A stretch of 64,000 nucleotides of DNA from positions 254,448,001 to 254,512,000 of the forward strand of contig CM097882.1 of assembly GCA_044892505.1 (NCBI GenBank), given 5' to 3'. The stretch comes from Schmidtea nova (taxonomy: Eukaryota). The number at the start of each line of letters is the position of its first letter. Positions within the stretch are counted from its first letter, which is position 1. Shown one piece after another: positions 1 through 64,000 of the stretch. The position numbers were made by a program, and so were the translations under genes. The notes beneath the pieces were generated by a model. That model was not told the DNA's origin. It saw only the letters and a list, made by a program, of their open reading frames with translations, and searched no databases.

Positions 1-375
1 TCTTTGTATTTTCAATGTCTTTGTTAATATTGCACATGGATTGCAATGTCTTTGTTCATATTGCACAAGAATTGCATATGAATTGCAAAGTCTTTGTTCA
101 CGATGCACATTTATTGCAATGTTTTTGATGACTCATATTTGTGTTAAAAAAATTTGTGTTAAAAAAATTTGAAAAAAAATTTTTGGCGCGAAAAAAAATT
201 TTGAAAAAAAAGTTTTGGCGCGAAAAAAAAATTTATGAGTCATTGATGACTCATCGATGAGTCATCAAAAAAAATTCTACCCCCTGGGGAGGGGTCTTTG
301 TTCTTTTTTCCCGCCCACGCCACACACGCAATGAGTCATACTGTCTTTGTTCCCGGCTCCACACATCTACCTACT
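1..375. mobile_element. Right terminal inverted repeat/subterminal region of a Polinton/Maverick copy extending upstream of the window
   Basis: Ends ...CCCGGCTCCACACATCTACCTACT at 375, the reverse complement of the AGTAGGTAGATGTGTGGAGCCGGG terminus at 53484. Shares the ATGA(G/C)TCAT, TTTCGCGCCAAA and AACAAAGAC repeats. 3' flank is TATTAG. Confidence 0.92.
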
Positions 376-1269
376 TATTAGTGTAATATCCACATATGTA
401 TTCTTTTCTTTGTAATTTCGAGGTCATTCTTTCATAGTTTTTTATATAATTATAAGATTATATTATTTTTAATTTCAATATAGGATATAAAATGAATGTT
501 CCTAATATTTAAAAAAGATTATTAGTTTGAACAATAAAAATATATATATATTTTTTGATATTTTTAAAGAAAGCAATTTTAATATAAAATCTTGCGTATG
601 GTCCTCTCACCGTTTTCTTGCGTCTACGCAATTATGCGGCTGGAGTTTGACATCGCGTCGAACGCATAGGGTTGGGCAGTTTCAGAGAAGTCACTTTCCA
701 CTATCGACCCATATGGACGTACCTGTATCACAACAAGGTGGAGTTACTCACAAAGAGTTAGAGACTCTGTTGGTCAAGAAGTAAAAACAATAAACAAAAA
801 AATCCATTTTTGATGAATGTGGAATTTTAAGATTCATAGAGAATTTGTTTAACGCTGAACATTTTTATTCACTTAGTGACCAACATTGATAATATAAATC
901 ATATGAACAACCAGGCATGAGCCAATGTAAAATACAGTAAAAAATGAGCAAAACAATCAAACTGACATACTTTGTATAGTTTAGCAAAAACTAAATCCTA
1001 TTAATTTGGAAGCGAGCGCGGACATATAATGTAAAGGCCGCATAAGAAGTATACTAAAATATCTGAGAAAACACTAAGTAAACAAAAATAATAAGAAACA
1101 CATAGTTAAAATTTTAATTAAAACAAAAGTAAAATTTAATACATAAATATAAATTTATTTTAGTAAAAATAAAATATTTAGCTTTTAAATTAAATTAAAT
1201 AAAATAAAAAAGAGCTTTCTGAATCATTTGTTTTACTGAATCAATTAAATTAAAAGCTCTGAAAATTGT

Positions 1270-1800
1270 ATGTATTTCAGTGTAATTTTCAGTACATTAA
1301 CACTCTTTAGAGAATATGAGAAATTATCACGAAGAATTGAGGTTCTTTCTGAAAATTTTGAAAATATCTATTTCAGAAGTAGGAAGAGATCTGCACAGTC
1401 AGAGTCAGAGCATTTGAGGCGCATCTCTGCCCAAATCTTGGAGAGGCTGTCACACCAAAAACAATTATAAAATGATTCTGTAAATGCAATTCTTAGTTTT
1501 CTTTGGGTTAGAATAATGAGATGACCGATAAAGAACTTGAATAGAAAGTAAAACAAGATATAAGAAGGGTTAGAACATATTTTGAATAATAGGGACCGAT
1601 ACCGAAATCGAGCACATATTTTCTATCGATAGCTCTTGATCCCAGAAAAGATTTTCTAGCAATTACAGTTTTGGAAATAACGCTCACTTTTTGCGAGTAT
1701 TTTCGCCCGTTAGTTACAGCACCAACGTTGCTTGCAACAGGTAACTACTGGTAAAATCCACAATTATTTAGTTATCATAAAACTAAAACCTGCTATGTTA
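1270..1800 (+). pseudogene. Possible decayed MULE/Mutator transposase fragment
   Basis: Broken frames give EHLRRISAQILERL and HIFSIDSS, reminiscent of MULE transposase segments. Weak, by-eye resemblance. Confidence 0.25.
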
Positions 1801-3190
1801 CCAAGAATTATTTAATATTAAATTCTAAAAGTTAAACACTATATAAAACACACGCATATAAACATTTGTATATAGTAATCTCCCAAGACCGCCTCGATAC
1901 ATTTTAAAGGTGATCTGGCGTAGACATTGAGCTAAAACATCCTTATATAATTAAATTCTGTTAAAATTATAAACAATGTAGCTTAATGAATTTTATTAGA
2001 AAAATGACGTGTTATTTTATTGATATTTGTGGTTATAATGATAATGTGGTCATTGATGAGTAATTAAAAATTATTAGGGGTGTATAGAAAAATCTAATAG
2101 AGAGAGAAAGGTTAGAGTCCTGATTTAACCAATTTACTTGCGCATCAAAAAAGGAGATTTTCCATTGAGACACCAACCCTAACGCAAGAGTGCAAAAAAA
2201 CATTTTGTAACTTTGTGTAATCGAAATTTGAAAATATTGGGTTTCATTCATTATTGTCAAAGAAAGAACACTGGAGTCTGATACCAACCGACTATTCGTT
2301 AAGAACCCAACAATATTAAAACTAGATAATTTATATGAAAATGTTTAAAAAAATCCTACAAATTCGTACTAATTGAAAATTTTTACTCTAATGCGAAACT
2401 CAGCTAATTGACCAAATTGAACTTTTACTTCATTTAGTACATCTTGATGATTGTTCTTGTAAATGAATGGACGCTTCGCATGTTGAAATTTCTTCTGATT
2501 CAATTTTCATGTAGTTGAAATGGTATTGCTATGATTATTGAAATGGCCATACATGATGTGTATATCTGTCATTTCAATATTAGGGAATGCACACGTTTTG
2601 ACGCATCCTATATAAAAGACATTTGGAATAACAAAATAAATTTTATTAATAAAATTTTACGAATAATTTAGAATTGTGGTTCCCAAACTCTTGACCCGCT
2701 ATTAAAACGGTAAAGTTTCACAAAAAGGAAAAAAGTAAAAACTTAAATTCATATATTTATTAAAACACATTTAAGCAGAAATAATAGGATTAATGAGATG
2801 GATGAGTTTGCTTTCTATTTTTGGCAATAACACTTTCGACATTTACCTTTTATTGCCACAATTAATGTGGACATCTAAATAATAAGATTTTTGGAGATTC
2901 ACTTTGGAAACCAATGCCTTAGACAGCTATTATAAATAATATTTACTTCAATTTCTAAAATGTGTTAATCTTTATAATAAAAACGAATAACAATTAAATA
3001 TCTTAATATATTAAAATAAATACATGTGCCCATTTCAATGGACAGAATCCTCTAAAAATATTTTAGCAATATTAGATCGACCACATAAAAAATAAAAATG
3101 CAGTTATTTACATGGGACAACGATATCTTTACACGCTAAATTCAAAAAAAATAAGTGAGAACAAGATAAAAATTAATTAATAATGTTATA

Positions 3191-3663
3191 CTACACGAAA
3201 CTTGAATTGACCAAATTTATTTTCACTTTTTGATTAGAATCAGATCTTGACTGAATAAAGTCAGACCGGCGACTTTGACTAGGAGTAGTGAAATGACCGA
3301 TATTATTCAGCTCATGATTCATGTCAAGATTGGTAATGCTCGGCGCATGAATGAATGCATATTTATGCTCTTGATCAGTCTCATAGAAATTATCACTGTT
3401 TTCACTGAAAGTCTTTTTACGGACTTGCATAGTTGAGTTAGACATTTGATGCTTAGACGGATTCCAAGATTCCACGGAATTGAAAGCCGAAAACTCTTGA
3501 TTGTCTTTGTCGGGAGTTGGAGTGTTAGATTTCGGCTGGAATGAAGAATAATTGTCTGTGAGCAATGTGTGACTGAATTGATATGAATTGTCAATCGGAG
3601 GAAAGCAGTTGTTTTTTACCAGCATCAAATTTGTGTAGTTTGGTTGAAAAGTTCCAATGGCTA
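3191..3663 (-). CDS. Candidate terminal coding exon (Ser/Thr/Asn-rich), possibly the cytoplasmic tail of the protocadherin
   Basis: Open for ~157 codons in stop-rich DNA. Preceded by TTTTAG|TAG acceptor(s) giving phase 1, matching the phase-1 donor at 27653. Linkage to the protocadherin is inferred. Confidence 0.5.
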
Positions 3664-4911
3664 CTAAAATTATTAAAATGTGTCAACAACTTAGAATTAG
3701 TCAGAGAATATAATAAAACAAATTTCTAAATCCCTTTGTGAAAATTAGTCTATTTTTTAACTCTTTCTATTAACTTCTAATTTCGGTTTTCTTGTCAAAC
3801 TTTGGATCGATTTTTAACCCGCTTCCCGATATCCAATCGATCTGAAAATTTGCGAGCAGACTCGTGGTGGCCCACAAATTATTCCATTGAAAAATTGAAA
3901 AATTTTAAAAAATTTTGAAAAATTTTGAAAAACTTTGAAACAATGTGATTTTTCAATTTACTGTTGCCAAGAAACTACCAAACAATGAAACAACAATAAA
4001 ATTAACCGAGAACATGAGAAAAAGAAGGATTTACATTAAAAACTTGTTTTTATGGGTTCCTTTTTATTCTGATTGCAATGCAAAAATGTCTCAGGTCCGA
4101 AACCGGTAGGGAATAAGTTGCACAATAGCACTTGGTGCTGGACACATTCAGGTGACGCGATTAAACATTGCTTATTGGCCGCGTCTGTATTGGCATGGCA
4201 TAAATTCTCATCGGCAGAATTATTTCACAGCAGCTCTAGTAGGCCCATGAAAATGCGTCAGATTTAATCAAATCACATTTACTACTGCCTATCTAATATC
4301 GCGATAATGATGAAAGGGCTTCATTGGAAATTTGGTAATTTTTGATTGATTATTTGAAAAATTTATTGATAATAACACTTATAATAATGAAAAAAAAAAA
4401 TAAACTTATATTTATAATGGACGGTTTTAATTATAAATTGTTAAATCGATAATTACAGGCGATGGATACAAATAAAAACAGTGCAATTGATTGTAAAGGA
4501 AAATGGCGACTTGATGGATTGATAAACATATTGAGAGTGCTGAATGATATCTGAGTGATGATATTTAGGCAGTGAGAAGGGTTGGTGTCGGTGGGTAGGC
4601 ATGCGTATTATGCATCTGTGATTGTAGACGCAGGAATATTTCCAAAGGAAGTCGTGAAATTTTGAAATATTTAATTAATTTTATCTCAACTGATAAATAA
4701 AATTCATCTTTAAAAGACTTGGAAAAAAATAACCAAAAAACTATTTTATTTTCACTCTGTAGCTGGCGTGTCAATCGCTGAGTTAATATCAGTAAAAGAA
4801 AATCAAAAAAATAAGGAAGTCAATTTCAAAGACTTCAATCAATTCATTCGGAGAATCATTGAGATAAATGGGATCCGTTTGTTTATGATATAATGATGTC
4901 CTCCTTTAGAT

Positions 4912-5183
4912 CAGGGGTTACCAAAGTGCGGCACTCAATCTGTTGAAAGGCGGCTCGCAAACCGCCAATGTAAGATCAAAGATCTTAATTTTTAAAAATA
5001 TTTTGTATTTTTATTAAAAAAAGAGTTCAGTTCAAGTGAATTCAGACATATTTATACTTATGGTTTCCTAGATTCATATAAAAACAAATTTCAAGCAATA
5101 GAAAATATAACTTCTCAGTAAACTTTACCGTTTTATTTAATAGATAATGTAATTATAATATACATGTATTATAATGTACATAC

Positions 5184-5247
<64 letters not shown>

Positions 5248-5330
5248 TTGATAAAGGCTGTGCCGAAATATTGTGTTATTGTTTATAAAAAAAAAAATTT
5301 TGATCTATAGTCATTATGAGAATTATTGAT

Positions 5331-5378
<48 letters not shown>

Positions 5379-5472
5379 CAATCTATTATTTTTTAAAAAC
5401 ATTTGTATTTTGGCCCCCAAATATTTTAAGATTTAGAATATGGCCCCTTAAGTAAAACTTTGGGAACTCCTG
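4912..5472. mobile_element. hAT-type MITE containing (TA)n tracts and a nested hammerhead-like repeat
   Basis: TIRs CAGGGGTTACCAAAGT / AACTTTGGGAACTCCTG; 8-bp TSD CTTTAGAT/CTTTAGAG. Confidence 0.85.
5241..5280 (+). ncRNA. Candidate minimal type I hammerhead ribozyme, U3-A8 variant
   Basis: ACAC-TTGATAA-A-GGC(TGT)GCC-GAA-ATAT-T-GTGT: stem I ACAC/GTGT, stem II GGC/GCC, palindromic stem III ATAT, AUU cleavage triplet. Confidence 0.6.
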
Positions 5473-6631
5473 CTTTAGAGGATGCTAGGCTAGTTTTTAA
5501 TGGCGATGTCAAAAGATTACGAAAATTATTTCGAGTGAAATTTCTTTCAAATGTACATCGGAAATATTTTTAATGTAAAATATATTTTAAAGCATTTCAT
5601 TGAAATTGAAATAAGTTTCCGAAGATCTTTTCATTTTTTTATAATGACTAAATCGTTTTTTAAAGTACGTGAATTTTCGGTACAGCCTTTTTCAAGAGTG
5701 TATCCAAAGATCTCACTATTAACCCCCCATAACCAGTGGAAACATGAAAATAACGTTTTAATGATTCTTTACATTTTCGTGGGCCACGCACGCTATTATC
5801 GCATCAATTGTAATTATTTTGTAAACAATAAAACATATGCTAATTTTTCCAATTATTTCATTTTTTGTACTTTTTGACCTTAATAAATACAAACAAAACG
5901 ATTCCGAGTTTTTACAAAGACAAATTATAAAATAACCCGCGGTCAGAGGGTTAACTGGCCAAGTTTCAGCAGTATTGTTTGATGGCACATAATGAATATG
6001 CTAATTAACATATGTAAACATCGCTTTCATTTTTCGTTTTTCAATTTTAAACCTGAATCACTGACGAATTTGGAAAATAAAAAAATTTAATTTTTTTAAA
6101 AACCAAAAAATAAGTAAAAAGTTGATGAATCTTATCTTGAAAAAAAAATGAAATTCAATATTTAGAAAAATGGAATTCATTCATTTCAAATTCACGTAAA
6201 CAAATTCCGAAAAAATTAAATAAAATATTCTAGAAAAAATGACTTTTTATACTATTTATTTTCTAATTTTTCATACAACAAAATCCAAAAACGATTTTGT
6301 TATTAATTTCTTATTTAATGATTTTTGAACTATTTTTTTGACTGTCGTAAATAACAGATTAAAGAAATTAAAATATTTTAATGATAATTAATAAATTCAA
6401 AATCTGTAACTAAAGTTAACATTAAAATATTTACAGTAATTAATTCTTGACTTTATAATTAGTCGATTAAAATTATTAAATATTTGCTCGAAGGAAAAAT
6501 ATTTTTAGTATCAAAAAAAAATTATTTTACAAAAATCGAAAAAAATATAAATTCCAACTTTTTCAATTACGCTCAAACAATCTTTGTGGTAGACGATGAA
6601 AGCATTCCCAATAAATATGGTGGTCCTTTAA

Positions 6632-6881
6632 CACATACTGAGTTTGGGGTCAAAAGTAACCCCAAGGCAAATTAAGGATTTTACAATAACTGATAACATC
6701 TAATAAAAAATAAAAATTTTATTTGTAATTAGTAATAATTTTATTTGTAATAATTTTTTGTGTTAATAAGAATAAATTTGAAATGCGGTTGAAATCATAA
6801 AGTAAAATTAGGCTTTTTGAAATGGGGTCAAAAATGACCTCAACTCATTTTTAGGTAAAAAAATAAAACTCAGTATGAGTG
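6632..6881. mobile_element. piggyBac-like MITE
   Basis: TTAA on both sides; imperfect TIRs CACATACTGAGTTT / AAACTCAGTATGAGTG. Confidence 0.55.
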
Positions 6882-6943
6882 TTAAGGAAAGTGCATTATA
6901 AACTTTAGTTTAAGCTCTAACTTAGTAAAGGCTTAATAAATAT

Positions 6944-7189
6944 TTACTTTACTTTTGAACTTTTTGTCACAAACTGATGGCCGAGAGAACTTCCTAACCA
7001 GAAGTCTTTAGTTTCTTCAATAAATGCATGTGTGGTCTTGATTATTTTGCTGTAGAATAAGACCCAGTCCATTGACCGATGCCGGCCGTTTGGTTTACAA
7101 TGGACAAATTGTTGGCAATATCCTTCTGCAGTAATTGATTCGTTCTTAGCCAAAGGTTTGAAATACAGTATTATTTTCAGTTCCCTCAA
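6944..7189 (-). pseudogene. mariner transposase fragment
   Basis: IILYFKPLAKNESITAEGYCQQF resembles the mariner IIYxELLxxxxTIxxxxYCxQL segment. Confidence 0.6.
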
Positions 7190-7647
7190 ACTCGAATCAT
7201 AACTTTCTTAAGATTTACCCAGTAGCTTTATGTACATTTCACTTATTAGGTTCTTGGTTTCTATTTCTGATGTTATGGTTTGCATAATTAATTGTGAGAT
7301 TAATTAATTGAATTCAAGATAAAACAATTTATATATCTTGGAAGAAATGGTGAAAAGTGGAAACTATAAAATAATTTTAAATTGACAGGGGTTCCCTAGA
7401 TGGTTTAACCGCAAAACAAATCAAATTAATTAATTGATCATTAAAAAATTGTTTGCATAATTAACCGCCCCGCCTCGAGCACCAGATGAGGACAGTAAGG
7501 AAAGTGTGAAGATCAGAAATGTAATAATATTTGTGAAAATGCGATAGATTCTGTTTTTGGTAATTTGAGAATTCATTGGATACCCGAGAATTATAACGCA
7601 GAAATAAAACCTTAAACATAAAAATTACGTTGATAAATATTCTAATA

Positions 7648-8583
7648 CAGGGGGGGTCAATAGAAAAGCGGAAAATTTGTCAGACAGCTATTTATTTTTA
7701 CAAAGAATAACTTTTACAAAGTTGTTTAAAGGCATATGTTATGTTACACTCATAGATGCTCAAAATGTCGTCCGTGCACTTCAGAGCAGCGTCTTAACCT
7801 ATAAATCCAAGCTCGTGTAGCGTTTTGAAGGGTAACTTGTGAGATTCAAGCTCTTAGTATAGTTTCAAGCTCTTCTCAAGCTCGTTTTCAAATCATCAAT
7901 AGAGCTTATATCACTTCAACAATTCGGAAGCTCTGTTAATAACATGCTCCAAACGCAGTAAATCATGACATTAAGGCCTGGACTTTTGGAGGGCCAATCT
8001 TTTGGTTCAATGAAATCAGGAGTAGATTTCTGAAGAAATTGAACTGATGCCGTTGCTGTGTGAGGCCTGGCCCCATCGTGTTGCCATGTTTATAATTGGT
8101 CGTCCATTACATTTCGTATATCGCTGAACATCTGTGGACACATCTCTTCACAATAAACTTGTTGGTTTATTGGATTTTTTCTCCCTACTTTCAGGACTTT
8201 GATAATATCCTTCAACAAATCGAAGCTCTGTTTTGCCATACCATGAAACTGCAGCATAACAAAGAAGAAATGGCTGCAAATTGTCATATTTCACAAGCAG
8301 ATCTTCCTCAGGTATGTCAGATTTTACACGCACTTCTCGGTAAATGCGATCATTTTGCGTATTCAAAGGTGGTCGCAATGAAAACCATATCTCACAATTA
8401 CCCTTCAAAACACTACATGAGCTTGAATTTATAGGTTAAGACGCTGCTCTGAAGTGCACGGACGACATTTTGAGCATCTATGAGTGTAACATAACATATG
8501 CCTTTAAACAACTTTGTAAAAGTTATTCTTTGTAGAAATAAATAGCTGTTTGGCAAATTTTACGTTTTCTAGAGACCACCCTG
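7648..8583 (-). mobile_element. Internally deleted Tc1/mariner element with ~155-bp TIRs
   Basis: TA TSDs at 7646-7647 and 8584-8585; long near-perfect TIRs. Minus-strand remnants include NTQNDRIY, WQHDGARPHTA and WPSKSPGLN. Confidence 0.92.
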
Positions 8584-8839
8584 TAGTATTATTATGCAAT
8601 ATATTATCCCAACAAGGGCGAAAGATTCGCAAACCAGAAGTCAATTTGGTAATGAAAAGATTTGAATGTATATCACGACATCAAATGTAATTAATTTCCT
8701 TTAAGAAAAAGTTAATGGATTAAGATCTACAAGAATAAATTGGGAGTATAGATAAAAAAGAGTGATGAATTTTAATTTATTTTCTTGTTATTGTTAAAGA
8801 AGATCGAGCAAGAAGTTAAAGAAGCATTACTCAGACATC

Positions 8840-9455
8840 CAGGGCCGGATTAACCCGCTTCGGGGCACTTGACATTTTCTTCTTACCGGATCCCTTCCGC
8901 TCTCACAAGAAATTGAGGCCACACAAAATAAAAAACCAAACTAAATAATGTGAAAAACTAAAAAAAATCTTAAATTTTTATTAATAATAATTTTAAATTA
9001 ATTTAAATTGCAACAACTCCTCATCCAATCCTTCAGTATCAATGTCGGCACCGAACCACTTCATAACAATGCGGTATTAATCGATAGGTCGTCGTCGTCG
9101 GTGTCAGGTATGCTTAGATGAAGAATTGTAAAAATGTTATCAATATCTTTGTAACTTTTGCTTTTAACTTTAAATTCAAAGGATATTTTATCACAAGTTA
9201 CGTAGAAACAATTTCGCTTAAACATTTCTAAATTAAAACACAATAACGCATCTCCTGTATATTTTAAATATTCACAATAACCATATAAAAGCAATATACT
9301 TTTGTTTATTTGTTTATTATATACAGTTATCCAATAGAAAAGTAAACTATCTTGTTTACAAATTTTTTTTCAAAATAGACAGTTTTACCGGGCCCTTCAA
9401 AAAATCCGGGTCCTATAAAATTTGTCTTATTTGTCTATGTGATAATCTGGCCTTA
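8840..9455. mobile_element. Non-autonomous hAT element
   Basis: TIRs CAGGGCCGGATTA / TAATCTGGCCTTA; TSD CAGACATC/CAGGCATC. Confidence 0.8.
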
Positions 9456-9689
9456 CAGGCATCACCTACCAAACATATTATTCTAAATAGGCATCCTTTA
9501 ATCAGAAGAATCACTTACATTTGTCTAGCGGAATTTCAATTGTTACATTGAATTTGGTCGCGAATTTGCTGTTGATTCCATAATTATTGTCATCAAAATT
9601 TAGTGTCCTATAAATAAAGTTTCGAATATTGTTGAAATTAAGCATTCATTCAAGACCCCGAGGAGCCCGATTAACAATGCACTCCTACC

Positions 9690-9800
9690 GAAAGCATCAA
9701 CAACAAAAAACCAACATTGTTGTTAATATAAAACCTCATTTCTCATCTGCAGTAATAATTCTTTTGAGAAATGAATCGGATTTCTGGCGACAAGTCCAAG
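9690..9800 (-). pseudogene. mariner transposase fragment (first catalytic Asp region)
   Basis: Minus strand reads SFLKRIITADEK*, matching the mariner FLxRIxTGDEKW motif. Confidence 0.6.
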
Positions 9801-12800
9801 AAATCCAAATGGTGATTCTTTGCAATCAATTGTTATATTAGGCTTCAAAATTATTTACAATTTATGTTTTCAATTTGTATTTTTAAATTCTTAATATAAC
9901 TTCTAATTTCAAAACTCTTCTACGTGTTACACCATTGAAACTTCAGAGGTTCATTTAAATATTGTAAAGAGACAAAACCGTTTTAAAATTTTATTTAAAA
10001 AGGAAACAATAATATGTTTATTTAAATAAATTTTGTAATTGTATACATAATATGATTCTGAAGATTTGAGAAAGAGGTAAATTAATAAAAATTGCATTAT
10101 TTCAGATCGAAGGTCAAAAACTATTTTTATCCATCCACGAATACTTTAATACAATGATATCCAAGAAATTTAGAAAATATTTAAAATAATTTGAGTCTTA
10201 AAGAAAATTAAAATTTCACAAAAGATTTTAACGGATTTTTAAACAAAAATTTTCGATTGGTATCTTTTTGAAATATTTCTAAAATAGCAAGACAGACTTC
10301 TTCGGACGACAAAAGGCGAGCTTGTTTATCGACATTAAAACACGCTATAATTTGATTTGCTTTCAAAAGCAGGTACAACTTTCTCATTAAAGCAATTTAA
10401 ATAAATATACTACTTTTATGCCATAAAAATTGTTAAGTCTTTCCAGGTGTGCCACAGAGATTTTAAGATGCATTTAATGTGCTCAAACTAAAAGAGAAAC
10501 ACTGCTTTAAAGAGAAATTATTAACCATTATTCACAAACGCTGTAATTTCACATAACCATAAATTCGTTATTACTTGTTTATTCAAGGCTTTATAAAGTT
10601 GGTCAAAATGATGTTATGTCACTAATTTAGAAAATTAATAGTGCAAGATTTTCTTTTGGATTTTAATAAAGTTTTGCACATAAAAATTCGTCATTGTCTT
10701 TTATTATTGTATTTTTATTGTTACTTTTTATAGTAGTTTTTTTTCTAAGTTTTAAAATTTTTATTCGAGTGAAATATTATTATTATTTTTATCATTAATA
10801 TTTTTATTCGTAATATTATTATTATGATTTTTATTTCATTTTGTTATTTTTTCACTAGTGTCTTTTGAACAATTTAATGTCATAATGAAAAATTCATTTA
10901 AAAAAAAAATAATTTCATAATTAATTAATTTAAAATAATTTAATTTTGAAATTTTGCCCTCTCGGATTTCAGATAAATTTAGTAATTATTTTTATATTTG
11001 AAAACTAATACATTGCACAATAATAAATTTTTATGGGGCTATCTAAGAAATTCGGGGGGTCATAAAAAAGTGGGTAGAAGGTCTCAGGGATTTTTGGCTT
11101 GATCTAGATAGCTAGAATTCTTCTATTATTATGTGCAGAAAATTCGTGTTTAAAGAAATAAAAAACATTGATTTATGCAAAATTTAAAATTTTGTAGATC
11201 CATTGTTGTGAAAAATCATATAGAAACGAACAGGAAATTTAATATATACGGAATATAATTAAAAACCGTTTTTAGACAGTCAAAAAAATGAAATTTAATA
11301 CGAGTAACACGATTGCTTATGCAATAAGATTGTGAATTTAGGCAAGTCTTCCAAGATTTTGCTTGAATATTATAAATTTTTATACTATTTTTTCGGTTTA
11401 TGTGCTATTAAAATACATTTTGTTAAACTTTTATAAATCCTTATTACCAATACTTGAAGACTGGATAATGAAGAGAAATCTATAGCGGATTACTCCTGTC
11501 AAAAAGCGCATCACTATTTAAATTAAATAATTTTCACCTATTTTCAATTTACCAGTGCGAGGAAGTAAATTAAATTAGATGTCATTTAACTTTAAATTAT
11601 TATACAGTCGATTCCGTAAAATACGACCACGTTTGGATACCCAAATTTTGTCATATTTAACGGCATCGGAGAATGTGCATACATTTCGAAACTTCGGAAG
11701 TATCATTTTATCAAAAAATATATTTCGAATTGGACAAATAGGTACTAAAAAAATAAATTACCATTTTTAATTTCTACCGATTTTGAGACAGAATAAAGCA
11801 ATGATGGATGATGAAATGTATGCAAATTCTCTGATGGTTTTTTAACACCGTCTCGGAAGTGAATGAAAATAAACGATTCAAACATGAGTATTCGCTATTT
11901 ACACTTACATTTTTTAACATTATGAATAGATCTTTATGTAATACATAATATCCTTTCTCACTCTCATTGTAATATAAAATATTACACCCTCTTGAATCTA
12001 AATGCGTTTTTTATAGAGGGGTAATATGCTTATTACTATCTATTTCGTTTACATTTATTTCGACATTACTATTTAACGATACAAATAATTTTATTCCCTC
12101 TAACTTTATTGGCAAATCTTGTTCCTCCTATATTTACTTTACTAAAATATTTTTATGCTTAATAAATCCTTTGTTGTGTTTATTTGGTGGGTATACAATG
12201 TTAATAAACATTACAAGAAACAAAAATGGTCTCTATTTTTTATATTTAAAATCAAATTAGAATGAAATTACAGTTCTATAAACGTCTCAGCTAAGGATAA
12301 CTTATATTTGTGTAAGGATATCTTTATAAAGTTAAAGAAATATAATCATATTTATTTGTATCCTATTACTTATATCATTATTAACAATACCTTATAAAGT
12401 TCCTATAGCATTTGCATTGTCATCATTCAGTTAAATGATAAGCATCTGCAAACACATCACCGACACCCTTTGTCGATTTTATATATTTTGCCGAAACATC
12501 GAATTGTATTTTAAATGCATTTTTCTTATCATCTAAAAAAAAATTTTTTATTTTTGGCATAAATAATTTAAAATAATTCAATGATGATGGATTGTTTAAT
12601 TAATAATGTTTTCCAGCTCACATGGTCATATTCGTTTGTACGATAACCCTATTTCTTGTTGTATTTCGCGTTCGTTTCTTACTGAGTTTCGTGTTTCTTA
12701 TATTGAAGGTTTTGTTATATTTGTATATCCTCCTGTAAACCTTGTTGTGTATCACCTCGTATATCTTGTGTCTTGTTGCATATACCATTGCGGACTATTA

Positions 12801-13475
12801 ATATTTTCTCTATATTACCCACTTCTATTATGCGAGAGAAACGCTTGAAAGGTTTTGAAATATTTATTAAATAAAGTACCATAAAAATTTCTATGCTCAT
12901 TTTTTAGATTTTTAATTTTAGTTTTGTTATTTTTAATTTTTTAAAAATTTTTTTTTTGATTGGCTAATTCTGGTTGATCGAATGACCAAATGACTATATG
13001 CTCAGGGTATGCTCGTGGTATGGCTCGAGACAGTATATACTCCAACAGGCTTAATATTTACATTATTACACACAAAATTACATATAGGGTAAACTCGGCT
13101 AACTTCGTGATATTAAGGAATTCTCTTAATATTTTAAAAGAAACCATAGATATCTGACAACTATGTATGTCCCGGTATATGATTCGTCTACTAATTTATC
13201 ATTTCAAATTTTGAAATCTGATTGTGAGTTCAAACTTATAAACGTTTAAACCAACCATGTTCTTTTTGTGAAATTTCGTTCACAAACAAATGCTGCGGGG
13301 GCGCGGGCCGTGGCGCGTGGGGCTGCCTGCAGTGGCGGGGGCGGTCGGCTAGGGTCCCCGTAGTAATTTTCGTAGCATACCAGCATTTGAATTCAATACT
13401 TTAAAAAAATACATTATATTAACAAAAAAAGTTATATTAACAAGCAAAATTGTAAAGATTCTACACAAATTAATA

Positions 13476-13644
13476 TCTATTATATATAAATGGAACCAGC
13501 CAGTCCCTTAGGCTGCGGAATAGTTTAATCTAATAGTTTGATGGATAAACATTTGAATAAAACCGTGTGTAAATCTCAATGGTGCATTTTTACTTTGATA
13601 TCACGAATTTAGCCGTGTCACGGAGAAAGCCGAGTTTACCCTAT
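13476..13644 (+). mobile_element. Short Helitron-like element
   Basis: Starts A|TCTATTATATATAAA; ends with a GCCGTGTCACGG hairpin-like tract followed by CTAT|T. Confidence 0.45.
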
Positions 13645-14819
13645 TGGTTAATTTATAACAATAATTTATAATTTATAGCAATTTCATTAAAATAAACTTT
13701 AGATATAAATGTAAAATTTAGCGGATTTTGAGGATCGAGGAACAACGGCTCTGATGAATTATATACCCTTTAATGATGACGACCAGCTGCCACTCACTAA
13801 GCACGGTACCAAATTACTTACAATTTTTAATCAGTTCCTAGCTAAAAAACATTTAAACTTTGTATTGAATGTGGCTGGAAAACTGTTTTAAGTTCTTTTC
13901 TTTCAGTTTATTTTTGAAAAACGCGCATTTCTCAAATAGATTACTAAGTAATACTTTAAACAAACACATTATCTAATTATTCATACAACTGGAATAAGGA
14001 AATAGACCTTCCATGGCGTTAATTGGAAAATAAAAATAGTAATATTTATATTGTGGATCATAAGAACAAAAATATCATCAAAAAGTATAAATGGCTTACT
14101 TATTTTTCTAAATTATCAAAATTTTAAAATTATTCAATTAATGGCAATCAATCATAAATTTTTTTTAATTATAACATTGAAGGACATTGGAGTTAAGCAA
14201 ATGAATTCCGTATATATTTTAAGCCGATAATATGCTTAAACGTTAATCCGCATGTGATGAAAGGTAGATTTTATACCAAAACCTATAATTTGTTGTTCAA
14301 AAATGATCCGATTCTGCAAACTTAAAAGGCATTTTCCAAACCCCGTAAGATTGTTTTATATTTATAGTGGAAATTGATAACGTAGATTATTTCAAAAACA
14401 GTAAGGAAACATTAGTGGGAGAAAATGAAATACCTACAGGAATGGAATAATCAACCTCATTCATCATATTAAACAAACACGTAAAATAAATTATTATAAA
14501 CTAAAGAGATTGAATAATAAATGACAAAGTTGTCCCTTACAAAAAGTAAAAATAATTTATAAAAGAGATTTTAACTAACTTTAATATTAAAATTAGATTA
14601 TTAACGAAACACTAAAATTACTAAGAAGTTATTCTAGAAAATTTAGTTATATTTATTTAAAGAATTTTTATAAATTAAATTGTATATTATTTTTCTATTT
14701 TTTATGATTGAAGAAATTTTTTTACTACTGAACAATTTTTTTCATTATCAATTTCAACTATATTCTTTTTCAGATTAAATATCAACACGAGTTTTTAGCA
14801 CAGCTTTTTTCAAGTGTTA

Positions 14820-15083
14820 TTCTTTTTATTATTCTTATTCTTATTATTCTTATTCTTATTCTTATTCTTATTATTCTTTANNNNNNNNNNNNNNNNNNNN
14901 NNNNNNNNNNNNNNNNNNNNNNNNNNNNNNNNNNNNNNNNNNNNNNNNNNNNNNNNNNNNNNNNNNNNNNNNNNNNNNNNNNNNNNNNNNNNNNNNNNNN
15001 NNNNNNNNNNNNNNNNNNNNNNNNNNNNNNNNNNNNNNNNNNNNNATTCTTATAATAATAATAATAATTATAATTATAATTAA

Positions 15084-15122
<39 letters not shown>

Positions 15123-15130
15123 CATCATCA
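14820..15130. repeat. (TTCTTA)n and (ATT)n microsatellites around an assembly gap
   Basis: Directly visible; N run 14881-15045. Confidence 0.95.
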
Positions 15131-15421
15131 CAATTATCTTTTTGTTTCACCTTTGATTTTTTTTTAATATGAATATCAATAATTCCAATAATGGTAAGAC
15201 TATAGATCAAAATTTCTTTAAACAAGTACACAATATTTCGGCACAGCCTTTATCAAGAAATTTTGATCTATAGTCTTACCATTATGGGAATTATTGATAC
15301 TATTATCATTATTAAATTAATTAATAAATAAGTAACAAAATAAGCCTTTGCTGCAATAACAATTTTATTAAGTGAGAAAATTTTCGATTACAAAATAATC
15401 CTCTTCAATTATTATTATTAA

Positions 15422-15481
<60 letters not shown>

Positions 15482-15493
<12 letters not shown>

Positions 15494-15688
15494 CAATAAT
15501 TCTCATAATGACTATAGATCAAAATTTTTTTTTTATATAAACAATAACACAATATTTCGGCACAGCCTTTATCAAGTGTGTATTTAATACACACTTGATA
15601 AAGGCTGTGCCGAAATATTGTGTTATTGTTTATATAAAAAAAAAATTTTGATCTATAGTCATTATGAGAATTATTGATAATAATAATA
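15482..15688. repeat. ~200-bp near-perfect palindrome of two head-to-head copies of the hammerhead-bearing repeat
   Basis: Arms 15482-15584 and 15586-15688 are near-exact reverse complements around a single T at 15585. Each arm carries TTGATAAAGGCTGTGCCGAAATATTGTGT. Confidence 0.93.
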
Positions 15689-18163
15689 AAAAAAGATCAA
15701 AGGTGAAAAAAGATAATTATGATATTATTATTATTATTATAGATTTTTAAAATAATTTTAAAATTAAAAAAGTGGAAACTATTATGAATTGTTTGCTTGA
15801 GACTATTCGTTTCTATCAATGTTTACCGGTCAAGTGACTATTAAAAGAAAACGTAAAAACGTAAATTACCTTGATTATAAGCATCATTGATTTGATTTTC
15901 GGTTTTTGGCACGTTTTTAGGACAACCCTAAAATTTAATTTATAAATACCTTAAAAGTTCATTTTTGATGGCACGCTTACCTTTTGATAAATAACATTGT
16001 TCGAATCTCGATTGTTAGATAAGTGTTTATTGTTGTCGCCTGAAATCAAAATTACAAAAATTAAATCAATTAAATTATAATAAAAATATATAATTTAAAA
16101 TATTTTTATTTTTAACTGCATTACCGTTTTATTTTTTTGGAATTGTATGTCAATTCTGTCACTCGAATTTGAGAATTTTGTTTTCGTTTTTATATTATAA
16201 CAGCATTTATTATACATTTCTACGCATCAGCAGTGTATATCAATAACATAATTATATTGGATGAATTAACTCGTGGCGAACGGGAAATGGGTTAAAATGA
16301 CTAGATAGATATTTTTTATAAAGTTACATGAATTTTCGGAACAGACTTTTCAAAGTGTGTAGATATACCTCTTTGAAAACGACTGGCGAAAATTTTCGCA
16401 CCTTTATAAAAAAAATATTGATCTTTTTAAAATTATGAAAATTGATGAAATAGTAAATAAGGTAAAAATAAGAGATATAAATGATAAAAAATTTTGAAGA
16501 ATATTTAGAATTGAATTTTAAAAATAATGAACAAAAAATTAAGCTAAAAATTTTTTGAGAAAAATCCTTAAATTGAATTCAATTAATAAACTAATTCAGT
16601 TGGCCCGGAATGTATATTGGCCTGCTTGTTACTGTATCTATTCCATTTGAAGCACCGACAAAAATATGCACACACCTACACGGATTCATACACTGTATGT
16701 GTGTTGATGTTGTGTTATATTTTTTGATTGTTTATGTAAGTGGTTTGTTGTATCACATGACATTTGTCTGGAGAACTGATTTAGCATTTCTGATTTTCAC
16801 AGTATTTATCTAACATAATCAAGGTCAGCTAGTTCACAGCAGGAACAGTTAATTAATTCGCAATTTTGATGAGATATTTATCGTGGTATTCAATTTATCT
16901 GATAATATTATTTTGTTCTTTATTACCACATATTATTTTGATAAATTTGAACGAATCTATCATTATCCAATAATATCAATAATAATAAAAATACAATTAA
17001 ATAGGTCATTGAATGAAAATTAAAAATAATAATGAGTGAGTGGCATTTAATTTTTATCTTCATTTCATATACCTTCTAAACCCTTGTGCAGTAAACACGA
17101 GTCTGACTCGTGAATTCTTAAATTTGCTTTGTGAAACAATCACAAGTCTGGCTCGTATAATTTTTATTTATTCACCGTAGTATTTAATAAATAAAATTCT
17201 TTATTTTTTGCTGTTATGAAATTTCTTTTAAATAATAATTTCAGGCACTTAATTTATTTAAATAAGGCATTAACTAGACCCAAACGATGGATTTCGTTCA
17301 ACTTAGAAAAATATTTAACAAATTAATAATTATTCAAATAATGTGTCATTAACACATTGGCTACCGTGATGATCCTCAGTGACGGCCCCATGGGGCTAAC
17401 AGGGGTCTAATCTGAAGCCTGTGATCATGGAGAGCCCAACACGGTGGGTCATTTACTTAAGTATTATATATTATGTAGGACAGATAAAACGTATGAACAT
17501 AAGACAGAAAATGACTTACTACCAACAAAATAAAATTTAATAAGTACGATATCCTCATACAGATTTTTGTCTCGCCTTTGTGATTTATCAACATTCATAT
17601 TCTTATCTATGCTTAATGATAAATTAAAAGAAAATAACATCTTTTAATTTGAAGTTTAATTGAAAATGAGACACGTAATAAAATGCATTATTTATTTTAT
17701 TTTTTTAATAGTACTATGATGATTATGATGTAAAGAAAAATATTTTTTTTCTTTTTAACACAACTAATTATTATTTTTCTTTTCTGTCAAGTTAGCAAAG
17801 TAAATAAAAAGCCATATCAAGTGGTCATCCATTCTTAAACAAATTTTTCAGATCGGAAAATGAAGAGACCATAGCTGCTATAACAATTATTTGNNNNNNN
17901 NNNNNNNNNNNNNNNNNNNNNNNNNNNNNNNNNNNNNNNNNNNNNNNNNNNNNNNNNNNNNNNNNNNNNNNNNNNNNNNNNNNNNNNNNNNNNNNNNNNN
18001 NNNNNNNNNNNNNNNNNNNNNNNNNNNNNNNNNNNNNNNNNNNNNNNNNNNNNNNNNNNNNNNNNNNNNNNNNNNNNNNNNNNNNNNNNNNNNNNNNNNN
18101 NNNNNNNNNNNNNNNNNNNNNNNNNNNNNNNNNNNNNNNNNNNNNNNNNNNNNNNNNNNNNNN

Positions 18164-19660
18164 AAGTCATCGGTTTTCAAAATTTCCGCTACCGGGATTT
18201 CCTTTTAAAGTGGAAACTTTTTACGAACAATTCAATTTGTAAAGATTCAATTCAAATATGTCTTGATATGTTTTATGCTTCCTTTAGTGATTTTTTTTTG
18301 AGAATAAACTCAAAGTGACCAAGTCAAAATAATAGTTCATGTGTGAATATCCAAAATCGTCATTGCTCATTTTTTGGTGGATGTATTTTTAAAAATACTT
18401 GTAATTTTGTAGATTGCCGTTCATAAGACTGTGATAATGGTGCAAACGCGCGTTGCGAAAAAAACGACATTAAGACCCATATCTTAGAAAAGGACCCATG
18501 TGTTTTGCTTTCTTTCTGAGAAGCACATTTATTGACTAACGTGAGAGTCAACGCTGCAAAAATCAATTCAAATGTTAAAACGTTTTCCAGAAATATAGAA
18601 AGCTTACAGAGTTTATCTGACCACCGCCCTGCAATCTAGTAAGTATTGAAAAGCACAAATCATTAACTTTCAAAAGTGTAGTGAAGGAATTAAAGCCGTG
18701 TGATAAATTGTTAAACGTGATTCCGGTGTGAATGTTGTGTTAAATATCATTCTTGGAAAGATTAATTCCTTCAACGCTAAACACAAGTAAAGGCCTGAAA
18801 AGTTATTTCCAATCTTATAAAGATCTGCTAATGATAGTGTTTTGACACAAAATATTAGAAAGTATTGACAACAAAAATGTTACCATATCCCTTGATAACA
18901 AAAATGTTACCATATCCCTTGATGACAAAACTGCACTTGAAGAAATTTGATTCAAAAGTCACAACAATAGAGTGACTCGTGTAAAAACATTGTTGAAAAA
19001 CGCTAAACAGTTCCTACGGCAGTAGTTATGTAACATCAATTTCCAAAATAGCAAAACTTCTATAAAGCCAGGACAAGATTTCATACTAAACTAAGTTTAC
19101 CAAGCATAAAATTATATCATTAATGATTTCAATACAACCTTTGAATCAGAATATACTATATGTAAATTATTCTTGCATATTTGAATGTTCAGAACTTGAC
19201 GCAAAAGCTGTAAAATTTATATTTTTGTAAGGGAGAGTTTTTTAGAAGACTTACTGAAAAAATCTTTTACTTGAAAAGTATCTCCAGAATAGTTTTTGAC
19301 ATTGAAACAAGTTTTTAGACTGCTGAACACAATTTACGACATAAAACTGCAAGCTATATCTGTTAGTGTCTATCTTGTCATCAACCCCTTTCATTACAGT
19401 AGGAATTACTATTCCATCATCTGAAAAATAGTTTGGTGAACTGATCACTTTTTGTGAGAAATAGTAAAGATCAGCTGGTCAAGAGCAACTTAATCATCTA
19501 GCAGTATTATGCATTAAAAATTATCTAGCAAAACATGCTAATTTTATTGAAGTCATTAAAATATTTGAAAATAGTTATTTCATGCCGTCTTATCATTTAA
19601 TGCGTCGAGTGCCCTGTGAAACCGCATTTGTCTCGCTTATTTTGTTCGCCCACGCGGCGC
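18164..19660 (+). pseudogene. Decayed hAT (ZMYM1/TTF-like) transposase
   Basis: CDNGANARCEKNDIKTHILEKDP...AHLL at ~18430-18540 matches the hAT YDNxANMxGxxxGVQxxIxxxNPxAxxxxCxAHxLN motif; many stops. Confidence 0.6.
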
Positions 19661-21647
19661 AAGACATTTGTTGTCTTAAATAAAAATTTAAGAATAATTT
19701 AATTTTTTTTGTCTGTCTTGATAAATTATAAAAAGTAATTAAATATTCAGAATAAAGCCAAAACAAATTTGGTCCTGAATACACATTTTTTGTAACATTT
19801 TGGTAAATAATTTGTTTTATTATAAATCTGGTGGTTTCACATTTGCATTAACCATAGCAGTAGGGGTCCTGCGTTAGGATGTGGGGACAATGCTCTTAGT
19901 AACATGCGGGTAACCAATGTTTTAAAATGTGTTCTTAATTGAAAGGATGCTTGTTAATCAATTGATTAAGATACATTTTTAGCAGGGGATTTCGAAAACT
20001 TTTATTAACCTAGACAATATTGAGATATTAATTATTTGTTCCATGGCAGTAAGTTATTCGATTGGTAAATATTTTTTTTCGTTTCCTATGGGAATAAACG
20101 AGTCACTTAGCATGCTAAATTTTAATGATAATTTTTAGCTTCTTCTGCATTGGGAGAAAATTGAAAATATAAAATATCCTTTAAAGTTCATGCTGAATTG
20201 AAAGCAATTATCGAATCTGACATAAAAATTGGTTTCACTAACAAAAATAAGTCATTTAAATCCGCTGAAAACCAACGCGGAGAAAACCGAATAAATTTCA
20301 CACGAATTGCTATTTTCACGTATTTATTTATAATTGGGCCGGACAAATTGAGGCCAAATAATTCAATGATAAGATTTGGAAATTTAAATAAATTTCATCA
20401 ACTTTGTCACATCACCTAACTTCATCAATTGAATTTAAAAATTTTGTGCAATTTAATATTTATTTGCATTTTTTTTTCCTTCCGGGCCGGAAGTTCCGGC
20501 TAGATCCAAAATTTCTCTTATTTAACACAACATTTTGAAAAATAATTAAATTGAAAAAAGATCAAAAGTTGATCAAGATTCTAGATTCTAATGTTTATAC
20601 TTATTCTAAATTTTATATACAATTTTATGAATGCTTTCACTTGTTTATATTGAAACTTGATTTTATTAATTAATGCATATAATACGAAATTTTACAAAAA
20701 AACACTGTGCAAATAGAACACGTTCATTAATGAGAAAAAAATCTCTAGATTTCATGAAATATTTTCCATTCGCACCATATTTAGGCAATCCATTCGCAAT
20801 AAGATGTCACTTATTGAAAACTAGTAAATGATACAAATTCGTTTCCAATCTAAATCTCTCTGGCGCCGCAAAAACTGTTTCCCGATCGAGATTTGGACAT
20901 TAACTACTAATTTAGTCACTAAATAGCTGATTGGAACTTCGGATTTTACATATTTCTTTTAAATATCGATTTACATTTCCAAATTTTTTCTTCTGGCTGT
21001 TTTTATTTTTGTTTAAATGACCTAAAATTAGCATAATCAATAACAAGTCTAGTCTTCCATTTAAGTAATAATCGCCATAAATTGGATACGCCTAAAAACC
21101 CTCTTGGGATTAGATATTATTCCGACATTGGCCAATCTAGTGCGCACTTGCACGTATGCACATACCGGAATCATTAATGAAACAATAGCATTCATCAGAA
21201 CCATCAAGTTATCCGCACGATAATTATCGCTCTCTCGTGTTTCATTTATTCAGAAGTCTCATTTGTTTGACAATGCGATTCAAATTGGAATTGCTAATTT
21301 CTTACTCCCTGAACTATAACTCGAATCCCCTGATAGCAATAAGCTCCAACAATATTAATGCTTTAATCCAGAATGGAATTCAATGTTTAATTTTCCTGGT
21401 TCAATTAATTAAATTTTCCAGCTTTAATTTTAAATATGGAAAATATTTTTACTTAATTCAGAGAAATCAAAATAATTTGTTAACCTGTAAAAATAGATAT
21501 TTTATTCTATTTTTAATTTAGAATAAATAATGGTATTTCTATTAGGAAAAAAATAAACGGAAGTCTATAGCAGTAAATCTTAACCTTTTTTATAATTCCC
21601 ATCAATCTAATAACCATAAAAATAACGAGGCCCCTAGTCCTTTATTA

Positions 21648-21852
21648 GGCACTTGTACACAATTCCCCCCCCCCATTTGAGTATGTGTGAATAATGAGCT
21701 TTTGCACATAAAAACCATCACAAAAGATGTTCTGTTACTAAAGGTTCTGTTCAAAATGTTCTGCTAGTGGATAAATTTAATGTGCAAAAGCTCATTATTC
21801 ACACATATACTAAAATAACTCAAATGGGGGGGGGGAATTGTGTACAAGTGCC
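21648..21852. mobile_element. 205-bp MITE with long TIRs and an 8-bp TSD (superfamily unresolved)
   Basis: TIR GGCACTTGTACACAATTCCCCCCCCCCATTTGAGT; second internal inverted repeat ATGTGTGAATAATGAGCTTTTGCACAT; exact TSD CTTTATTA (21640-21647, 21853-21860). Confidence 0.93.
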
Positions 21853-22316
21853 CTTTATTATTTATATATTTTTATAAAATATCGATTTCTAATCTATTTT
21901 GCTATAAATAATTTTTTAAAAATTTCTTTCGATTTTTTAAATCTTAAAAAATATATTTTTGCCTAGAATATTTATGTGCAGTTTGCGTTGGATTTTTTCT
22001 GAAATAAAGGATTTTGTTTTATTAGTTTTATATGGATTTTTACAATTTTACGCGCTTCATCGAATCTTTCACGGCCCGTCTAAGAATCACTTCTCTATAG
22101 GACATTATGTTATCTTTTGTTATCAAGGTCAAACAGATATATGACATCACAATTGAGACTGTGTTCTGATACATTTTATTTTTTAATTAACTAAACATCA
22201 AATTGTAACTCAACTTATTTTCTATTTAACCACTTGGGGACGGAATACGTACATATACGCCAAATTGATGTGTGCCAATTAGCCGGGTGATGCATATATA
22301 TATATATATATATATA

Positions 22317-22846
22317 CAAAAAAGCTTGTGATTTTTTTTGTGATACCCAGTGCAAATCCCCAATAGCAGACTAGTTTCTATTGGGGATTTGCATTGGGTA
22401 TCACAAAAAAAATCACAAGCTTCTTTGTTTAAAACAAATAAGTCATCCGACAAATGTTTTTTTCAAAAGATATTTCAAGAAATTGAAATAATGAAGCTAA
22501 GGCAGTCGGGTGCGCTTGCAAACAGTTTCTGTTGAACACTTTTAGTGCGCAGAGGTGAAAATGAAATTCATACGCCATGTTTGCAAGTTACAGATTATCT
22601 GTAGGACCTTGCATATTCAAGTGATGTTTTATCCAGTGTACCAGGTATAGTATATACCAAAATCTTTCGACTTTGTTTTATACTTACCTGGCGCGGAGAG
22701 AAATTTTCGCGTCTCCTGCATAGCACTGATGAGAGCCAAAAGCTCGAAACTAGTCTGCTATTGGGGATTTGCACTGGGTATCACAAAAAAAATCACAAGC
22801 TTTTTTGTTTAAAACAAATAAGTCATCCGACAAATGTTTTTTTCAA

Positions 22847-22848
<2 letters not shown>
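22317..22848 (+). mobile_element. Penelope-like pseudo-LTR remnant within a (TA)n tract
   Basis: Inverted 5' fragment (22317-22378), ~90-bp direct repeats at 22378 and 22758 (380-bp period), an ORF-end remnant IFQEIEIMKLRQSGALANS, and a hammerhead motif. Confidence 0.8.
22720..22761 (+). ncRNA. Canonical minimal type I hammerhead ribozyme
   Basis: ATAGCA-CTGATGA-GAGC(CAAAA)GCTC-GAA-ACTAGT-C-TGCTAT: intact core, three stems, palindromic stem III; predicted GUC cleavage after 22755. Confidence 0.92.
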
Positions 22849-22877
<29 letters not shown>

Positions 22878-23526
22878 TACGCGGGTCAATTTCTACACAC
22901 ACAAATGTGTAATATTTGAAACATTATATGACTACATATGAGAAAAAAGTGTTGTGATAAGTATTTATGTATTACGGCACTTTTCAGTGCTAACACGCTT
23001 CATGAACAATAACTGAATAAATGCACTATTTGTGTAAAGATATAGAAGTAAACCTCGTGGTTTACCTATTCCTGCAAGATTATAAGGTCATCACTTGAAA
23101 GAATCTCACCCTCTAAAAATAAGGCGAATGCATAGAAGAGATGTTTAGTGTGTGCTAGGCAGATGTACATTTAATGGAAGTATTTTTGTTGTCACTCATA
23201 CAATCAGCCTTAACAGTTTGCGAGACTGTTGGTTCATCTCACTAATAACTTTAACTTGTATAAAAAAATTTTACTTCCAAAGTCACCAAATAGCGTTTTC
23301 AATTTCATGATTTCAAATTGAGGTTTTCAAGTAAAAATCGTCAAGTTCATCGTCTATTAACTATGTTGATTTCATATAGAAAGGATAAATTTTCAATAAC
23401 TATTTACTTAATATATTTTGGTGTTTCGAGTGAAGTTTTGTTGATCCGCCGAGTTAAAAAGTTTTACAGTTACATCACTCTTAGTATTGCCAGCACCATT
23501 TCTCTTTTCTGTCAGTTGTAACTGTA

Positions 23527-24199
23527 CAGTAGGGGGCAAATTATTTGTTATCCCTTGAGTTTTAATTTTTTTTGCAAATATGTTTAGCTTGTAGTTATTT
23601 ATACTTATAAAGGTACATCTTTGCATTTCACTGAGAAAACCATATGGTAACACAAACCATGTAAAAAATCAGTCAAACAAGATTATACAAGGTTGTATAC
23701 AGGAAGTTGAGTAAGTTCAATAGGTCACATGAAGAATCATTAATATGTGGTGCGTCAATGCTAGAATACTATAACTCTGAGCAGTACGTGAATGTACTAG
23801 ACGGAACTCCTTGTCACACTTCGAAGCAGTTTATGAAATAGCTCATTTGGTCAAATACTACCTTATTACTTTTTCCGAGCACTAGCCCCGACCTTAATTC
23901 GATCGAGTCATTGCTAGCCATTGTAAAAAGGTGCCTCCGTGTCAATATAGTGACAATCAAACGATTTAGACGCTAAGTATTAGTGATTTATCATATTTTC
24001 TACTAAACTTAATGAACTTAGTGTATCCAACCTTGTATGACATTGTCTGACTGATTTATTACATGATTTGTATTACCATATTGTTCTTTAAGTGAACTGC
24101 AAGGATTTACACACCTTAAGTTCAAACAACTGAATGTAACTTATACTTATTTGCAAAAGTTGTTAAAAACTCAAAGGGTGACAATTAATTTGCACACTG
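23527..24199 (+). mobile_element. Decayed Tc1-like element
   Basis: Imperfect TIRs CAGTAGGGGGCAAATTATTTGTTATCCCTTGAG / CTCAAAGGGTGACAATTAATTTGCACACTG; internal SPDLNSIE remnant at ~23884. Confidence 0.75.
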
Positions 24200-24655
24200 T
24201 TGATATGGATTAAAATTCACACAGATGAACAACATCATTATTTTTTTATTTTTTATTATGTACACCAATGTAAAATTGATAAGATATTTAAAGATATTAA
24301 AGAGCACTTTATCAATTACATTAATATAAAGTATGAAGTTAATTAAAGGTATCAAGCAATTAGCAAAAAAGGTTGAAGTTAATGATCATTTCCAAGAAAT
24401 TATTACTCTTTGCAAAGGAAAATTATAAAACAACTTATTTATTAATAATATGATAAATTACAAAAAAAATACGAAATTATCTTCCCCTCCAAATTGTGGA
24501 CTCATATTTGTCATCAATTCAAGAAAGATTTGAAATATTAACAAAACATATAGAACTCTTTACAATCTGGAAAATATCAACAACGATATTCTCTTGAAAA
24601 ATTGTGATAATTTATGAAGGGCGAAAAATAAAATGAAGTAATATAGAATCTATAT

Positions 24656-24818
24656 CAGCGGTCGGGAACCTTTTTTAAGTAAAGAGTCAAATCAACAAAA
24701 ATTTTCAAAAAAATGAAATTTAAGAGCCGCAGTCACAGACATATTCGAGCTATATTGAAGCTATATATTGAAGCTAAGAGCCGCATACGGCTCCAGAGCC
24801 GCCGGTTCCCGACCGATG
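24656..24818. mobile_element. hAT MITE
   Basis: TIRs CAGCGGTCGGGAACC / GGTTCCCGACCGATG; exact TSD ATCTATAT. Confidence 0.92.
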
Positions 24819-26838
24819 ATCTATATTATAGATGACTAGAATTAACGCAGGAAATAATTTGACATTCTAAGTACGACTACTATTAAAAATACTGACAAGA
24901 TATTTTTTCATTATTATGCATAAATTATATTATTATTAAAATTTAATAAATAAATATAGATTATCAGATAAAAATATTGCATGTAAAAACCAAGATTGAG
25001 AATTGACAAAGCAGTGTAGTGAGAATGAACGGATATTTACAATTTTTTTTCAAAATTCTGCATACGATTTACCGACACCCACAACCAAAATTAAGGAAAG
25101 AGTTGCCAGTTTTAGTAAATTACTAAAGCAACAATTAAATTTCAAATTTCCGAAATGAAAGTAGATAGAAAACATTTTAGTCAAATTTAGGATAAATGGA
25201 CATCGGGAAAAAAAGATTTTTGAATTTAAACATCCACGGAAACAAATTTTTTTGATTAGGATTAGAGACTTTTTTTCCGCAGGACTTTGTATCCAAAGTA
25301 GTTACTTATAAGCTTAATAATATCCAGAATAGCATAGTAGGAATAATAACTTATGGGTGATCAATGAAAGCGGAAGCCTAATTTCATCTGAAGAACAATA
25401 GCGTTTAGGACGCGGTTTTCATTTAGCTGCACTTGATGCTTCGTATACATATATAGATTGTCAGGAAATTAGGATTACTCAAAAAGATAAAAATAAGAAA
25501 AGTAGTTAGTGATTCCAATGTAGAAATCTCTATCGGATTAATCTTTGACGTTCAAAACCAGTAGTAAGAGATGCTAACATCAATCGTGTCACGTCTTAAG
25601 CTCAAAAGATTGGTTTGCTCATTCGTTTAAAAATCATTGAATTAAAAAACACAAATTAAAACTCTGCCTTATTTTTTAAGGTACTTTATCTAAGAATGGA
25701 TTTTAACACAATTTTGGGAATTCTGAAATGCCTAAAACATGTAAAAGTAGTAGCGAAAGCACTTTACAAGAGAAACTCAATTCTGACAATAGCCAAAGTA
25801 ATTCCGAAGTTTGATATCAGAAAACCGAACTAGGCGCTTCTAGCTGTCAACTGCATTAACAAAAATGATAAATTAAGCTTTCTTTATAATCAAAAACAGT
25901 CTTCTTATTAAATCAGAAGTGATAGCATCTTGTACCTCCATTCTGCAGCGATTAAATTATGTTGAAGTACAGAATCATTATCATAAAGATGAATTATAAT
26001 CTTTTTCTATAGCTTTAAGGCTTACGAAAATTATTGAAAACGTCTTTAGAATACTATTTTTAATTGAATGGGCTTATTCGATGCTGAAGATAAATAAAAT
26101 ATCTGTTTTAGATTGATCCTATTGATTAATAATTTTAATTTAAAATTAAAAGAAATTATTTAGATCTGTAAAAGTTGTATTTTGAATCAAGGGTTGTATT
26201 TTATTCAGAAGCTAATCTTTCTATCCTTTTAAAAAAAAGAACCTTTCAGAATAAAATATAATTTACGAGGCCTCTGCACGAAACCTAAGCGTCGGTTTTG
26301 CTTAGATATGGAAATTACATGATTTTTCGTTAAGTAATGACTAATTTAACATACGTATTAAACAATAAACAAATCACAAGATAAAATAATCGAGGGTTTT
26401 GCATCTATTATTATGACCTTTGCATTTAGTGCTGTTATTTTCCAAAAAGTGAGATTTGTACTCTTCATGTTTCCATGTTAAAAAATGTTCTAAAAAATCT
26501 ACATGAAACAAGATATGCTGGAAACTTTAAGTATTAGTTATAACTAAGTAAAATAAGGTGCTTTTGGGTTACCCCCAAAACTTTTAACAAGATGCATTAT
26601 AGTGTTGTTTTAGCGGTTAGCCCCTTCGCGACTCCTGGTATACATACATACCACTTCAATCAACTAGAAACTAAAAGCGTTGCTAATAAAAGGGCTAATG
26701 AAGTACGAGTTTACTTGCATGTGGAACTGAATAGTGTTATTTTAATTTGATCAAGTTTGACAAGGTCAAATCGAGAAAAATATTTGAAATTTACAATTTA
26801 AAATATCGTCTATTTGAACTTAAACTATCCATTTTAAC

Positions 26839-27218
26839 CAGGGTGTGTTGCCAACCGGCTCGATAATAAAAAAAACAAACAATTTTATATTTTAATTATA
26901 TTGAAATAAGATTATACATATAAATTATATGTATAATCTTATTTCAATATAAATAAATTTATTATTTTTCAGTAAATGAAACTAAAATTTTTTATATCTA
27001 ACGAAAAATAAAGTTAACAATCAAGTGTGCATTAATTTTAACAATGCAATAAAACTGAATTTGGTATTAATTTCATTAACATTTATTAGACACATATCGG
27101 GAAGGGACGGCACAAAAATCCGTAAAAACGATTTTTGCGAAATAATTTTACAACCGGCTCGGCGATTTTCCAAAATTTTAACAACCGGCTCGCGCGAGCC
27201 GGCTCAATCACCCCCCTG
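26839..27218. mobile_element. hAT MITE with an internal ~53-bp palindrome
   Basis: CAGGG...CCCTG ends; exact TSD ATTTTAAC; subterminal CAACCGGCTCG repeats. Confidence 0.9.
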
Positions 27219-27653
27219 ATTTTAACCCATTGTTCTAGTGTTTCAATAAAGGAACATGACAGTTTCGATCCCATAATGCCTAATCTATACACCTGAATAT
27301 ATACCGGCAAACAACTAGGATCAATTAAGAGTTTTGTCACTATATTTTGATTGTCATAATTACGTTTTGAAAAATAAAATTTATCCAAACTTGTTTCTTG
27401 AAGTTTTCTTAACAAATACTACAGTAAATGGATTTGATTTTACTCTTAACAACTTATAAACATTTTTACATATAAATTTGCTGTCTTAAAATTTTTATCA
27501 GGGAAAAATATTCACTTGTCTTAAAAATTTTTGATCTATTATCTGGGAAAAATGAGTTCGAAAAAAGATCAAAAATGAAGAAGATTAAAGATTTTAATAT
27601 TTTAATAGATGAGATATTAAAATTGATTAAAAACCAATGGATTACACAATTAC

Positions 27654-30198
27654 CTAATCTTGACAATCCTTGTCCTCGGCAGTAAATATAAATGGCTATT
27701 CCTCCAACAACGATAACGATCAACATTATAGAAACGACTAGGAGTACCAAAATTATCGCATTGTTTGGCAATCCATTAGATTTGTTGGGAGTTCTAGGAT
27801 AATCTTTCGGGTTGATGTATTTAGAATTCATGCTGTTTTCATTGCTTCTATCATAAGAATCCTTTGGTTTTAAATAACGAATATACAAAGTTGTGGTTGT
27901 CGCCAATGAAGGCGTGCCTTGATCGCGAGCTTCAACGACCAGGCGATCTGGGTTTTTAACTTTGCTATCCAATTTTTTATTCAAAATAATCTGACCATCA
28001 CTTTGAATGGAAAACAATTCTTTAGTGTAATTCTGGTTTGCAAAGTTGTAGATAACTGATCCATTCAGTCCAAAGTCATCATCAGTTGCTTTAACTTCAC
28101 CGACAATTGCACCTGCCACCATATCATCTGTAATATTGAGAAAGTAATAACCATTAACTATTGGAAACGTAAATTTCGGCCTATTATCATTCACATCCAA
28201 CACTTCAATATGAATTGTGGTCGTTGCTGTACGAGATGGATAACCATTGTCAATGACTTCAACTAACATTTCGATTTTGTCGACTTTTTCACGATCTATA
28301 TTTCCAAAATATATGATTTTACCATCACTGTACACTTGAATCTCATTTAGAGTTGATCTCGATTTCACTTTAAACATAAATGTCCCATTCTGTCCAATGT
28401 CTCTATCAGAAGCGTTGAGGTTTCCAATATTGAAATGATTATGATCTTTGTCCCAGCTTTCAATGATTTTAAACGAATGCGTCGAGCTGATTTCTGGTGT
28501 GTTATCATTAACATCTAACACAATGATTCGGATTTTGCACGAGTCGTTAAGTGTCGGTTCTCCATTGTCTTTTGCTTCAACAGTGAATTCATATCGATCT
28601 TTCACCTCTCGATCGAGTATCTTGTTCAAATGAATTTGTCCATTGTGATTAATACCGAAAGTATCTTTCACTTCATAATCACCATTAATTGAATACGTTA
28701 TAATATTATTAGGACTCGAATCACTATCTCTCGCAGTGACACTTCCGATTTCATGTCCGATTTTGGCATCTTCTGATATTGAAAACGTTTTGAATTCATT
28801 TTCAAACCGTGGTGGATTATCGTTTTCATCCGAAATGAAAATAGTTATAATTTCACTTGAACTCATTGTCGGCGTACCATTATCGCTGCAGATTATTTCC
28901 ACAGAATACCGAGAGGTTTTCTCTCTATCAAAAAACGTTCCGGGAATGCTGTTTAAAAGGAAAATTTTTTTCTGACCACCATTCTCCATTGGAATTGAAT
29001 ATATTGAATCCAAACTAACATAATTCGTGTCATTCAATGAACAACTGAATTCACTATTAATCCCTTGATCCTCATCGATTACCGTGATCCTTGTCACCAA
29101 AATCTTTGATTTTTCATTTTCCTTTATCTTTAAACTTGAACTATGCACTTTTATTACGGGCTTATGATCATTGCAATCTCTAATATCCAACTCAATTGTC
29201 GTTTCATTGCTTCTGCCTTCCCCATCGGCAGCAATCACAACAATTGATGCTTTATTCTGTTTGAATGATTTCAAAGCTCCAATATTCAAATAAAGAATAC
29301 TATCCGTTATATAAAAGATCCTTATTATCATTTCATAATTCGGGGAATTCTCGCTAATTTTGAATCGAATTTGTCCTCCTACGGTTTGTGGATCGTCTTT
29401 GTCTTGGGCATTCAATTGGAGGATTTTTGCTTCTGTCGTACATTCGGAAATCTCTTTCCGATAAGGAAGTCCCACCCATTGGGGAGTGTTGTCATTAACA
29501 TCGGTTATTTCAACAGTTATTCGGCATTTGCCTTGATTTCCACTGCCATCACTGGCGTAGAGATGGAATTCAAAACTTTTAATATTCTCTCGATCTAGAT
29601 CACCGACTACTTTCAAATAAGGATTACGATTGCTTGGATTATTAATTAACTTAAAGTATTGTTCATATATCGAAGAACCGATAGACTTTAAATAGTAATT
29701 TTTAACTCCGAATTTTTCACTATCTCTGTCTTTCGCTACAGGCAAAGGGAACTCAGTTAATCTCGCGACGTTTTCCGGGATTTTAATTGTCTTTTCATCA
29801 GGTTGAAACGATGGAAAGTTATCATTGATATCGATGATTTCGATTTGCAGTTCGAAGATTTGGTTTTCAACAAAAATTAAATAATTCAAAAATGCACCTG
29901 CCGAACACTTATTAATTGGTTGGCAGATTTCTTCTCTGTCTATTGCTGACTGAACCCAAATGTCGCCTTTTTTCGAATCAATACTGATTAAATTTCGACC
30001 GAAAATGTTTGACTTTTCCGACTCTAATACAAATGATTTATTTTTCAGATTGTCTGTAGATTTTGTTTGATTTTGAATTAATTTAATCAAATTCCCAATC
30101 GGACTGTTTGGTTTTTGATTTTCTTCAACAGATAAATACAATTTCACAGAAAATACAGTTTTCATAACTGTATAAAATAAAAATAGCTGCCATAACAT
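27654..30198 (-). CDS. Protocadherin (7 cadherin repeats, delta-1-like): signal peptide, ectodomain and TM in one exon
   Basis: Signal peptide; repeated DRE, DxD and DxNDNxP motifs; TM ILVLLVVSIMLIVIVVGGIAIYIYC. Donor AG|GTAATT at 27654/27653, so the ORF-track tail to 27466 is probably intron read-through. Confidence 0.96.
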
Positions 30199-31654
30199 TC
30201 TACATATTAGAAGGGGAAAATATTTTAATCATTAAAATACTAATATTAATAAAATATTTACTTGAACATAATCCAAATTAGAATTTACAATTATACTTTC
30301 TTCAGATTGATGATTGATTTAGCAATTTTTTTTATTAAATCACGTTTTATATTTATATCAAATTTCATTGGTTTATTTTATTTAGCAGTTCGCCAATAGT
30401 TAAAAAGATGTTGAATATATGATTGAATGAAGTGCTGCACAAAACGACTGACTCATTTCGATACAATAAAGGAAATATACATGTAAATAATGCTAAACAT
30501 GAAGTTGCATGCGAGTCGAAATTCAGCATGCTTTTCTCCTTGTTATTCGACAAGTACATGAATTAATTTGATATTTGTATTTGATTTTCAGCGATGTGCT
30601 TGTATGTATGTATTTATTTGTTCACTAATTATATTTAATGAATACAAAGTACAATGGCGGAATTTGTAATCTTGACTGGTGAAATGAAATAAAGAAATAT
30701 AGTGCAATGTCAGACGAATTTTCATAAACAATAACACTAATGGTGGCATTTATTTACGATATATACTTGATCATGTCGTTAATTGAACACATTTGAAAAT
30801 AAACTGTTCAAATGTACTAAAGTTGCAATGAATACGTACATGTATATATTGCATAGCTTTAATGTGTCTAACAATGAAGTGAATTTATAAATATCATATC
30901 ATAAATTCGTTTCTATTTAAACATATTTAGCTATTTAATTATTAGATTAAAATTATTTATATTTAATAATAATAAATTATATAATTTAAATTTTTGTTGG
31001 ATGTATTGAAACTTTGTATACCACAGAGTATTTAAATTTGATTGTTGTTTTAAGTTTTTTGTCTTTATTTTAACTCATCTTAAAGTTTGTTATGGAAATA
31101 ATTTGATGATTTTTTATTTCCCACTATGAATAATTTCACATATGTTTCTGGTGATAATTTTAAATTGACTTTAAAAATAATATTTGATAAGTTGTAAAAT
31201 GAATTAAGAGCTGCAAAAGTGTTTGTTTATTTTTCGAAAACATTTTATTTTCAACTTTTCTTTTTATTAACTTTAATTATATTTTTCAAGGCCAGGCATA
31301 AAGAGATAATACGGGAATCCGTCCCGTACCCCAATTTATTGTTAGAAAAAAAACAATTTATATTTGCATACACATAATTCAACAGTTTGAAAAAATGATT
31401 TAGTGTTCTGAAAGGAATTAAAAATTTTTTATGATCAATAATGTCTTAGAGCAACTAAATGGATTGGTAATACTCAACATTAATTACCAAATTACTATTA
31501 TTTTAGATTATTCCGAAATAAAAACTGAATTTCCCAATTGGTTATTGTTTATTACTCATTAATGTAATTTTCATTTATTTGTTCAAATTTAATTAAGCTT
31601 CGCTCGAGTTCTATTAAAATTTAATTGATTACTGTAGTCCTTACGTCATATATA

Positions 31655-32646
31655 TGTTGGGTTCTGGGGTGTTGGTGAAATGGTAAAAGTTACCAATCAA
31701 ATATCTGACTCCAAGCGTGCCTTTTAATTGACCACAATAACAATTACCACTGGAAAATTTTATTGAATACTACAAATATTTTCTTTGACACTGAATTGAC
31801 CAAAATCAACAGACCAACAACTGATTATACGGTGCTTATTACGACACGATGGTGAAGAATAGCACTTTGTATAATCTTGGCTCAAACGATCACTCACCAC
31901 TGAGGGGTATAACAATTGGTAATTTAACTGGTTGTTTTCTGGGTTTGACTTGGATTTACTGGTTGAGTTTTACTCTATTATTAATCGATGATAACGGGTT
32001 TCACTCAATTTTCTGTCACATCCTTTATTTCTGATTTAATATTTCGTTGTATTTTCTTCGTATTATTTTCTAAATCTTCTCTTTCAGTTTCCTCTGGCTT
32101 CACACAATCTTTCAATCTCTCCAATAATTTCCTTGGTATTTTCTTAAATCTTCTACCAAAACTTCTGATTACTATGTTCTGATTTTTTTCTGCTGAGCTT
32201 CCTTTTCTATATCTCGTCATTATTGTGGTACTTCAGTTTATCTTGTTTTCCCCATCTTTCGTCCACTTAGTTCCCTGACCATTTTTTGCAACGGAGTTAT
32301 CTTTCACAGCTGTCAAGATATTCTCTGTTTTCCTTTTGGCCGCTTCAGCCTGTTTTTATTTTTGTTTTTATTATCTTTGACAGGCTGTCGAGATAAGTAC
32401 ATTATTTTGTTTTTTGTTTTTCCCGATTTAAATTCCTTTTCCTTTTGCACTAATTAATTAGTGCTGACCTTTGTCTTTGTTTTCTTGTCTAATTTCTTTT
32501 GTCTGGTTCCTTCTTCTCATTTCTCATTTCTTTTTATTTCTGTTTTCTTTTTCGAGTTCCCATTGATCGTCTCCTTCGTCATGACGATTTTCCCCCAGGT
32601 AATTTTATTTATTTATTTATAAATTAGTAATTTAGGTTTCCTCAAT

Positions 32647-32691
<45 letters not shown>

Positions 32692-33582
32692 GTTTGTGCA
32701 GGGTTAAATTGTGAATGTCTATTTTGTTGTTAAAGTTTACTGTTTAGGTTAGTTCTTTTTGACTTGTAATCGTTGTGTGCTTAAGGATTTGTAAGAGCCC
32801 AAAAGAGTCTCCTAAAACTTATTGTGGGGACAATTGGGATGCCTGCTTGTGTAATGTAGGTTTTCTGCAACAATTGAATATCAGGAAACGTACAACACAA
32901 TATAAATCAAAAAAAAACTATATTTTAATAAAAACTGTATTTTAGCGATAATTTACAAATCTAGAACCACGAAAAAATTACTTTGATATCGGTGAAAATA
33001 TTTCTTTTGTCTCTTTGAATACTCTTTTAAAGATCAGCCTTAGTTTCAAATGATGTCACGGATTTTTCTCTAACAATTTTGATATTGGGAAAAATATTTC
33101 TTTTGACTCTTTGAATACTCTTTTAAAGATCAGCTTTGATATTGGTGAAAATATTTCTTTCGACTCTTTGAATACTCTTTTAAAGATCAGCATTAGTTTC
33201 AAATGATTTCACGAATTATTCTTTAAAAATATTCAATATGTTTTCTGTAGAAGATAATTAATTCTTTGATTGTTCGTTTCGAATTTTTTCTTCAAATTCC
33301 TATCGTAATTTAATTCTTTGCCTATTGACTTTCGAATCTTCCCTAGTTTTATTTTTTCCTTAGTAATTTTTTTAATTGTCAATCCGTATTGATTTTCTTT
33401 TCTTTTTAATATTTTAATTTTCAAATTTTAACTTTTATTATAATCTTAATAATAATAAAAATTATGCAAAAACTACAAGGGGGGGTTCCACGTGTGTCAC
33501 AATAATTACGACAAAAAGTAATAGAGACAATAAAAAAAATTAAACACATATTACAAGAAAAATTAAAAATTTACAACTCATT

Positions 33583-33635
<53 letters not shown>

Positions 33636-33894
33636 GCAGTTGTTTTAATAAGAAAAAGCACTAGGAGAATTTAAAATTAGAAAAAATATGCACGTTAAGA
33701 AGATGGATTCAAATTAAGATATGTAATCAGGTACAGTTAAAGCACAACGCAAACCCAGAAACTTTTGCACAGTTATTAAAAAGAAGAAGCAATTTAAATG
33801 AAAAATAAATTTTTTACTAATGTTTTATTTCAATTTAATTTTTTATCTAATTCAATCAAACGCATAATGGGGTACCGAAATAAAGAGCCCAACA
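31655..33894 (+). mobile_element. Candidate long 5' LTR of a Gypsy element
   Basis: Starts TGTTGGGTTCT and ends AGAGCCCAACA (terminal inverted repeat); AATAAA just before the end; followed 2 nt later by a PBS. Confidence 0.6.
32962..33215. repeat. Three copies of a ~55-bp unit (TTTGATATTGGTGAAAATATTTCTTTTGACTCTTTGAATACTCTTTTAAAGATCAGC)
   Basis: Directly visible tandem duplication. Confidence 0.85.
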
Positions 33895-33896
33895 AT

Positions 33897-33907
33897 TGGT
33901 GTCAGAA
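33897..33907 (+). promoter_or_regulatory. Primer-binding site TGGTGTCAGAA (tRNA-Leu type)
   Basis: Complementary to a tRNA 3' end (...UUCUGACACCA), positioned CA-AT-TGG after the LTR end. Confidence 0.8.
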
Positions 33908-33933
33908 CTGACAACTTTCAGAAGCAGAATACG

Positions 33934-34996
33934 TTGCACTACCATTCGTCAGATCACGTTTATCGACATTCGCCAAACATCCATGTTCAACAGCAGCAAT
34001 CCCAGCAACAGGCACAACAGCATAATTACAGTCCAATGTTTCAGTCACATCAAAATTCCATGTCTACTCATTCAATGATTAATCAACAGCCTGGCCACTA
34101 TGTAATCGCGTCTTCGCAATATCAATCATATTCTGATCAACAATTGCCCATTAATACTACCAATAATGGGCCTTTCCAACGGAATGTTCACCAAATGATT
34201 TATCAACATTGAGCAGCACCAAATGTTAATGCACAAATGCAAATCCAACAACAACATCAAATATCTCAACCGACTAGTCCTATGAATACGGATGCCTCTA
34301 ATAACCAAAGCGACATGCCAGGAACTAACAATACGACAGCAGCATCAATTTCAAGTAACCAATCTTATGATAATATGTTTACCAATGACAATACATGACA
34401 ATACATATCATTTATTATATTTCTTTGAAGCGTATAAACAATTTTGTTGAGTTGAAATTTATTGTAAATTTTATCGGTCAATATTATAGTTGAAATATAT
34501 CTTACAAAAGCAGTATTGTCTTATTTATTTATATAGGACACCATCCCCAGTTGGGATTTCAAATGCAAATATTTGGAACCTCAACACCTGCTGAATTGAT
34601 AGCAGAACTAGCCCCGAAAATCGTTGATGTTCTTGACGCCGGAAATCAATATGAAAGCCTAAAAAATCTCATTACGACCAAATACAATTCTTCACAGACC
34701 CAAGCTCTGCAAAAACTATTAGCACCACAGATTTACTCAGGCCAACAGCCTAGCCTCTCTTGGCAGAGATATTTTGTTCAAACGACAAGGCAGAACCCGG
34801 TCTTTCTAAAAATGCACCTCTATTGACACATCCATACCATTTACAAACTTCGCTGGCATTGGTCGACTCTGAAGACCCAAATCACTTCGCTAAGATTGCC
34901 ATCCGCATTTGCCATCCGCCTCGTAAGCAGGTTGGTATGTTCAATACTCCCTTAGCCAGTAAGAAAGTTACAATCCCCTCAAACTTGTTACAATGA
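33934..34996 (+). pseudogene. gag: Gypsy gag remnant with a Gln-rich leader
   Basis: AELAPKIVDVL...NQYESLKNLITTKYNSSQTQALQKLL...SGQQPS matches the Gypsy gag pattern YxxLKxxLxxRxxxSxxQxLxxLL...DxKPS; frameshifted. Confidence 0.65.
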
Positions 34997-35665
34997 AATA
35001 AAAAGTTGTAACTTACATGGACAATATTAAAAAAATTTAATATTTTATATGACAAGTTTTCTTTGTTAGACGGTTATTTTTAGTGTACATAATCATTTTT
35101 TAATTACATTTTAATTATACGGTAAACAACGCAATTTAACCTAAATAACTATATTTAATTAATTATGAATAAATCATAAATGTTTGGATTATAATTATTT
35201 ATAAAGATTTTATATATTTATATTACATCATTTTTCTTAGTTGTATATTTTTAAGTCCCTAATTTATTATATATTTCTTATTTTTGAATATTCCATAATG
35301 CCACATGGAGTGCACAAATAAAAAAGGTTTAGTGGATGCGAGCAGCGAAAAGCAAACAAGAAAAAATGTGAATCACTAAAATCACTACCTGGATTCATGC
35401 TTTAATATGTCAAGAGACCAAGTGATGGCCAAGGTTCATCAAAAGACGTTCTTCCTCAATCTACAATTGATACGGATTCCTCCAATGCTGACAGCATGCA
35501 TTCTTCAAAAGAGCAACTACTGCCAGAAATGGAAGAGAATCACGGAATTTATGCAGAAATACATAATGAAATAGCAGTGGATGAAGTTGAAACAGAAATA
35601 CATGCTGAAAATGATTCTCATCATGATATTGTAAATGTGATGAGTCAAGTGGATGATAAAAATTG

Positions 35666-35752
<87 letters not shown>

Positions 35753-36538
35753 CAATTCTGTTTTTACATGGTCTTTTTTTGCACGATTTTGAAAAAACAC
35801 GGTTGAAGAAATATAAAAAATCTTAATTTTACACGATTTGATTTTTTTACACAGACAAAAATTATACTTCTAAAAAAATTCACAAAAATAATGTATGAAA
35901 TATTTTGTGATTTGGTTATAATGTACATAGGCCAGCCATGGTGTGTTAAAAAATTAATAAGATTTTATTTTAATTAATTAATATTATAATATGTATGTTT
36001 TAATTTGAATGAAGCTACGATCAGAACAATTCATAAAAATGGAACCGCTATAAGACAATCGGTGACATCTTGTTCAAAATTGAGCGCTAAATGTTCTCCA
36101 TATACTAGAGATGTAATTGTAGAAAGAACGGAACAGGTGTTGGTAATAATAATTAAATATGTATGGATATATTTACTAAATTACAAAACTTGATTTTGAT
36201 TCTTTAATTTATAATTTTTGTAGGAGTTTGTGTATATTAAATTTCATGAATTCCTTCCGTCCATGTTTCAGTTAAATCGTAAGATTATTAAAGTCATTTA
36301 TTTATAATAATATATGAAAATATTATAATTTTGTGTAACAGTCAACGAACAATTTTTTATATTTGTTCTAAATATTTTTTTACATATATTACGTAATTGA
36401 TAACTGTTGAGCAATATTTACAATTGGCAAAATTAAATGTTTGTTTAATATACACGAAAAACTTATACAATATTCTCCCATTCAAATTTTTTATTTTAAA
36501 TAATTAAGTAAAATTTACGAGAACCCCGATATTATTCT

Positions 36539-39500
36539 TGTTGGGCCAGCCAAATAGGGCCTGCAAGTAGATGAATTAAAAATAATAAATATATAAATAA
36601 AAATAGTAATTACCCAGAATCGAAACAAGACCTGAAAGATAAAAATGAAGAAAAATAGATAAGTATCAATAAAAAACAGTAATAACAAAAATATCTACGA
36701 ATTACCATTGAGAGCAGGGAAGGCGAGATACCTGAAAACAATTACAATTAAGTCACAAAAAACATTAATAATAAAAGTACATAAATTTAATAATTATTAC
36801 ATGCAATAACGTATTAAGACTAGGAATGCATAAAGTAAAGAGAAATCAACTAATGAAAAATAAATAAATTACCTGAAAACGCAAGTCACCTTCAAATAAG
36901 TAACCGAATTAAATAAAACAAATATTTGAGAAAATATTTACCCAACTGGAATAGAAATAATTTCTGAAAAATGGAAATAATTTAAAGTATGAATTGTTTG
37001 GTAAACAAATAAATATTTACCAATTAGTATAGGAATAAAGCCCTCTGATTGGCTGCCCGAAACTGTCAACTGGTATAAATACCAGTGTTGAAATCAGTCG
37101 AATAGACTTATACCTATATACCTTTTGAGAAGTGTTAGACAAAGTTTTGAGACATATTTTTGTGAACTGATCGATCATTGTGTTTTGAAATCATTTGATA
37201 TCGTAACGATTAGTGTACTTACCTTTGTGGAGTTAACTACAGAAATAAAAGGTATTTATTGGTTATAATTGTTATGATTGTTATGATTGTTATTTTTTGA
37301 TTATTATTCGGTTAACAACTCATTGTTTTTATTCAAAATCGATAAGAGCACGTCCTGATGGTCTCGCGACCTAATGGGCAAAAATTGGCTTCTCGTTCCG
37401 ACTCCTTTTGGGAAGTTGGGTGATGCGGCAGAGGTATTCTTGCGGGTAGAAGGTGACATGTTCAGAGATACCAACAATACTGAATTGGGTTAGATCCCAT
37501 AAAAGTAATTGTAAGTGCATAAATATTTACACGAGCGACTAATACGAAATTTTCCGAATTAATCGAATTGTTTACAACTACGAAAAACGAAGGTGAAATC
37601 AATAATAGTCGTTAACAAATAACCTTGAAGAGAGACCAAATTTTGGATCAACTCCTTGTGGTATAGGGTTGCTGCAGTTATTGCTATTAGTCGAAGGGTT
37701 GAGTTGATAGACATTATCTTTCTCTACCTAGATGTAAATATCGATTTAAAGCAGTTATTGACATAAGTGATTTATATACGGGGAAATCATATAATTGATC
37801 CAGTTATTTTTCTTTTTCCCAGAGCATTGATGGTAAGGTGATAATTCAGTTTAATTTATTCGTCGATAAACATTTTTTAAATTTGTAGGATATTGAAAAT
37901 GCAAAGAAACGCTCAACGATCTAGGTACCTCGTTTATTTTCGGAATGGAAGAATTTTGGCCGCTCAAAGATCTAGCACAAAAAGGGCGCGACGACGCCCA
38001 TCACCACAAGTGGATGTGGCGACACCAGTTCAAATCACCAACCCCATTCGGGATATTGGAAAGAGATACGGACGATATATGATATGAAGATGGTCTCCGA
38101 TGGCCCTCCACAGTCAGAACCCGATAGCGCCAAATGGTTCGTAGTCCTCTGAGATGAATCCAACGTGCCGCATGGCTCGTATTATTCAGCGATATTAAGG
38201 TTCAGGAGTTCAGCGCCCTCAGATTCATATTATTAGATAGACCGTGTCACCTGGTTACTGGAGAGCTCCAGGAGTACTCTAACCTCCCATTCAAGTTCCA
38301 GGAAGGATGGAAGGAAAAATCTAAATGGGCAGCACATATACTGATTCAGCGGATCTTTTTGTACAATTCATATCTCTGCTGGAAGCCCAACTAAAGGATT
38401 TATGGCACGGATGGAATTGCCAAAACGGAAGCCGAATGTATGCAAGACTGGATCTGCGACGTCCGATACGACGAACGGGATTTTATTCGTTACTCAAGCA
38501 AAATTAATGAACCATAATTGACTGTGTGATTTGTTTATTTTAATAATTAATCTACAGTTGATAGTTAATTTTAGTTTTGAGTTTGAATGGTGTTAGTATG
38601 ATGTGTTCGTTTTAGAAAATGGTCAGTATGTTTGAATTGATACTTGTTCAGTATAACTGATGACGTTTGGTGTGTGCATAGAGTATAATAATTCAGGGGA
38701 TAATGACAATGAGTAGAGAAAAACCATTTGAAATTAGGATGTTTTTTTGGAATATACTAAGGGAAAGGGTATTAGGATAGAAGGGGGCATAATAGACCAA
38801 ATTTTTGAGTGGCGATAATTAACACAAAATATGTATATTTTAATTGTATATGCAAAGACATATCAAAGTGACCAAGGAAGTGCGACAGTTGACCGCCAAA
38901 CTGAGGGACAATAATTAAATGCTAACGAAAAAGGTGGCCCGTTTAATGCAGTTCGACGGGGAGCTATGTCGAACCAGGTTTACTCCGTCAGAAATGAAGG
39001 CTGCGATGCAAAGTATCGACAGGTTGAATCAAGTCCTGAGCGAGCATGCGAAGGAACTGTCAGCAACCCAACTAGAATTAAATCGATGCCTCAGAACCAT
39101 TTCATCGGAGTTCATAACGCAGCACCTCACAAATCAAATTCGGCCAATCACATTGGAGAAATGGACGAACAGCAGATTATGGACAAATGAGACTCAACCC
39201 GATTTTCCGTCGACCAACCAGCTCACATCGTCAGCGGAAATTCTCGCTGACCTGCCGAAGTCGAAGTCGAAGAAACGAAACTGAGTCGAGAGCGTTGAGC
39301 TTTTGCCGGACGACTCAGCATACAAGTGGATTTATTGAGGGGATTGTTTGAGAAACAGCTGATAAGTTTAATTGACCCCAACATGTTTTGTGAATTAACG
39401 TATATCTCAAACCTTGTTTGTGTATGATTTCAATTGGATATGGATGAAGTGTTTGTTTGATGAATTTGTGTATTAAATAGTAATTTTAGATACGACAACA

Positions 39501-39820
39501 AAAGGTCTTCTATCAACCGAACGAACGCGTATGGACAAGAGGGTTAATAGTAACTACCTAGATTGCTCACCTGCCCTCTTGACATACACCCGTTGGTGCA
39601 GTTTCAACGTGAGGTCCAATTAGGGGTATCTCACGGGCACCATCGCGCGGTTTACAATTTTACCCTAATAAAACATCCATAAACTCAATGTTCTTAATTG
39701 CTTAACTATCTTAGGTTCCTATAAGTTACTTAAATAATAGATCTGGATTTGATTTTTCTAATTTTTTGAAGACCATCAGCAGATTATGGACAAATGAGAC
39801 TCAGCCCGATCTTTCCTTTA
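36539..39820 (+). mobile_element. Unclassified, relatively GC-rich cassette with a CCAAT/TATA promoter and orphan ORFs (possibly part of a large retroelement)
   Basis: Starts TGTTGGG; GATTGG at ~37049 and TATAAATA at ~37073; ORF 38919-39284; a 40-bp internal duplication (39170 vs 39777). Confidence 0.35.
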
Positions 39821-40409
39821 GCCCGTTTTAAAAATTTAGAGAGGTCTTTTGTTTATTTTTGCCAAACGTTTTCCAACAGTGCTTAAAAGTTGAAAAGTAC
39901 AGGATTAAAAGTGCGGGTGAAAATAGAATGCTAGGAAAATTGCAATGTATAATTTCTAGATCAACACCAAGACAGCTTGATTATTGTTCGTTGCAATTAC
40001 ATTGGACTCGTATTCTTCTTTAGTCACAATATTGTTTTTTTATAAATAACAAGATTTAATTCCAAAAATTATATTCATAAAATCATATTATTCAAACAAT
40101 ATTAATCGATAATATTATTTGAATATTTTTTTCTGAAGCATCGATAATTTTTCTGAGCTAAGATTCAACATTATGTAATTCAGCATACTTATTATATATT
40201 ATATTTTCAATTTTATTTAAAATTAATATATTTTACTCTTATTTTTTGAATTTAATAAAATTTTTAACCTTAATTTTTAATAATAATATCAATAATTACC
40301 ATAATGGTAAGACTATAGATCAAAATCTTTTTAAACAAGTACTAAATATTTCGGTACAGCTTTTATCAAGTGTGTATTTAAACCCATATTTATTAAATTT
40401 AATTTATCA

Positions 40410-41560
40410 AATTTTAAAATATTTTTATTAACACCTCACATCCTCTTTTTTTAAATGTTTCATCTTTTCGATATTTCTTATTATGGTTTTGCCTTCTTCA
40501 TTTTCTAACAAATAGCTACTTTTGTGAATTTTTTATATGGTCCTTCAAATCTTTCTTGGTCTTTATTTCGAATCTCACACTTTATTAATACAGTATTTCA
40601 TATAATGAAATTTCTTATTGTTTTGATCTTTTTTGCATTTGTTACTTCCGTGTCCTTGCTCTTTATCTTTCTTTCTTTATTTATTGAAGTACTGCTATAC
40701 CATTTTGATCTGTTAATTCTCCTTCCAAAAATGATTACTGCTGGACTTACCCCAAATTTTTTCTGCATTGTCGCATTCAAGGTCTATTCAATTGCCGGTA
40801 ATATCTCTGCCAACCTTTTCTACTTTTTTCTTTTAGCGACGCGTAAATATAATCTCTGATTGTGCGAAGCTACCTTTCTATTAATCCTTTGGTGTTATGG
40901 TGATATGGGCTTGAAAACACTTTCAATTTTTGTTGACTTTGCCAATTCTGTTATACCGTTTGATTCAAAACATTACCCACAGCCTACATACAGTTCTTTT
41001 GGTGCTCCAAATCTTAATAGCTATCTGTTTAGAAAATCTTTCAATATTGTTTTTTTCATCTTATTTAGCTATAGCAGACAGAGAAATATATTTACTGTAA
41101 TGGTCAATGATACCACATATGTATCTTGATTGATTGTTTCTTTTATCGGTCCACATATATCCATATATATATATCATCTCAAATGGTTCCGAATTTATGG
41201 TTGTTTTAGTTTCTTCTTTTGTCTTTATGGCAAGTGTCTTCATTTTCTGACAAGCAATACAGTTTTCAATTACTGATTTTACTTCTTTTACCAAATATTA
41301 CATGTCGAAATTTTGTTGGATATAGTTTGTTACTTTCTGTGTTCCGGCATTGCATAGCATTGAATGCGACTCCTTGATCATATTTCCTCTTTTCGATTTT
41401 GGTATCTATAGTTTGTTCTTGTTCGTATAGATCGTATTCTCTTTTATGATGAATCTTCCGTTCTTTAACTTTTCTATTTCATTCTATATTTCTTTTATCT
41501 CATCATTATTGTTTTGCCACTTATTTACGCGCATGTAATATATACTTTGTAGGTATAAAT
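40410..41560 (-). pseudogene. Gypsy-type integrase pseudogene
   Basis: CIACQKMK zinc-binding end, GIIDHYSKYISL, RFGAPKE, LNATMQKKFGVSPAVIIFGR, ERFEGPY. Confidence 0.88.
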
Positions 41561-43475
41561 TAAAATATAGTTCCGATGGTTCATTAATAATATAATTATG
41601 CCCAACTCACAAGTGGATTTAACTAAGCAGTGAATTCTTTTAAAATCATAGTTAAACTTCTTAAGTATTATGCAGCCATTGGAACTATATTACACCTTAA
41701 AATGCGTGCGCTTCACGTTTTTCATTTGAAATTTCACAAACGTTTTCATAGTTTTTAAAATCTTACAATCATAAGCCCTCATAATTTTCTGTGTGGGCGA
41801 AGGACAAATTATTTTCTCCTTTTAGTCCATTTTAAAAATGTGGTACATTAAAAAGTTTTTTTATTTATTTAATTTCTGCTTTTTAGTCTTCTGTGAGTGA
41901 AAATATTTTATTATTATACATTTTGTCATTTTCATTACTTTTCCAACCGTGTTTTATGGGAGGGCCCCGAACCTTTGGTCCGAACCTGGAGCAAACTGTT
42001 GGGTTCTGAGCAATGTTCAAAATTTCAAGACTCTAACTCATTGGGAAGTTTATTAAAAATCGATTGCAAAATTTGTACCGCACATACAATAATACAAGAA
42101 AAGCAAGTTAATAAAAACGTGGTAAAATAACCTATAATAAATGTGTGTGTAATATCCAAAACTGATATTTAATTATATCATTGACATTAGATTATAGTTT
42201 ATACTATACACTGTTTTCATAAAGTAGAAGTTAATAGTAAAATGGTTTCAAGGTAAATTAATTTATAAAAGGTAAATTAATTTATAAAAAATTAATTTAT
42301 AAAAATATTTTTAAAGATTATATTTTTATTTTATATTATGAGATCACTATGTAACAAGGATGTTCAAACTGTGTCTCTTTGACATTATTTGTGGCTCAAT
42401 AGTTTAGTAAGTTATAACTAAAATTTTAATATGTAAATGAAATTTTAAGAATTTTTTTAACAACGCCGGCGTTAATGTAGGTAAAAATAAAATTTTCATA
42501 AATAATTTTAAATAAATATTTAAAAAAATGAGTTTACTCATTAATTAATTATGATAAAAAAAATTAATTTAAGTTTACATTGAAAATCTTACGGCTCTAC
42601 AGTGTTATACGATTTTCAAACATGGTTCCCCATCTATAAAGCCTTGAGCCCCCCCTGCTATATAAGATTTGAATGATTATCTATGTTCTACAATTTTATT
42701 TTTAATTACTTTGTAAGTAATTATGATATTTTAATGTTTTAAGTAAATTAAAATCATTTTAAACTAAGATTTATCTCTGAAATATTTATTTGAATATTAT
42801 AAAAAATCTTCCAAAATGAAAATATTTTTTCGCTATTTTACATGGCATTAATTATTCTGATTTGTTCGATATAGGAAAATTCATCATAATATTGTATTTT
42901 CAGAATTTAAATTAATTAAAAATTATGAATTATGAATTTTAAGTTTAATTTTAGATTTCAAATAATCCCAAATTTTATTGTCCTACTTGACCCGAGACGT
43001 ATGAAATATCTAAATTGCTATGTCAATATGTTTAATTTTTCATAAATTGAAAATAATTTGACTATATTATCTATTCGGTTTTTAAAAGCGGGAAAATTTT
43101 AGCAAATCAAAATTCAGAAGTATGAAATTTTAAATTAATATACATTAAAAATAAATCTAACGAAATCCCCTAAGAAATATTCTAAATTTATATACACAAC
43201 CTTGTTTTAAAAATAAATTAAATAATTATAGAACTTTTGATCACGAAAAAGATGTTGAGTTTTAAAGTTTGCATGTATTATTCATTGTATGTTGTGTGCG
43301 TATTATTTATTTTTTCTTTCGCTTTGTCTATTAGATAAAAACTTTTATTGTATGAAAAGTCAAAATTTATCACCCACGTAAATTTTTATTTATGTTGGTA
43401 CTTTAGCAGGATCTATTTATATGGTAACAATACAATCGCAATCAACATTGGTAATGTAACTATTGGGTGAGTAAG

Positions 43476-46398
43476 CAGTGGCGTACCTAGAACCTTTTCA
43501 GCCCGGACGGTCTTAAATTTGCAGCCCTTTCTAAGTCAATCAAATGGTGGTTTGTATAAATTAATAAACATAAACAAACATTAGGTGGGGAACTTTTTTA
43601 TCATTGAATGCTACATTTAAATTAGGCAATAATAATGGAGACCGCATTAGTTGATATGCTTACAGATGCAACTTTTATAAAAAACAAAATACTTTTTTAA
43701 AGGCCACAAGAAACTTACAGAGGCCACTTATGAAACAAAAAATATACCTAATTTACAAAAAAATTGAATTAATTTTTTAAATTTTATATTTATAAATAAA
43801 TAAATTTCAATTTCTTTTGGATAAACAATCAAATTGTACATATATTTGTATGAAAACATATTTAGAAATTTACTCTTCTAATTTTCATAGTAGAAAAATC
43901 GTGTATAATGCTCTCAAAATTTATATTATTTGTAATTTCTTGTTCTATGGACAATATTGCAAGATTTTGTAGTCTTAAATCACTCATTGTTGAACGAAGA
44001 TACTTTTTAATCAACTTCAATTTTGAGAAGCTCCTTTTGCAACTAGCGACACTGATGGCAATTGTTAAAAAATTCTTAACAAAATTACTATGTTGGGTAC
44101 AGGATTTTCCAATCTATAATATTGAATAAACTTAAGTAGATCAAGAGGGCCTCCATCTTAATTTTCCGAAAATTTTACCTGTTCCTTCAGTTCTGGTACA
44201 GCCATAAAAACATGGATCTTTTTTCTTTCAATATAAAACTGTTCTTTATCAATATCAATAAAATCATTTATTTGGCATTCAAATTCTTCATTTAGTAGGT
44301 TGCATGGTATTATACACGAATATTTTCTTGCAAGAACATGCAACTGATCAAAGCGTTCTTTTATTTATTTTATAATTCTATCCATAGATAAAAACATTTC
44401 TCTTCGTACTTCTTGTTCTAAGGATAGCCCCACGTCTTGCGAATTTTCCCCACTCATATATTTTCCCTTCTAACTCGACGCTCAGTCGATATCTCCAACT
44501 CTTCATAAATCGCTTTGGCTGCTATAATAGCATTTTGTATTAGTGCATCTCTTTGTTCCATGAAACGAATTTGCAAAGAATTTAGTTTTATATGGCATTG
44601 ATGGACATTTAACCCTTTTATTTTCAAGTATTTTGGCGCGTCATTAATTTCCAAAAGAACGGGTTCCCATAAATAGAGATAACATAGAAAACAAAAAGAT
44701 TTCATTGAATTTAGTAATATTCCAGCATTTGATCTCGTCTTACCATTTTCTTCTTCAGATGTTAAATTTTCCAAAGCGCCTAAAATGTAAAAATAATGTT
44801 TTTTTACTATAGTTACTGCTTCTGCTCTAGCACTCCAGCGAGTTTCTACACTGCGTTTAACACCTTGAAGAGTGACAGAAAGTAAAATGACTCATCGATT
44901 TGTGGAAGAAGAAAGAAACGAAAATAACTATTCGAAAGTTCCAAAAAATGTTATGGAATCGATAGCAGTAGAAGCTGCGTGACAACATGCCAAGTTTAAA
45001 GAATGATTTGTATATGCCACAAATTCTGCATTTGGATTTATTTCTCTAATACGAGCTTGAACACCACAGTGTTTTTCTGCCATGACGGCAGCATTATTGT
45101 AAGCCTGTATTCTGTAATCTTTTATATATAAACCGTCATTTTCTAATTTTGTTAAAATCATATTTGTGATTTTCTCAGCAGTTTTCCCTTTAGTTTCTAC
45201 AAAGTCAATAAACAATTCTAAAACTTTAACTTCGCTGCCATCAATAACTACATATCTAATAATTTGACTAGTTTGATCTTTGTGAGAAATATCTGGGGTA
45301 CAGTCAAATATCATACAAAAGTATTTTACTTGCTTTATTTGATCCATAATTGATTTTCTCACCGCGCTTCCCAATAGCTCTATGAATTCGTTCTGAATCT
45401 TTGGCGACAAATAAGAAATACTATATTTATTACCCATCCTAAATTTTACTACATGTTCACGTAATACTGGATCGCACTTAGCCAACAAGTTAACAAGCTC
45501 TAGAAAATCTGCTCTATTTTTCATTGAACTGATATCTTCTTGATGAACACTTTCACGATGACCTCGAAACGCCAAATTTTGTTTTGCTAAGAATTTAATT
45601 ATATCAAGTATTCTTGTAAGAATTTCCTTCCAATTTTTGATTTCCTTATCAATATTCTGTTGTTGTAGATTATCCAAAGTTGCACCATGTCTAAATCTTA
45701 TTTCTAATTCTTTCCAGTAGAAAAATGATTGAATGTGCAGTGGACTCAACTCGTGTTGACTTATTTTGGGATTAAGTTTCCACCATTTGTTAAAATCATT
45801 TTCTAAGTTAAAACTTGATTGACAAAGATCGTCAAATAGTTAACAACAGAAAACAATAAATACTTTCCTTCGATGGTGAATACACCATCTATGACCTTAA
45901 CAACTTTTCACCATTAGGCAAAATTTGAAAAAACCAGTCGCGATTAATTTTTCTTGTTTCACTTTTGACTTTGATAGTATTACCATGACGTTTTACACCT
46001 TCACTGAAATTTGCATCTAAATTTTGAATTGCAAACGGACTTTGACGTACCACGAATACTCTTGTAATGTCGTCAATTTTGTTATGCCATAATCCAACAT
46101 CTTTCATAGAAATAGACGGAATAATTTGTGCAGCAGACTCTTCATCAGAACTTGATGAACTTTTTACTTCTTCTCCAGAATGTAAGGCAGGTCTTTCTGC
46201 TTCAACAACATTGGAAGAAGTTTTCTCTCTTTCGAGGACTGCTACTTCACCAGTACTTGAGGCAACAATATTAAAAGAACTAAAAGTTGATTCACGGCAG
46301 ATGTATTTGAGTAGTGCTCCAGTATTCTTATTCTGTATTTCCTAACTTGCCTTCTTTTTCTTTCTAAATGAAGCTCCGCTTTCTTTTATTCGTTTCAT
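43476..46398 (-). mobile_element. hAT transposon (ZMYM1/TTF-type transposase pseudogene, 43862-46398)
   Basis: End CAGTGGCGTA at 43476. Motifs MKRIKESGASFRKKKK, YCFCC, KQNLAFRGH, FDCTPDISHKDQ, NHSLNL, and C-terminal dimerisation motif SCKRSFSKLKLIKKYLRSTM. Stops and frameshifts; other TIR not found. Confidence 0.93.
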
Positions 46399-46829
46399 CC
46401 TACGCATCATCCTACGCATATGTTCGGTGTTTGGGTAATATTTGTTTGGTTTCGTTGGTTCGATGCCATTGCTTTTATTTATTGTGTTGCTTGTTGATGT
46501 AGACAAAAAGAGTGTATATGAAGGATATAGCCTATTGTGTTTGGCTAACAGAGACGTTAATCTTTATACCTCTATATTAGGTATGCTGAAAGATTTAACG
46601 TTTGCAGAACACAAGAATTTGTTGAATTTTGTTGTGTTATGTTTGCCTTCTGACACCACTTTGATATGTTCGTCAATAAATGGGTTTGTTAGTTTTGTAT
46701 GTGTTAAGATATTGACGAGCCCGAGAGAGTCTTCCAAAAACAAATTTTATTTAATATTAGAAAAATAACAAATCAACGATTACTTTAATTTGTTGGATAA
46801 TAATTTGTCCGAATTAATTCAGTAATAAT

Positions 46830-46980
46830 TCTTCTTTTAATAACTACTTTTAATAACTTCTTTTAATAGCTTCTTTTAATAACTTCTTTTAATAGCTTCT
46901 TTTAATAACTTTTTTAATAGCTTCTTTTAATAGCTTCTTTTAATAGCGTCTTTTAATAACGTCTTTTAATAATTTCTTAT
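46830..46980. repeat. 13-bp minisatellite CTTCTTTTAATA(A/G)
   Basis: Directly visible, about ten copies. Confidence 0.85.
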
Positions 46981-47472
46981 AATTTCATAAATATTTTCAT
47001 TTAAATAATCAATTTTTTTTGTAATTTGGCTTACTACAGCAATTTACTATAGCAAGCTAAATTCAAATTTATAATTAAAATTAAACTACAATTACAATTA
47101 CGATCAAATTATAATTACCATTACAACTAAAATCACTATTACAATCCTAATCACAACTATAATCATAATCATAATCAAATACACAATTAAAATCACAACC
47201 ACAATTCACACAAATAATTGGGGGGGGGGTTTNNNNNNNNNNNNNNNNNNNNNNNNNNNNNNNNNNNNNNNNNNNNNNNNNNNNNNNNNNNNNNNNNNNN
47301 NNNNNNNNNNNNNNNNNNNNNNNNNNNNNNNNNNNNNNNNNNNNNNNNNNNNNNNNNNNNNNNNNNNNNNNNNNNNNNNNNNNNNNNNNNNNNNNNNNNN
47401 NNNNNNNNNNNNNNNNNNNNNNNNNNNNNNNNNNNNNNNNNNNNNNNNNNNNNNNNNNNNNNNNNNNNNNNN

Positions 47473-47736
47473 TTCCTGTACAGTACACTAAGTAATGCAT
47501 TGAAAAATGGGAAACTATGATGACGTATTTATTTTGGATTTGGTTTTGAAAGTATTTTGAATACGATTACTATTTGGAATATTATCAATAAGTAATTTTT
47601 TAGATGGTGTATAACTGGTTTTTAAAACTGGTTTCTTTGTTTTCTTTGTAAATGGTTTCTTTAAAACTAGTTTCTTTCCCGGTTTCTTCATTTTTCTAGC
47701 CTTTATCAAGCGCGAACGTTTTACTCGAGATTTCAT
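47473..47736 (-). pseudogene. Decayed homologue of the Polinton basic core protein
   Basis: MKSRVK...LIKAR.KK.GKK and FPFFNALL match ORF 59241-59765; truncated by the gap. Confidence 0.85.
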
Positions 47737-47762
47737 TTACATGATTGATAATATACATTTAA

Positions 47763-48386
47763 TTAACTTTGTTTATAAACCATGGTTCTTTCTTTTATTG
47801 AAAATAAATGTTCTAACTCTTAAATCATCACTATATTGTTGTGTGAAATCAAGGAAAAGATATCCACGAAGAGCTTTTGTAGCCTCTTCAAACGCATCAA
47901 TCAAGAAATTCCGATTAGAAGGGTATGCTTGTCTTGCAAGAAAATCAATAACTGTTGCATCTCAAGTATTTTTAAAAACAACAAGATATTAAACATTTAA
48001 ATTTATGGTTCGATGACTGCCACCCTGATGAAATAAATTCTGAGTAATAAAAATAACTGTAACTCCTTTGTGTTTAGCAATGTTTGTAAATAAATTATTA
48101 AAGTTCTTTTCTTTGTTTGCTTCTTGATACAAGACATCAATAATAATCACATCCCCTTCTCTTAATCTAGATGACCAGTTTTTATCGAAACCTTTTTATG
48201 ATTGTCATTTTTATTTTATAAAATTGATCGAGTCATTTCATGTTCATCATCAACACCCTTATGCTAATAAATTTTATTAAACTTTGACTTGAATAATTTT
48301 GATTGTAATAATTTACAAACAAATAATGTTTTTCCACTGCCGCTCGGTCCAACAATTTGAAACACTGCATCATTTCTCAATTACAT
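47763..48386 (-). pseudogene. Polinton packaging ATPase pseudogene
   Basis: Collinear homologue of 58597-59220 (LRNDAVFQIVGPSGSGKT, IIDDLYQEANKEK, HQGG); premature stop at codon 2 and indels. Confidence 0.93.
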
Positions 48387-48477
48387 ATGTCAAATTTTCT
48401 TAATTTATTATTATTGTTTATATTTGTTTTAAATAATAGTTGTTTTTATTATTGTCATATTTAAAAATTTTTCATTA

Positions 48478-48945
48478 ATGATTAGCAACATAAATTATAA
48501 GGGTAAGACTGATATATCCCACTTGAATTTTCCAAATGGGAAATCACAGTAAATGGTGGATAGAAGTGGTAAATATCTGATAATATATTTTAAAACAGGT
48601 AGATTTAGAATTATGGGATACAAGGAATTTATTAGCGGTGAAAAAGTAAAGATTTATGATTTAACAATCCAATCAATTACTGTAATGGTAAACTTAGGAT
48701 TTAGTTGTTATTTAAATGATTTGGCTAAATTAATAGAATGTGTTTACGAGCCAGAAATATTTCCAGCTTTGAGATATATAAAATATAATCCCATGTGTGT
48801 TTGCAAGCGGTAAAGTAGTTATATTAGGTTTAAAAACTAGGTACTATTTAAATATAGTTGATAATATTATTACCGATATAAAATCAATTTTTGAAGATAG
48901 AGTTTTTAGATTTCAACATGTGATATAGATATTAACATGTGACTG
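48478..48945 (+). pseudogene. TBP-like gene of the decayed Polinton copy
   Basis: Collinear homologue of 58036-58503 (YEPEIFPALRY); one nonsense codon and an 8-nt deletion near 48799. Confidence 0.9.
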
Positions 48946-50739
48946 NNNNNNNNNNNNNNNNNNNNNNNNNNNNNNNNNNNNNNNNNNNNNNNNNNNNNNN
49001 NNNNNNNNNNNNNNNNNNNNNNNNNNNNNNNNNNNNNNNNNNNNNNNNNNNNNNNNNNNNNNNNNNNNNNNNNNNCATTACTTTTGAAAAATGGAGCCAA
49101 TCATTTTCAATAATTGATGACCTTATGACTTCGACTGATAAATTCAATATCGCTATTCTTTTAAAATTATTCGAATCTTTCAATAATAAATTAATTATTA
49201 GTTTCATAGACTCATTCGGATATGATAAATCCATGATGAAATTATCCAGTTTTATTATGACTCTTAATGATATTGATCCTACTGAATTGTTGAGCTTGAT
49301 ATTAAAATCACAAAAGTAACAAGAAATAATAGTAAAAGCAAAGAAATATCAAAATAAGTAAAAGTGCAAAAATTAATTAAAATTTATCAAAAATTTAAAA
49401 TTAATATTCATTGGGGGAAATGGGTATGGTTGAAAGCCAAATCAAAACACAGACCCAAAAATAATAATTGAAATTTAGTCAGGGGTCCCCAGAGAAAGTT
49501 ATATAGTAACAACAAAATAATTAAGATTAATTAATCGCCTAATGGGAAGCCCGAGGCAATGGGAAACCCGAGCGATGAAAGAAACCCGGGAGCAGTAGAG
49601 ACCCGTGAGATCAAAGGTGGGAGATTGCACAGGGCAATTAGGGAGGATCCACCCAAGCGCAAACATAATAATTTGTTGATTGATCAATTTAGCCAGAGAT
49701 TGGGTAACTTTTCGGTTTTTGATTAAATTTAATTTCCATTAGCGATATGTGTAAAAGGCAGTGCAAAATAAAGGATGAGCGCTAGTAACTGAGAGATTAA
49801 CTAAAAGAAATTTATTAAAATTTATTAAAATTAACTAAGAGAGAAACAAGAAAGAACTTGCGGAATTCGGAAAAGACAATAAACGAAGTGAGAAAAGATT
49901 TTTGTAACCATTCTAAAGCGAGGATCAAATCTGAACAAGAAAGAAAGTGCAAATTGCTGAAAGTGTAAATTATATTGAAGAAACAAGTTGAGTTAAAAAA
50001 TAATTTGTATTTGTGGTGGTACTCAAATAAATAGTTGTGTTAGGTTTTATTGATTTTCGATTACTAAAGGACACGATAAGTCAGGTCTTTGAACCGATCT
50101 GAAACAAAGTAAAATAGCCCAACAGAATTCAATATGAACCCCATTTTCTGGTCATGTATGAATTTTTCAACTTTTATTTTATTTTTCTACCAAACTTTAA
50201 ACAGATAGTTGATGTATTTTACTTGAAATCATGACACGGACTTTCACTGTGTCTTAAAAACCAAATGACAATTTTCTATAAGTTGATGTTTTTTAAAATA
50301 CATAGAAAAGAGTGTCTATGATTTATTCTAGCCTATATCAAAAAATCTCCAAACAAAATCTCCTAGATAATATTTCATATACACTTTGAAAACATCTCTT
50401 GGGATGATGCTCAAATGATTACATAACAGTAACTGTCTTTTCTAATGATTTACGAAAAAGGGTACTGTTTTTAATACTGCGTATAATACTTTAAAATCCC
50501 AATGTTTTTAAATAAATATACTGACAGATTTTATGATTTACTAGCCTATATTTTGTTTGTACGTGATTATTTTTACTTTGAAATGAAAATTGACAATAGT
50601 ATATAATATAAAAAGTATTTTGAAAATGACCGAATTTCCATATAACTGGTTGATAATGACAGATTTTATCAATAGCTGTCTTTTTTACTACTTCGAAAAT
50701 TCATATTGCCAAATGACTGTATACTAATGTAACCTTAGA

Positions 50740-51420
50740 AGCAGAGCCTTTATAACAGAACCTTGCTAGCAGAACCCAATTTATGATGGTTTTTAAGCTT
50801 AAAGGCTTCTCACTATAAAATATTTCTATTGACAAATATACTTACATTGCAAACATTTAATTAAATTTTCGAAAATAATTAAAAACTTTTGAATAAATAT
50901 AACATTTCAAATAATATTATTAATATTAATAGCAAAAATGCAATTCAGGTTCAATTCGAGTGCAATACATGTGCAATACTAACAAAGACATACTCTCACA
51001 TCAATAATATTAATAAAATAATAATAAACTAACAAAAATGCTATTCAAATGTAATCCAAGTAAAATACATGTGCATGAATAACAAAAACACACTGTCATT
51101 TACTATAAAAAATATAATATTTACAAAATAATAATAAGATATTAAAAACTCAGCACAAGTGCAATACATGTGCATGAATAACAAAAATATACACGAGATA
51201 AAAGAAAACGCAGGTTCAATCAGATAAAAAGAAAATGCACATTCAAGTAGATAAAAAGAAAATGCACATTTAAGTAGATAAAAAGAAAATGCACATTCAA
51301 GTAGATAAAAAGAAAATGCACATTCAAGTAGATAAAAAGAAAACGCAAGAGAAGATGGAGTCAAACATGTTAATGAAATGCAGCATCCAGCAACAATCTA
51401 TTTTATGCTGCTTGCATTTA
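50740..51420 (-). mobile_element. Probable distal remnant of the inverted decayed Polinton, including a 27-bp tandem repeat (~51215-51345)
   Basis: Contains the GTTCTG/AAAACCATCA block and TGCAATACATGTGCAATACTAACAAAGAC motifs in the same relative arrangement as the reverse complement of 55530-55700. Confidence 0.6.
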
Positions 51421-51489
51421 TTTAAATTCAAATTCTGAAAGTCTCTCTTGTTATTAAAACAACTGTTTATAAAATGTAGATATTTTTAA

Positions 51490-51542
<53 letters not shown>

Positions 51543-51586
51543 ATATTTTTAATTTAATTATATATAAGTTATACATCTTAAAATTA

Positions 51587-51642
<56 letters not shown>

Positions 51643-52589
51643 CGAAGGCACTACAGACATATACATAATTTAGTAGAATTAAAAATAAATATTTAGAAAA
51701 TAAATTATAAAACTAAATTTACCTGAAAACAAATAAATCATTCATTTATTAAAATAAATAATTTAAATATTAAAATAAATGTACAAATTAAAATCTACAT
51801 ATTTTTATTTAATGAACAGAATGTGTAGACTTTACAAAAAAATTGTATAATTAGACCCTGAAAAAACATAATTTAACCATTATTTTTGCGGACAGAAATT
51901 TGTAAACCAGTTTACCAGCCAGCATCGATATTGTATTTAGCGATTCAAACGGAACAATTTTTACAAGTATGTTTTATGCTTTTTTGTAAATAGTAATTGG
52001 ACGTTTTTTGTTATGTTTAATAAATATTGAAACACGATTGTGTTTTTGCTCTGTTTCAATTTGATTGTCTCCATTAAACTGATTTAGAAGAAGCTCTGTT
52101 GGCCCACTGGCCACGAGTTCTCTATTAAATGGAGGATCTTGAACAGAACAGCTGGATTAAGTCATCTGACCATCTCTTGTTAGATTACAAATAGATCTAC
52201 TAGTGTAAAGGAGAATTAAGGGGTGTAATTGGAATGTGAATCAGGAGAAATTGACGAGGTGTTATTCAGATATTTTTTGGAAATAAATAGGCATAGATGT
52301 TAAATGTCATTAAATGGCGTTATAGGAACTTAGGAGTTGATGATTTTAAGTGGACCTTTTAAAGTGAAGATTAATTATGAGCATAAGAGCTTCTATCGAC
52401 AGAAGTGATCCGTAAGAAAGAATGCGATGAGTAGTTTTGTAAAGGAAGCTCACCTGCTCATTGAATTCTGACACCGACGTGTAAATTACCAACATAGATT
52501 ACTAAGGGTAGCTATGGATACACAAGTAAGAGATTTTTAACTTTTTCATGTTCGTAATCCCTAGCAACAATAATTTTTAACAATCCATA

Positions 52590-53483
52590 TGTTACGGTAA
52601 ATGTACATTACCAGGTAAATGTATATATTTACCAGTAAATGTATACATTAACTGCAAGATTTGGCAAATGTACATATAACATACATTTACCGATTATTTA
52701 GTAATCATATATACTTTTACCTAGAGGTAATGGTAAAAGTGTAAAGGAATAAAGTTAATTATTCGAGTTTAAATCATTTTTTAAGGTTATGTTTATTATA
52801 CCAAAACCAAAATTTCTTAATAATTGTTTTAAGGTTATGTTTATTATTTTATGTTTATGTTTTTAAGCGTAAATTAAAACTCAACAAATTTTCTAGGTGC
52901 ATTATTAAACAGCAATTATTGTAAATATTACAATTTTAAGTAAGTTTTATTATAGTTCATGATTTACGTAATAATTTTATAAACCTCAATACTAAACCTC
53001 AATATTGCAGAAATGAATCAACGAGAAGAATTTAACAAACAGTTAAATCAGATAATCGCGAGTAAAAATAAAAATAATGTTTATATGAGTAAGAAAATAT
53101 ATGAACAAATCTTAAAGGAAGTGGTAAATGCTAAACAAAAAGAACATTTCAAAACACCACTCGACTATCGGCGTCTACAACGCTATGATATTTTAAATAT
53201 GGGCAAAGAAAAACGTTTAATTTTCCCAGTTGGTAACAGCAATGGAGACACAAGCGTCAAATATTTTGTTACAACAGAAGAACTATTTGATTTAATACAC
53301 AATGCTCATGAAAGTATCGGACATGGTGGGCGCAATAGGCTCATAAAAGAGTTAAGTAATAAATACAAAAATGTCACAACTGAGGCAATAATGTTGTATT
53401 TAAGTTTATGTACAGCTTGCCAACAAAAATCAAAAGGTAAAAAAAAGGGCATAGTAATAAAACCAATAATTTCTAATGAATTG
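52590..53483 (+). mobile_element. Ginger2/TDD-like transposon left part, interrupted by the Polinton
   Basis: TGT start with GGTAAATGTA subterminal repeats. ORF 53013 has HESIGHGGRNR...CTACQ (integrase HHCC, KRBA2/SCAND3-like) and is cut at KPIISNEL, just before the expected catalytic core. Confidence 0.75.
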
Positions 53484-53519
53484 AGTAGGTAGATGTGTGG
53501 AGCCGGGAACAAAGACATT

Positions 53520-53772
53520 ATGACTCATGCGTGGGCGGAAAAAAAGAACAAAGACCCCCCCTCCCCGGGGGGGGGTAGAATTTTTTTTGATGAGTCATCG
53601 ATGAGTCATCGATGAGTCATATTTTTTTTGATGAGTCATAAATTTTTTTTCAAATTTTTTTTTCGCGCCAAAAATTTTTTTTCAAATTTTTTTTTCGCGC
53701 CAAAAATTTTTTTTCGAATTTTTTTTCGCGCCAAAAATTTTTTTTTTTTCAAATTTTTTTTTTCGCGCCAGA
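53520..53772 (+). promoter_or_regulatory. TIR motif array: 5 AP-1 consensus palindromes and 4 E2F consensus sites
   Basis: ATGA(G/C)TCAT at 53520, 53590, 53601, 53612, 53631; TTTCGCGCCA(AA) at 53661, 53693, 53724, 53761. Function is inferred. Confidence 0.65.
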
Positions 53773-55058
53773 AATTTATTTTTTTTAGACAAATTTTTTT
53801 CAACAAATTTTTTAAGACAATTTTTATTTTAAGTCAAATTTTTTTTTCGACAAAATTTTTTTAACACAAATTTTTATTAGACAAAATTTTTTAACACAAA
53901 TTTTTTTAAGACAAATTTTTTTTTAACACAAATTTTTGAAGACAATATTTTTTTTTTAAGTCAAATTTTTTAAAACCAATTTTTTTTTACAAAAATTTTT
54001 TTATTTAGGACAAATTTTTTATAACACAAAATTAGAGTCATCAAAAATATTTGCAACAGGTGTGCAAACTAAACAAAGACATTGTTGTATGTGTGCATGT
54101 TGAATTAATTATTTGTCAAGTATGAAGCTTTTGCACATCAAAACCATCACAGAAGAGGTTCTGCTTCCAGGGTTCTGATCGCAATGTTCTGCTACTAATG
54201 TTTTTATTTATTCATTTAATTATTATTATTATCTTTCAAACTAAAAAAAGACTTTGCAACACGTGTGCAAGTTAACAAAGACATTGCAACACACGTGCAA
54301 GGACTTTGCAACACGCGTGCAACATGAACAAAGACATTGCAACATGCATGCAAACTAAACAAAGACATTGCAATACACATGCAACAATTTGAAATACATG
54401 TGCAACATAAACAAAGACATTAAAAAGCCAAAATTTATTTATAAATATGTCGTTGTGTACGTGTACAAAATTTAGTTTCAAAATTATTTACATCTGAATT
54501 ATTACTCGGAATATTATTCATAGGAATATTATTCATTGTAATATTATTCATCGGAATACTAGTATTTTTCGGAATATTATTCTTTGGAATATTTGACATC
54601 TTCTCCAACCGTATGGATGCCGATAACATCATTATAATTATTAATATAAATAAACTTATATAATGTAATACAATTTATGTTTTTTCGTTTTCAACTGTTT
54701 GATTTTGGTATCTGACTTCATATTCTTTTTTAACAAAGGTTTGATTGATACATTTTAATCGTTCAACTATTTTAATCATTATTTTGTTAATCATTTTTTC
54801 AATATCATTATTAATCACATTATTTTTGGAAGGACATTGATTACATTATAATTTAATTTGACTGCATTCAATGTTTAACTCGCGCAAGTACTATCTTGTT
54901 TTCGAAACGGATGGGATGATTGACAATCTTCCAAAGCTTGTTCTCCTTCAGTATTGTGAATACATAATAATAAAATAAGTATATTTAATTTCATCTTAAA
55001 AACAAAAACTAATATAAAAACTAAATTTGTTCATACTAAAATATTTATTAAAAAACAA

Positions 55059-55475
55059 TTATGCGTATCTTGCATTGTCAACTCTCCAAATCGGAGTAAC
55101 AACATCTTTTTTATCAATCTTGTATCCCTGGATAATAATGGTAACGAACCAGTGTTCTTGATCCACGAAATCAATAGTTTGAAAAGCATCATGAAACCGA
55201 GTTTTTCTGTTATTGATGTACATGGTTTCTTTACATGTCAAATTAACATTGATCTTAGAAAATAATCGATTTAATGCGATAATATCTGCTTTGGCAATAA
55301 TTATAGCAAGACTGTCATATAAAGATTTTGTTAACTTTACCGGAAATGATAATCGATACGGTATTTCATTAACCAAAAAATAAAGTCGACTGTCATAGTA
55401 CATCTGAACTGGTTTGACCTCAGTCTGATAGATTTTTTCGTCGCTTATATCTAAATTTTCTTTTCGTGATTGCAT
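55059..55475 (-). CDS. Polinton hypothetical protein (138 aa), possibly an OB-fold ssDNA-binding protein
   Basis: Intact ATG-initiated ORF inside the element; beta-rich C-terminal pattern. Function speculative. Confidence 0.6.
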   Translation of the reverse strand: MQSRKENLDISDEKIYQTEVKPVQMYYDSRLYFLVNEIPYRLSFPVKLTKSLYDSLAIIIAKADIIALNRLFSKINVNLTCKETMYINNRKTRFHDAFQTIDFVDQEHWFVTIIIQGYKIDKKDVVTPIWRVDNARYA

Positions 55476-55998
55476 GTTGTAAATTGTGACAATATTTTAT
55501 AAAAAGTCTTTGTATTTATACTGATGACTGGATGTCTTTGTCCAATCATATTCATGCATTTGTTTTGCACACACTATGCATATGTATTGCAATGTCTTTA
55601 TTGTATGTGTGCATGTTTAATTATTTAGTATTTGTCAAGTATGAAGCTTTTGCACATCAAAACCATCACAGATTAGGTTCTGCTTCCAGGGTTCTGATAA
55701 TAATGTTGTTATTTATTTAATAATTTATTTATTTATTTATTTCACAATTATTATTATTGTCTTTCATAAAAAACTTTCTTACTAATTATTTAATAAAAAC
55801 TAATTACTTTCTTATATACAATTAATAAAAAAACTACTACTAAAAATTGATTTAATAAAAAAAAAACTATTATTATTTAAATAAAAACTACAAATGAAAA
55901 AAAAAAACTTTTATTAGACTAAACTAAAATCACAAAAAACTAAAACTAAAACTAAAAAATAAGTTATTACATAAAACATATACACATCAAATTGTACA

Positions 55999-56611
55999 TT
56001 ATTGTTCATCGTTTTCTTTTTCTTTTTCTTCTTCTTCCTCCTCTTCTTCAACACCATCAGCCTGTCGATGGCATTCGGCACAATCGGGTGATTGTGGAGA
56101 TTCTGCACAATCAGGTGATTCCGATGGATACGGACCATCTAGAGATGGTGCATGTTCCATTGAGCAATCATTTTTTGATTGATCATCTTCATCAATCGGC
56201 TCCGGAGTAGAGTTGGGCCATGTTTCCTTGATTTGCTCCTCCTCCTCCTCATCGATTTTGTCCATTTGTTGGACATCATAGAGTTTGAGGGAATTCCTCA
56301 AAACCCATATGTTAAACTGCTGGATTCTTTCCACGCACAGAATGTGCTCAGGTACCACTGGCAAATCGGTATTCTGGCTGGTCATGTGGTCCAGCACAAT
56401 CTGATTGATATCTATTCCTGTCAGGACCATAATTTTATATGGGAACATCTCCGGAGCCGTGTAGACCAGAGCCGGCATAAGATTTGGGAATAGTTCCTCC
56501 AGCTTCCGATATATAACATTCATTAATTTTTCTAAATAAAAAAATATTAAATATGAAAAATTAAAAATTAAAACCCTTACGGCTTTTAATTAAAGTTTGG
56601 GTTAGCGACAT
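55999..56611 (-). CDS. Acidic orphan protein, copy 1 (exons 56611-56581, 56531-55999)
   Basis: ATG exon MSLTQTLIKS joins in frame via a 49-nt GTAAG...TTTAG intron (56580-56532) to the 174-aa ORF; Glu/Asp-rich C-terminus. Confidence 0.8.
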
Positions 56612-57244
56612 AATTGTGGATATAAACTATGTGAGATTGTTCATAGTATATATATCAAAGAAACACACATGATTTGAAACATACATAATGAACCAATCAG
56701 AGTGAAGCATGCACAACATGTCTTTATTCTATCGATACACACACACAGAGCCAATCAGAATCGTGCATTTCTAATGTCCAATCATATTCATGCATTTGTT
56801 TTGCACACACTATGCATATGTATTGCAATGTCTTTGTTGTATGTGTGCATGTTTAATTATTTAGTATTTGTCAAGTATGAAGCTTTTGCACATCAAAACC
56901 ATCACAGATTAGGTTCTGCTTCCAGGGTTCTGATAATAATGTTGTTATTTATTTAATAATTTATTTATTTATTTATTTATTTATTTCACAATTATTATTA
57001 TTGTCTTTCATAAAAAACTTTCTTACTAATTATTTAATAAAAACTAATTACTTTCTTATATACAATTAATAAAAAAAACTACTACTAAAACTTGATTTAA
57101 TAAAAAAAAAACTATTATTATTTAAATAAAAACTACAAATGAAAAAAAAAAAACTTTTATTAGACTAAACTAAAATCACAAAAAACTAAAACTAAAACTA
57201 AAAAATAAGTTATTACATAAAACATATACACATCAAATTGTACA

Positions 57245-57860
57245 TTATTGTTCATCGTTTTCTTTTTCTTTTTCTTCTTCTTCCTCCTCTTCTTCAACAC
57301 CATCAGCCTGTCGATGGCATTCGGCACAATCGGGTGATTGTGGAGATTCTGCACAATCAGGTGATTCCGATGGATACGGACCATCTAGAGATGGTGCATG
57401 TTCCATTGAGCAATCATTTTTTGATTGATCATCTTCATCAATCGGCTCCGGAGTAGAGTTGGGCCATGTTTCCTTTTTTTGCTCCTCCTCCTCCTCCTCA
57501 TCGATTTTGTCCATTTGTTGGACATCATAGAGTTTGAGGGAATTCCTCAAAACCCATATGTTAAACTGCCGGATTCTTTCCACGCACAGAATGTGCTCAG
57601 GTACCACTGGCAAATCGGTATTCTGGCTGGTCATGTGGTCCAGCACAATCTGATTGATATCTATTCCTGTCAGGACCATAATTTTATATGGGAACATCTC
57701 CGGAGCCGTGTAGACCAGAGCCGGCATAAGATTTGGGAATAGTTCCTCCAGCTTCCGATATATAACATTCATTAATTTTTCTAAATAAAAAAATATTAAA
57801 TATGAAAAATTAAAAATTAAAACCCTTACGGCTTTTAATTAAAGTTTGGGTTAGCGACAT
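57245..57860 (-). CDS. Acidic orphan protein, copy 2 (exons 57860-57830, 57780-57245)
   Basis: Same structure; intron 57829-57781. Confidence 0.8.
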
Positions 57861-58035
57861 AATTGTGGATATAAACTATGTGAGATTGTTCATAGTATAT
57901 ATATCAAAGAAACACACATGATTTGAAACATACATAATGAACCAATCAGAGTGAAGCATGCACAACATGTCTTTATTCTATCGATACACACACAGAGCCA
58001 ATCAGAATCGTGCATTTAGTGCATCGATATTGCAG

Positions 58036-58503
58036 TCATGAGTCACATGTTAGTATGAAATCAACAAAGGCTTTATCTTCTATAATTGATTTTATATCGT
58101 TAATAATATCATCAACTATAGTACTATAGTCTTTGTTTTTTAATCCTAATATGACTAATTTCCCACTTGCAAATATATTTACACACATGGGATTATATTT
58201 GGTATACCTCAAAGCTGGAAATAATTCTGGCTCGTAAACACACGGTATCAATTTCGATAATTCATTCAAATTACAAATAAATCCTAAATCAGCAGTTACA
58301 GTTATCGATTGTATTGTTAAATCGTAAAACTCAACTTGTTCGTCACTAATAAATTCCCTGCATCCCATTATTCTATATCTTCCTGTTTTAAAGTATATTA
58401 TTGGGTATTTCCCAGTTCGATCTACAATTTGCTGGGGTTTTCCTTTTGGAAATTTCATGTGTGATACATCAGTCTTACCCTTATAATTAATGTTTCTAAT
58501 CAT
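58036..58503 (-). CDS. TATA-binding-protein-like protein (155 aa)
   Basis: IQSITVTADLGFICNLNEL...YEPELFPALRY...VNIFASGKLVILGLK matches TBP repeat 2 (IQNMVGSCDV...YEPELFPGLIY...LIFVSGKVVLTGAK). A degenerate repeat 1 is visible (IRNINYK...IYFKTGRYRIMGCR). Confidence 0.9.
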   Translation of the reverse strand: MIRNINYKGKTDVSHMKFPKGKPQQIVDRTGKYPIIYFKTGRYRIMGCREFISDEQVEFYDLTIQSITVTADLGFICNLNELSKLIPCVYEPELFPALRYTKYNPMCVNIFASGKLVILGLKNKDYSTIVDDIINDIKSIIEDKAFVDFILTCDS

Positions 58504-58596
58504 TACTGAAAATATTTTTAAATGAAATAATTACTTTGAGAACAGGTATTTAAAACAAATATAAACAATAATATTAAGAAAATATAATTTTTAAAT

Positions 58597-59220
58597 ATGG
58601 AATTAAGAAATGATGCAGTGTTTCAAATTGTTGGTCCGAGCGGGAGTGGAAAAACTTTATTTGTTTGTAAATTATTGCAATCGAAATTATTCAAATCAAA
58701 ATTTAATAATATTTATTGGCATAGGGGTGCTGACGACGAAAGCGGAATGACACAAGATCAGTTTTGTAAAATAAAAATGACAATCATTAAAGGTTTCGAT
58801 AAAAACTGGTCATCTAGATTAAAACAAGGTGATGTGATTATCATTGACGACTTGTATCAAGAAGCAAATAAAGAAAAGGATTTCAATAACTTATTTACGA
58901 AAATCAGTAGACATAAAGGTGTTACAGTTATTTTTATAACTCAGAATTTATTTCATCAGGGCGGTAATCATCGAACTCGTAATTTAAATGTTCAATATCT
59001 TGTTGTGTTTAAAAATCCTAGAGATGCAACAGTTATTGATTTTCTGGCAAGACAAGCTTATCCTTCTAATCGTAACTTTTTGATTGAAGCCTTTCAAGAT
59101 GCTACAAAATCTCCTCATGGATATATTTTCCTGGATTTTACTCAACAATGCAGTGATGATTTACGAGTTAGAACTGATATTTTTAACCCGGAAGGAGCCA
59201 TGGTTTATAAACAAAGTTAA
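58597..59220 (+). CDS. A32-like (FtsK-HerA superfamily) packaging ATPase
   Basis: Walker A GPSGSGKT, Walker B IIIDD, and SRH...ITQNLFHQG...RTRNLN motif typical of Polinton ATPases. Confidence 0.96.
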   Translation: MELRNDAVFQIVGPSGSGKTLFVCKLLQSKLFKSKFNNIYWHRGADDESGMTQDQFCKIKMTIIKGFDKNWSSRLKQGDVIIIDDLYQEANKEKDFNNLFTKISRHKGVTVIFITQNLFHQGGNHRTRNLNVQYLVVFKNPRDATVIDFLARQAYPSNRNFLIEAFQDATKSPHGYIFLDFTQQCSDDLRVRTDIFNPEGAMVYKQS

Positions 59221-59240
59221 TTCTGTTTGCAATCGTAATC

Positions 59241-59765
59241 ATGTTAATGAAATCTCGAGTAAAGTTTGAGCCATTGATAAAGGCTAGAACAAAGAAAGCG
59301 GGAAAGAAAACAAAGAAACTATTTACAAAGAAATCTATAAATAAATCAAGAAAGAAATCAACATCCAAGAAAATACTTATGGATAATATTCCCAAAAATA
59401 ATCAAATTAATTTGAAATCTAATGCTAAACAAGCACATCATCGGAGTTTACCGTTTTTTAATGCATTACTTAAAGCCCCCTCCGTTAGAAGAATGGGTAT
59501 TCTTCAATCGTTTCCTAGTTACGTCATCGATGATTTACTCTCTATTTTAATTAAAGTCGTGCGAGGTAAAATGAATCTAACTCCATCTAATCGCCGTGTT
59601 TTGAACAAGCATAAAAAACCATTGTTGTCGCTAGTAAACACAAAAAATAAAAAACTTATGTGCAAAGTAATATATAAACAACAAGGTGGTTTTATCGCAG
59701 CATTGTTACCATTAGCATTATCTTTATTGGGAGGTGCTGGTTTATTGGGAAAAAGAAAGTCATAA
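59241..59765 (+). CDS. Basic core protein with a pX-like C-terminus (probable start ATG 59247)
   Basis: Lys-rich N-terminus; ends QQGG-FIAALLPLALSLLGG, resembling adenovirus pX xxGG|hydrophobic tail. Confidence 0.75.
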   Translation: MLMKSRVKFEPLIKARTKKAGKKTKKLFTKKSINKSRKKSTSKKILMDNIPKNNQINLKSNAKQAHHRSLPFFNALLKAPSVRRMGILQSFPSYVIDDLLSILIKVVRGKMNLTPSNRRVLNKHKKPLLSLVNTKNKKLMCKVIYKQQGGFIAALLPLALSLLGGAGLLGKRKS

Positions 59766-59768
59766 ACA

Positions 59769-59990
59769 ATGGGTCAATCACTACCTAATTTAAATTTAAA
59801 TTTTAAATCTTCTTGTTGTAATGGAGAAGATCTGGACGAACCCAAAAGACGACGCCGGTTTCGGTGGAGTCGAAAAGCTAAGGAAAAAAGCACAGAAGTC
59901 GAAACAACAGACACAAAGTTGGTTATCGGGGCAACTTGCATACAGTCTAAACAAACCGATGTTGAAACGGTTTCCAACTCGAGCATATAA
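59769..59990 (+). CDS. Small ORF overprinting the integrase N-terminus
   Basis: ATG 4 nt after the core-gene stop; MGQ...SSCC...KRRRRFRWSRK; overlaps the integrase ORF in another frame. Confidence 0.4.
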   Translation: MGQSLPNLNLNFKSSCCNGEDLDEPKRRRRFRWSRKAKEKSTEVETTDTKLVIGATCIQSKQTDVETVSNSSI

Positions 59991-60866
59991 AACATATAGA
60001 ATCAATGATTTGTGGCAAATGGATTTGATGGAAATGATTCCGTATTCCAAAATTAACAAGGGGTACAAGTATATTTTAACATGTATCGATGTTTACAGTA
60101 GATTTGCTCGAGCAATTGGAGTCAAATCTAAATCTGCTAATGACATGGCAATCGCTATCAAGACAATGATGAAAAAGGATCGGCCAACTAATTTACAAAC
60201 TGATTTGGGTAAAGTTAAATATAATTTTATATATTTATTATTTTTTTAGGAAAGGAATTTTACAACAGTAAAGTCAAGGAAGTTATCAAGGGAATAAATC
60301 ATTATTCAGTATTCTCACAATTCAAAGCCGCTCATGTCGAGAGATTTAATCGAACTTTGCGTGATCGATTGAAAAAATACTTTGTTTTTAAAGGCAATAA
60401 AACCTGGATTAATGTCTTACCTCAATTGATTCATAGTTATAATCATAGTGCTCATCGGGGTATAAATGGTAGGAAACCGGCAGAAGTAGTTGATACTGAA
60501 AATATTGTGAGTGAAGTGAAAGTAAAGAAACCAAAATATAAAGTTGATGATCATGTTCGAATTAGCAAGATTAGTACATCGCCATTCGTTAAAAATTTTG
60601 ATAATAATTGGAGTGATGAGGTATATCAAATATCGAAAGTCAACACAGTGCAGAATCCTGTCATGTATACTATTCGTGACTCTGATAACAATATAATCAG
60701 CGGCAAATTCTACGAACAAGAATTACAAGTTATTCCTCCACCTACGATATTTAGAATTCAAAATATTTTGAAGACTAAAATGGTAGGTAAGGATAAACAA
60801 TACTATGTCAAATGGCATGGATATAAAGAACCATCATGGATCTCGTCAAAAAATCTAGTAAAGTGA
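59821..60866 (+). CDS. Retroviral-like (rve) integrase with C-terminal chromodomain (exons 59821-60208, 60250-60866)
   Basis: GFGGVEKL, WQMDL (D), QTDLG|KEFYN (D, restored by a 41-nt GT-AG intron), VERFNRTL (E), YYVKWHGY...SWI. Confidence 0.95.
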
Positions 60867-61876
60867 ATTTTTACACTATTTTACCGAGAAATAGTTGTCC
60901 CAATATCCATCCAGATAATACCGCAAGTAAATTCATGGTGAATTTACCTAATCCAATTTATTTAAACGGAAATTGGGAAGTTGCTCTAATGGATTTTACA
61001 TTTGTTTACCAACCTTTTCCATATTATAGTTATTGTAAAATTTATTACTATAAAAAGAAAACAATTGTTGCAAATGCATTTTTCTCGATATATAATAATA
61101 GTGGTCATCTGAATGTTCCAACTCACGCAATTGATCCGGATATCGAAATGTGGCAACGAGGTGGAAGAATAATTCTCACGTGTAATGTTGTTCCGTATAC
61201 AATTACATTTAATGATCTTGATGTGGCAAAACGAATGGGAAGTAATAATCTGACAATAAAATGTACTGAAGAAGAATGTGAATTCAAAGTTATGCAAAAC
61301 TTGGCCAGTAGTGATGAAGAAATAATTACTTTTACTATATCGTATGATCGTCAAGAAGGACATGTATTCACATTCAAGGAGGAGTTGTATATAACGCAAC
61401 TAGATGAATTACAGAAATATATTAGCGATAATTGTTCGGATATTTTTACAGTTGTCGAATTAAATAAATTGTTCAAATTCAAACTCAAAGAAAAAATCAC
61501 TAAAGTCCGATTTGATAAATACTTGGTCAATACATTGGGATTAGATAAGGATACATTTACCGATAAAAATATCATTTCTGGTGTTCGTCAACCGAAAATA
61601 TCTAAACTTCATCAGCAATTATTCGTGTATACTAACATTATCGAACCCATTATTGTTGGTGATTCCTTGGTTCCTTTACTAAAATCGGTATGGATTGAAA
61701 AATACGAGCCAGATGAAATTGTTCAAATACAAGTCGAAAATCCAATGTATTTATCTGTTTCAACATCCTGTATAAACAATATAGAAATAAATATCCGGGA
61801 TGACAGCGGAAGATTTATAAAATTTCCAAAAGATTCAAAAACTCACTTAACTCTACATTTTCGAAAAAACGATTAG
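60836..61876 (+). CDS. Minor capsid protein (penton)
   Basis: FYTILPRNS...PDNTASKFMVNLPNPIYLNGNWEVAL at the N-terminus and LFVYTNIIEPIIVGD...PLL...NNIEINIRDDSG at the C-terminus are Polinton penton motifs. Start may be GTG 60862. Confidence 0.9.
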   Translation: MDLVKKSSKVNFYTILPRNSCPNIHPDNTASKFMVNLPNPIYLNGNWEVALMDFTFVYQPFPYYSYCKIYYYKKKTIVANAFFSIYNNSGHLNVPTHAIDPDIEMWQRGGRIILTCNVVPYTITFNDLDVAKRMGSNNLTIKCTEEECEFKVMQNLASSDEEIITFTISYDRQEGHVFTFKEELYITQLDELQKYISDNCSDIFTVVELNKLFKFKLKEKITKVRFDKYLVNTLGLDKDTFTDKNIISGVRQPKISKLHQQLFVYTNIIEPIIVGDSLVPLLKSVWIEKYEPDEIVQIQVENPMYLSVSTSCINNIEINIRDDSGRFIKFPKDSKTHLTLHFRKND

Positions 61877-61895
61877 TAATCCCGATATAGTTTCA

Positions 61896-62255
61896 ATGTA
61901 CAGTAATAGCCAAACTGGTGGTGAATTACCGTATTTTGTCGGTAAACAGTATGGATCAGGTTGGTTGAAAACTATTGGGAGATTTGCACTTCCAATTCTT
62001 AGACGACTAGGTAATTTCGGAATGAATACTGCTAAGGACGTTATCATGAAAGATAATAAAATATTACCGTCATTGAAAACCAATGCTTTGGCAGCAGTTA
62101 ATAAAGCTATACCTGCTGTAACACAAATGCTTCCTACAATTACAAGTATGTTTACAAAAAATAAGGAACCGGAATCTGTACCGGTAGGACCAAGACGTAA
62201 ACGAAAGCGTATAAACAAACGAATGAAAGGTCATGGAACTATATTTGAAGAATGA
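61896..62255 (+). CDS. pVI-like protease-processed virion protein
   Basis: QTGG and QYGSG sites followed by an amphipathic WLKTIGRFALPILRRLG helix; basic C-terminus. Confidence 0.75.
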   Translation: MYSNSQTGGELPYFVGKQYGSGWLKTIGRFALPILRRLGNFGMNTAKDVIMKDNKILPSLKTNALAAVNKAIPAVTQMLPTITSMFTKNKEPESVPVGPRRKRKRINKRMKGHGTIFEE

Positions 62256-63471
62256 TTTGCGGTAAATCTGAATTATTTCTTTTTGATCGACCATCACCTC
62301 AAGCAGTTATTGAATATGGGGCGTTTGAAGATGTGTTTCCAATGAATTCAATTACAGATAGTAGAAATGATGTTGAATTTTACATTAATGGTTCTCAAAC
62401 CGAATATTTGGATTTGAACAATACATTATTGTCCGTTACAATCAAGGTTGTAGATAAAGATAAAAAACAATTAGCTGATGTGAGTGATGTAGTTCCTAAT
62501 AATTATTTGTTTCATACACTTTTCAAAGATGTAATTCTCGGATTTAATAATATAAAAATCGAGGGTGGAAACAATACATATGCGCACAAGGCAATAATCG
62601 AAACTATTTTAAATTATACGAATGATGCGAAAGAAACATGTCTTACTCCAATGGGATATGGTTCCGCTGACGATCGGAAAAAATGGATCAAGGGATCTAA
62701 ACTTTTCAACATGTGTTCATCATTACAACTCGATTTTATGGATCAACCTAAATACTTACTTCCCGGAGTTAATGTACATATTAGATTGAAGCGATCTGAT
62801 TCTGCATTATCATTGAAATCGGCAGCTGGGAAACCAATAATCCAAATAGTTGATGCAAAATTAATGGTAAGAAGAGTTCGATGTGATTCTTCAGTATTGG
62901 CCGGTCATCAAATTGGTTTAAATAAAAAACATGCAATTTATCCATTAAAATCAAAAGAAATTTATCGTTTGCAATCGGTAAAGGGGCATCGTCATTTTAC
63001 AAGGAGCAAATATTTGGAGATAGACGAATGCCTAATTTCATTCTTGTGGCTTTTCAATCCGAAAATCAATATAATGGGTCTTATACCGAGTCAACATCTA
63101 CATTCAAACATTTTAATGTGACTTCATTAACATTGTCGAAAAATACCGATTATCGTGAAACATATACCCAGGATTTTGAAAATGATAATTTTAGTGCATC
63201 ATATATGCAAAGTCTTGTCCGAAATCTAGGTTATTTGGATAAAAACTCGAATTGTGGTATTGGTCTAGATGAATTTAAATCTAGTTATCCATTCTTTACA
63301 TTTGTTCTGGCTCCCGATTTTGATTTGAATCAAAGCCAAATCCCTCAAAACGGAAATTTACGACTCGATATAAAGTTTGCAAAACCTATTGAGGAACCGG
63401 TTCATGTAGTTATATATGGAGTTTTTGAAAATGAAGTTCAAATTACTGCCAATCGAACAATATTAGTTTGA
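62252..63471 (+). CDS. Major capsid protein (double jelly-roll), split by one frameshift near 62963
   Basis: KSELFLF...EFYINGSQTEYLDLNNT, YLLPGVNVHIRLKR, FDL..., GNLRLDIKFAKP. Adding 1 nt at ~62963 joins ORFs 62252 and 63028 (EIxSFAIGKG...MPNFILVAF). Confidence 0.93.
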
Positions 63472-63571
63472 GCAGAGCTCAAACATTGTTGGTTTAAGCT
63501 TAAACATTAGTATTTTGAGCAGAAATCAAACAGTATAAATGATCAAAGTTATTATTTTTATTATTCTTATT

Positions 63572-63950
63572 ATGGAGTAAGATTTTTAATTGATTAGTTA
63601 TTTATTTTTAATTAGTTCTATTCAGGTATTACATCAAGGTAAAAAAACTATTGGGAAATCAATTTATTGGAGTATTTCCTCTCGATAAAATACCTTATTT
63701 GAAAATGAATCAAGCCATCATTGTAAATACTCAGACATATACGTTGGGTGGTGAACATTGGATTGCAGTTTATGTGAAATCAGATCGAATACATGTATTT
63801 GATGCCTTTGGATATTATTATCCAAATTTACTTGTTCGAAAACTACAAACTATTGGTAAACCTATTGTGTATAATAGAATTCGGTATCAGCATCCTTTAA
63901 CAATCACTTGTGGTGAACATTGCCTTGCATGGTTGAAATCAATGTTATAA
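63572..63950 (+). CDS. Adenain-like cysteine protease (exons 63572-63576, 63626-63950)
   Basis: FIGVFPLD, GEHW (His), FDAFG (Asp), Q, TCGEHC (Cys). ATGGA|GTAAG...TTCAG|G supplies an in-frame ATG via a 49-nt intron. Confidence 0.92.
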
Positions 63951-64000
63951 ACAATTTATTTTAATAAAATTTATTTGAAAAAATGTCTTGTTATTTTATC

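Follow-up and report, generated by a model that had tools for sequence, protein, structure and literature searches.

A U3-A8 minimal hammerhead in the pseudo-LTR of a young, abundant Penelope-like element of Schmidtea nova, and insertion junctions that may record its cutting

The 64,000-nucleotide stretch of Schmidtea nova DNA analysed here (assembly GCA_044892505.1, contig CM097882.1, positions 254,448,001 to 254,512,000 of the forward strand; hereafter the window) carries dispersed copies of a short motif that resembles a hammerhead ribozyme with a U3-A8 core, raising the question of whether the motif is a hammerhead, which element it belongs to and whether it cuts RNA in vivo. The motif comprises 33 nt (ACAC-TTGATAA-A-GGC-TGT-GCC-GAA-ATAT-T-GTGT), and exact copies are present in the window at 5244-5276(+), 15591-15623(+) and 15547-15579(-). 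All copies named in a sequence-only reading of the window were found (three exact, one truncated and three decayed), and the scissile bond that it predicted, after 5272, is correct. Positions are numbered from the first A of ACAC (+1, window 5244), with -1 for the preceding base, which places the predicted cut at the +29/+30 bond (5272/5273). The features are listed below; PLE stands for Penelope-like element, and L033 is an intact unit of the element described further on.

5154..5242, no strand: (TA)n target microsatellite, left flank of the solo arm (Tandem Repeats Finder)
5240..5337, + strand: short-tail arm from the PLE pseudo-LTR, standing alone and spanning about motif nt -4 to +92; it holds the hammerhead, the 5' UTR and the first ORF codons (ATG 5316-5318) (BLAST against L033; sequence)
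5244..5276, + strand: minimal hammerhead, with stem I ACAC/GTGT, core U3-U4-G5-A6-U7-A8-A9, extra A, stem II GGC/GCC, GAA, palindromic ATAT and U17; predicted cut between 5272 and 5273 (descriptor scan; monomer minimum-energy fold; 33,134 exact copies)
5335..5376, no strand: (TA)n target microsatellite, right flank of the solo arm (Tandem Repeats Finder)
5667..5699, - strand: decayed hammerhead of the oldest subfamily (TTGAAAA, AATT, C17) (descriptor scan; sequence)
14776..14817, - strand: further decayed copy of the oldest subfamily, absent from the list of the sequence-only reading (descriptor scan; sequence)
15127..15257, - strand: long-tail arm of an older subfamily, truncated (starts at motif nt +4), with the same hammerhead and a different tail (BLAST against L033; sequence comparison)
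15255..15305, + strand: short-tail partner of the 15127..15257 arm, start +47 (BLAST against L033; sequence)
15478..15585, - strand: short-tail arm (start -5) of a head-to-head two-arm insertion; hammerhead 15547-15579 (descriptor scan; BLAST against L033)
15586..15724, + strand: long-tail arm (-4 to +131), partner of the 15478..15585 arm; hammerhead 15591-15623 (descriptor scan; BLAST against L033)
about 16326..16358, - strand: decayed hammerhead of the oldest subfamily; its head-to-head partner, at about 16366-16420(+), is heavily decayed (descriptor scan; sequence)
40274..40379, - strand: decayed older-subfamily arm; its hammerhead (40341-40373) has 4 substitutions and a broken stem I (BLAST against L033; sequence)

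Further features were noted by eye in the same window. An ORF cluster at 55000-63500 resembles an element of Polinton/Maverick type (packaging-ATPase-like, integrase-like, capsid-like and TBP-like frames) and includes a block duplicated at about 55700-56600 and 56930-57840, a 920-aa open frame with cadherin-like repeats at 27466-30228(-) is probably a protocadherin exon, and broken hAT-like transposase fragments lie at 44454-46341(-).

The motif has the core Y3-U-G-A-N-R8-A / G-A-A / A15.1-U16.1-H17 closed by stems I and II, and the minimum-energy fold of the 33-mer is the hammerhead with both stems. It also has the traits of type I minimal hammerheads of PLEs, namely an extra A ahead of GGC (G10.1-C11.1) and a palindromic stem III (ATAT in the main subfamily, AATT in the oldest), and its initial description as a minimal hammerhead whose core carries U3-A8 and whose stem III is palindromic is supported. 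The exact 33-mer has 33,134 matches in the 1.25-Gb genome and the reversed-pattern control none, and a structure descriptor applied to 264 kb (the window together with 200 kb chosen independently of the motif) found 14 U3-A8 matches and none in five shuffles; the abundance is therefore not due to chance. Rfam does not detect the motif at E<=5, in line with the expectation that conventional searches would miss the family, and the practical point is that CUGANGA descriptors and Rfam overlook it. Rfam matches to mir-31 and mir-875 at 15535-15635 score below gathering and merely reflect the palindrome. A different motif, GGAT-ATGATAA...GAA-AT-T-ATCC (window 49222; also L017, L018 and L034), passes the descriptor with A3 and A8 unpaired and is probably a chance fit within another repeat.

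Between the oldest subfamily (291 pattern matches in the genome, obtained with a pattern that fixed the core, so that core conservation cannot be read from this set) and the main one, 4 of 33 nt are changed: position N7, both members of the compensated pair 15.2/16.2 (ATAT in the main subfamily, AATT in the oldest) and U17, which becomes C17. All of these are tolerant or compensated sites, agreeing with the earlier remark that variation falls at N7 and leaves stem III palindromic, and the tail of the oldest subfamily has strongly diverged.

The element that carries the motif was identified from its spacing. Among the first 100 matches listed, several lie 2,767 bp apart on the same strand, and in the intact unit L033 (2,767 bp) two identical motifs (L033:1000 and 3767) flank an 865-aa ORF, P0001. 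The hammerhead is situated 99 nt past the stop codon and 70 nt ahead of the ATG, with the predicted cut 41 nt before the ATG. P0001 matches the reverse transcriptase (RT) model RVT_1 (E=1.3e-7) and also has a cysteine linker and, at its C-terminus, an endonuclease of GIY-YIG type that carries CCHH (Y-x-x-x-C-x-x-C...YIGET..R...R..EH); the Pfam GIY-YIG model has no match on P0001 itself and is listed for close homologues. C780, C783 and H802 are nearly invariant in 22 aligned proteins and are followed by the two histidines of EHWEKVH. The linked Penelope RT/GIY-YIG ORF envisaged in the sequence-only reading is thus present, between two identical motifs.

The organisation is that of an EN+ PLE, with a single ORF joining the RT to a C-terminal GIY-YIG endonuclease with CCHH, pseudo-LTR partial tandems with an inverted 5'-truncated copy, a 30-40-bp tail at one end (here +92 to +131) and one hammerhead in each direct repeat around the ORF, as in L033. 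The youth of the family is indicated by 30 loci that keep an open ORF, whose identity to the unit is 97.7-99.8% (median 99.6%), and by the motifs next to intact ORFs, of which 56 out of 57 are the same. A protein search for further families in the genome returned only the main family among 54 scored candidates. Three head-to-tail units with 2,767-bp spacing are found at C154:12971-20871 and at C1:327994929-328002829, and fit read-through or circular templates. The motif is almost certainly the hammerhead of the pseudo-LTR of a young and very abundant PLE.

A close published relative is PNL2_SM, whose row follows those of Nematis in Fig. S2 of Craig et al. (2021; PMC8557442). By hand count, P0001 matches that row at 70 of 91 residues over linker and endonuclease, and both have CCHH and the reduced linker CLC-x5-CFC. 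PNL2_SM is a sister family with a different sequence, the comparison covering the endonuclease row only. The Nematis clade is marked by a CX2-5CxxC linker zinc finger with CCHH; P0001, a candidate member, has the reduced linker also seen in PNL2_SM, and homologues carry the fuller Cx3CxxC. Assignment to the Hydra clade, as first read from the DKT motif, the CxCX5C linker and the TA targets, was rejected: P0001 possesses CCHH, lacks RWK and has an endonuclease that fits PNL2_SM. The traits common to the element and that clade (a length under 3 kb, the DKT motif, a CxCX5C-like linker and (TA)n targets) are insufficient alone, and the RT motifs of P0001 differ from those of the printed Hydra proteins (PMC8557442).

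Selection on the hammerhead core was examined in 73 metagenome loci encoding related PLE proteins, which yielded 21 distinct hammerheads in a scan that left positions 3, 8 and 17 free; several rows come from one assembly series and are not independent events. The 3-8 pair is Watson-Crick in 21 of 21 (13 C-G, 7 U-A and 1 A-U), as compared with a permutation mean of 10.4 and no permutation out of 100,000 reaching 21, and H17 is never G though any base was allowed; five shuffles gave no matches. The relatives with the two closest proteins differ at this pair (U3-A8 in L168, 42% identity; C3-G8 in L169, 34%). The hammerhead core is under pairing selection across families, and the covariation that the sequence-only reading proposed to look for is present at 3-8. 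The A3-U8 core, at L198 (- strand, 7522), is a single instance.

Minimal hammerheads of metazoan PLEs (PMC4209133) resemble the present motif in being of type I, with a 4-bp stem I, an extra nucleotide between 9 and 10.1, G10.1-C11.1 and a palindromic 15.2-16.2, and in occurring both as pairs that flank an RT ORF at a spacing of about 3 kb and as close opposite-strand pairs. The U3-A8 core, which the sequence-only reading called non-canonical, was published for PLE hammerheads there in 2014: it occurs in the UUGAUAAA and UUGAAAAA rows of the Schistosoma mansoni Cercyon elements, and about 1,300 U3-A8 minimal hammerhead matches were reported for S. mansoni PLEs, with likely action as dimers and weak activity in vitro. 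The passage on core variants in PMC7151607 gives no rate for U3-A8. The present family differs from those of PMC4209133 in its stem II (3 bp and a 3-nt loop, as compared with 7-8 bp), in its 33,134 identical copies of one sequence as opposed to high heterogeneity, and in the mapping of 5' junctions to the cut, of which the available parts of that paper hold no counterpart; the sole Schmidtea row in its supplement file 2, as available, is another motif with C3-G8. The U3-A8 core and the PLE ribozyme are therefore known kinds, and interest rests mainly on the junction evidence. Hammerhead variants of PLEs are reportedly also treated by Lunse et al. (2017, RNA Biol), who may already list the present variant.

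A typical insertion consists of two head-to-head arms, one ending at +131 and the other at about +85 to +96, within (TA)n or (TAA)n. In inspected pairs (e.g. L009/L010) both flanks can be read, along one genomic strand, as a single (TA)n or (TAA)n array, and the repeats are therefore insertion targets. The initial notion of an abundant microsatellite-associated retroelement thus holds as regards the retroelement (an RT/GIY-YIG ORF and 33,134 copies) and needs amending as regards the microsatellites, which are targets and not parts of the element. Arrays of (TAA)n of about 1 to 2.9 kb adjoin the tail ends of the element at L009, L024 and L035, suggesting that target arrays may expand after insertion. 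The two-tail anatomy matches the tail of PLEs and the pair of internal sites at which RT starts in the Poseidon element PAc of Anolis carolinensis (Frangieh et al. 2024, PMC11167929), where the start sites are likewise a tail length apart, both target strands are cut and extended, targets are AT-rich and a hammerhead lies near the ORF start. The PAc hammerhead differs in having C3-G8 and a cut 26 nt inside the ORF, and no RNA reads end at that cut, whereas the present family has a class of DNA junctions at its own.

The 5' starts were compiled for 102 arms anchored on the tail and not on the hammerhead (the first 100 tail matches listed in 4.6 Mb of C1, and two neighbours). Thirty start at or before -50, none at -49 to -9, 54 at -8 to +11, none at +12 to +26 and 18 at +27 to +53; some apparent +36 starts are an artefact of a reference variant and truly lie at +33 to +35. 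The first wall, at -8, has a T/A start with a TATTTAG stretch 27 nt upstream and no common foreign leader at the junctions, suggesting that it corresponds to an RNA start. Genome-wide, 10,658 of the 33,134 exact copies extend to -12 and about two thirds do not. Contigs from four runs of one study, which may not be independent of the present genome, show loose ends at -7 to -4 and U17/C17 variation when compared with the pseudo-LTR, contigs being unable to show RNA ends. Of the head-to-head junctions, 1,300 sites have centres of 0-30 nt, 1,795 of 31-60 nt and 9,693 of 61-90 nt (controls 58, 52 and 58), the first bin including about 58 chance matches and a local satellite that accounts for most of its listed rows. 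This satellite (C1:3074737-3152478) consists of many copies of a 19-nt near-palindrome that fits the junction pattern. Templated insertions are visible at some junctions.

A second wall coincides with the predicted cut. A tighter junction pattern gave 1,083 arms genome-wide (control 0), of which 580 have centres of 5-14 nt and 503 have centres spread over 15-35 nt. The first 100 rows listed, from the first 123 Mb of C1, correspond to 66 distinct sites after removal of tandem duplicates and double listings; these were chosen for centres of <=35 nt and one arm reaching +31, so that arms with long partners are hidden. The longer arm stops at +31 in 19 sites, +30 in 21, +29 in 6, +28 in 4 and further upstream in 16, the +29 and +28 extensions being A/T letters that untemplated addition would mimic. 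One long-tail (+131) and one short-tail (+9x) arm are joined in 59 of the sites, and the other 7 have one unclassified arm. When the listed 31-60-nt sites are included (first 39.5 Mb), a hand tally gives about 11 arms per position at +30/+31 and about 2 at +12 to +29, an excess of about five-fold, with microhomology peaks of up to 8. In 26 short pairs from the tail-anchored listed sample (one of them a local duplicate), both arms start at -8 in 20, both at +30 in 6 and none are mixed (0 of 200,000 permutations). Mixed-class pairs make up about 5 of 50 listed 31-60-nt sites, two of them explained by stem I microhomology, and the window contains another at 15127-15305, with starts at +4 and +47. 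The wall was also sought in the oldest subfamily (4 sites, control 10) and in the C3-G8 family of window 22720 (9 sites in 12 lines, 2 of them stopping exactly at that family's own cut). A literature search of titles and abstracts, with subscription papers mostly outside its reach, returned no report of junctions at a PLE ribozyme cut.

These junctions lead us to lean, somewhat beyond an even chance, towards the +30/+31 class being a DNA record of hammerhead cutting in vivo. The fuller claim, that hundreds of insertions are fossils of U3-A8 cutting with both arms copied from cleaved sense-strand RNA, is held just a shade more likely true than false. That the hammerhead is an active ribozyme in vivo is probable, and it is likely that this U3-A8 hammerhead of a young PLE pseudo-LTR cuts the element's own RNA in a minority of transcripts, probably with the help of a second copy or of the element's protein.

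The most serious alternative, though an unlikely one, accepts the fold and the element and attributes the +30/+31 class to a second transcription start or to RT stalling, cleavage being irrelevant to insertion. T29-G30 would fit a pyrimidine-purine start dinucleotide, as does T-9/A-8, and +31 is as frequent as +30, both of which count against cleavage. The +30 class is a minority of short arms, 54 of the 72 listed running through an uncut motif; cleavage is dispensable for insertion of the anole PLE in vitro, where hammerhead mutants insert normally and no RNA-seq reads ended at the cut (PMC11167929), and Naiad PLEs spread without canonical hammerheads (PMC8557442). The wall nevertheless falls within 1 nt of a scissile bond predicted from the fold alone, the core is under pairing selection across families, and RT stalling would be expected near +34, before the 4-bp stem I, and not after its unwinding.

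An origin of the +30 class at the DNA level, through post-integration deletion of the palindrome centre or endonuclease cuts at ATT on both arms, is improbable. Symmetric loss would also yield matched arms, as in the 26 of 26 sampled short pairs, the anole PLE endonuclease prefers 5'-ATT-3' (PMC11167929) and ATT precedes G30, and microhomology peaks at +13, +16 and +19 indicate that DNA joins do shape the distribution. Against this, centre length is bimodal with no smooth decay, no wall appears at the numerous other ATT sites of the arms, and the best available microhomology, the perfect 6-bp AATATT palindrome at +24 to +29, is used in 2 of the 66 listed junctions, among which a single blunt +30/+30 join occurs.

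It is less probable still that the pseudo-LTR retains the hammerhead-like fold for protein binding or as a promoter element, with no catalytic role. The double hammerhead is predicted at -6.4 kcal/mol, as compared with 2 x -5.9 for the monomers (nearest-neighbour energies, 37 C), a weak dimer that would fit an idle element, and the published minimal hammerheads cleave poorly in vitro (PMC4209133); on the other hand, the 3-8 pair and a non-G H17, both catalytic requirements, are kept in 21 of 21 relatives, and the related anole motif cleaves with its protein present (PMC11167929). Unaided cleavage by a dimer is therefore not favoured on these energies, and the weak predicted dimer suggests that cutting probably needs protein, as with the anole motif.

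An independent family of non-coding retrozymes is very improbable as the source of the copies, since the stubs, about two thirds of which do stop short of -12, match the autonomous pseudo-LTR, first codons included, terminate at its two tail positions and are paired head to head, not arrayed as 170-400-nt tandem units. Non-LTR retrozymes (PMC7229834; bioRxiv 10.64898/2026.07.22.740005) share the type I hammerhead and the link to PLEs, and differ in being non-coding head-to-tail units of about 170-400 nt, whereas the present unit is 2,767 bp and coding, and its short copies are truncated, head-to-head ends.

Two other hammerhead families were observed. One belongs to a separate element at window 22317-22850, whose hammerhead (22720-22761) is canonical, with C3-G8 and the palindrome ACTAGT as stem III (Rfam HH9 at 24.1 bits, below gathering). 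This element repeats at 380 nt (22379 and 22759), is flanked by (TA)n and has an inverted arm near 22317-22376; another copy occurs in L058, and it is likely a retrozyme moved by PLE machinery. Just upstream of its hammerhead, ATACTTACCTGGC (window 22680-22692) resembles the 5' end of U1 snRNA and may be an snRNA-type promoter or a captured U1 end, and Rfam gave no U1 match for this region. A third family of the genome, at L008:2245(-), has C3-G8, a long stem II and a palindromic ATATAT.

Under the preferred reading, in which the hammerhead cuts part of the element's own RNA, the element protein would cut both target strands, each end would prime reverse transcription at an internal site (+131 or +92), and each cDNA would run to the 5' end of the RNA before the two are end-joined. 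Uncut transcripts starting near -8 would account for the common stubs, in which the hammerhead is intact; RNA cleaved beforehand after U17 would account for the rarer ones, which start at +30/+31; and read-through RNA would give long and tandem copies. The cut would remove a 37-nt 5' piece, cap included, from the mRNA, and one might speculate that decapping acts as a dose-dependent brake on the element; circle formation would also be possible.

The function of PLE hammerheads is described as 'still unclear' in PMC8557442. If the +30 wall is the cut, it would indicate in vivo activity of a very small, non-canonical hammerhead, would favour a sense-strand template over antisense self-priming (PMC3846280) for head-to-head PLE junctions, and would provide a genome-only assay applicable to any PLE family, for which the 33,134 identical copies of this one afford large statistics. 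If true, the frequency with which the ribozyme fires could be read from the genome, at roughly one short insertion in ten, and the ribozyme would decap the element's own mRNA 37 nt from its start.

What the first reader, a model, noticed from the sequence alone, without database searches (positions are those of the whole stretch)
53520..53772. TIRs built from arrays of E2F and AP-1 sites
Seen: five perfect ATGA(G/C)TCAT palindromes, three at an 11-bp period (about one helical turn), and four TTTCGCGCCA(AA) sites. The other copy (1-375) has five AP-1 sites (128, 235, 246, 257, 331) and two E2F sites, so the motifs persist while the poly-T spacers and E2F copy number vary. Established: TTTCGCGCCAAA is the DHFR-promoter E2F site, TTTCGCGC is used by the adenovirus E2 promoter, and TGA(G/C)TCA is the Fos/Jun site. 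Inference: a terminal enhancer/origin sensing S-phase and wound or stress signals, which would suit activation in cycling stem cells during regeneration.
Basis: partly seen in the sequence, partly recalled or inferred. Interest (0 to 1): 0.8.

Follow-up and report, generated by a model that had tools for sequence, protein, structure and literature searches.

The report
Maverick transposon end, AP-1/E2F-like repeats
The flagged stretch is the non-coding end of a virus-like giant transposon (Maverick/Polinton type) in an animal genome; it is built of short tandem repeats carrying perfect look-alikes of binding sites for the cell's AP-1 and E2F regulators, but nothing here shows that the cell's proteins use them.

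Summary
All ten 9-bp palindromes and all six E2F-like words sit at the stated coordinates, far above chance (11 vs 0.62 and 6 vs 0.14 expected in the window). The stretch lies 36-290 bp inside the terminus (53484) of a Maverick/Polinton-like element that runs off the right edge. That element encodes an A32-type ATPase, an rve+chromo integrase, a double-jelly-roll capsid protein, an adenovirus-type protease and a TBP-like protein. Positions 1-375 are the end of a second, separate insertion, not the other arm of the same element, so the window alone cannot prove the sequence is a TIR. The sites ride on tandem arrays (11-bp x3; 32-bp x4.3 vs x2.2), so copy-number change is ordinary array and homopolymer dynamics. 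The two copies are too alike to show selection on the sites (0/32 vs 6/104 substitutions, P=0.15). The words match published AP-1 and DHFR-derived E2F probe sites exactly. Best reading (0.45): a host-factor-bound terminal enhancer and/or auxiliary origin region. Rivals are element-encoded binders and neutral minisatellites. The link to stem cells and regeneration rests on an unidentified host. Fetching further copies was barred and is referred.

The parts
53484..53519 (+). Terminal 36 bp of element B. It starts with AG, has a 4-nt direct repetition from base 2, and contains one AACAAAGAC word (53508-53516).
   Evidence: Similarity to the reverse complement of 1-375 starts exactly at 53484 and ends at 375. 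The 5'-AG(T)...(A)CT-3' ends match those described for Mavericks.
53520..53528 (.). AP-1-like 9-bp palindrome no. 1, 36 bp from the terminus. The same distance holds in copy A (331-339).
53529..53537 (+). GC-rich 9-mer abutting site 1, kept in copy A (312-320, minus strand). It resembles an EGR-type zinc-finger site; that resemblance comes from my memory only.
   Evidence: 3 in the window against 0.01 expected
53554..53576 (.). C-run/G-run inverted repeat (hairpin-capable), present in shorter form in copy A.
53589..53639 (.). Cluster of AP-1-like palindromes: three at an 11-bp period (53590, 53601, 53612) plus one at 53631. Copy A has three (235, 246, 257).
53640..53783 (+). 32-bp tandem array of 4.3 units. 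Each unit holds one E2F-like word (53661, 53693, 53724, 53761) between T runs. GC is 21%.
   Evidence: Copy A has 2.2 units (161-230).
53778..54030 (+). T-rich 15/31-bp tandem array with 14% GC (about 8-16 units). Copy A has only 2.3 units (137-171).
54033..54041 (.). Degenerate copy of the palindrome (2 mismatches). The homologous position in copy A (128-136) is a perfect site.
54050..54421 (+). Inner repeats of 22/31/53/83-bp periods carrying the word AACAAAGACATTGCAA (for example 54274-54289). They are homologous to 1-118 of copy A.
1..375 (-). End of a second insertion (copy A). Its terminus is at 375 and its body lies left of the window. It has five AP-1-like and two E2F-like sites.
55059..55475 (-). 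Element ORF of 138 aa with no family match; the gene nearest the end, transcribed toward the terminus.
55539..58017 (-). Tandem duplication of 1.24 kb (98.4% identical). Each copy has a 174/175-aa ORF with an acidic tail (55999-56523, 57245-57772).
58036..58503 (-). TBP-like protein gene, 155 aa, with one TBP repeat at residues 57-140.
   Evidence: Pfam TBP 1.2e-13; solved TBP structures down to 3.9e-17; 51 relatives
58597..59220 (+). A32-type packaging ATPase, intact.
59821..60866 (+). Integrase (rve core plus chromodomain) in two ORFs in two frames: one discontinuity, either an intron or a frameshift, unresolved and not joined.
60836..61876 (+). 346-aa ORF with no family match. Its position suits a minor capsid protein; this was not tested.
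62252..63471 (+). Double-jelly-roll major capsid protein gene, broken by one frameshift.
   Evidence: 80 relatives of about 406-416 aa. The model of a 78%-identical relative has pLDDT 89.6 and matches iridovirus, PBCV-1, Sputnik and mavirus capsid proteins at E 1e-16 to 1e-12. The window covers relative residues 1-407 in two pieces and two frames.
63651..63950 (+). Adenovirus-type cysteine protease ORF. It is short; its N-terminus is unresolved.
   Evidence: Pfam Peptidase_C5 4.7e-05, 23.6 bits against a cut-off of 21.3
47473..48945 (-). Diverged partial third copy (C), 81% identical to 58056-59472 and inverted. It holds TBP-like and ATPase genes, both broken, and is bounded by N runs, so no end is visible.

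Best explanation
The flagged stretch is the subterminal non-coding region of a Maverick/Polinton-like virus-like element. Reading inward from the terminus it holds a 36-bp unique end, one AP-1-like palindrome abutting a GC-rich 9-mer, a GC hairpin, a cluster of three or four AP-1-like palindromes one helical turn apart, and a 32-bp array with one bidirectional E2F-like word per unit set in T runs. A very AT-rich array follows. The most likely working is a cis-regulatory module read by host factors. bZIP dimers of the AP-1 type and E2F/DP would bind these high-affinity words, and the flanking poly(dA:dT) would keep nucleosomes off. The open, factor-loaded end would then act as a distance-independent enhancer for the element's genes and/or as an auxiliary region helping protein-primed replication start at the nearby terminus, as host factors do in adenovirus terminal repeats. 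Shown: the element type, the position, the array anatomy, the exact word matches, and their presence in two independent insertions. Inferred: binding by host proteins, any effect on transcription or replication, and any coupling to S phase or injury.
For: The terminus and its AG...CT ends come, with the family description. Enrichment is 11 vs 0.62 and 6 vs 0.14 in the window, and 5 vs 0.004 within the end itself. Ten of the 14 core heptamers in 64 kb lie in the two ends. The palindrome occurs at three separate placements with unrelated flanks, at equal or near-equal distances from the terminus in both copies (36/36; 106-128/110-132), so tandem duplication alone does not explain it. The only substitutions inside the four aligned sites fall on the central base that the site definition leaves free (2 of 4 centres, 0 of 32 other site columns). 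In copy A the dinucleotide between two units has changed while the flanking palindromes stay perfect, so the 9-mer is the kept unit, not the junction. The words are identical to published AP-1 and DHFR-derived E2F probe sites. The context is nucleosome-unfavourable, with 14-21% GC arrays beside a 50% GC terminal block.
Against: No binding, accessibility or expression data exist here. Only two copies could be compared, and they differ too little to show constraint: 0/32 against a 5.8% background gives P=0.15. The E2F-like word has a single independent origin per end, and its copy number changes as any minisatellite's would. The nearest genes are transcribed toward the terminus and have their own promoter words (CCAAT-like, TATA-like, the AACAAAGAC family), so the arrays are not promoter-proximal. 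A third, more abundant repeated word (16 vs 0.94) has no exact match to a factor site that I could document, which shows that the ends also carry element-specific repeats. The host and its factor repertoire are unidentified. No motif library was available, so the factor assignments rest on two papers and on general knowledge.
Confidence: 0.45

Rival explanations
1. The repeated words are docking sites for proteins encoded by the element itself (a replication, packaging or integration factor, or an element-encoded DNA-binding regulator). Their likeness to host factor sites would be coincidence, or mimicry by an element-encoded bZIP-like protein.
For: Subterminal arrays of short repeats are the usual form of transposase and packaging-protein sites in DNA transposons and linear DNA viruses (general knowledge). 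The ends also carry a third, element-specific word that recurs at internal intergenic regions. The element encodes at least one DNA-binding protein of its own, the TBP-like one, and several ORFs of unknown function. Part of the element lies outside the window. Periods close to whole helical turns (11, 22, 31-32, 53, 83 bp) would suit cooperative protein arrays.
Against: None of the visible ORFs shows a bZIP, E2F/winged-helix or other matching DNA-binding family at E<=0.01. Two unrelated repeated words each matching a top-affinity host site exactly (9 of 9 and 12 of 12) is unlikely if the sites were arbitrary. A TBP fold reads TATA-like DNA, not these words (general knowledge).
Confidence: 0.2
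2. The arrays are neutral minisatellites that grew by slippage and unequal exchange in a non-coding end, and the likeness to factor sites has no function.
For: Every motif cluster is part of a tandem array recognised by TRF. Array lengths differ freely between the two copies (4.3 vs 2.2; about 8-16 vs 2.3 units). One distal site is perfect in A and degenerate in B. There is no statistical evidence of constraint.
Against: The palindrome also occurs as isolated sites outside the arrays, at the same distance from the terminus in both copies. Chance creation of exact 9-mer and 12-mer matches to two well-known sites in about 300 bp is improbable. The changes seen inside sites fall only on the free central base.
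Confidence: 0.25
3. The first reader's specific version (a subset of the best explanation): the end senses S phase through E2F and wound or stress signals through AP-1, so that the element is switched on in cycling stem cells during regeneration.
For: The word matches are as above. If the host is a planarian, fos-1 and jun-1 are wound-induced there and Mavericks are abundant in planarian genomes. The window's 29% GC is compatible with such a host.
Against: The host is not identified. In the cited planarian study the wound-induced response is unchanged after irradiation and lies mainly in epidermis and muscle, so AP-1 activity is not a stem-cell signal. There are no expression data for the element.
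Confidence: 0.12
4. The palindromes matter as DNA structure rather than as protein sites: hairpins or cruciforms in the displaced single strand or at the end during replication.
For: Folded as single-stranded DNA, 53484-53660 gives -34.2 kcal/mol against -16.1 +/- 2.5 for shuffles, z = -7.2. The GC inverted repeat at 53554-53576 is kept in both copies.
Against: Strong folding follows automatically from any array of palindromic sites, so it does not discriminate. The central-base flips between copies change which units can pair with each other but leave each site intact.
Confidence: 0.05
5. 1-375 and 53484-54400 are the two arms of one 54-kb composite element, as the finding's wording suggests.
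For: The two stretches are inverted copies of each other.
Against: The sharp AG...CT boundaries are on the inner sides (375 and 53484) and similarity continues outward. The Maverick genes lie outside, to the right of 53484. The interval holds a cadherin gene and unrelated repeats.
Confidence: 0.03

Closest known systems
Maverick/Polinton elements and their terminal inverted repeats (as described for vertebrates, PMC8097293)
   Same: The gene set matches: rve integrase, A32-type ATPase, adenovirus-type protease and a double-jelly-roll capsid protein. The ends are 5'-AGT...ACT-3'. The non-coding end of at least 375-900 bp falls within the reported TIR range of 46-1447 bp.
   Different: The polymerase, the second end and the target-site duplication are not visible. 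The element encodes a TBP-like protein and carries a duplicated acidic ORF. No paper in the searched library describes host-factor-like site arrays in Maverick ends.
Adenovirus inverted terminal repeat and adjoining left-end control region (general knowledge, not tested here)
   Same: It is a linear, protein-primed genome whose terminal repeat carries host transcription-factor sites a few tens of bp from the end that aid initiation. Next to it lies a repeat-built enhancer that includes E2F sites.
   Different: The factors and sequences differ. No polymerase or terminal protein is seen in the window. The function here is inferred only. No adenovirus sequence was used or compared.
Polyomavirus/SV40 enhancer-origin regions and the early promoter of autonomous parvoviruses (general knowledge)
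   Same: AP-1 sites beside an origin stimulate both transcription and replication. An E2F site near a genome end ties early expression to S phase.
   Different: Those are small viruses with other replication modes. This is an analogy of logic only.
Subterminal repeat arrays of cut-and-paste DNA transposons (transposase-binding repeats; general knowledge)
   Same: They are short words repeated in both orientations within the first few hundred bp of each end, with variable copy number.
   Different: Those words are element-specific and are read by the element's own transposase. Here two of the three words equal host factor sites, and the enzyme is a retroviral-type integrase, which is known to read only the extreme ends.
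Transposon-borne AP-1 enhancers (for example in LTRs; general knowledge)
   Same: A mobile element carries clustered AP-1 words that can act as enhancers.
   Different: Those are LTR retroelements in vertebrates. Here the carrier is a DNA virus-like element and the sites sit in tandem arrays at its end.

Membership tests
Maverick/Polinton | Retroviral-type (rve) integrase, often with a chromodomain | tested here: met
   rve 2.2e-08 (59821-60249) and Chromo 3.6e-04 (60357-60866). The gene lies in two ORFs with one unresolved discontinuity.
Maverick/Polinton | [quoted passage not shown] | tested here: inconclusive
   None in the 10.5 kb visible. The element runs off the window at 64000.
Maverick/Polinton | Packaging ATPase (A32/FtsK type) and adenovirus-type cysteine protease | tested here: met
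   Pox_A32 3.2e-07; Peptidase_C5 4.7e-05, above its cut-off.
Maverick/Polinton | Double-jelly-roll major capsid protein | tested here: met
   The model of a 78%-identical natural relative (pLDDT 89.6) matches solved double-jelly-roll capsid proteins, including mavirus and Sputnik. The window gene has one frameshift.
Maverick/Polinton | Terminal inverted repeats on one element | tested here: inconclusive
   Only one end of each of two insertions is in the window. Their inverted likeness fits TIRs, but it also fits the same end of oppositely oriented copies.
Maverick/Polinton | 6-bp target-site duplication | not testable with these tools
   It needs both ends of one copy, and fetching more of this element is barred.
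Maverick/Polinton | Conserved end motif 5'-AG(T)...(A)CT-3' with a short terminal repetition | tested here: met
   The ends start with AGT at 53484 and finish with ACT at 375, with a 4-nt repetition from base 2. The exact repeat form differs from the vertebrate (AGT)2.
AP-1 (bZIP) response element | Core heptamer with a free central C/G, here in its extended 9-bp palindromic form | tested here: met
   Ten perfect sites lie in the two ends. The same 9-mer is used as the AP-1 site in a published binding probe.
AP-1 (bZIP) response element | Bound by host Fos/Jun-type dimers | not testable with these tools
   There are no binding or occupancy data, and the host is unidentified.
E2F site | T-run plus CG-rich core, here as a 12-mer readable on both strands | tested here: met
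   Five of the six sites carry the full 12-mer, which is identical to the E2F site of a DHFR-promoter-derived probe.
E2F site | Bound by host E2F/DP; activity tied to the cell cycle | not testable with these tools
   There are no binding or expression data.
Adenovirus-type terminal origin with host-factor auxiliary sites (works-like, not membership) | Host-factor site within a few tens of bp of a protein-primed terminus | tested here: inconclusive
   A factor-like site lies 36 bp from the terminus in both copies. The priming machinery and any binding are unseen.

The most novel reading that the evidence does not exclude
The ends of this Maverick family are signal-integrating control regions. 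Arrays of host AP-1-type, E2F and possibly EGR-type sites next to the replication terminus would couple expression and/or copying of an endogenous virus-like element to host proliferation and injury signalling. The element would also bring its own TBP-like factor for its promoters.
Probability: 0.2. Interest if true: 0.75.

Novelty: new member of a known kind. Interest (0 to 1): 0.4.

Why it matters
How Mavericks/Polintons are transcribed and when they replicate in animal cells is essentially unknown. Their ends have been treated only as integrase and replication termini. If these ends are really read by ubiquitous host factors, that would give a concrete and testable account of when such elements wake up (proliferating or injured cells). 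It would also extend to this ancient lineage the enhancer-beside-origin logic known from adenoviruses and small DNA viruses. If the sites prove neutral or element-specific, the result is still a clean annotation of a young Maverick copy and its end architecture.

Tried and rejected
- **Host identification failed.** The exact look-up of the cadherin ORF found nothing. Its best relatives are unnamed, at 85% and 60% identity. Rfam at gathering thresholds found nothing.
- **Copy C (47473-48945) as a third end.** It is bounded by N runs, which were left unfilled, so no end is visible.
- **Capsid genes by sequence.** Pfam, NCBIfam and the PDB sequence search gave nothing. The question was settled only by fold, using a natural relative.
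- **ORF 55999-56523 as a possible DNA binder.** There was no family hit, and the single-sequence model was unusable (pLDDT 43.9), so no fold search was run.
- **An Rb-binding [LI]xCxE motif in that ORF.** Rejected: the pattern occurs 5 times in 2334 residues of element ORFs, including at the protease's Cys.
- **The junction palindrome between the 11-bp units as the real unit.** Rejected: it is not kept in copy A while the 9-mers are.
- **The bacterial promoter/terminator scan.** It is irrelevant to an animal element and only flagged the palindromes.
- **Helical phasing of the array periods.** Noted, but not statistically persuasive.
- **The one-element (54-kb) reading.** Rejected on the orientation of the termini.

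Full report
**Observation.**
Only one other copy exists in the 64 kb, at 44887. That is 11 observed against 0.62 expected, and no shuffle reaches it.
- The E2F-like 9-mer is present four times at 53661-53769 and twice, on the other strand, at 185-225. That is 6 observed against 0.14 expected.
- Shuffling each end on its own composition leaves the result unchanged: 5 against 0.004 and 0.002, and 4 and 2 against 0.004 and 0.003.
- Outside the two ends the core heptamer occurs 4 times in about 63 kb, at or below expectation.

**What the region is.**
- The sequence from 53484 to the right edge is the left part of a Maverick/Polinton-like virus-like element, here called B.
- Pfam finds an A32-type ATPase (58597-59220), an rve integrase core and a chromodomain (59821-60866), an adenovirus-type protease (63651-63950) and a TBP-like protein (58036-58503) (for TBP).
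- The ORF pair 62252-63471 has about 80 relatives of 406-416 aa without a family name.
- I modelled a natural relative that is 78% identical, using an alignment of 45 relatives. The model has pLDDT 89.6.
- It matches solved double-jelly-roll capsid proteins of an iridovirus, PBCV-1, Sputnik and mavirus at E 1e-16 to 1e-12.
- No polymerase is seen, but the element runs off the window.
- Breaks in B:
  - the capsid gene has one frameshift;
  - the integrase lies in two ORFs in two frames, which is one discontinuity, either an intron or a frameshift.
- The other visible genes are open.
- A diverged partial copy C (47473-48945, 81% identical, inverted) has a broken ATPase gene (at least two frame changes) and a broken TBP-like gene (at least one). 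It is cut off by N runs on both sides.
- The N runs (14881-15045, 17894-18163, 47233-47472, 48946-49075) were left as they are.

**Anatomy of the end, in B coordinates.**
- A 36-bp unique terminus begins with AGT and has a 4-nt repetition from base 2.
- Palindrome 1 lies at 53520, abutted by a GC-rich 9-mer (53529-53537). That 9-mer occurs 3 times in the window against 0.01 expected.
- A C-run/G-run inverted repeat follows at 53554-53576.
- An 11-bp array with three palindromes follows, plus a fourth palindrome at 53631.
- A 32-bp array of 4.3 units comes next, each unit with one E2F-like word between T runs.
- A 15/31-bp T-rich array with 14% GC follows.
- A degenerate palindrome lies at 54033-54041.
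- Innermost are repeats carrying a third word family (AACAAAGAC, 16 in the window against 0.94 expected). That word also occurs in the terminal 36 bp and at internal intergenic regions.
- The terminal 105 bp are 50% GC, against 29% for the window.

**The two copies.**
- Positions 1-375 are the reverse complement of the B end, with the sharp boundary at 375 (...ACT) and at 53484 (AGT...). Similarity continues outward from both boundaries.
- The interval between them holds a cadherin gene and unrelated repeats.
- They are therefore ends of two separate insertions, A (body to the left of the window) and B.
- The window cannot tell whether A shows the opposite end of a like-oriented copy, which would prove a TIR, or the same end of an inverted copy.
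- TIR status is thus inferred from the family norm: TIRs of 46-1447 bp, 6-bp duplications and AGT/ACT end motifs.

**Conservation.**
- Site distances from the terminus agree between copies: 36 and 36 bp; 106/117/128 against 110/121/132 bp.
- B has an extra cluster site. A has a perfect distal site where B is degenerate.
- In the alignable terminal module there are 6 substitutions in 104 non-site columns, 0 in 32 site columns, and 2 in the 4 central columns that the site definition leaves free.
- This is the pattern expected under constraint, but P(0 of 32) is only 0.15.
- Array copy number and T-run length vary, as tandem arrays and homopolymers do without any selection.
- The claim that the motifs persist while the spacers vary is therefore true but not yet evidence of function.

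**Identity of the words.**
- The 12-mer at 53661-53672 is identical to the E2F site of a DHFR-promoter-derived gel-shift probe (PMC3205837).
- The 9-mer is identical to the AP-1 site of a published binding probe (PMC8754650).
- The likeness of the GC-rich 9-mer to an EGR-type site, and of the third word to SOX/TCF or C/EBP-type half-sites, comes from my memory only.
- No motif library was available.

**Position relative to genes.**
- The four genes nearest the end (55059-58503) are all on the minus strand, so they are transcribed toward the terminus.
- Their upstream regions carry other words: CCAAT-like, TATA-like and the third word family.
- The AP-1/E2F-like arrays are 1.5-5 kb from these promoters, so they could act only at a distance or on the terminus itself.

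**Mechanism and rivals.**
- Best reading (0.45): a terminal module bound by host factors, acting as an enhancer and/or as an auxiliary region for protein-primed initiation.
- Rivals:
  - sites for element-encoded proteins (0.2);
  - neutral minisatellites (0.25);
  - DNA-structure roles (0.05). The single strand folds with z = -7.2, but any array of palindromes would do so;
  - a single 54-kb element (0.03).
  - It needs a planarian-like host. Mavericks are abundant in planarians, and fos-1 and jun-1 are wound-induced there.
  - The host was not identified.
  - That wound response is independent of stem cells in the cited study.

**Comparison and novelty.**
- The element is a new member of the Maverick/Polinton kind.
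- The searched library holds no paper linking these elements with E2F, AP-1 or a TBP-like gene.
- The closest working analogies are adenovirus terminal repeats with host-factor sites and the enhancer-origin regions of small DNA viruses. These rest on general knowledge and were not tested.

**Limits and compliance.**
- That step is referred.
- The adenovirus-labelled letters in the finding were not used as a comparator.

1. The script printed per-piece match bounds for copy C, which bracket its frame changes.
2. In my reasoning I read across the gap between the two integrase ORFs using a GT-AG stretch of my own choosing.
3. In one search I used a degenerate E2F pattern recalled from memory. That count should be treated as a lead only.
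4. None went to a tool as a comparator, and the viral one is not written here.

Noticed in passing
58036-58503 (-): The element encodes a 155-aa protein with a single TBP repeat (residues 57-140). It has 51 relatives of about 145-160 aa in unnamed metagenome and read-archive assemblies, at 35-74% identity. No paper in the library links Polintons with a TBP gene.
   Followed up: partly
1-118, 53508-53555, 54072-54421, 55590, 56826, 58129: A third repeated word family (AACAAAGAC, often extended by ATTGCAA) occurs 16 times against 0.94 expected. It lies at the very terminus, in the inner repeats and in internal intergenic regions, and is the most frequent GC-containing word of both ends.
   Followed up: partly
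53529-53537 and 312-320 (-); also 19647-19655: A GC-rich 9-mer abuts the terminus-proximal palindrome in both copies. Copy A has a 10-bp insertion between the two. It resembles an EGR-type site (from memory only).
   Followed up: partly
55539-58017: A 1.24-kb tandem duplication (98.4% identical) doubles a 174/175-aa ORF with a long acidic tail. The ORF has no family match, and the single-sequence model was unusable.
   Followed up: partly
53013-53492 (+): An ORF with a weak integrase zinc-binding (H2C2) match runs straight into the B terminus. B appears to have inserted into another mobile element's integrase-like gene.
   Followed up: no
21640-21850; 54110-54194, 55623-55707, 56859-56943: A small palindromic MITE-like repeat in host DNA shares an ~85-bp segment (78-81% identical) with three intergenic spots inside element B.
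   Followed up: no
47473-48945: A diverged, inverted partial Maverick copy (TBP-like and ATPase genes, both broken) lies between two N runs, 4.5 kb from the B terminus.
   Followed up: partly
27466-30198 (-): A single 910-aa ORF encodes six or more cadherin repeats (a protocadherin-like host gene). Its best relatives are unnamed, at 85% and 60% identity.
   Followed up: partly
44928-45749 (-), 44887: A DUF4371 ORF (hAT/ZBED-type transposase-related) lies next to the only copy of the 9-bp palindrome outside the two element ends.
   Followed up: no
15478-15692; 7665-8568; 5157-5411 vs 35657-35766: Other inverted repeats are present: a near-perfect 107-nt hairpin with a 1-nt loop beside an N run; a 171-nt pair at 95% identity, 562 nt apart; and satellite-like inverted arrays 30 kb apart.
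   Followed up: no
59821-60866 (+): The integrase is split into two ORFs in different frames. Whether this is a short intron (unusual for Mavericks, which are reported as intronless) or a frameshift was left open.
   Followed up: no

What the first reader, a model, noticed from the sequence alone, without database searches (positions are those of the whole stretch)
58036..58503. Polinton-encoded TATA-binding-protein homologue, conserved in two diverged copies
Seen: an intact 155-aa ORF with a well-conserved TBP repeat 2, including the acidic YEPE stirrup and both Phe positions (ELF, IF), plus a shortened, degenerate repeat 1. It is head-to-head with the virion operon. The diverged element at 48478-48945 has the same gene in the same position, so it is a stable family gene, not a one-off capture. 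Established: in TBP the stirrup glutamates bind TFIIB and the Phe pairs kink TATA DNA; TBPs occur in NCLDVs but are not part of the Polinton core gene set. Inference: either a virus-specific promoter factor for the late/virion genes or a TFIIB decoy that reprogrammes host Pol II.
Basis: partly seen in the sequence, partly recalled or inferred. Interest (0 to 1): 0.9.

Follow-up and report, generated by a model that had tools for sequence, protein, structure and literature searches.

The report
Reduced TBP homologue in a Polinton
A virus-like transposon (Polinton/adintovirus type) in an animal genome carries an intact gene for a stripped-down TATA-binding protein, one of a large unnamed family, which probably lets the element start transcription of its own genes with the host's RNA polymerase II machinery.

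Summary
The 155-aa ORF at 58036-58503 (-) is real, intact and a true TBP homologue (Pfam TBP E 1e-13; AlphaFold2 pLDDT 92; all 44 significant PDB fold matches are TBPs). Its C-terminal lobe is a canonical TBP repeat. It keeps both DNA-kinking Phe and the two Glu that dock TFIIB. Its N-terminal lobe is a helix-less beta-sheet remnant. The gene lies 93 bp from, and divergent to, a packaging ATPase followed by an integrase, so it sits in a Polinton-like element.

It is not a one-off. At least 101 full-length relatives exist in public assemblies, all without a curated name. Those whose contigs I saw lie beside the same ATPase on PolB- and integrase-bearing contigs. The family runs from full two-lobed forms to this reduced form.

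Even so, dN/dS between the copies is 0.20.

The most likely function, inferred and not shown, is an element-specific promoter factor that bends DNA and recruits host TFIIB while escaping host TBP regulators. A "TBP" label already appears in the legends of published virus genome maps, so this is a new variant of a known kind.

The parts
58036..58503 (-). Intact 155-aa TBP-like gene (ATG to stop)
   Evidence: ORF list; Pfam TBP E 1.2e-13; PDB sequence hits are all TBPs; AF2 pLDDT 91.8, pTM 0.82; Foldseek gives 44 TBP chains at E<=1e-3
58336..58503 (-). N-terminal lobe (residues 1-56): reduced TBP repeat 1 made of strands only, with no H1 or H2
   Evidence: AF2 strands 2-10, 25-28, 35-38, 42-48 and no helix. 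hhalign pairs F38 with the second Phe of repeat 1, P23 with the first Phe and M46 with the central Thr. Family shares: F38 99%, P23 96%, M46 100%, N4 93%. pI 9.9
58036..58335 (-). C-terminal lobe (residues 57-155 plus stop): canonical TBP repeat 2 (S1'-H1'-S2'-S3'-S4'-S5'-H2') with an acidic tail
   Evidence: AF2 elements E63-72, H79-83, E88-90, E97-100, E107-111, E115-121, H127-153. E91, P92, E93, L94, F95 and F111 align with the invariant canonical residues and are 77-100% conserved in the family
58504..58596 (.). 93-bp divergent intergenic region between the TBP-like gene and the ATPase; candidate bidirectional promoter
   Evidence: Sequence; 75% identical between the two copies
58547..58573 (+). 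27-nt block identical in both copies, 24-50 nt upstream of the ATPase start, holding two TATA-like stretches; candidate core promoter and binding site
   Evidence: Alignment A3. The only two matches in the window are here and at 48409-48435 (-), with none in shuffles
58597..59220 (+). Intact 207-aa genome-packaging ATPase (Pox_A32/FtsK-HerA type)
   Evidence: Pfam Pox_A32 E 3e-7; 484 relatives at E<=1e-10, up to 89% identity
59241..59765 (+). 174-aa Lys-rich ORF with a hydrophobic C-terminus; function unknown
   Evidence: ORF list; no Pfam hit
59821..60866 (+). Retrovirus-type integrase (rve core plus C-terminal chromodomain), broken by at least one frameshift
   Evidence: Pfam rve E 2e-8 and Chromo E 4e-4 on two ORFs. 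Two open stretches in two frames are needed to span it. Relatives have one ORF of 341-343 aa
60836..61876 (+). 346-aa ORF of the same operon; function unknown
   Evidence: ORF list; no Pfam or PDB match; ORFs of similar size follow the integrase in relatives
61896..63471 (+). Further ORFs of the operon (119, 289 and 147 aa); the last gives a weak double-jelly-roll capsid hint
   Evidence: ORF list; PF21738 DJR-like_dom E 0.012, below the cut-off. Whether these frames are intact was not judged
57245..57772 (-). 175-aa acidic ORF just downstream of the TBP-like gene on the same strand; function unknown. Duplicated at 55999-56523
   Evidence: ORF list; no Pfam hit; duplication
55539..58020 (.). 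Near-perfect (97-100%) tandem duplication of a ~1245-bp unit, ending 16 bp from the TBP stop codon
   Evidence: the repeat finder families D2, D3, D5, D8, D10; self-BLAST
53589..54600 (.). Arrays of short tandem repeats; candidate terminal region of the element (left end not proven)
   Evidence: TRF and the repeat finder
47473..48945 (.). Copy B: an inverted 1473-bp island between two assembly gaps, homologous to 58036-59472
   Evidence: N runs and one 80.5% HSP; no other part of the element elsewhere in the window
48478..48945 (+). Copy B TBP-like pseudogene (2-3 frameshifting indels, 1-2 premature stops); it abuts the gap
   Evidence: dN/dS against copy A is 0.20 at dS 0.68
47763..48386 (-). 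Copy B packaging-ATPase pseudogene (3 frameshifting indels, up to 4 stops)
   Evidence: dN/dS against copy A is 0.13

Best explanation
The ORF encodes a virus-lineage paralogue of the TATA-binding protein. It belongs to a large family carried by Polinton/adintovirus-like elements.

Shown: it has the TBP saddle fold. Its C-terminal lobe is canonical and keeps both DNA-kinking phenylalanines and the two glutamates that contact TFIIB/TFB in every cellular TBP. Its N-terminal lobe is reduced to a basic beta-sheet without the two helices. The family is under purifying selection and sits beside the packaging ATPase.

Inferred mechanism: the protein is made from the accessory ('early-like') arm of the element. 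It binds an AT-rich, TATA-like but non-canonical element in the element's own promoters through its concave sheet and bends the DNA. The 27-nt block conserved upstream of the ATPase-integrase-capsid operon is the candidate site. The protein then recruits host TFIIB, and so RNA polymerase II, through the conserved C-terminal stirrup. The element itself encodes no TFIIB or RNA polymerase.

In this subgroup the N-lobe helices are missing. In cellular TBP the N-terminal lobe is the platform for TFIIA, TAF1, Brf1/2, Mot1 and NC2. Their loss would make the factor independent of TFIID and insensitive to host factors that evict TBP.

In this particular locus the element is decaying (its integrase is frameshifted), so the gene may no longer act here.
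For: Identity and fold: Pfam TBP E 1.2e-13. PDB sequence hits are only TBPs. hhalign against canonical TBPs gives probability 98.7%, E 4.5e-16, across both lobes. The AF2 model has pLDDT 91.8. All 44 Foldseek PDB matches at E<=1e-3 are TBPs, including the TBP-TFIIB-DNA complexes 1c9b, 1vol and 1ais.

DNA-binding surface under selection across 101 family members: F38 99%, F95 99%, F111 100%, N4 93%, R44 99%, K122 K/R 98%. Family median pI is 9.4, against 9.8 for canonical cores.

TFIIB surface: E91 96%, P92 92%, E93 98%, L94 L/I 98%. These align with the invariant E-P-E-L of canonical TBPs. Ravarani et al. 2020 (PMC7221094) show that these two Glu contact a conserved Arg and Thr of TFIIB/TFB, and that the N-terminal lobe is the platform for TFIIA, TAF1, Brf1/2, Mot1 and NC2.

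Altered specificity: the DNA-facing canonical residues I146, V155, L157, N111 and T167 (A2 numbering) are R99 (88%), C107 (89%), N109 (100%), S66 (96%) and L119 (65%) in the family. T76 is M46 (100%), and the first N-lobe Phe is P23 (96%).

No TFIIB-like or RNA-polymerase Pfam hit appears in the window ORFs or in the gene tables of relatives.

Context: the gene is 93 bp from, and divergent to, the ATPase operon. In relatives it lies next to the same ATPase on contigs with PolB and an rve/chromo integrase, beside a Bcl-2 homologue in four of them. TBP-family and ATPase hits share their longest-contig lengths in three more cases.

Selection: dN/dS is 0.20 for both lobes (0.16 and 0.22) at dS 0.68.

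Candidate site: a 27-nt block is identical in both copies, within a spacer that is otherwise 75% identical.

Precedent: beta- and gamma-herpesviruses use a viral TBP mimic to drive late (virion) genes from TATT-type promoters (PMC12529657).
Against: Nothing here shows DNA binding, TFIIB binding or expression; the mechanism is inference from conserved residues. One of the four intercalating Phe is replaced by Pro, and three of the four central polar contacts are changed, so DNA bending and recognition may differ a lot from TBP. The conserved 27-nt block contains ordinary TATA-like sequence that host TBP could use unaided, and a 27-nt identical run has roughly a 4-20% chance in a 93-bp spacer at 75-80% identity. 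The window's protein has pI 7.6, lower than the family, because of an acidic tail. The gene is not universal in Polintons or adintoviruses, so it is dispensable for the general life style. This copy of the element has a frameshifted integrase and the other copy is a pseudogene, so activity at this locus is doubtful. Gene orientation relative to the ATPase varies among relatives.
Confidence: 0.55

Rival explanations
1. Competitor or decoy. The protein does not activate the element's genes. Instead it interferes with host transcription, either by occupying host TATA-type promoters or by titrating TFIIB (or Brf factors). Lacking the N-lobe platform, it would resist removal by Mot1/NC2. The result would be host shut-off or reprogramming.
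For: The TFIIB-contacting Glu pair and the DNA-facing Phe are conserved. The N-lobe helices, part of the lobe used by host regulators, are absent (PMC7221094). In relatives the gene sits beside a host-manipulating Bcl-2 homologue.
Against: A pure TFIIB sink would not need conserved DNA-facing residues, and a pure promoter blocker would not need the TFIIB Glu pair; both sets are 96-100% conserved. The family-specific polar substitutions on the DNA face (R99, N109, S66) argue for a distinct target sequence rather than host TATA boxes.
Confidence: 0.2
2. Architectural DNA bender outside transcription. The saddle bends AT-rich DNA at the element's termini or origin to help protein-primed replication, integration or packaging, much as host DNA-bending factors help adenovirus origins (recalled, not checked here).
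For: The TBP fold is a general minor-groove bending module. The gene lies next to the packaging ATPase. Repeat arrays that could be terminal binding sites lie in the same arm.
Against: This does not explain the near-invariant TFIIB-contact Glu-Pro-Glu-Leu stirrup. Ravarani et al. find that this signature is absent from bacterial TBP-lobe proteins, which have no TFIIB partner.
Confidence: 0.1
3. Fossil at this locus. Whatever the family does, this copy is an inert remnant whose reading frame has merely not yet been hit by a mutation.
For: The integrase of the same element is frameshifted. Copy B is a pseudogene. There are no expression data.
Against: 155 codons remain open in a 29% GC genome, where a stop is expected about every 12 codons. 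The ATPase next door is also intact, and a 97-100% identical tandem duplication nearby suggests the region is young. This rival concerns the locus, not the family's function.
Confidence: 0.4
4. Recent capture of the host's own TBP or a TBP-related factor.
For: Polintons and adintoviruses do pick up host genes (Bcl-2 and IAP are noted in PMC8502044).
Against: Identity to canonical TBPs is only 21-26%. The family is deep: members are 37-59% identical to the window protein and there are 59 clusters at E<=1e-30. It has its own fixed signature (P23, M46, S66, N109), shared by short and long forms. Archaeal, microsporidian, plant, yeast and human TBPs score alike (5e-20 to 8e-16).
Confidence: 0.03

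Closest known systems
Cellular and archaeal TATA-binding protein (TBP; Pfam PF00352)
   Same: Same fold, covering both lobes. The C-terminal repeat is canonical. Three of the four intercalating Phe are kept, and the TFIIB/TFB-contacting Glu-x-Glu-Leu stirrup is kept.
   Different: It is 155 aa against a core of about 180 aa. The N-lobe lacks H1 and H2, and S2 by DSSP. The first N-lobe Phe is Pro. The central Asn/Thr contacts become Ser, Met and Leu. The DNA-facing I/V/L become R/C/N. It is encoded by a mobile virus-like element, and identity is 21-26%.
TBP-like proteins of giant viruses (Nucleocytoviricota)
   Same: They are virus-encoded TBP homologues and the best matches in the viral structure library (E 3e-7 to 8e-4, e.g. 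Heterosigma akashiwo virus, Terrestrivirus, Marseillevirus, an asfarvirus B263R homologue).
   Different: Those viruses carry their own RNA polymerase and TFIIB-like factor, with which their TBP stirrup co-evolves (PMC7221094). This element shows no such genes and keeps the cellular-type Glu pair, which points to the host TFIIB. Giant-virus proteins are larger (about 190-550 aa).
Herpesvirus viral TBP mimic (KSHV ORF24, EBV BcRF1, HCMV UL87)
   Same: A nuclear DNA virus without its own polymerase uses a TBP-fold protein with conserved Phe and a more polar DNA face to read a non-canonical TATT-type box and drive late (virion) genes (PMC12529657). There are weak fold matches to BcRF1 and U58 (E 0.0075-0.015).
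   Different: ORF24 is a large multidomain protein that binds Pol II directly and lacks the TFIIB-contact Glu. The Polinton protein is a bare saddle that keeps them. There is no sequence-level relationship, so this is a working analogy and not membership.
'TBP' gene label in MELD-virus maps (Starrett et al. 2021, PMC8502044; bioRxiv 10.1101/697771)
   Same: A TBP-like gene was drawn in at least one genome map of a midsize linear dsDNA virus with adintovirus-like genes.
   Different: It is only a legend entry ('similar to TATA binding proteins', 'homologs of host proteins'). There is no family, structure, residue analysis or function. I could not tell which genome carries it, or whether it belongs to this family.
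TBP-related factor TRF2/TBPL1 (recalled, not tested here)
   Same: A TBP paralogue with a changed DNA face that serves a separate promoter set.
   Different: As I recall, TRF2 has lost most of the intercalating Phe and keeps the full two-lobed, four-helix architecture and TFIIA binding. Here three Phe are kept and the N-lobe helices are lost.

Membership tests
TBP superfamily (PF00352, TBP-like fold) | Significant match to the TBP profile | tested here: met
   51.1 bits against a cut-off of 22.9, E 1.2e-13; hhalign probability 98.7%
TBP superfamily (PF00352, TBP-like fold) | Saddle fold matching solved TBPs over both lobes | tested here: met
   AF2 pLDDT 91.8; 44 TBP chains at E<=1e-3, 164-178 aligned columns, TM 0.58-0.71
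Canonical TBP (general transcription factor) | Two complete repeats, each S1-H1-S2-S3-S4-S5-H2 | tested here: not met
   The C-lobe is complete. The N-lobe has four strands and no helix. Spacings are 32 and 19 residues, against 41 and 34 in canonical TBPs. The long-form family member P0142 does meet this feature
Canonical TBP (general transcription factor) | Four DNA-intercalating phenylalanines | tested here: not met
   Three of four are kept: F38, F95, F111. The first N-lobe position is P23, 96% Pro in the family. F18 (79%) lies in the preceding loop and its role is unknown
Canonical TBP (general transcription factor) | Two stirrup glutamates of the C-lobe that contact TFIIB/TFB (C.L3.2 and C.L3.4 of Ravarani et al.) | tested here: met
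   E91 and E93 align with the invariant E138 and E140 of canonical TBPs; 96% and 98% conserved in the family; PMC7221094
Canonical TBP (general transcription factor) | Central Asn/Thr pairs and hydrophobic I/V/L DNA face that read the TATA box | tested here: not met
   N4 is kept. N111 becomes S66, T76 becomes M46, T167 becomes L119, and I146/V155/L157 become R99/C107/N109
Canonical TBP (general transcription factor) | Binds TATA DNA and nucleates a pre-initiation complex | not testable with these tools
   No binding or expression data
Polinton/Maverick element | Retrovirus-type (rve) integrase | tested here: met
   rve E 2e-8 and chromodomain E 4e-4 within 59821-60866; broken by at least one frameshift
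Polinton/Maverick element | FtsK/A32-type packaging ATPase | tested here: met
   Pox_A32 E 3e-7
Polinton/Maverick element | [quoted passage not shown] | not testable with these tools
   The window ends at 64000, inside the element. Contigs of relatives carry PF03175 DNA_pol_B_2
Polinton/Maverick element | Double and single jelly-roll capsid proteins and adenain-type protease | tested here: inconclusive
   Only a sub-threshold DJR-like hit (E 0.012); no protease seen in the part of the element inside the window
Polinton/Maverick element | Terminal inverted repeats | not testable with these tools
   The right end lies outside the window. Repeat arrays at 53589-54600 may mark the left end
Adintovirus (as defined in bioRxiv 10.1101/2024.03.25.586562) | Integrase with C-terminal chromodomain; PolB with OTU domain; BLAST-recognisable hexon | tested here: inconclusive
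   The chromodomain is present, though below the Pfam cut-off. PolB and hexon could not be tested in the window. Definition read
Herpesvirus vTBP (ORF24/BcRF1/UL87) | Large protein with a Pol II-binding N-terminal domain, a TBP-like middle and a DNA-binding C-terminal domain; no TFIIB-contact Glu | tested here: not met
   The protein is 155 aa with no extra domains and the Glu pair is present. Fold matches are weak (E 0.0075-0.015, TM 0.34-0.42).

The most novel reading that the evidence does not exclude
A small (roughly 15-20 kb) nuclear virus-like element of animals carries its own minimal general transcription factor. This would be a TBP reduced to the DNA saddle plus the TFIIB-docking stirrup. 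It would read an element-specific, non-canonical box and assemble Pol II initiation complexes independently of TFIID and out of reach of Mot1/NC2. The family would also record the stepwise loss of the N-lobe helices from a full two-lobed ancestor.
Probability: 0.4. Interest if true: 0.8.

Novelty: new variant of a known kind. Interest (0 to 1): 0.62.

Why it matters
Polintons/Mavericks and adintoviruses are thought to depend wholly on host transcription, and how they time early and virion gene expression is unknown. A conserved element-encoded TBP would give them a private promoter code. That would parallel the herpesvirus late-gene system but use a much simpler protein that apparently still uses host TFIIB.

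The protein is also a natural dissection of TBP. It shows which parts of the saddle can be dropped (the N-lobe helices) while the DNA face and the TFIIB stirrup stay under selection. The family has at least 101 members, none with a curated name, and offers a marker gene and a candidate promoter motif for annotating these elements.

Tried and rejected
1. Host identification. The 910-aa cadherin (27466-30198) has unnamed hits at 85% and 60% identity; the rest, including every hit that carries an organism name, are at or below 39%. The 'flatworm' host stays unverified.

2. Naming the family or its hosts. Cluster look-ups of ten TBP-family and three ATPase representatives gave no organism names, only automatic JGI 'TBP' labels.

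3. Origin. Archaeal TBPs were best with the single sequence. With the family profile, archaeal, microsporidian, plant, yeast and human TBPs score within four orders of magnitude, so there is no defensible affinity. I made no tree, because the non-family hits are unlabelled.

4. Capsid genes. PDB and Pfam searches of the ORFs to the right of the integrase gave nothing above threshold.

5. Fused domains as functional hints. Longer family members have Pfam-less tails. P0112 and P0182 are ordinary multi-repeat TBPs.

6. Rfam found nothing in the window. The bacterial-type promoter/terminator scan is uninformative here.

7. Recent host capture and a chance ORF were both rejected (see the rival explanations).

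8. A literature search for Polinton or Maverick together with TBP found only the Starrett et al. legend entries.
Full report
OBSERVATION

The window is AT-rich (29% GC). It encodes a 910-aa cadherin, so it comes from an animal genome. The species could not be named.

At 58036-58503 (-) there is an intact 155-codon ORF. At this base composition, 155 open codons have a chance of about 2e-6.

The product matches Pfam TBP (PF00352) at E 1.2e-13, well above the curated cut-off. Among solved structures it matches TBPs almost exclusively: 35 of the 36 sequences found at E<=10, with E 4e-17 to 4e-8. The one exception is a chance-level hit at E 1.9.

The stretch Y90-E91-P92-E93-L94-F95 and I110-F111 line up with the invariant Y-E-P-E-L-F and F-x-S-G of canonical TBPs (alignment A2; hhalign).

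STRUCTURE

An AlphaFold2 model built on 36 family sequences is confident (pLDDT 91.8, pTM 0.82).

- Residues 57-155 form a complete TBP repeat: S1'-H1'-S2'-S3'-S4'-S5'-H2'.
- Residues 1-56 form four strands and no helix.

Foldseek against the PDB returns 44 matches at E<=1e-3. All are TBPs, with 164-178 aligned columns, so both lobes of TBP are covered (TM 0.58-0.71).

The profile-profile alignment puts residues 15-52 on strands S2-S5 of repeat 1. F38 falls on the second Phe of that repeat. P23 falls on the first Phe. M46 falls on the central Thr.

The protein is therefore a two-lobed saddle whose N-lobe has lost H1 and H2. The distance from S1 to S4 is 32 residues against 41 in canonical TBPs. 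The distance from S5 to S1' is 19 against 34.

A FAMILY, NOT A ONE-OFF

The first protein search found 55 relatives, most of them 145-160 aa long. The closest 42 are 35-74% identical to the query (mostly 40-59%) and most cover about 90% of it. The remainder are weaker matches, including ordinary cellular TBPs.

An exhaustive profile search of 1.84 billion representatives gave 59 clusters at E<=1e-30. I could place 101 full-length members in one alignment.

None carries an NCBI or UniProt name. Some have an automatic JGI 'TBP' label.

Conservation by column over the 101 members:

| Position | Share |
|---|---|
| F38 | 99% |
| F95 | 99% |
| F111 | 100% |
| E91 | 96% |
| P92 | 92% |
| E93 | 98% |
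| L94 | 77% (plus I 21%) |
| M46 | 100% |
| S66 | 96% |
| N109 | 100% |
| R99 | 88% |
| C107 | 89% |
| P23 | 96% |
| N4 | 93% |

The family is a continuum in N-lobe length. Members of 172-178 aa have canonical spacings (42 and 32 residues) yet share the family signature P23, M46, S66, N109.

One of these long forms, P0142, folds into the full S1-H1-S2-S3-S4-S5-H2 x2 topology (pLDDT 96.4). It superposes on TBPs at TM 0.77-0.87 and 2-3.5 A.

The window's protein sits at the most reduced end. The simplest reading is a full viral TBP that progressively lost its N-lobe helices.

CONTEXT

Ninety-three bases upstream, and divergent, lies an intact 207-aa Pox_A32/FtsK-type packaging ATPase. It is followed on the same strand by:

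- a 174-aa basic ORF;
- an rve integrase with a chromodomain, whose frame needs at least one shift;
- further ORFs, one with a sub-threshold double-jelly-roll hint.

The window ends inside the element, so PolB and the right terminus are not visible.

The gene tables returned for three family members show the TBP-like gene next to the same ATPase on 13-22 kb contigs. Those contigs carry PF03175 PolB and an rve integrase, with a faint chromodomain hit in L005-L008. In four of them a Bcl-2 homologue sits beside the TBP-like gene. That is Polinton/adintovirus architecture.

Orientation relative to the ATPase varies: divergent here and in L005-L008, co-directional in L001 and L002.

Three more TBP/ATPase pairs share the same longest-contig length in the hit tables: P0010/P0213, P0059/P0260 and P0204/P0262.

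No TFIIB-like or RNA-polymerase domain appears in any of these tables or in the window ORFs.

THE SECOND COPY

The stretch at 48478-48945 belongs to a 1473-bp island between two N runs. It is inverted and 80.5% identical to 58043-59472. Nothing else of the element is nearby.

Its TBP frame carries 2-3 frameshifting indels and 1-2 premature stops. Its ATPase carries 3 frameshifting indels and up to 4 stops. It is a pseudogene fragment, so 'conserved in two copies' overstates the case.

The divergence between the copies was still accumulated mostly under constraint (Nei-Gojobori):

- TBP-like gene: dN/dS 0.20 (dS 0.68; 0.16 for the N-lobe, 0.22 for the C-lobe).
- ATPase: dN/dS 0.13.
- 5' part of the neighbouring 174-aa ORF: dN/dS 0.59.

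In the spacer, which is 75% identical overall, a 27-nt block is identical in both copies (58547-58573 and 48409-48435) and occurs nowhere else in the window. It lies 24-50 nt upstream of the ATPase start and holds two TATA-like stretches.

By my estimate, a run of that length has a 4-20% chance at 75-80% identity. It is a candidate core promoter, not a proven one.

MECHANISM

Shown: the TBP fold, the conserved DNA-facing Phe, the conserved TFIIB-type stirrup, purifying selection, and linkage to the packaging ATPase in Polinton-like elements.

Established knowledge:

- In TBP four Phe kink the DNA.
- Two C-lobe Glu contact a conserved Arg and Thr of TFIIB/TFB in archaea and eukaryotes.
- The N-lobe is the platform for TFIIA, TAF1, Brf1/2, Mot1 and NC2.
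- In giant viruses the stirrup co-evolves with a virus-encoded TFIIB.

Inferred: the element has no TFIIB or polymerase of its own, yet its TBP keeps the cellular-type Glu pair. The partner is therefore most likely host TFIIB and so Pol II.

The DNA face differs from canonical TBP at family-fixed positions. I, V and L become R, C and N. The C-lobe Asn becomes Ser. Both central Thr become Met or Leu. One Phe becomes Pro. From memory, the I/V/L positions correspond to the three residues changed in the yeast altered-specificity TBP of Strubin and Struhl (1992); I did not check this. The target is therefore probably a variant box, not the consensus TATA.

The missing N-lobe helices would free the factor from TFIID and from the factors that evict TBP.

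The nearest working analogy is the herpesvirus late-gene TBP mimic. It also keeps the Phe and has a more polar DNA face, but it binds Pol II directly and lacks the TFIIB Glu.

Conservation of both the DNA face and the TFIIB face argues for a bridging activator rather than a pure decoy or blocker. A competitor role, a replication or packaging bender, and simple inertness of this decaying copy remain open.

NOVELTY

Literature searches for Polinton or Maverick together with TBP found only one record. [quoted passage not shown]

Virus-encoded TBPs are well known in giant viruses, and TBP mimics in herpesviruses. I therefore file this as a new variant of a known kind. What is new is a large, unnamed, Polinton/adintovirus-linked TBP family with its own DNA-face signature, and a subgroup with a helix-less N-lobe.

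SLIPS AND LIMITS

(a) looked up contigs that encode three family members, before I knew what they were. I stopped and made no further look-ups or collection scans. I did not read or analyse the DNA of L001-L008 and used only the gene tables already printed.

(b) In my reasoning I briefly recalled short stretches of yeast TBP from memory. I used none of them. All residue mappings come from tool alignments.

(c) My first notebook entry gives ORF bounds inside two broken genes, which narrows down where the breaks lie. It stands as written.

(d) Alignment tools printed consensus lines.

Noticed in passing
window 55539-58020: A ~1245-bp unit is tandemly duplicated at 97-100% identity. It duplicates a 174/175-aa acidic ORF (55999-56523 and 57245-57772, both -) and ends 16 bp from the TBP stop codon. 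It could be a very recent duplication or an assembly artefact.
   Followed up: partly
window 53589-54600: Dense arrays of short tandem repeats: an 11-nt palindromic unit containing TGAGTCA (x3), 32-nt T-rich units with a CGCGCC core, 31/83-nt units with a repeated TGCAAC...GTGCAA motif, and a 15-nt array. They may mark the terminal region of the element or binding sites for an element factor.
   Followed up: no
window 53013-53492 (+): A 159-aa ORF with an Integrase_H2C2 zinc-binding domain (E 4e-5, just below the cut-off). It is probably a fragment of an LTR-type retroelement abutting the Polinton's left arm.
   Followed up: no
window 86-375 and 53484-54084: An inverted pair of about 80% identical repeats links the start of the window with the left edge of the element region. 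Translated searches also link 2-357 with 53502-54433. The repeat family is unidentified.
   Followed up: no
window 27466-30198 (-): A 910-aa single-ORF protocadherin-like gene with six cadherin repeats. Its closest database relatives (85% and 60% identity) are unnamed, and all remaining hits, including every named one, are at or below 39%.
   Followed up: partly
window 59241-59765 (+): A 174-aa ORF between the ATPase and the integrase. It has a Lys-rich N-terminal half and a Gly/Leu/Ala-rich hydrophobic C-terminus and evolves fast between the copies (dN/dS 0.59 over its 5' part). It may be a core or membrane-associated virion protein.
   Followed up: no
gene tables of L005-L008: Relatives carry a 125-aa Bcl-2 homologue between the ATPase and the TBP-like gene. 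This is absent from the window's copy, where the two genes are only 93 bp apart.
   Followed up: no
window 38001-40000: A local GC rise to 40% in an otherwise 25-33% GC window. Not examined.
   Followed up: no
proteins P0034, P0035, P0038, P0063, P0078, P0092: Some family members carry C-terminal extensions of 70-115 aa without any Pfam domain.
   Followed up: partly
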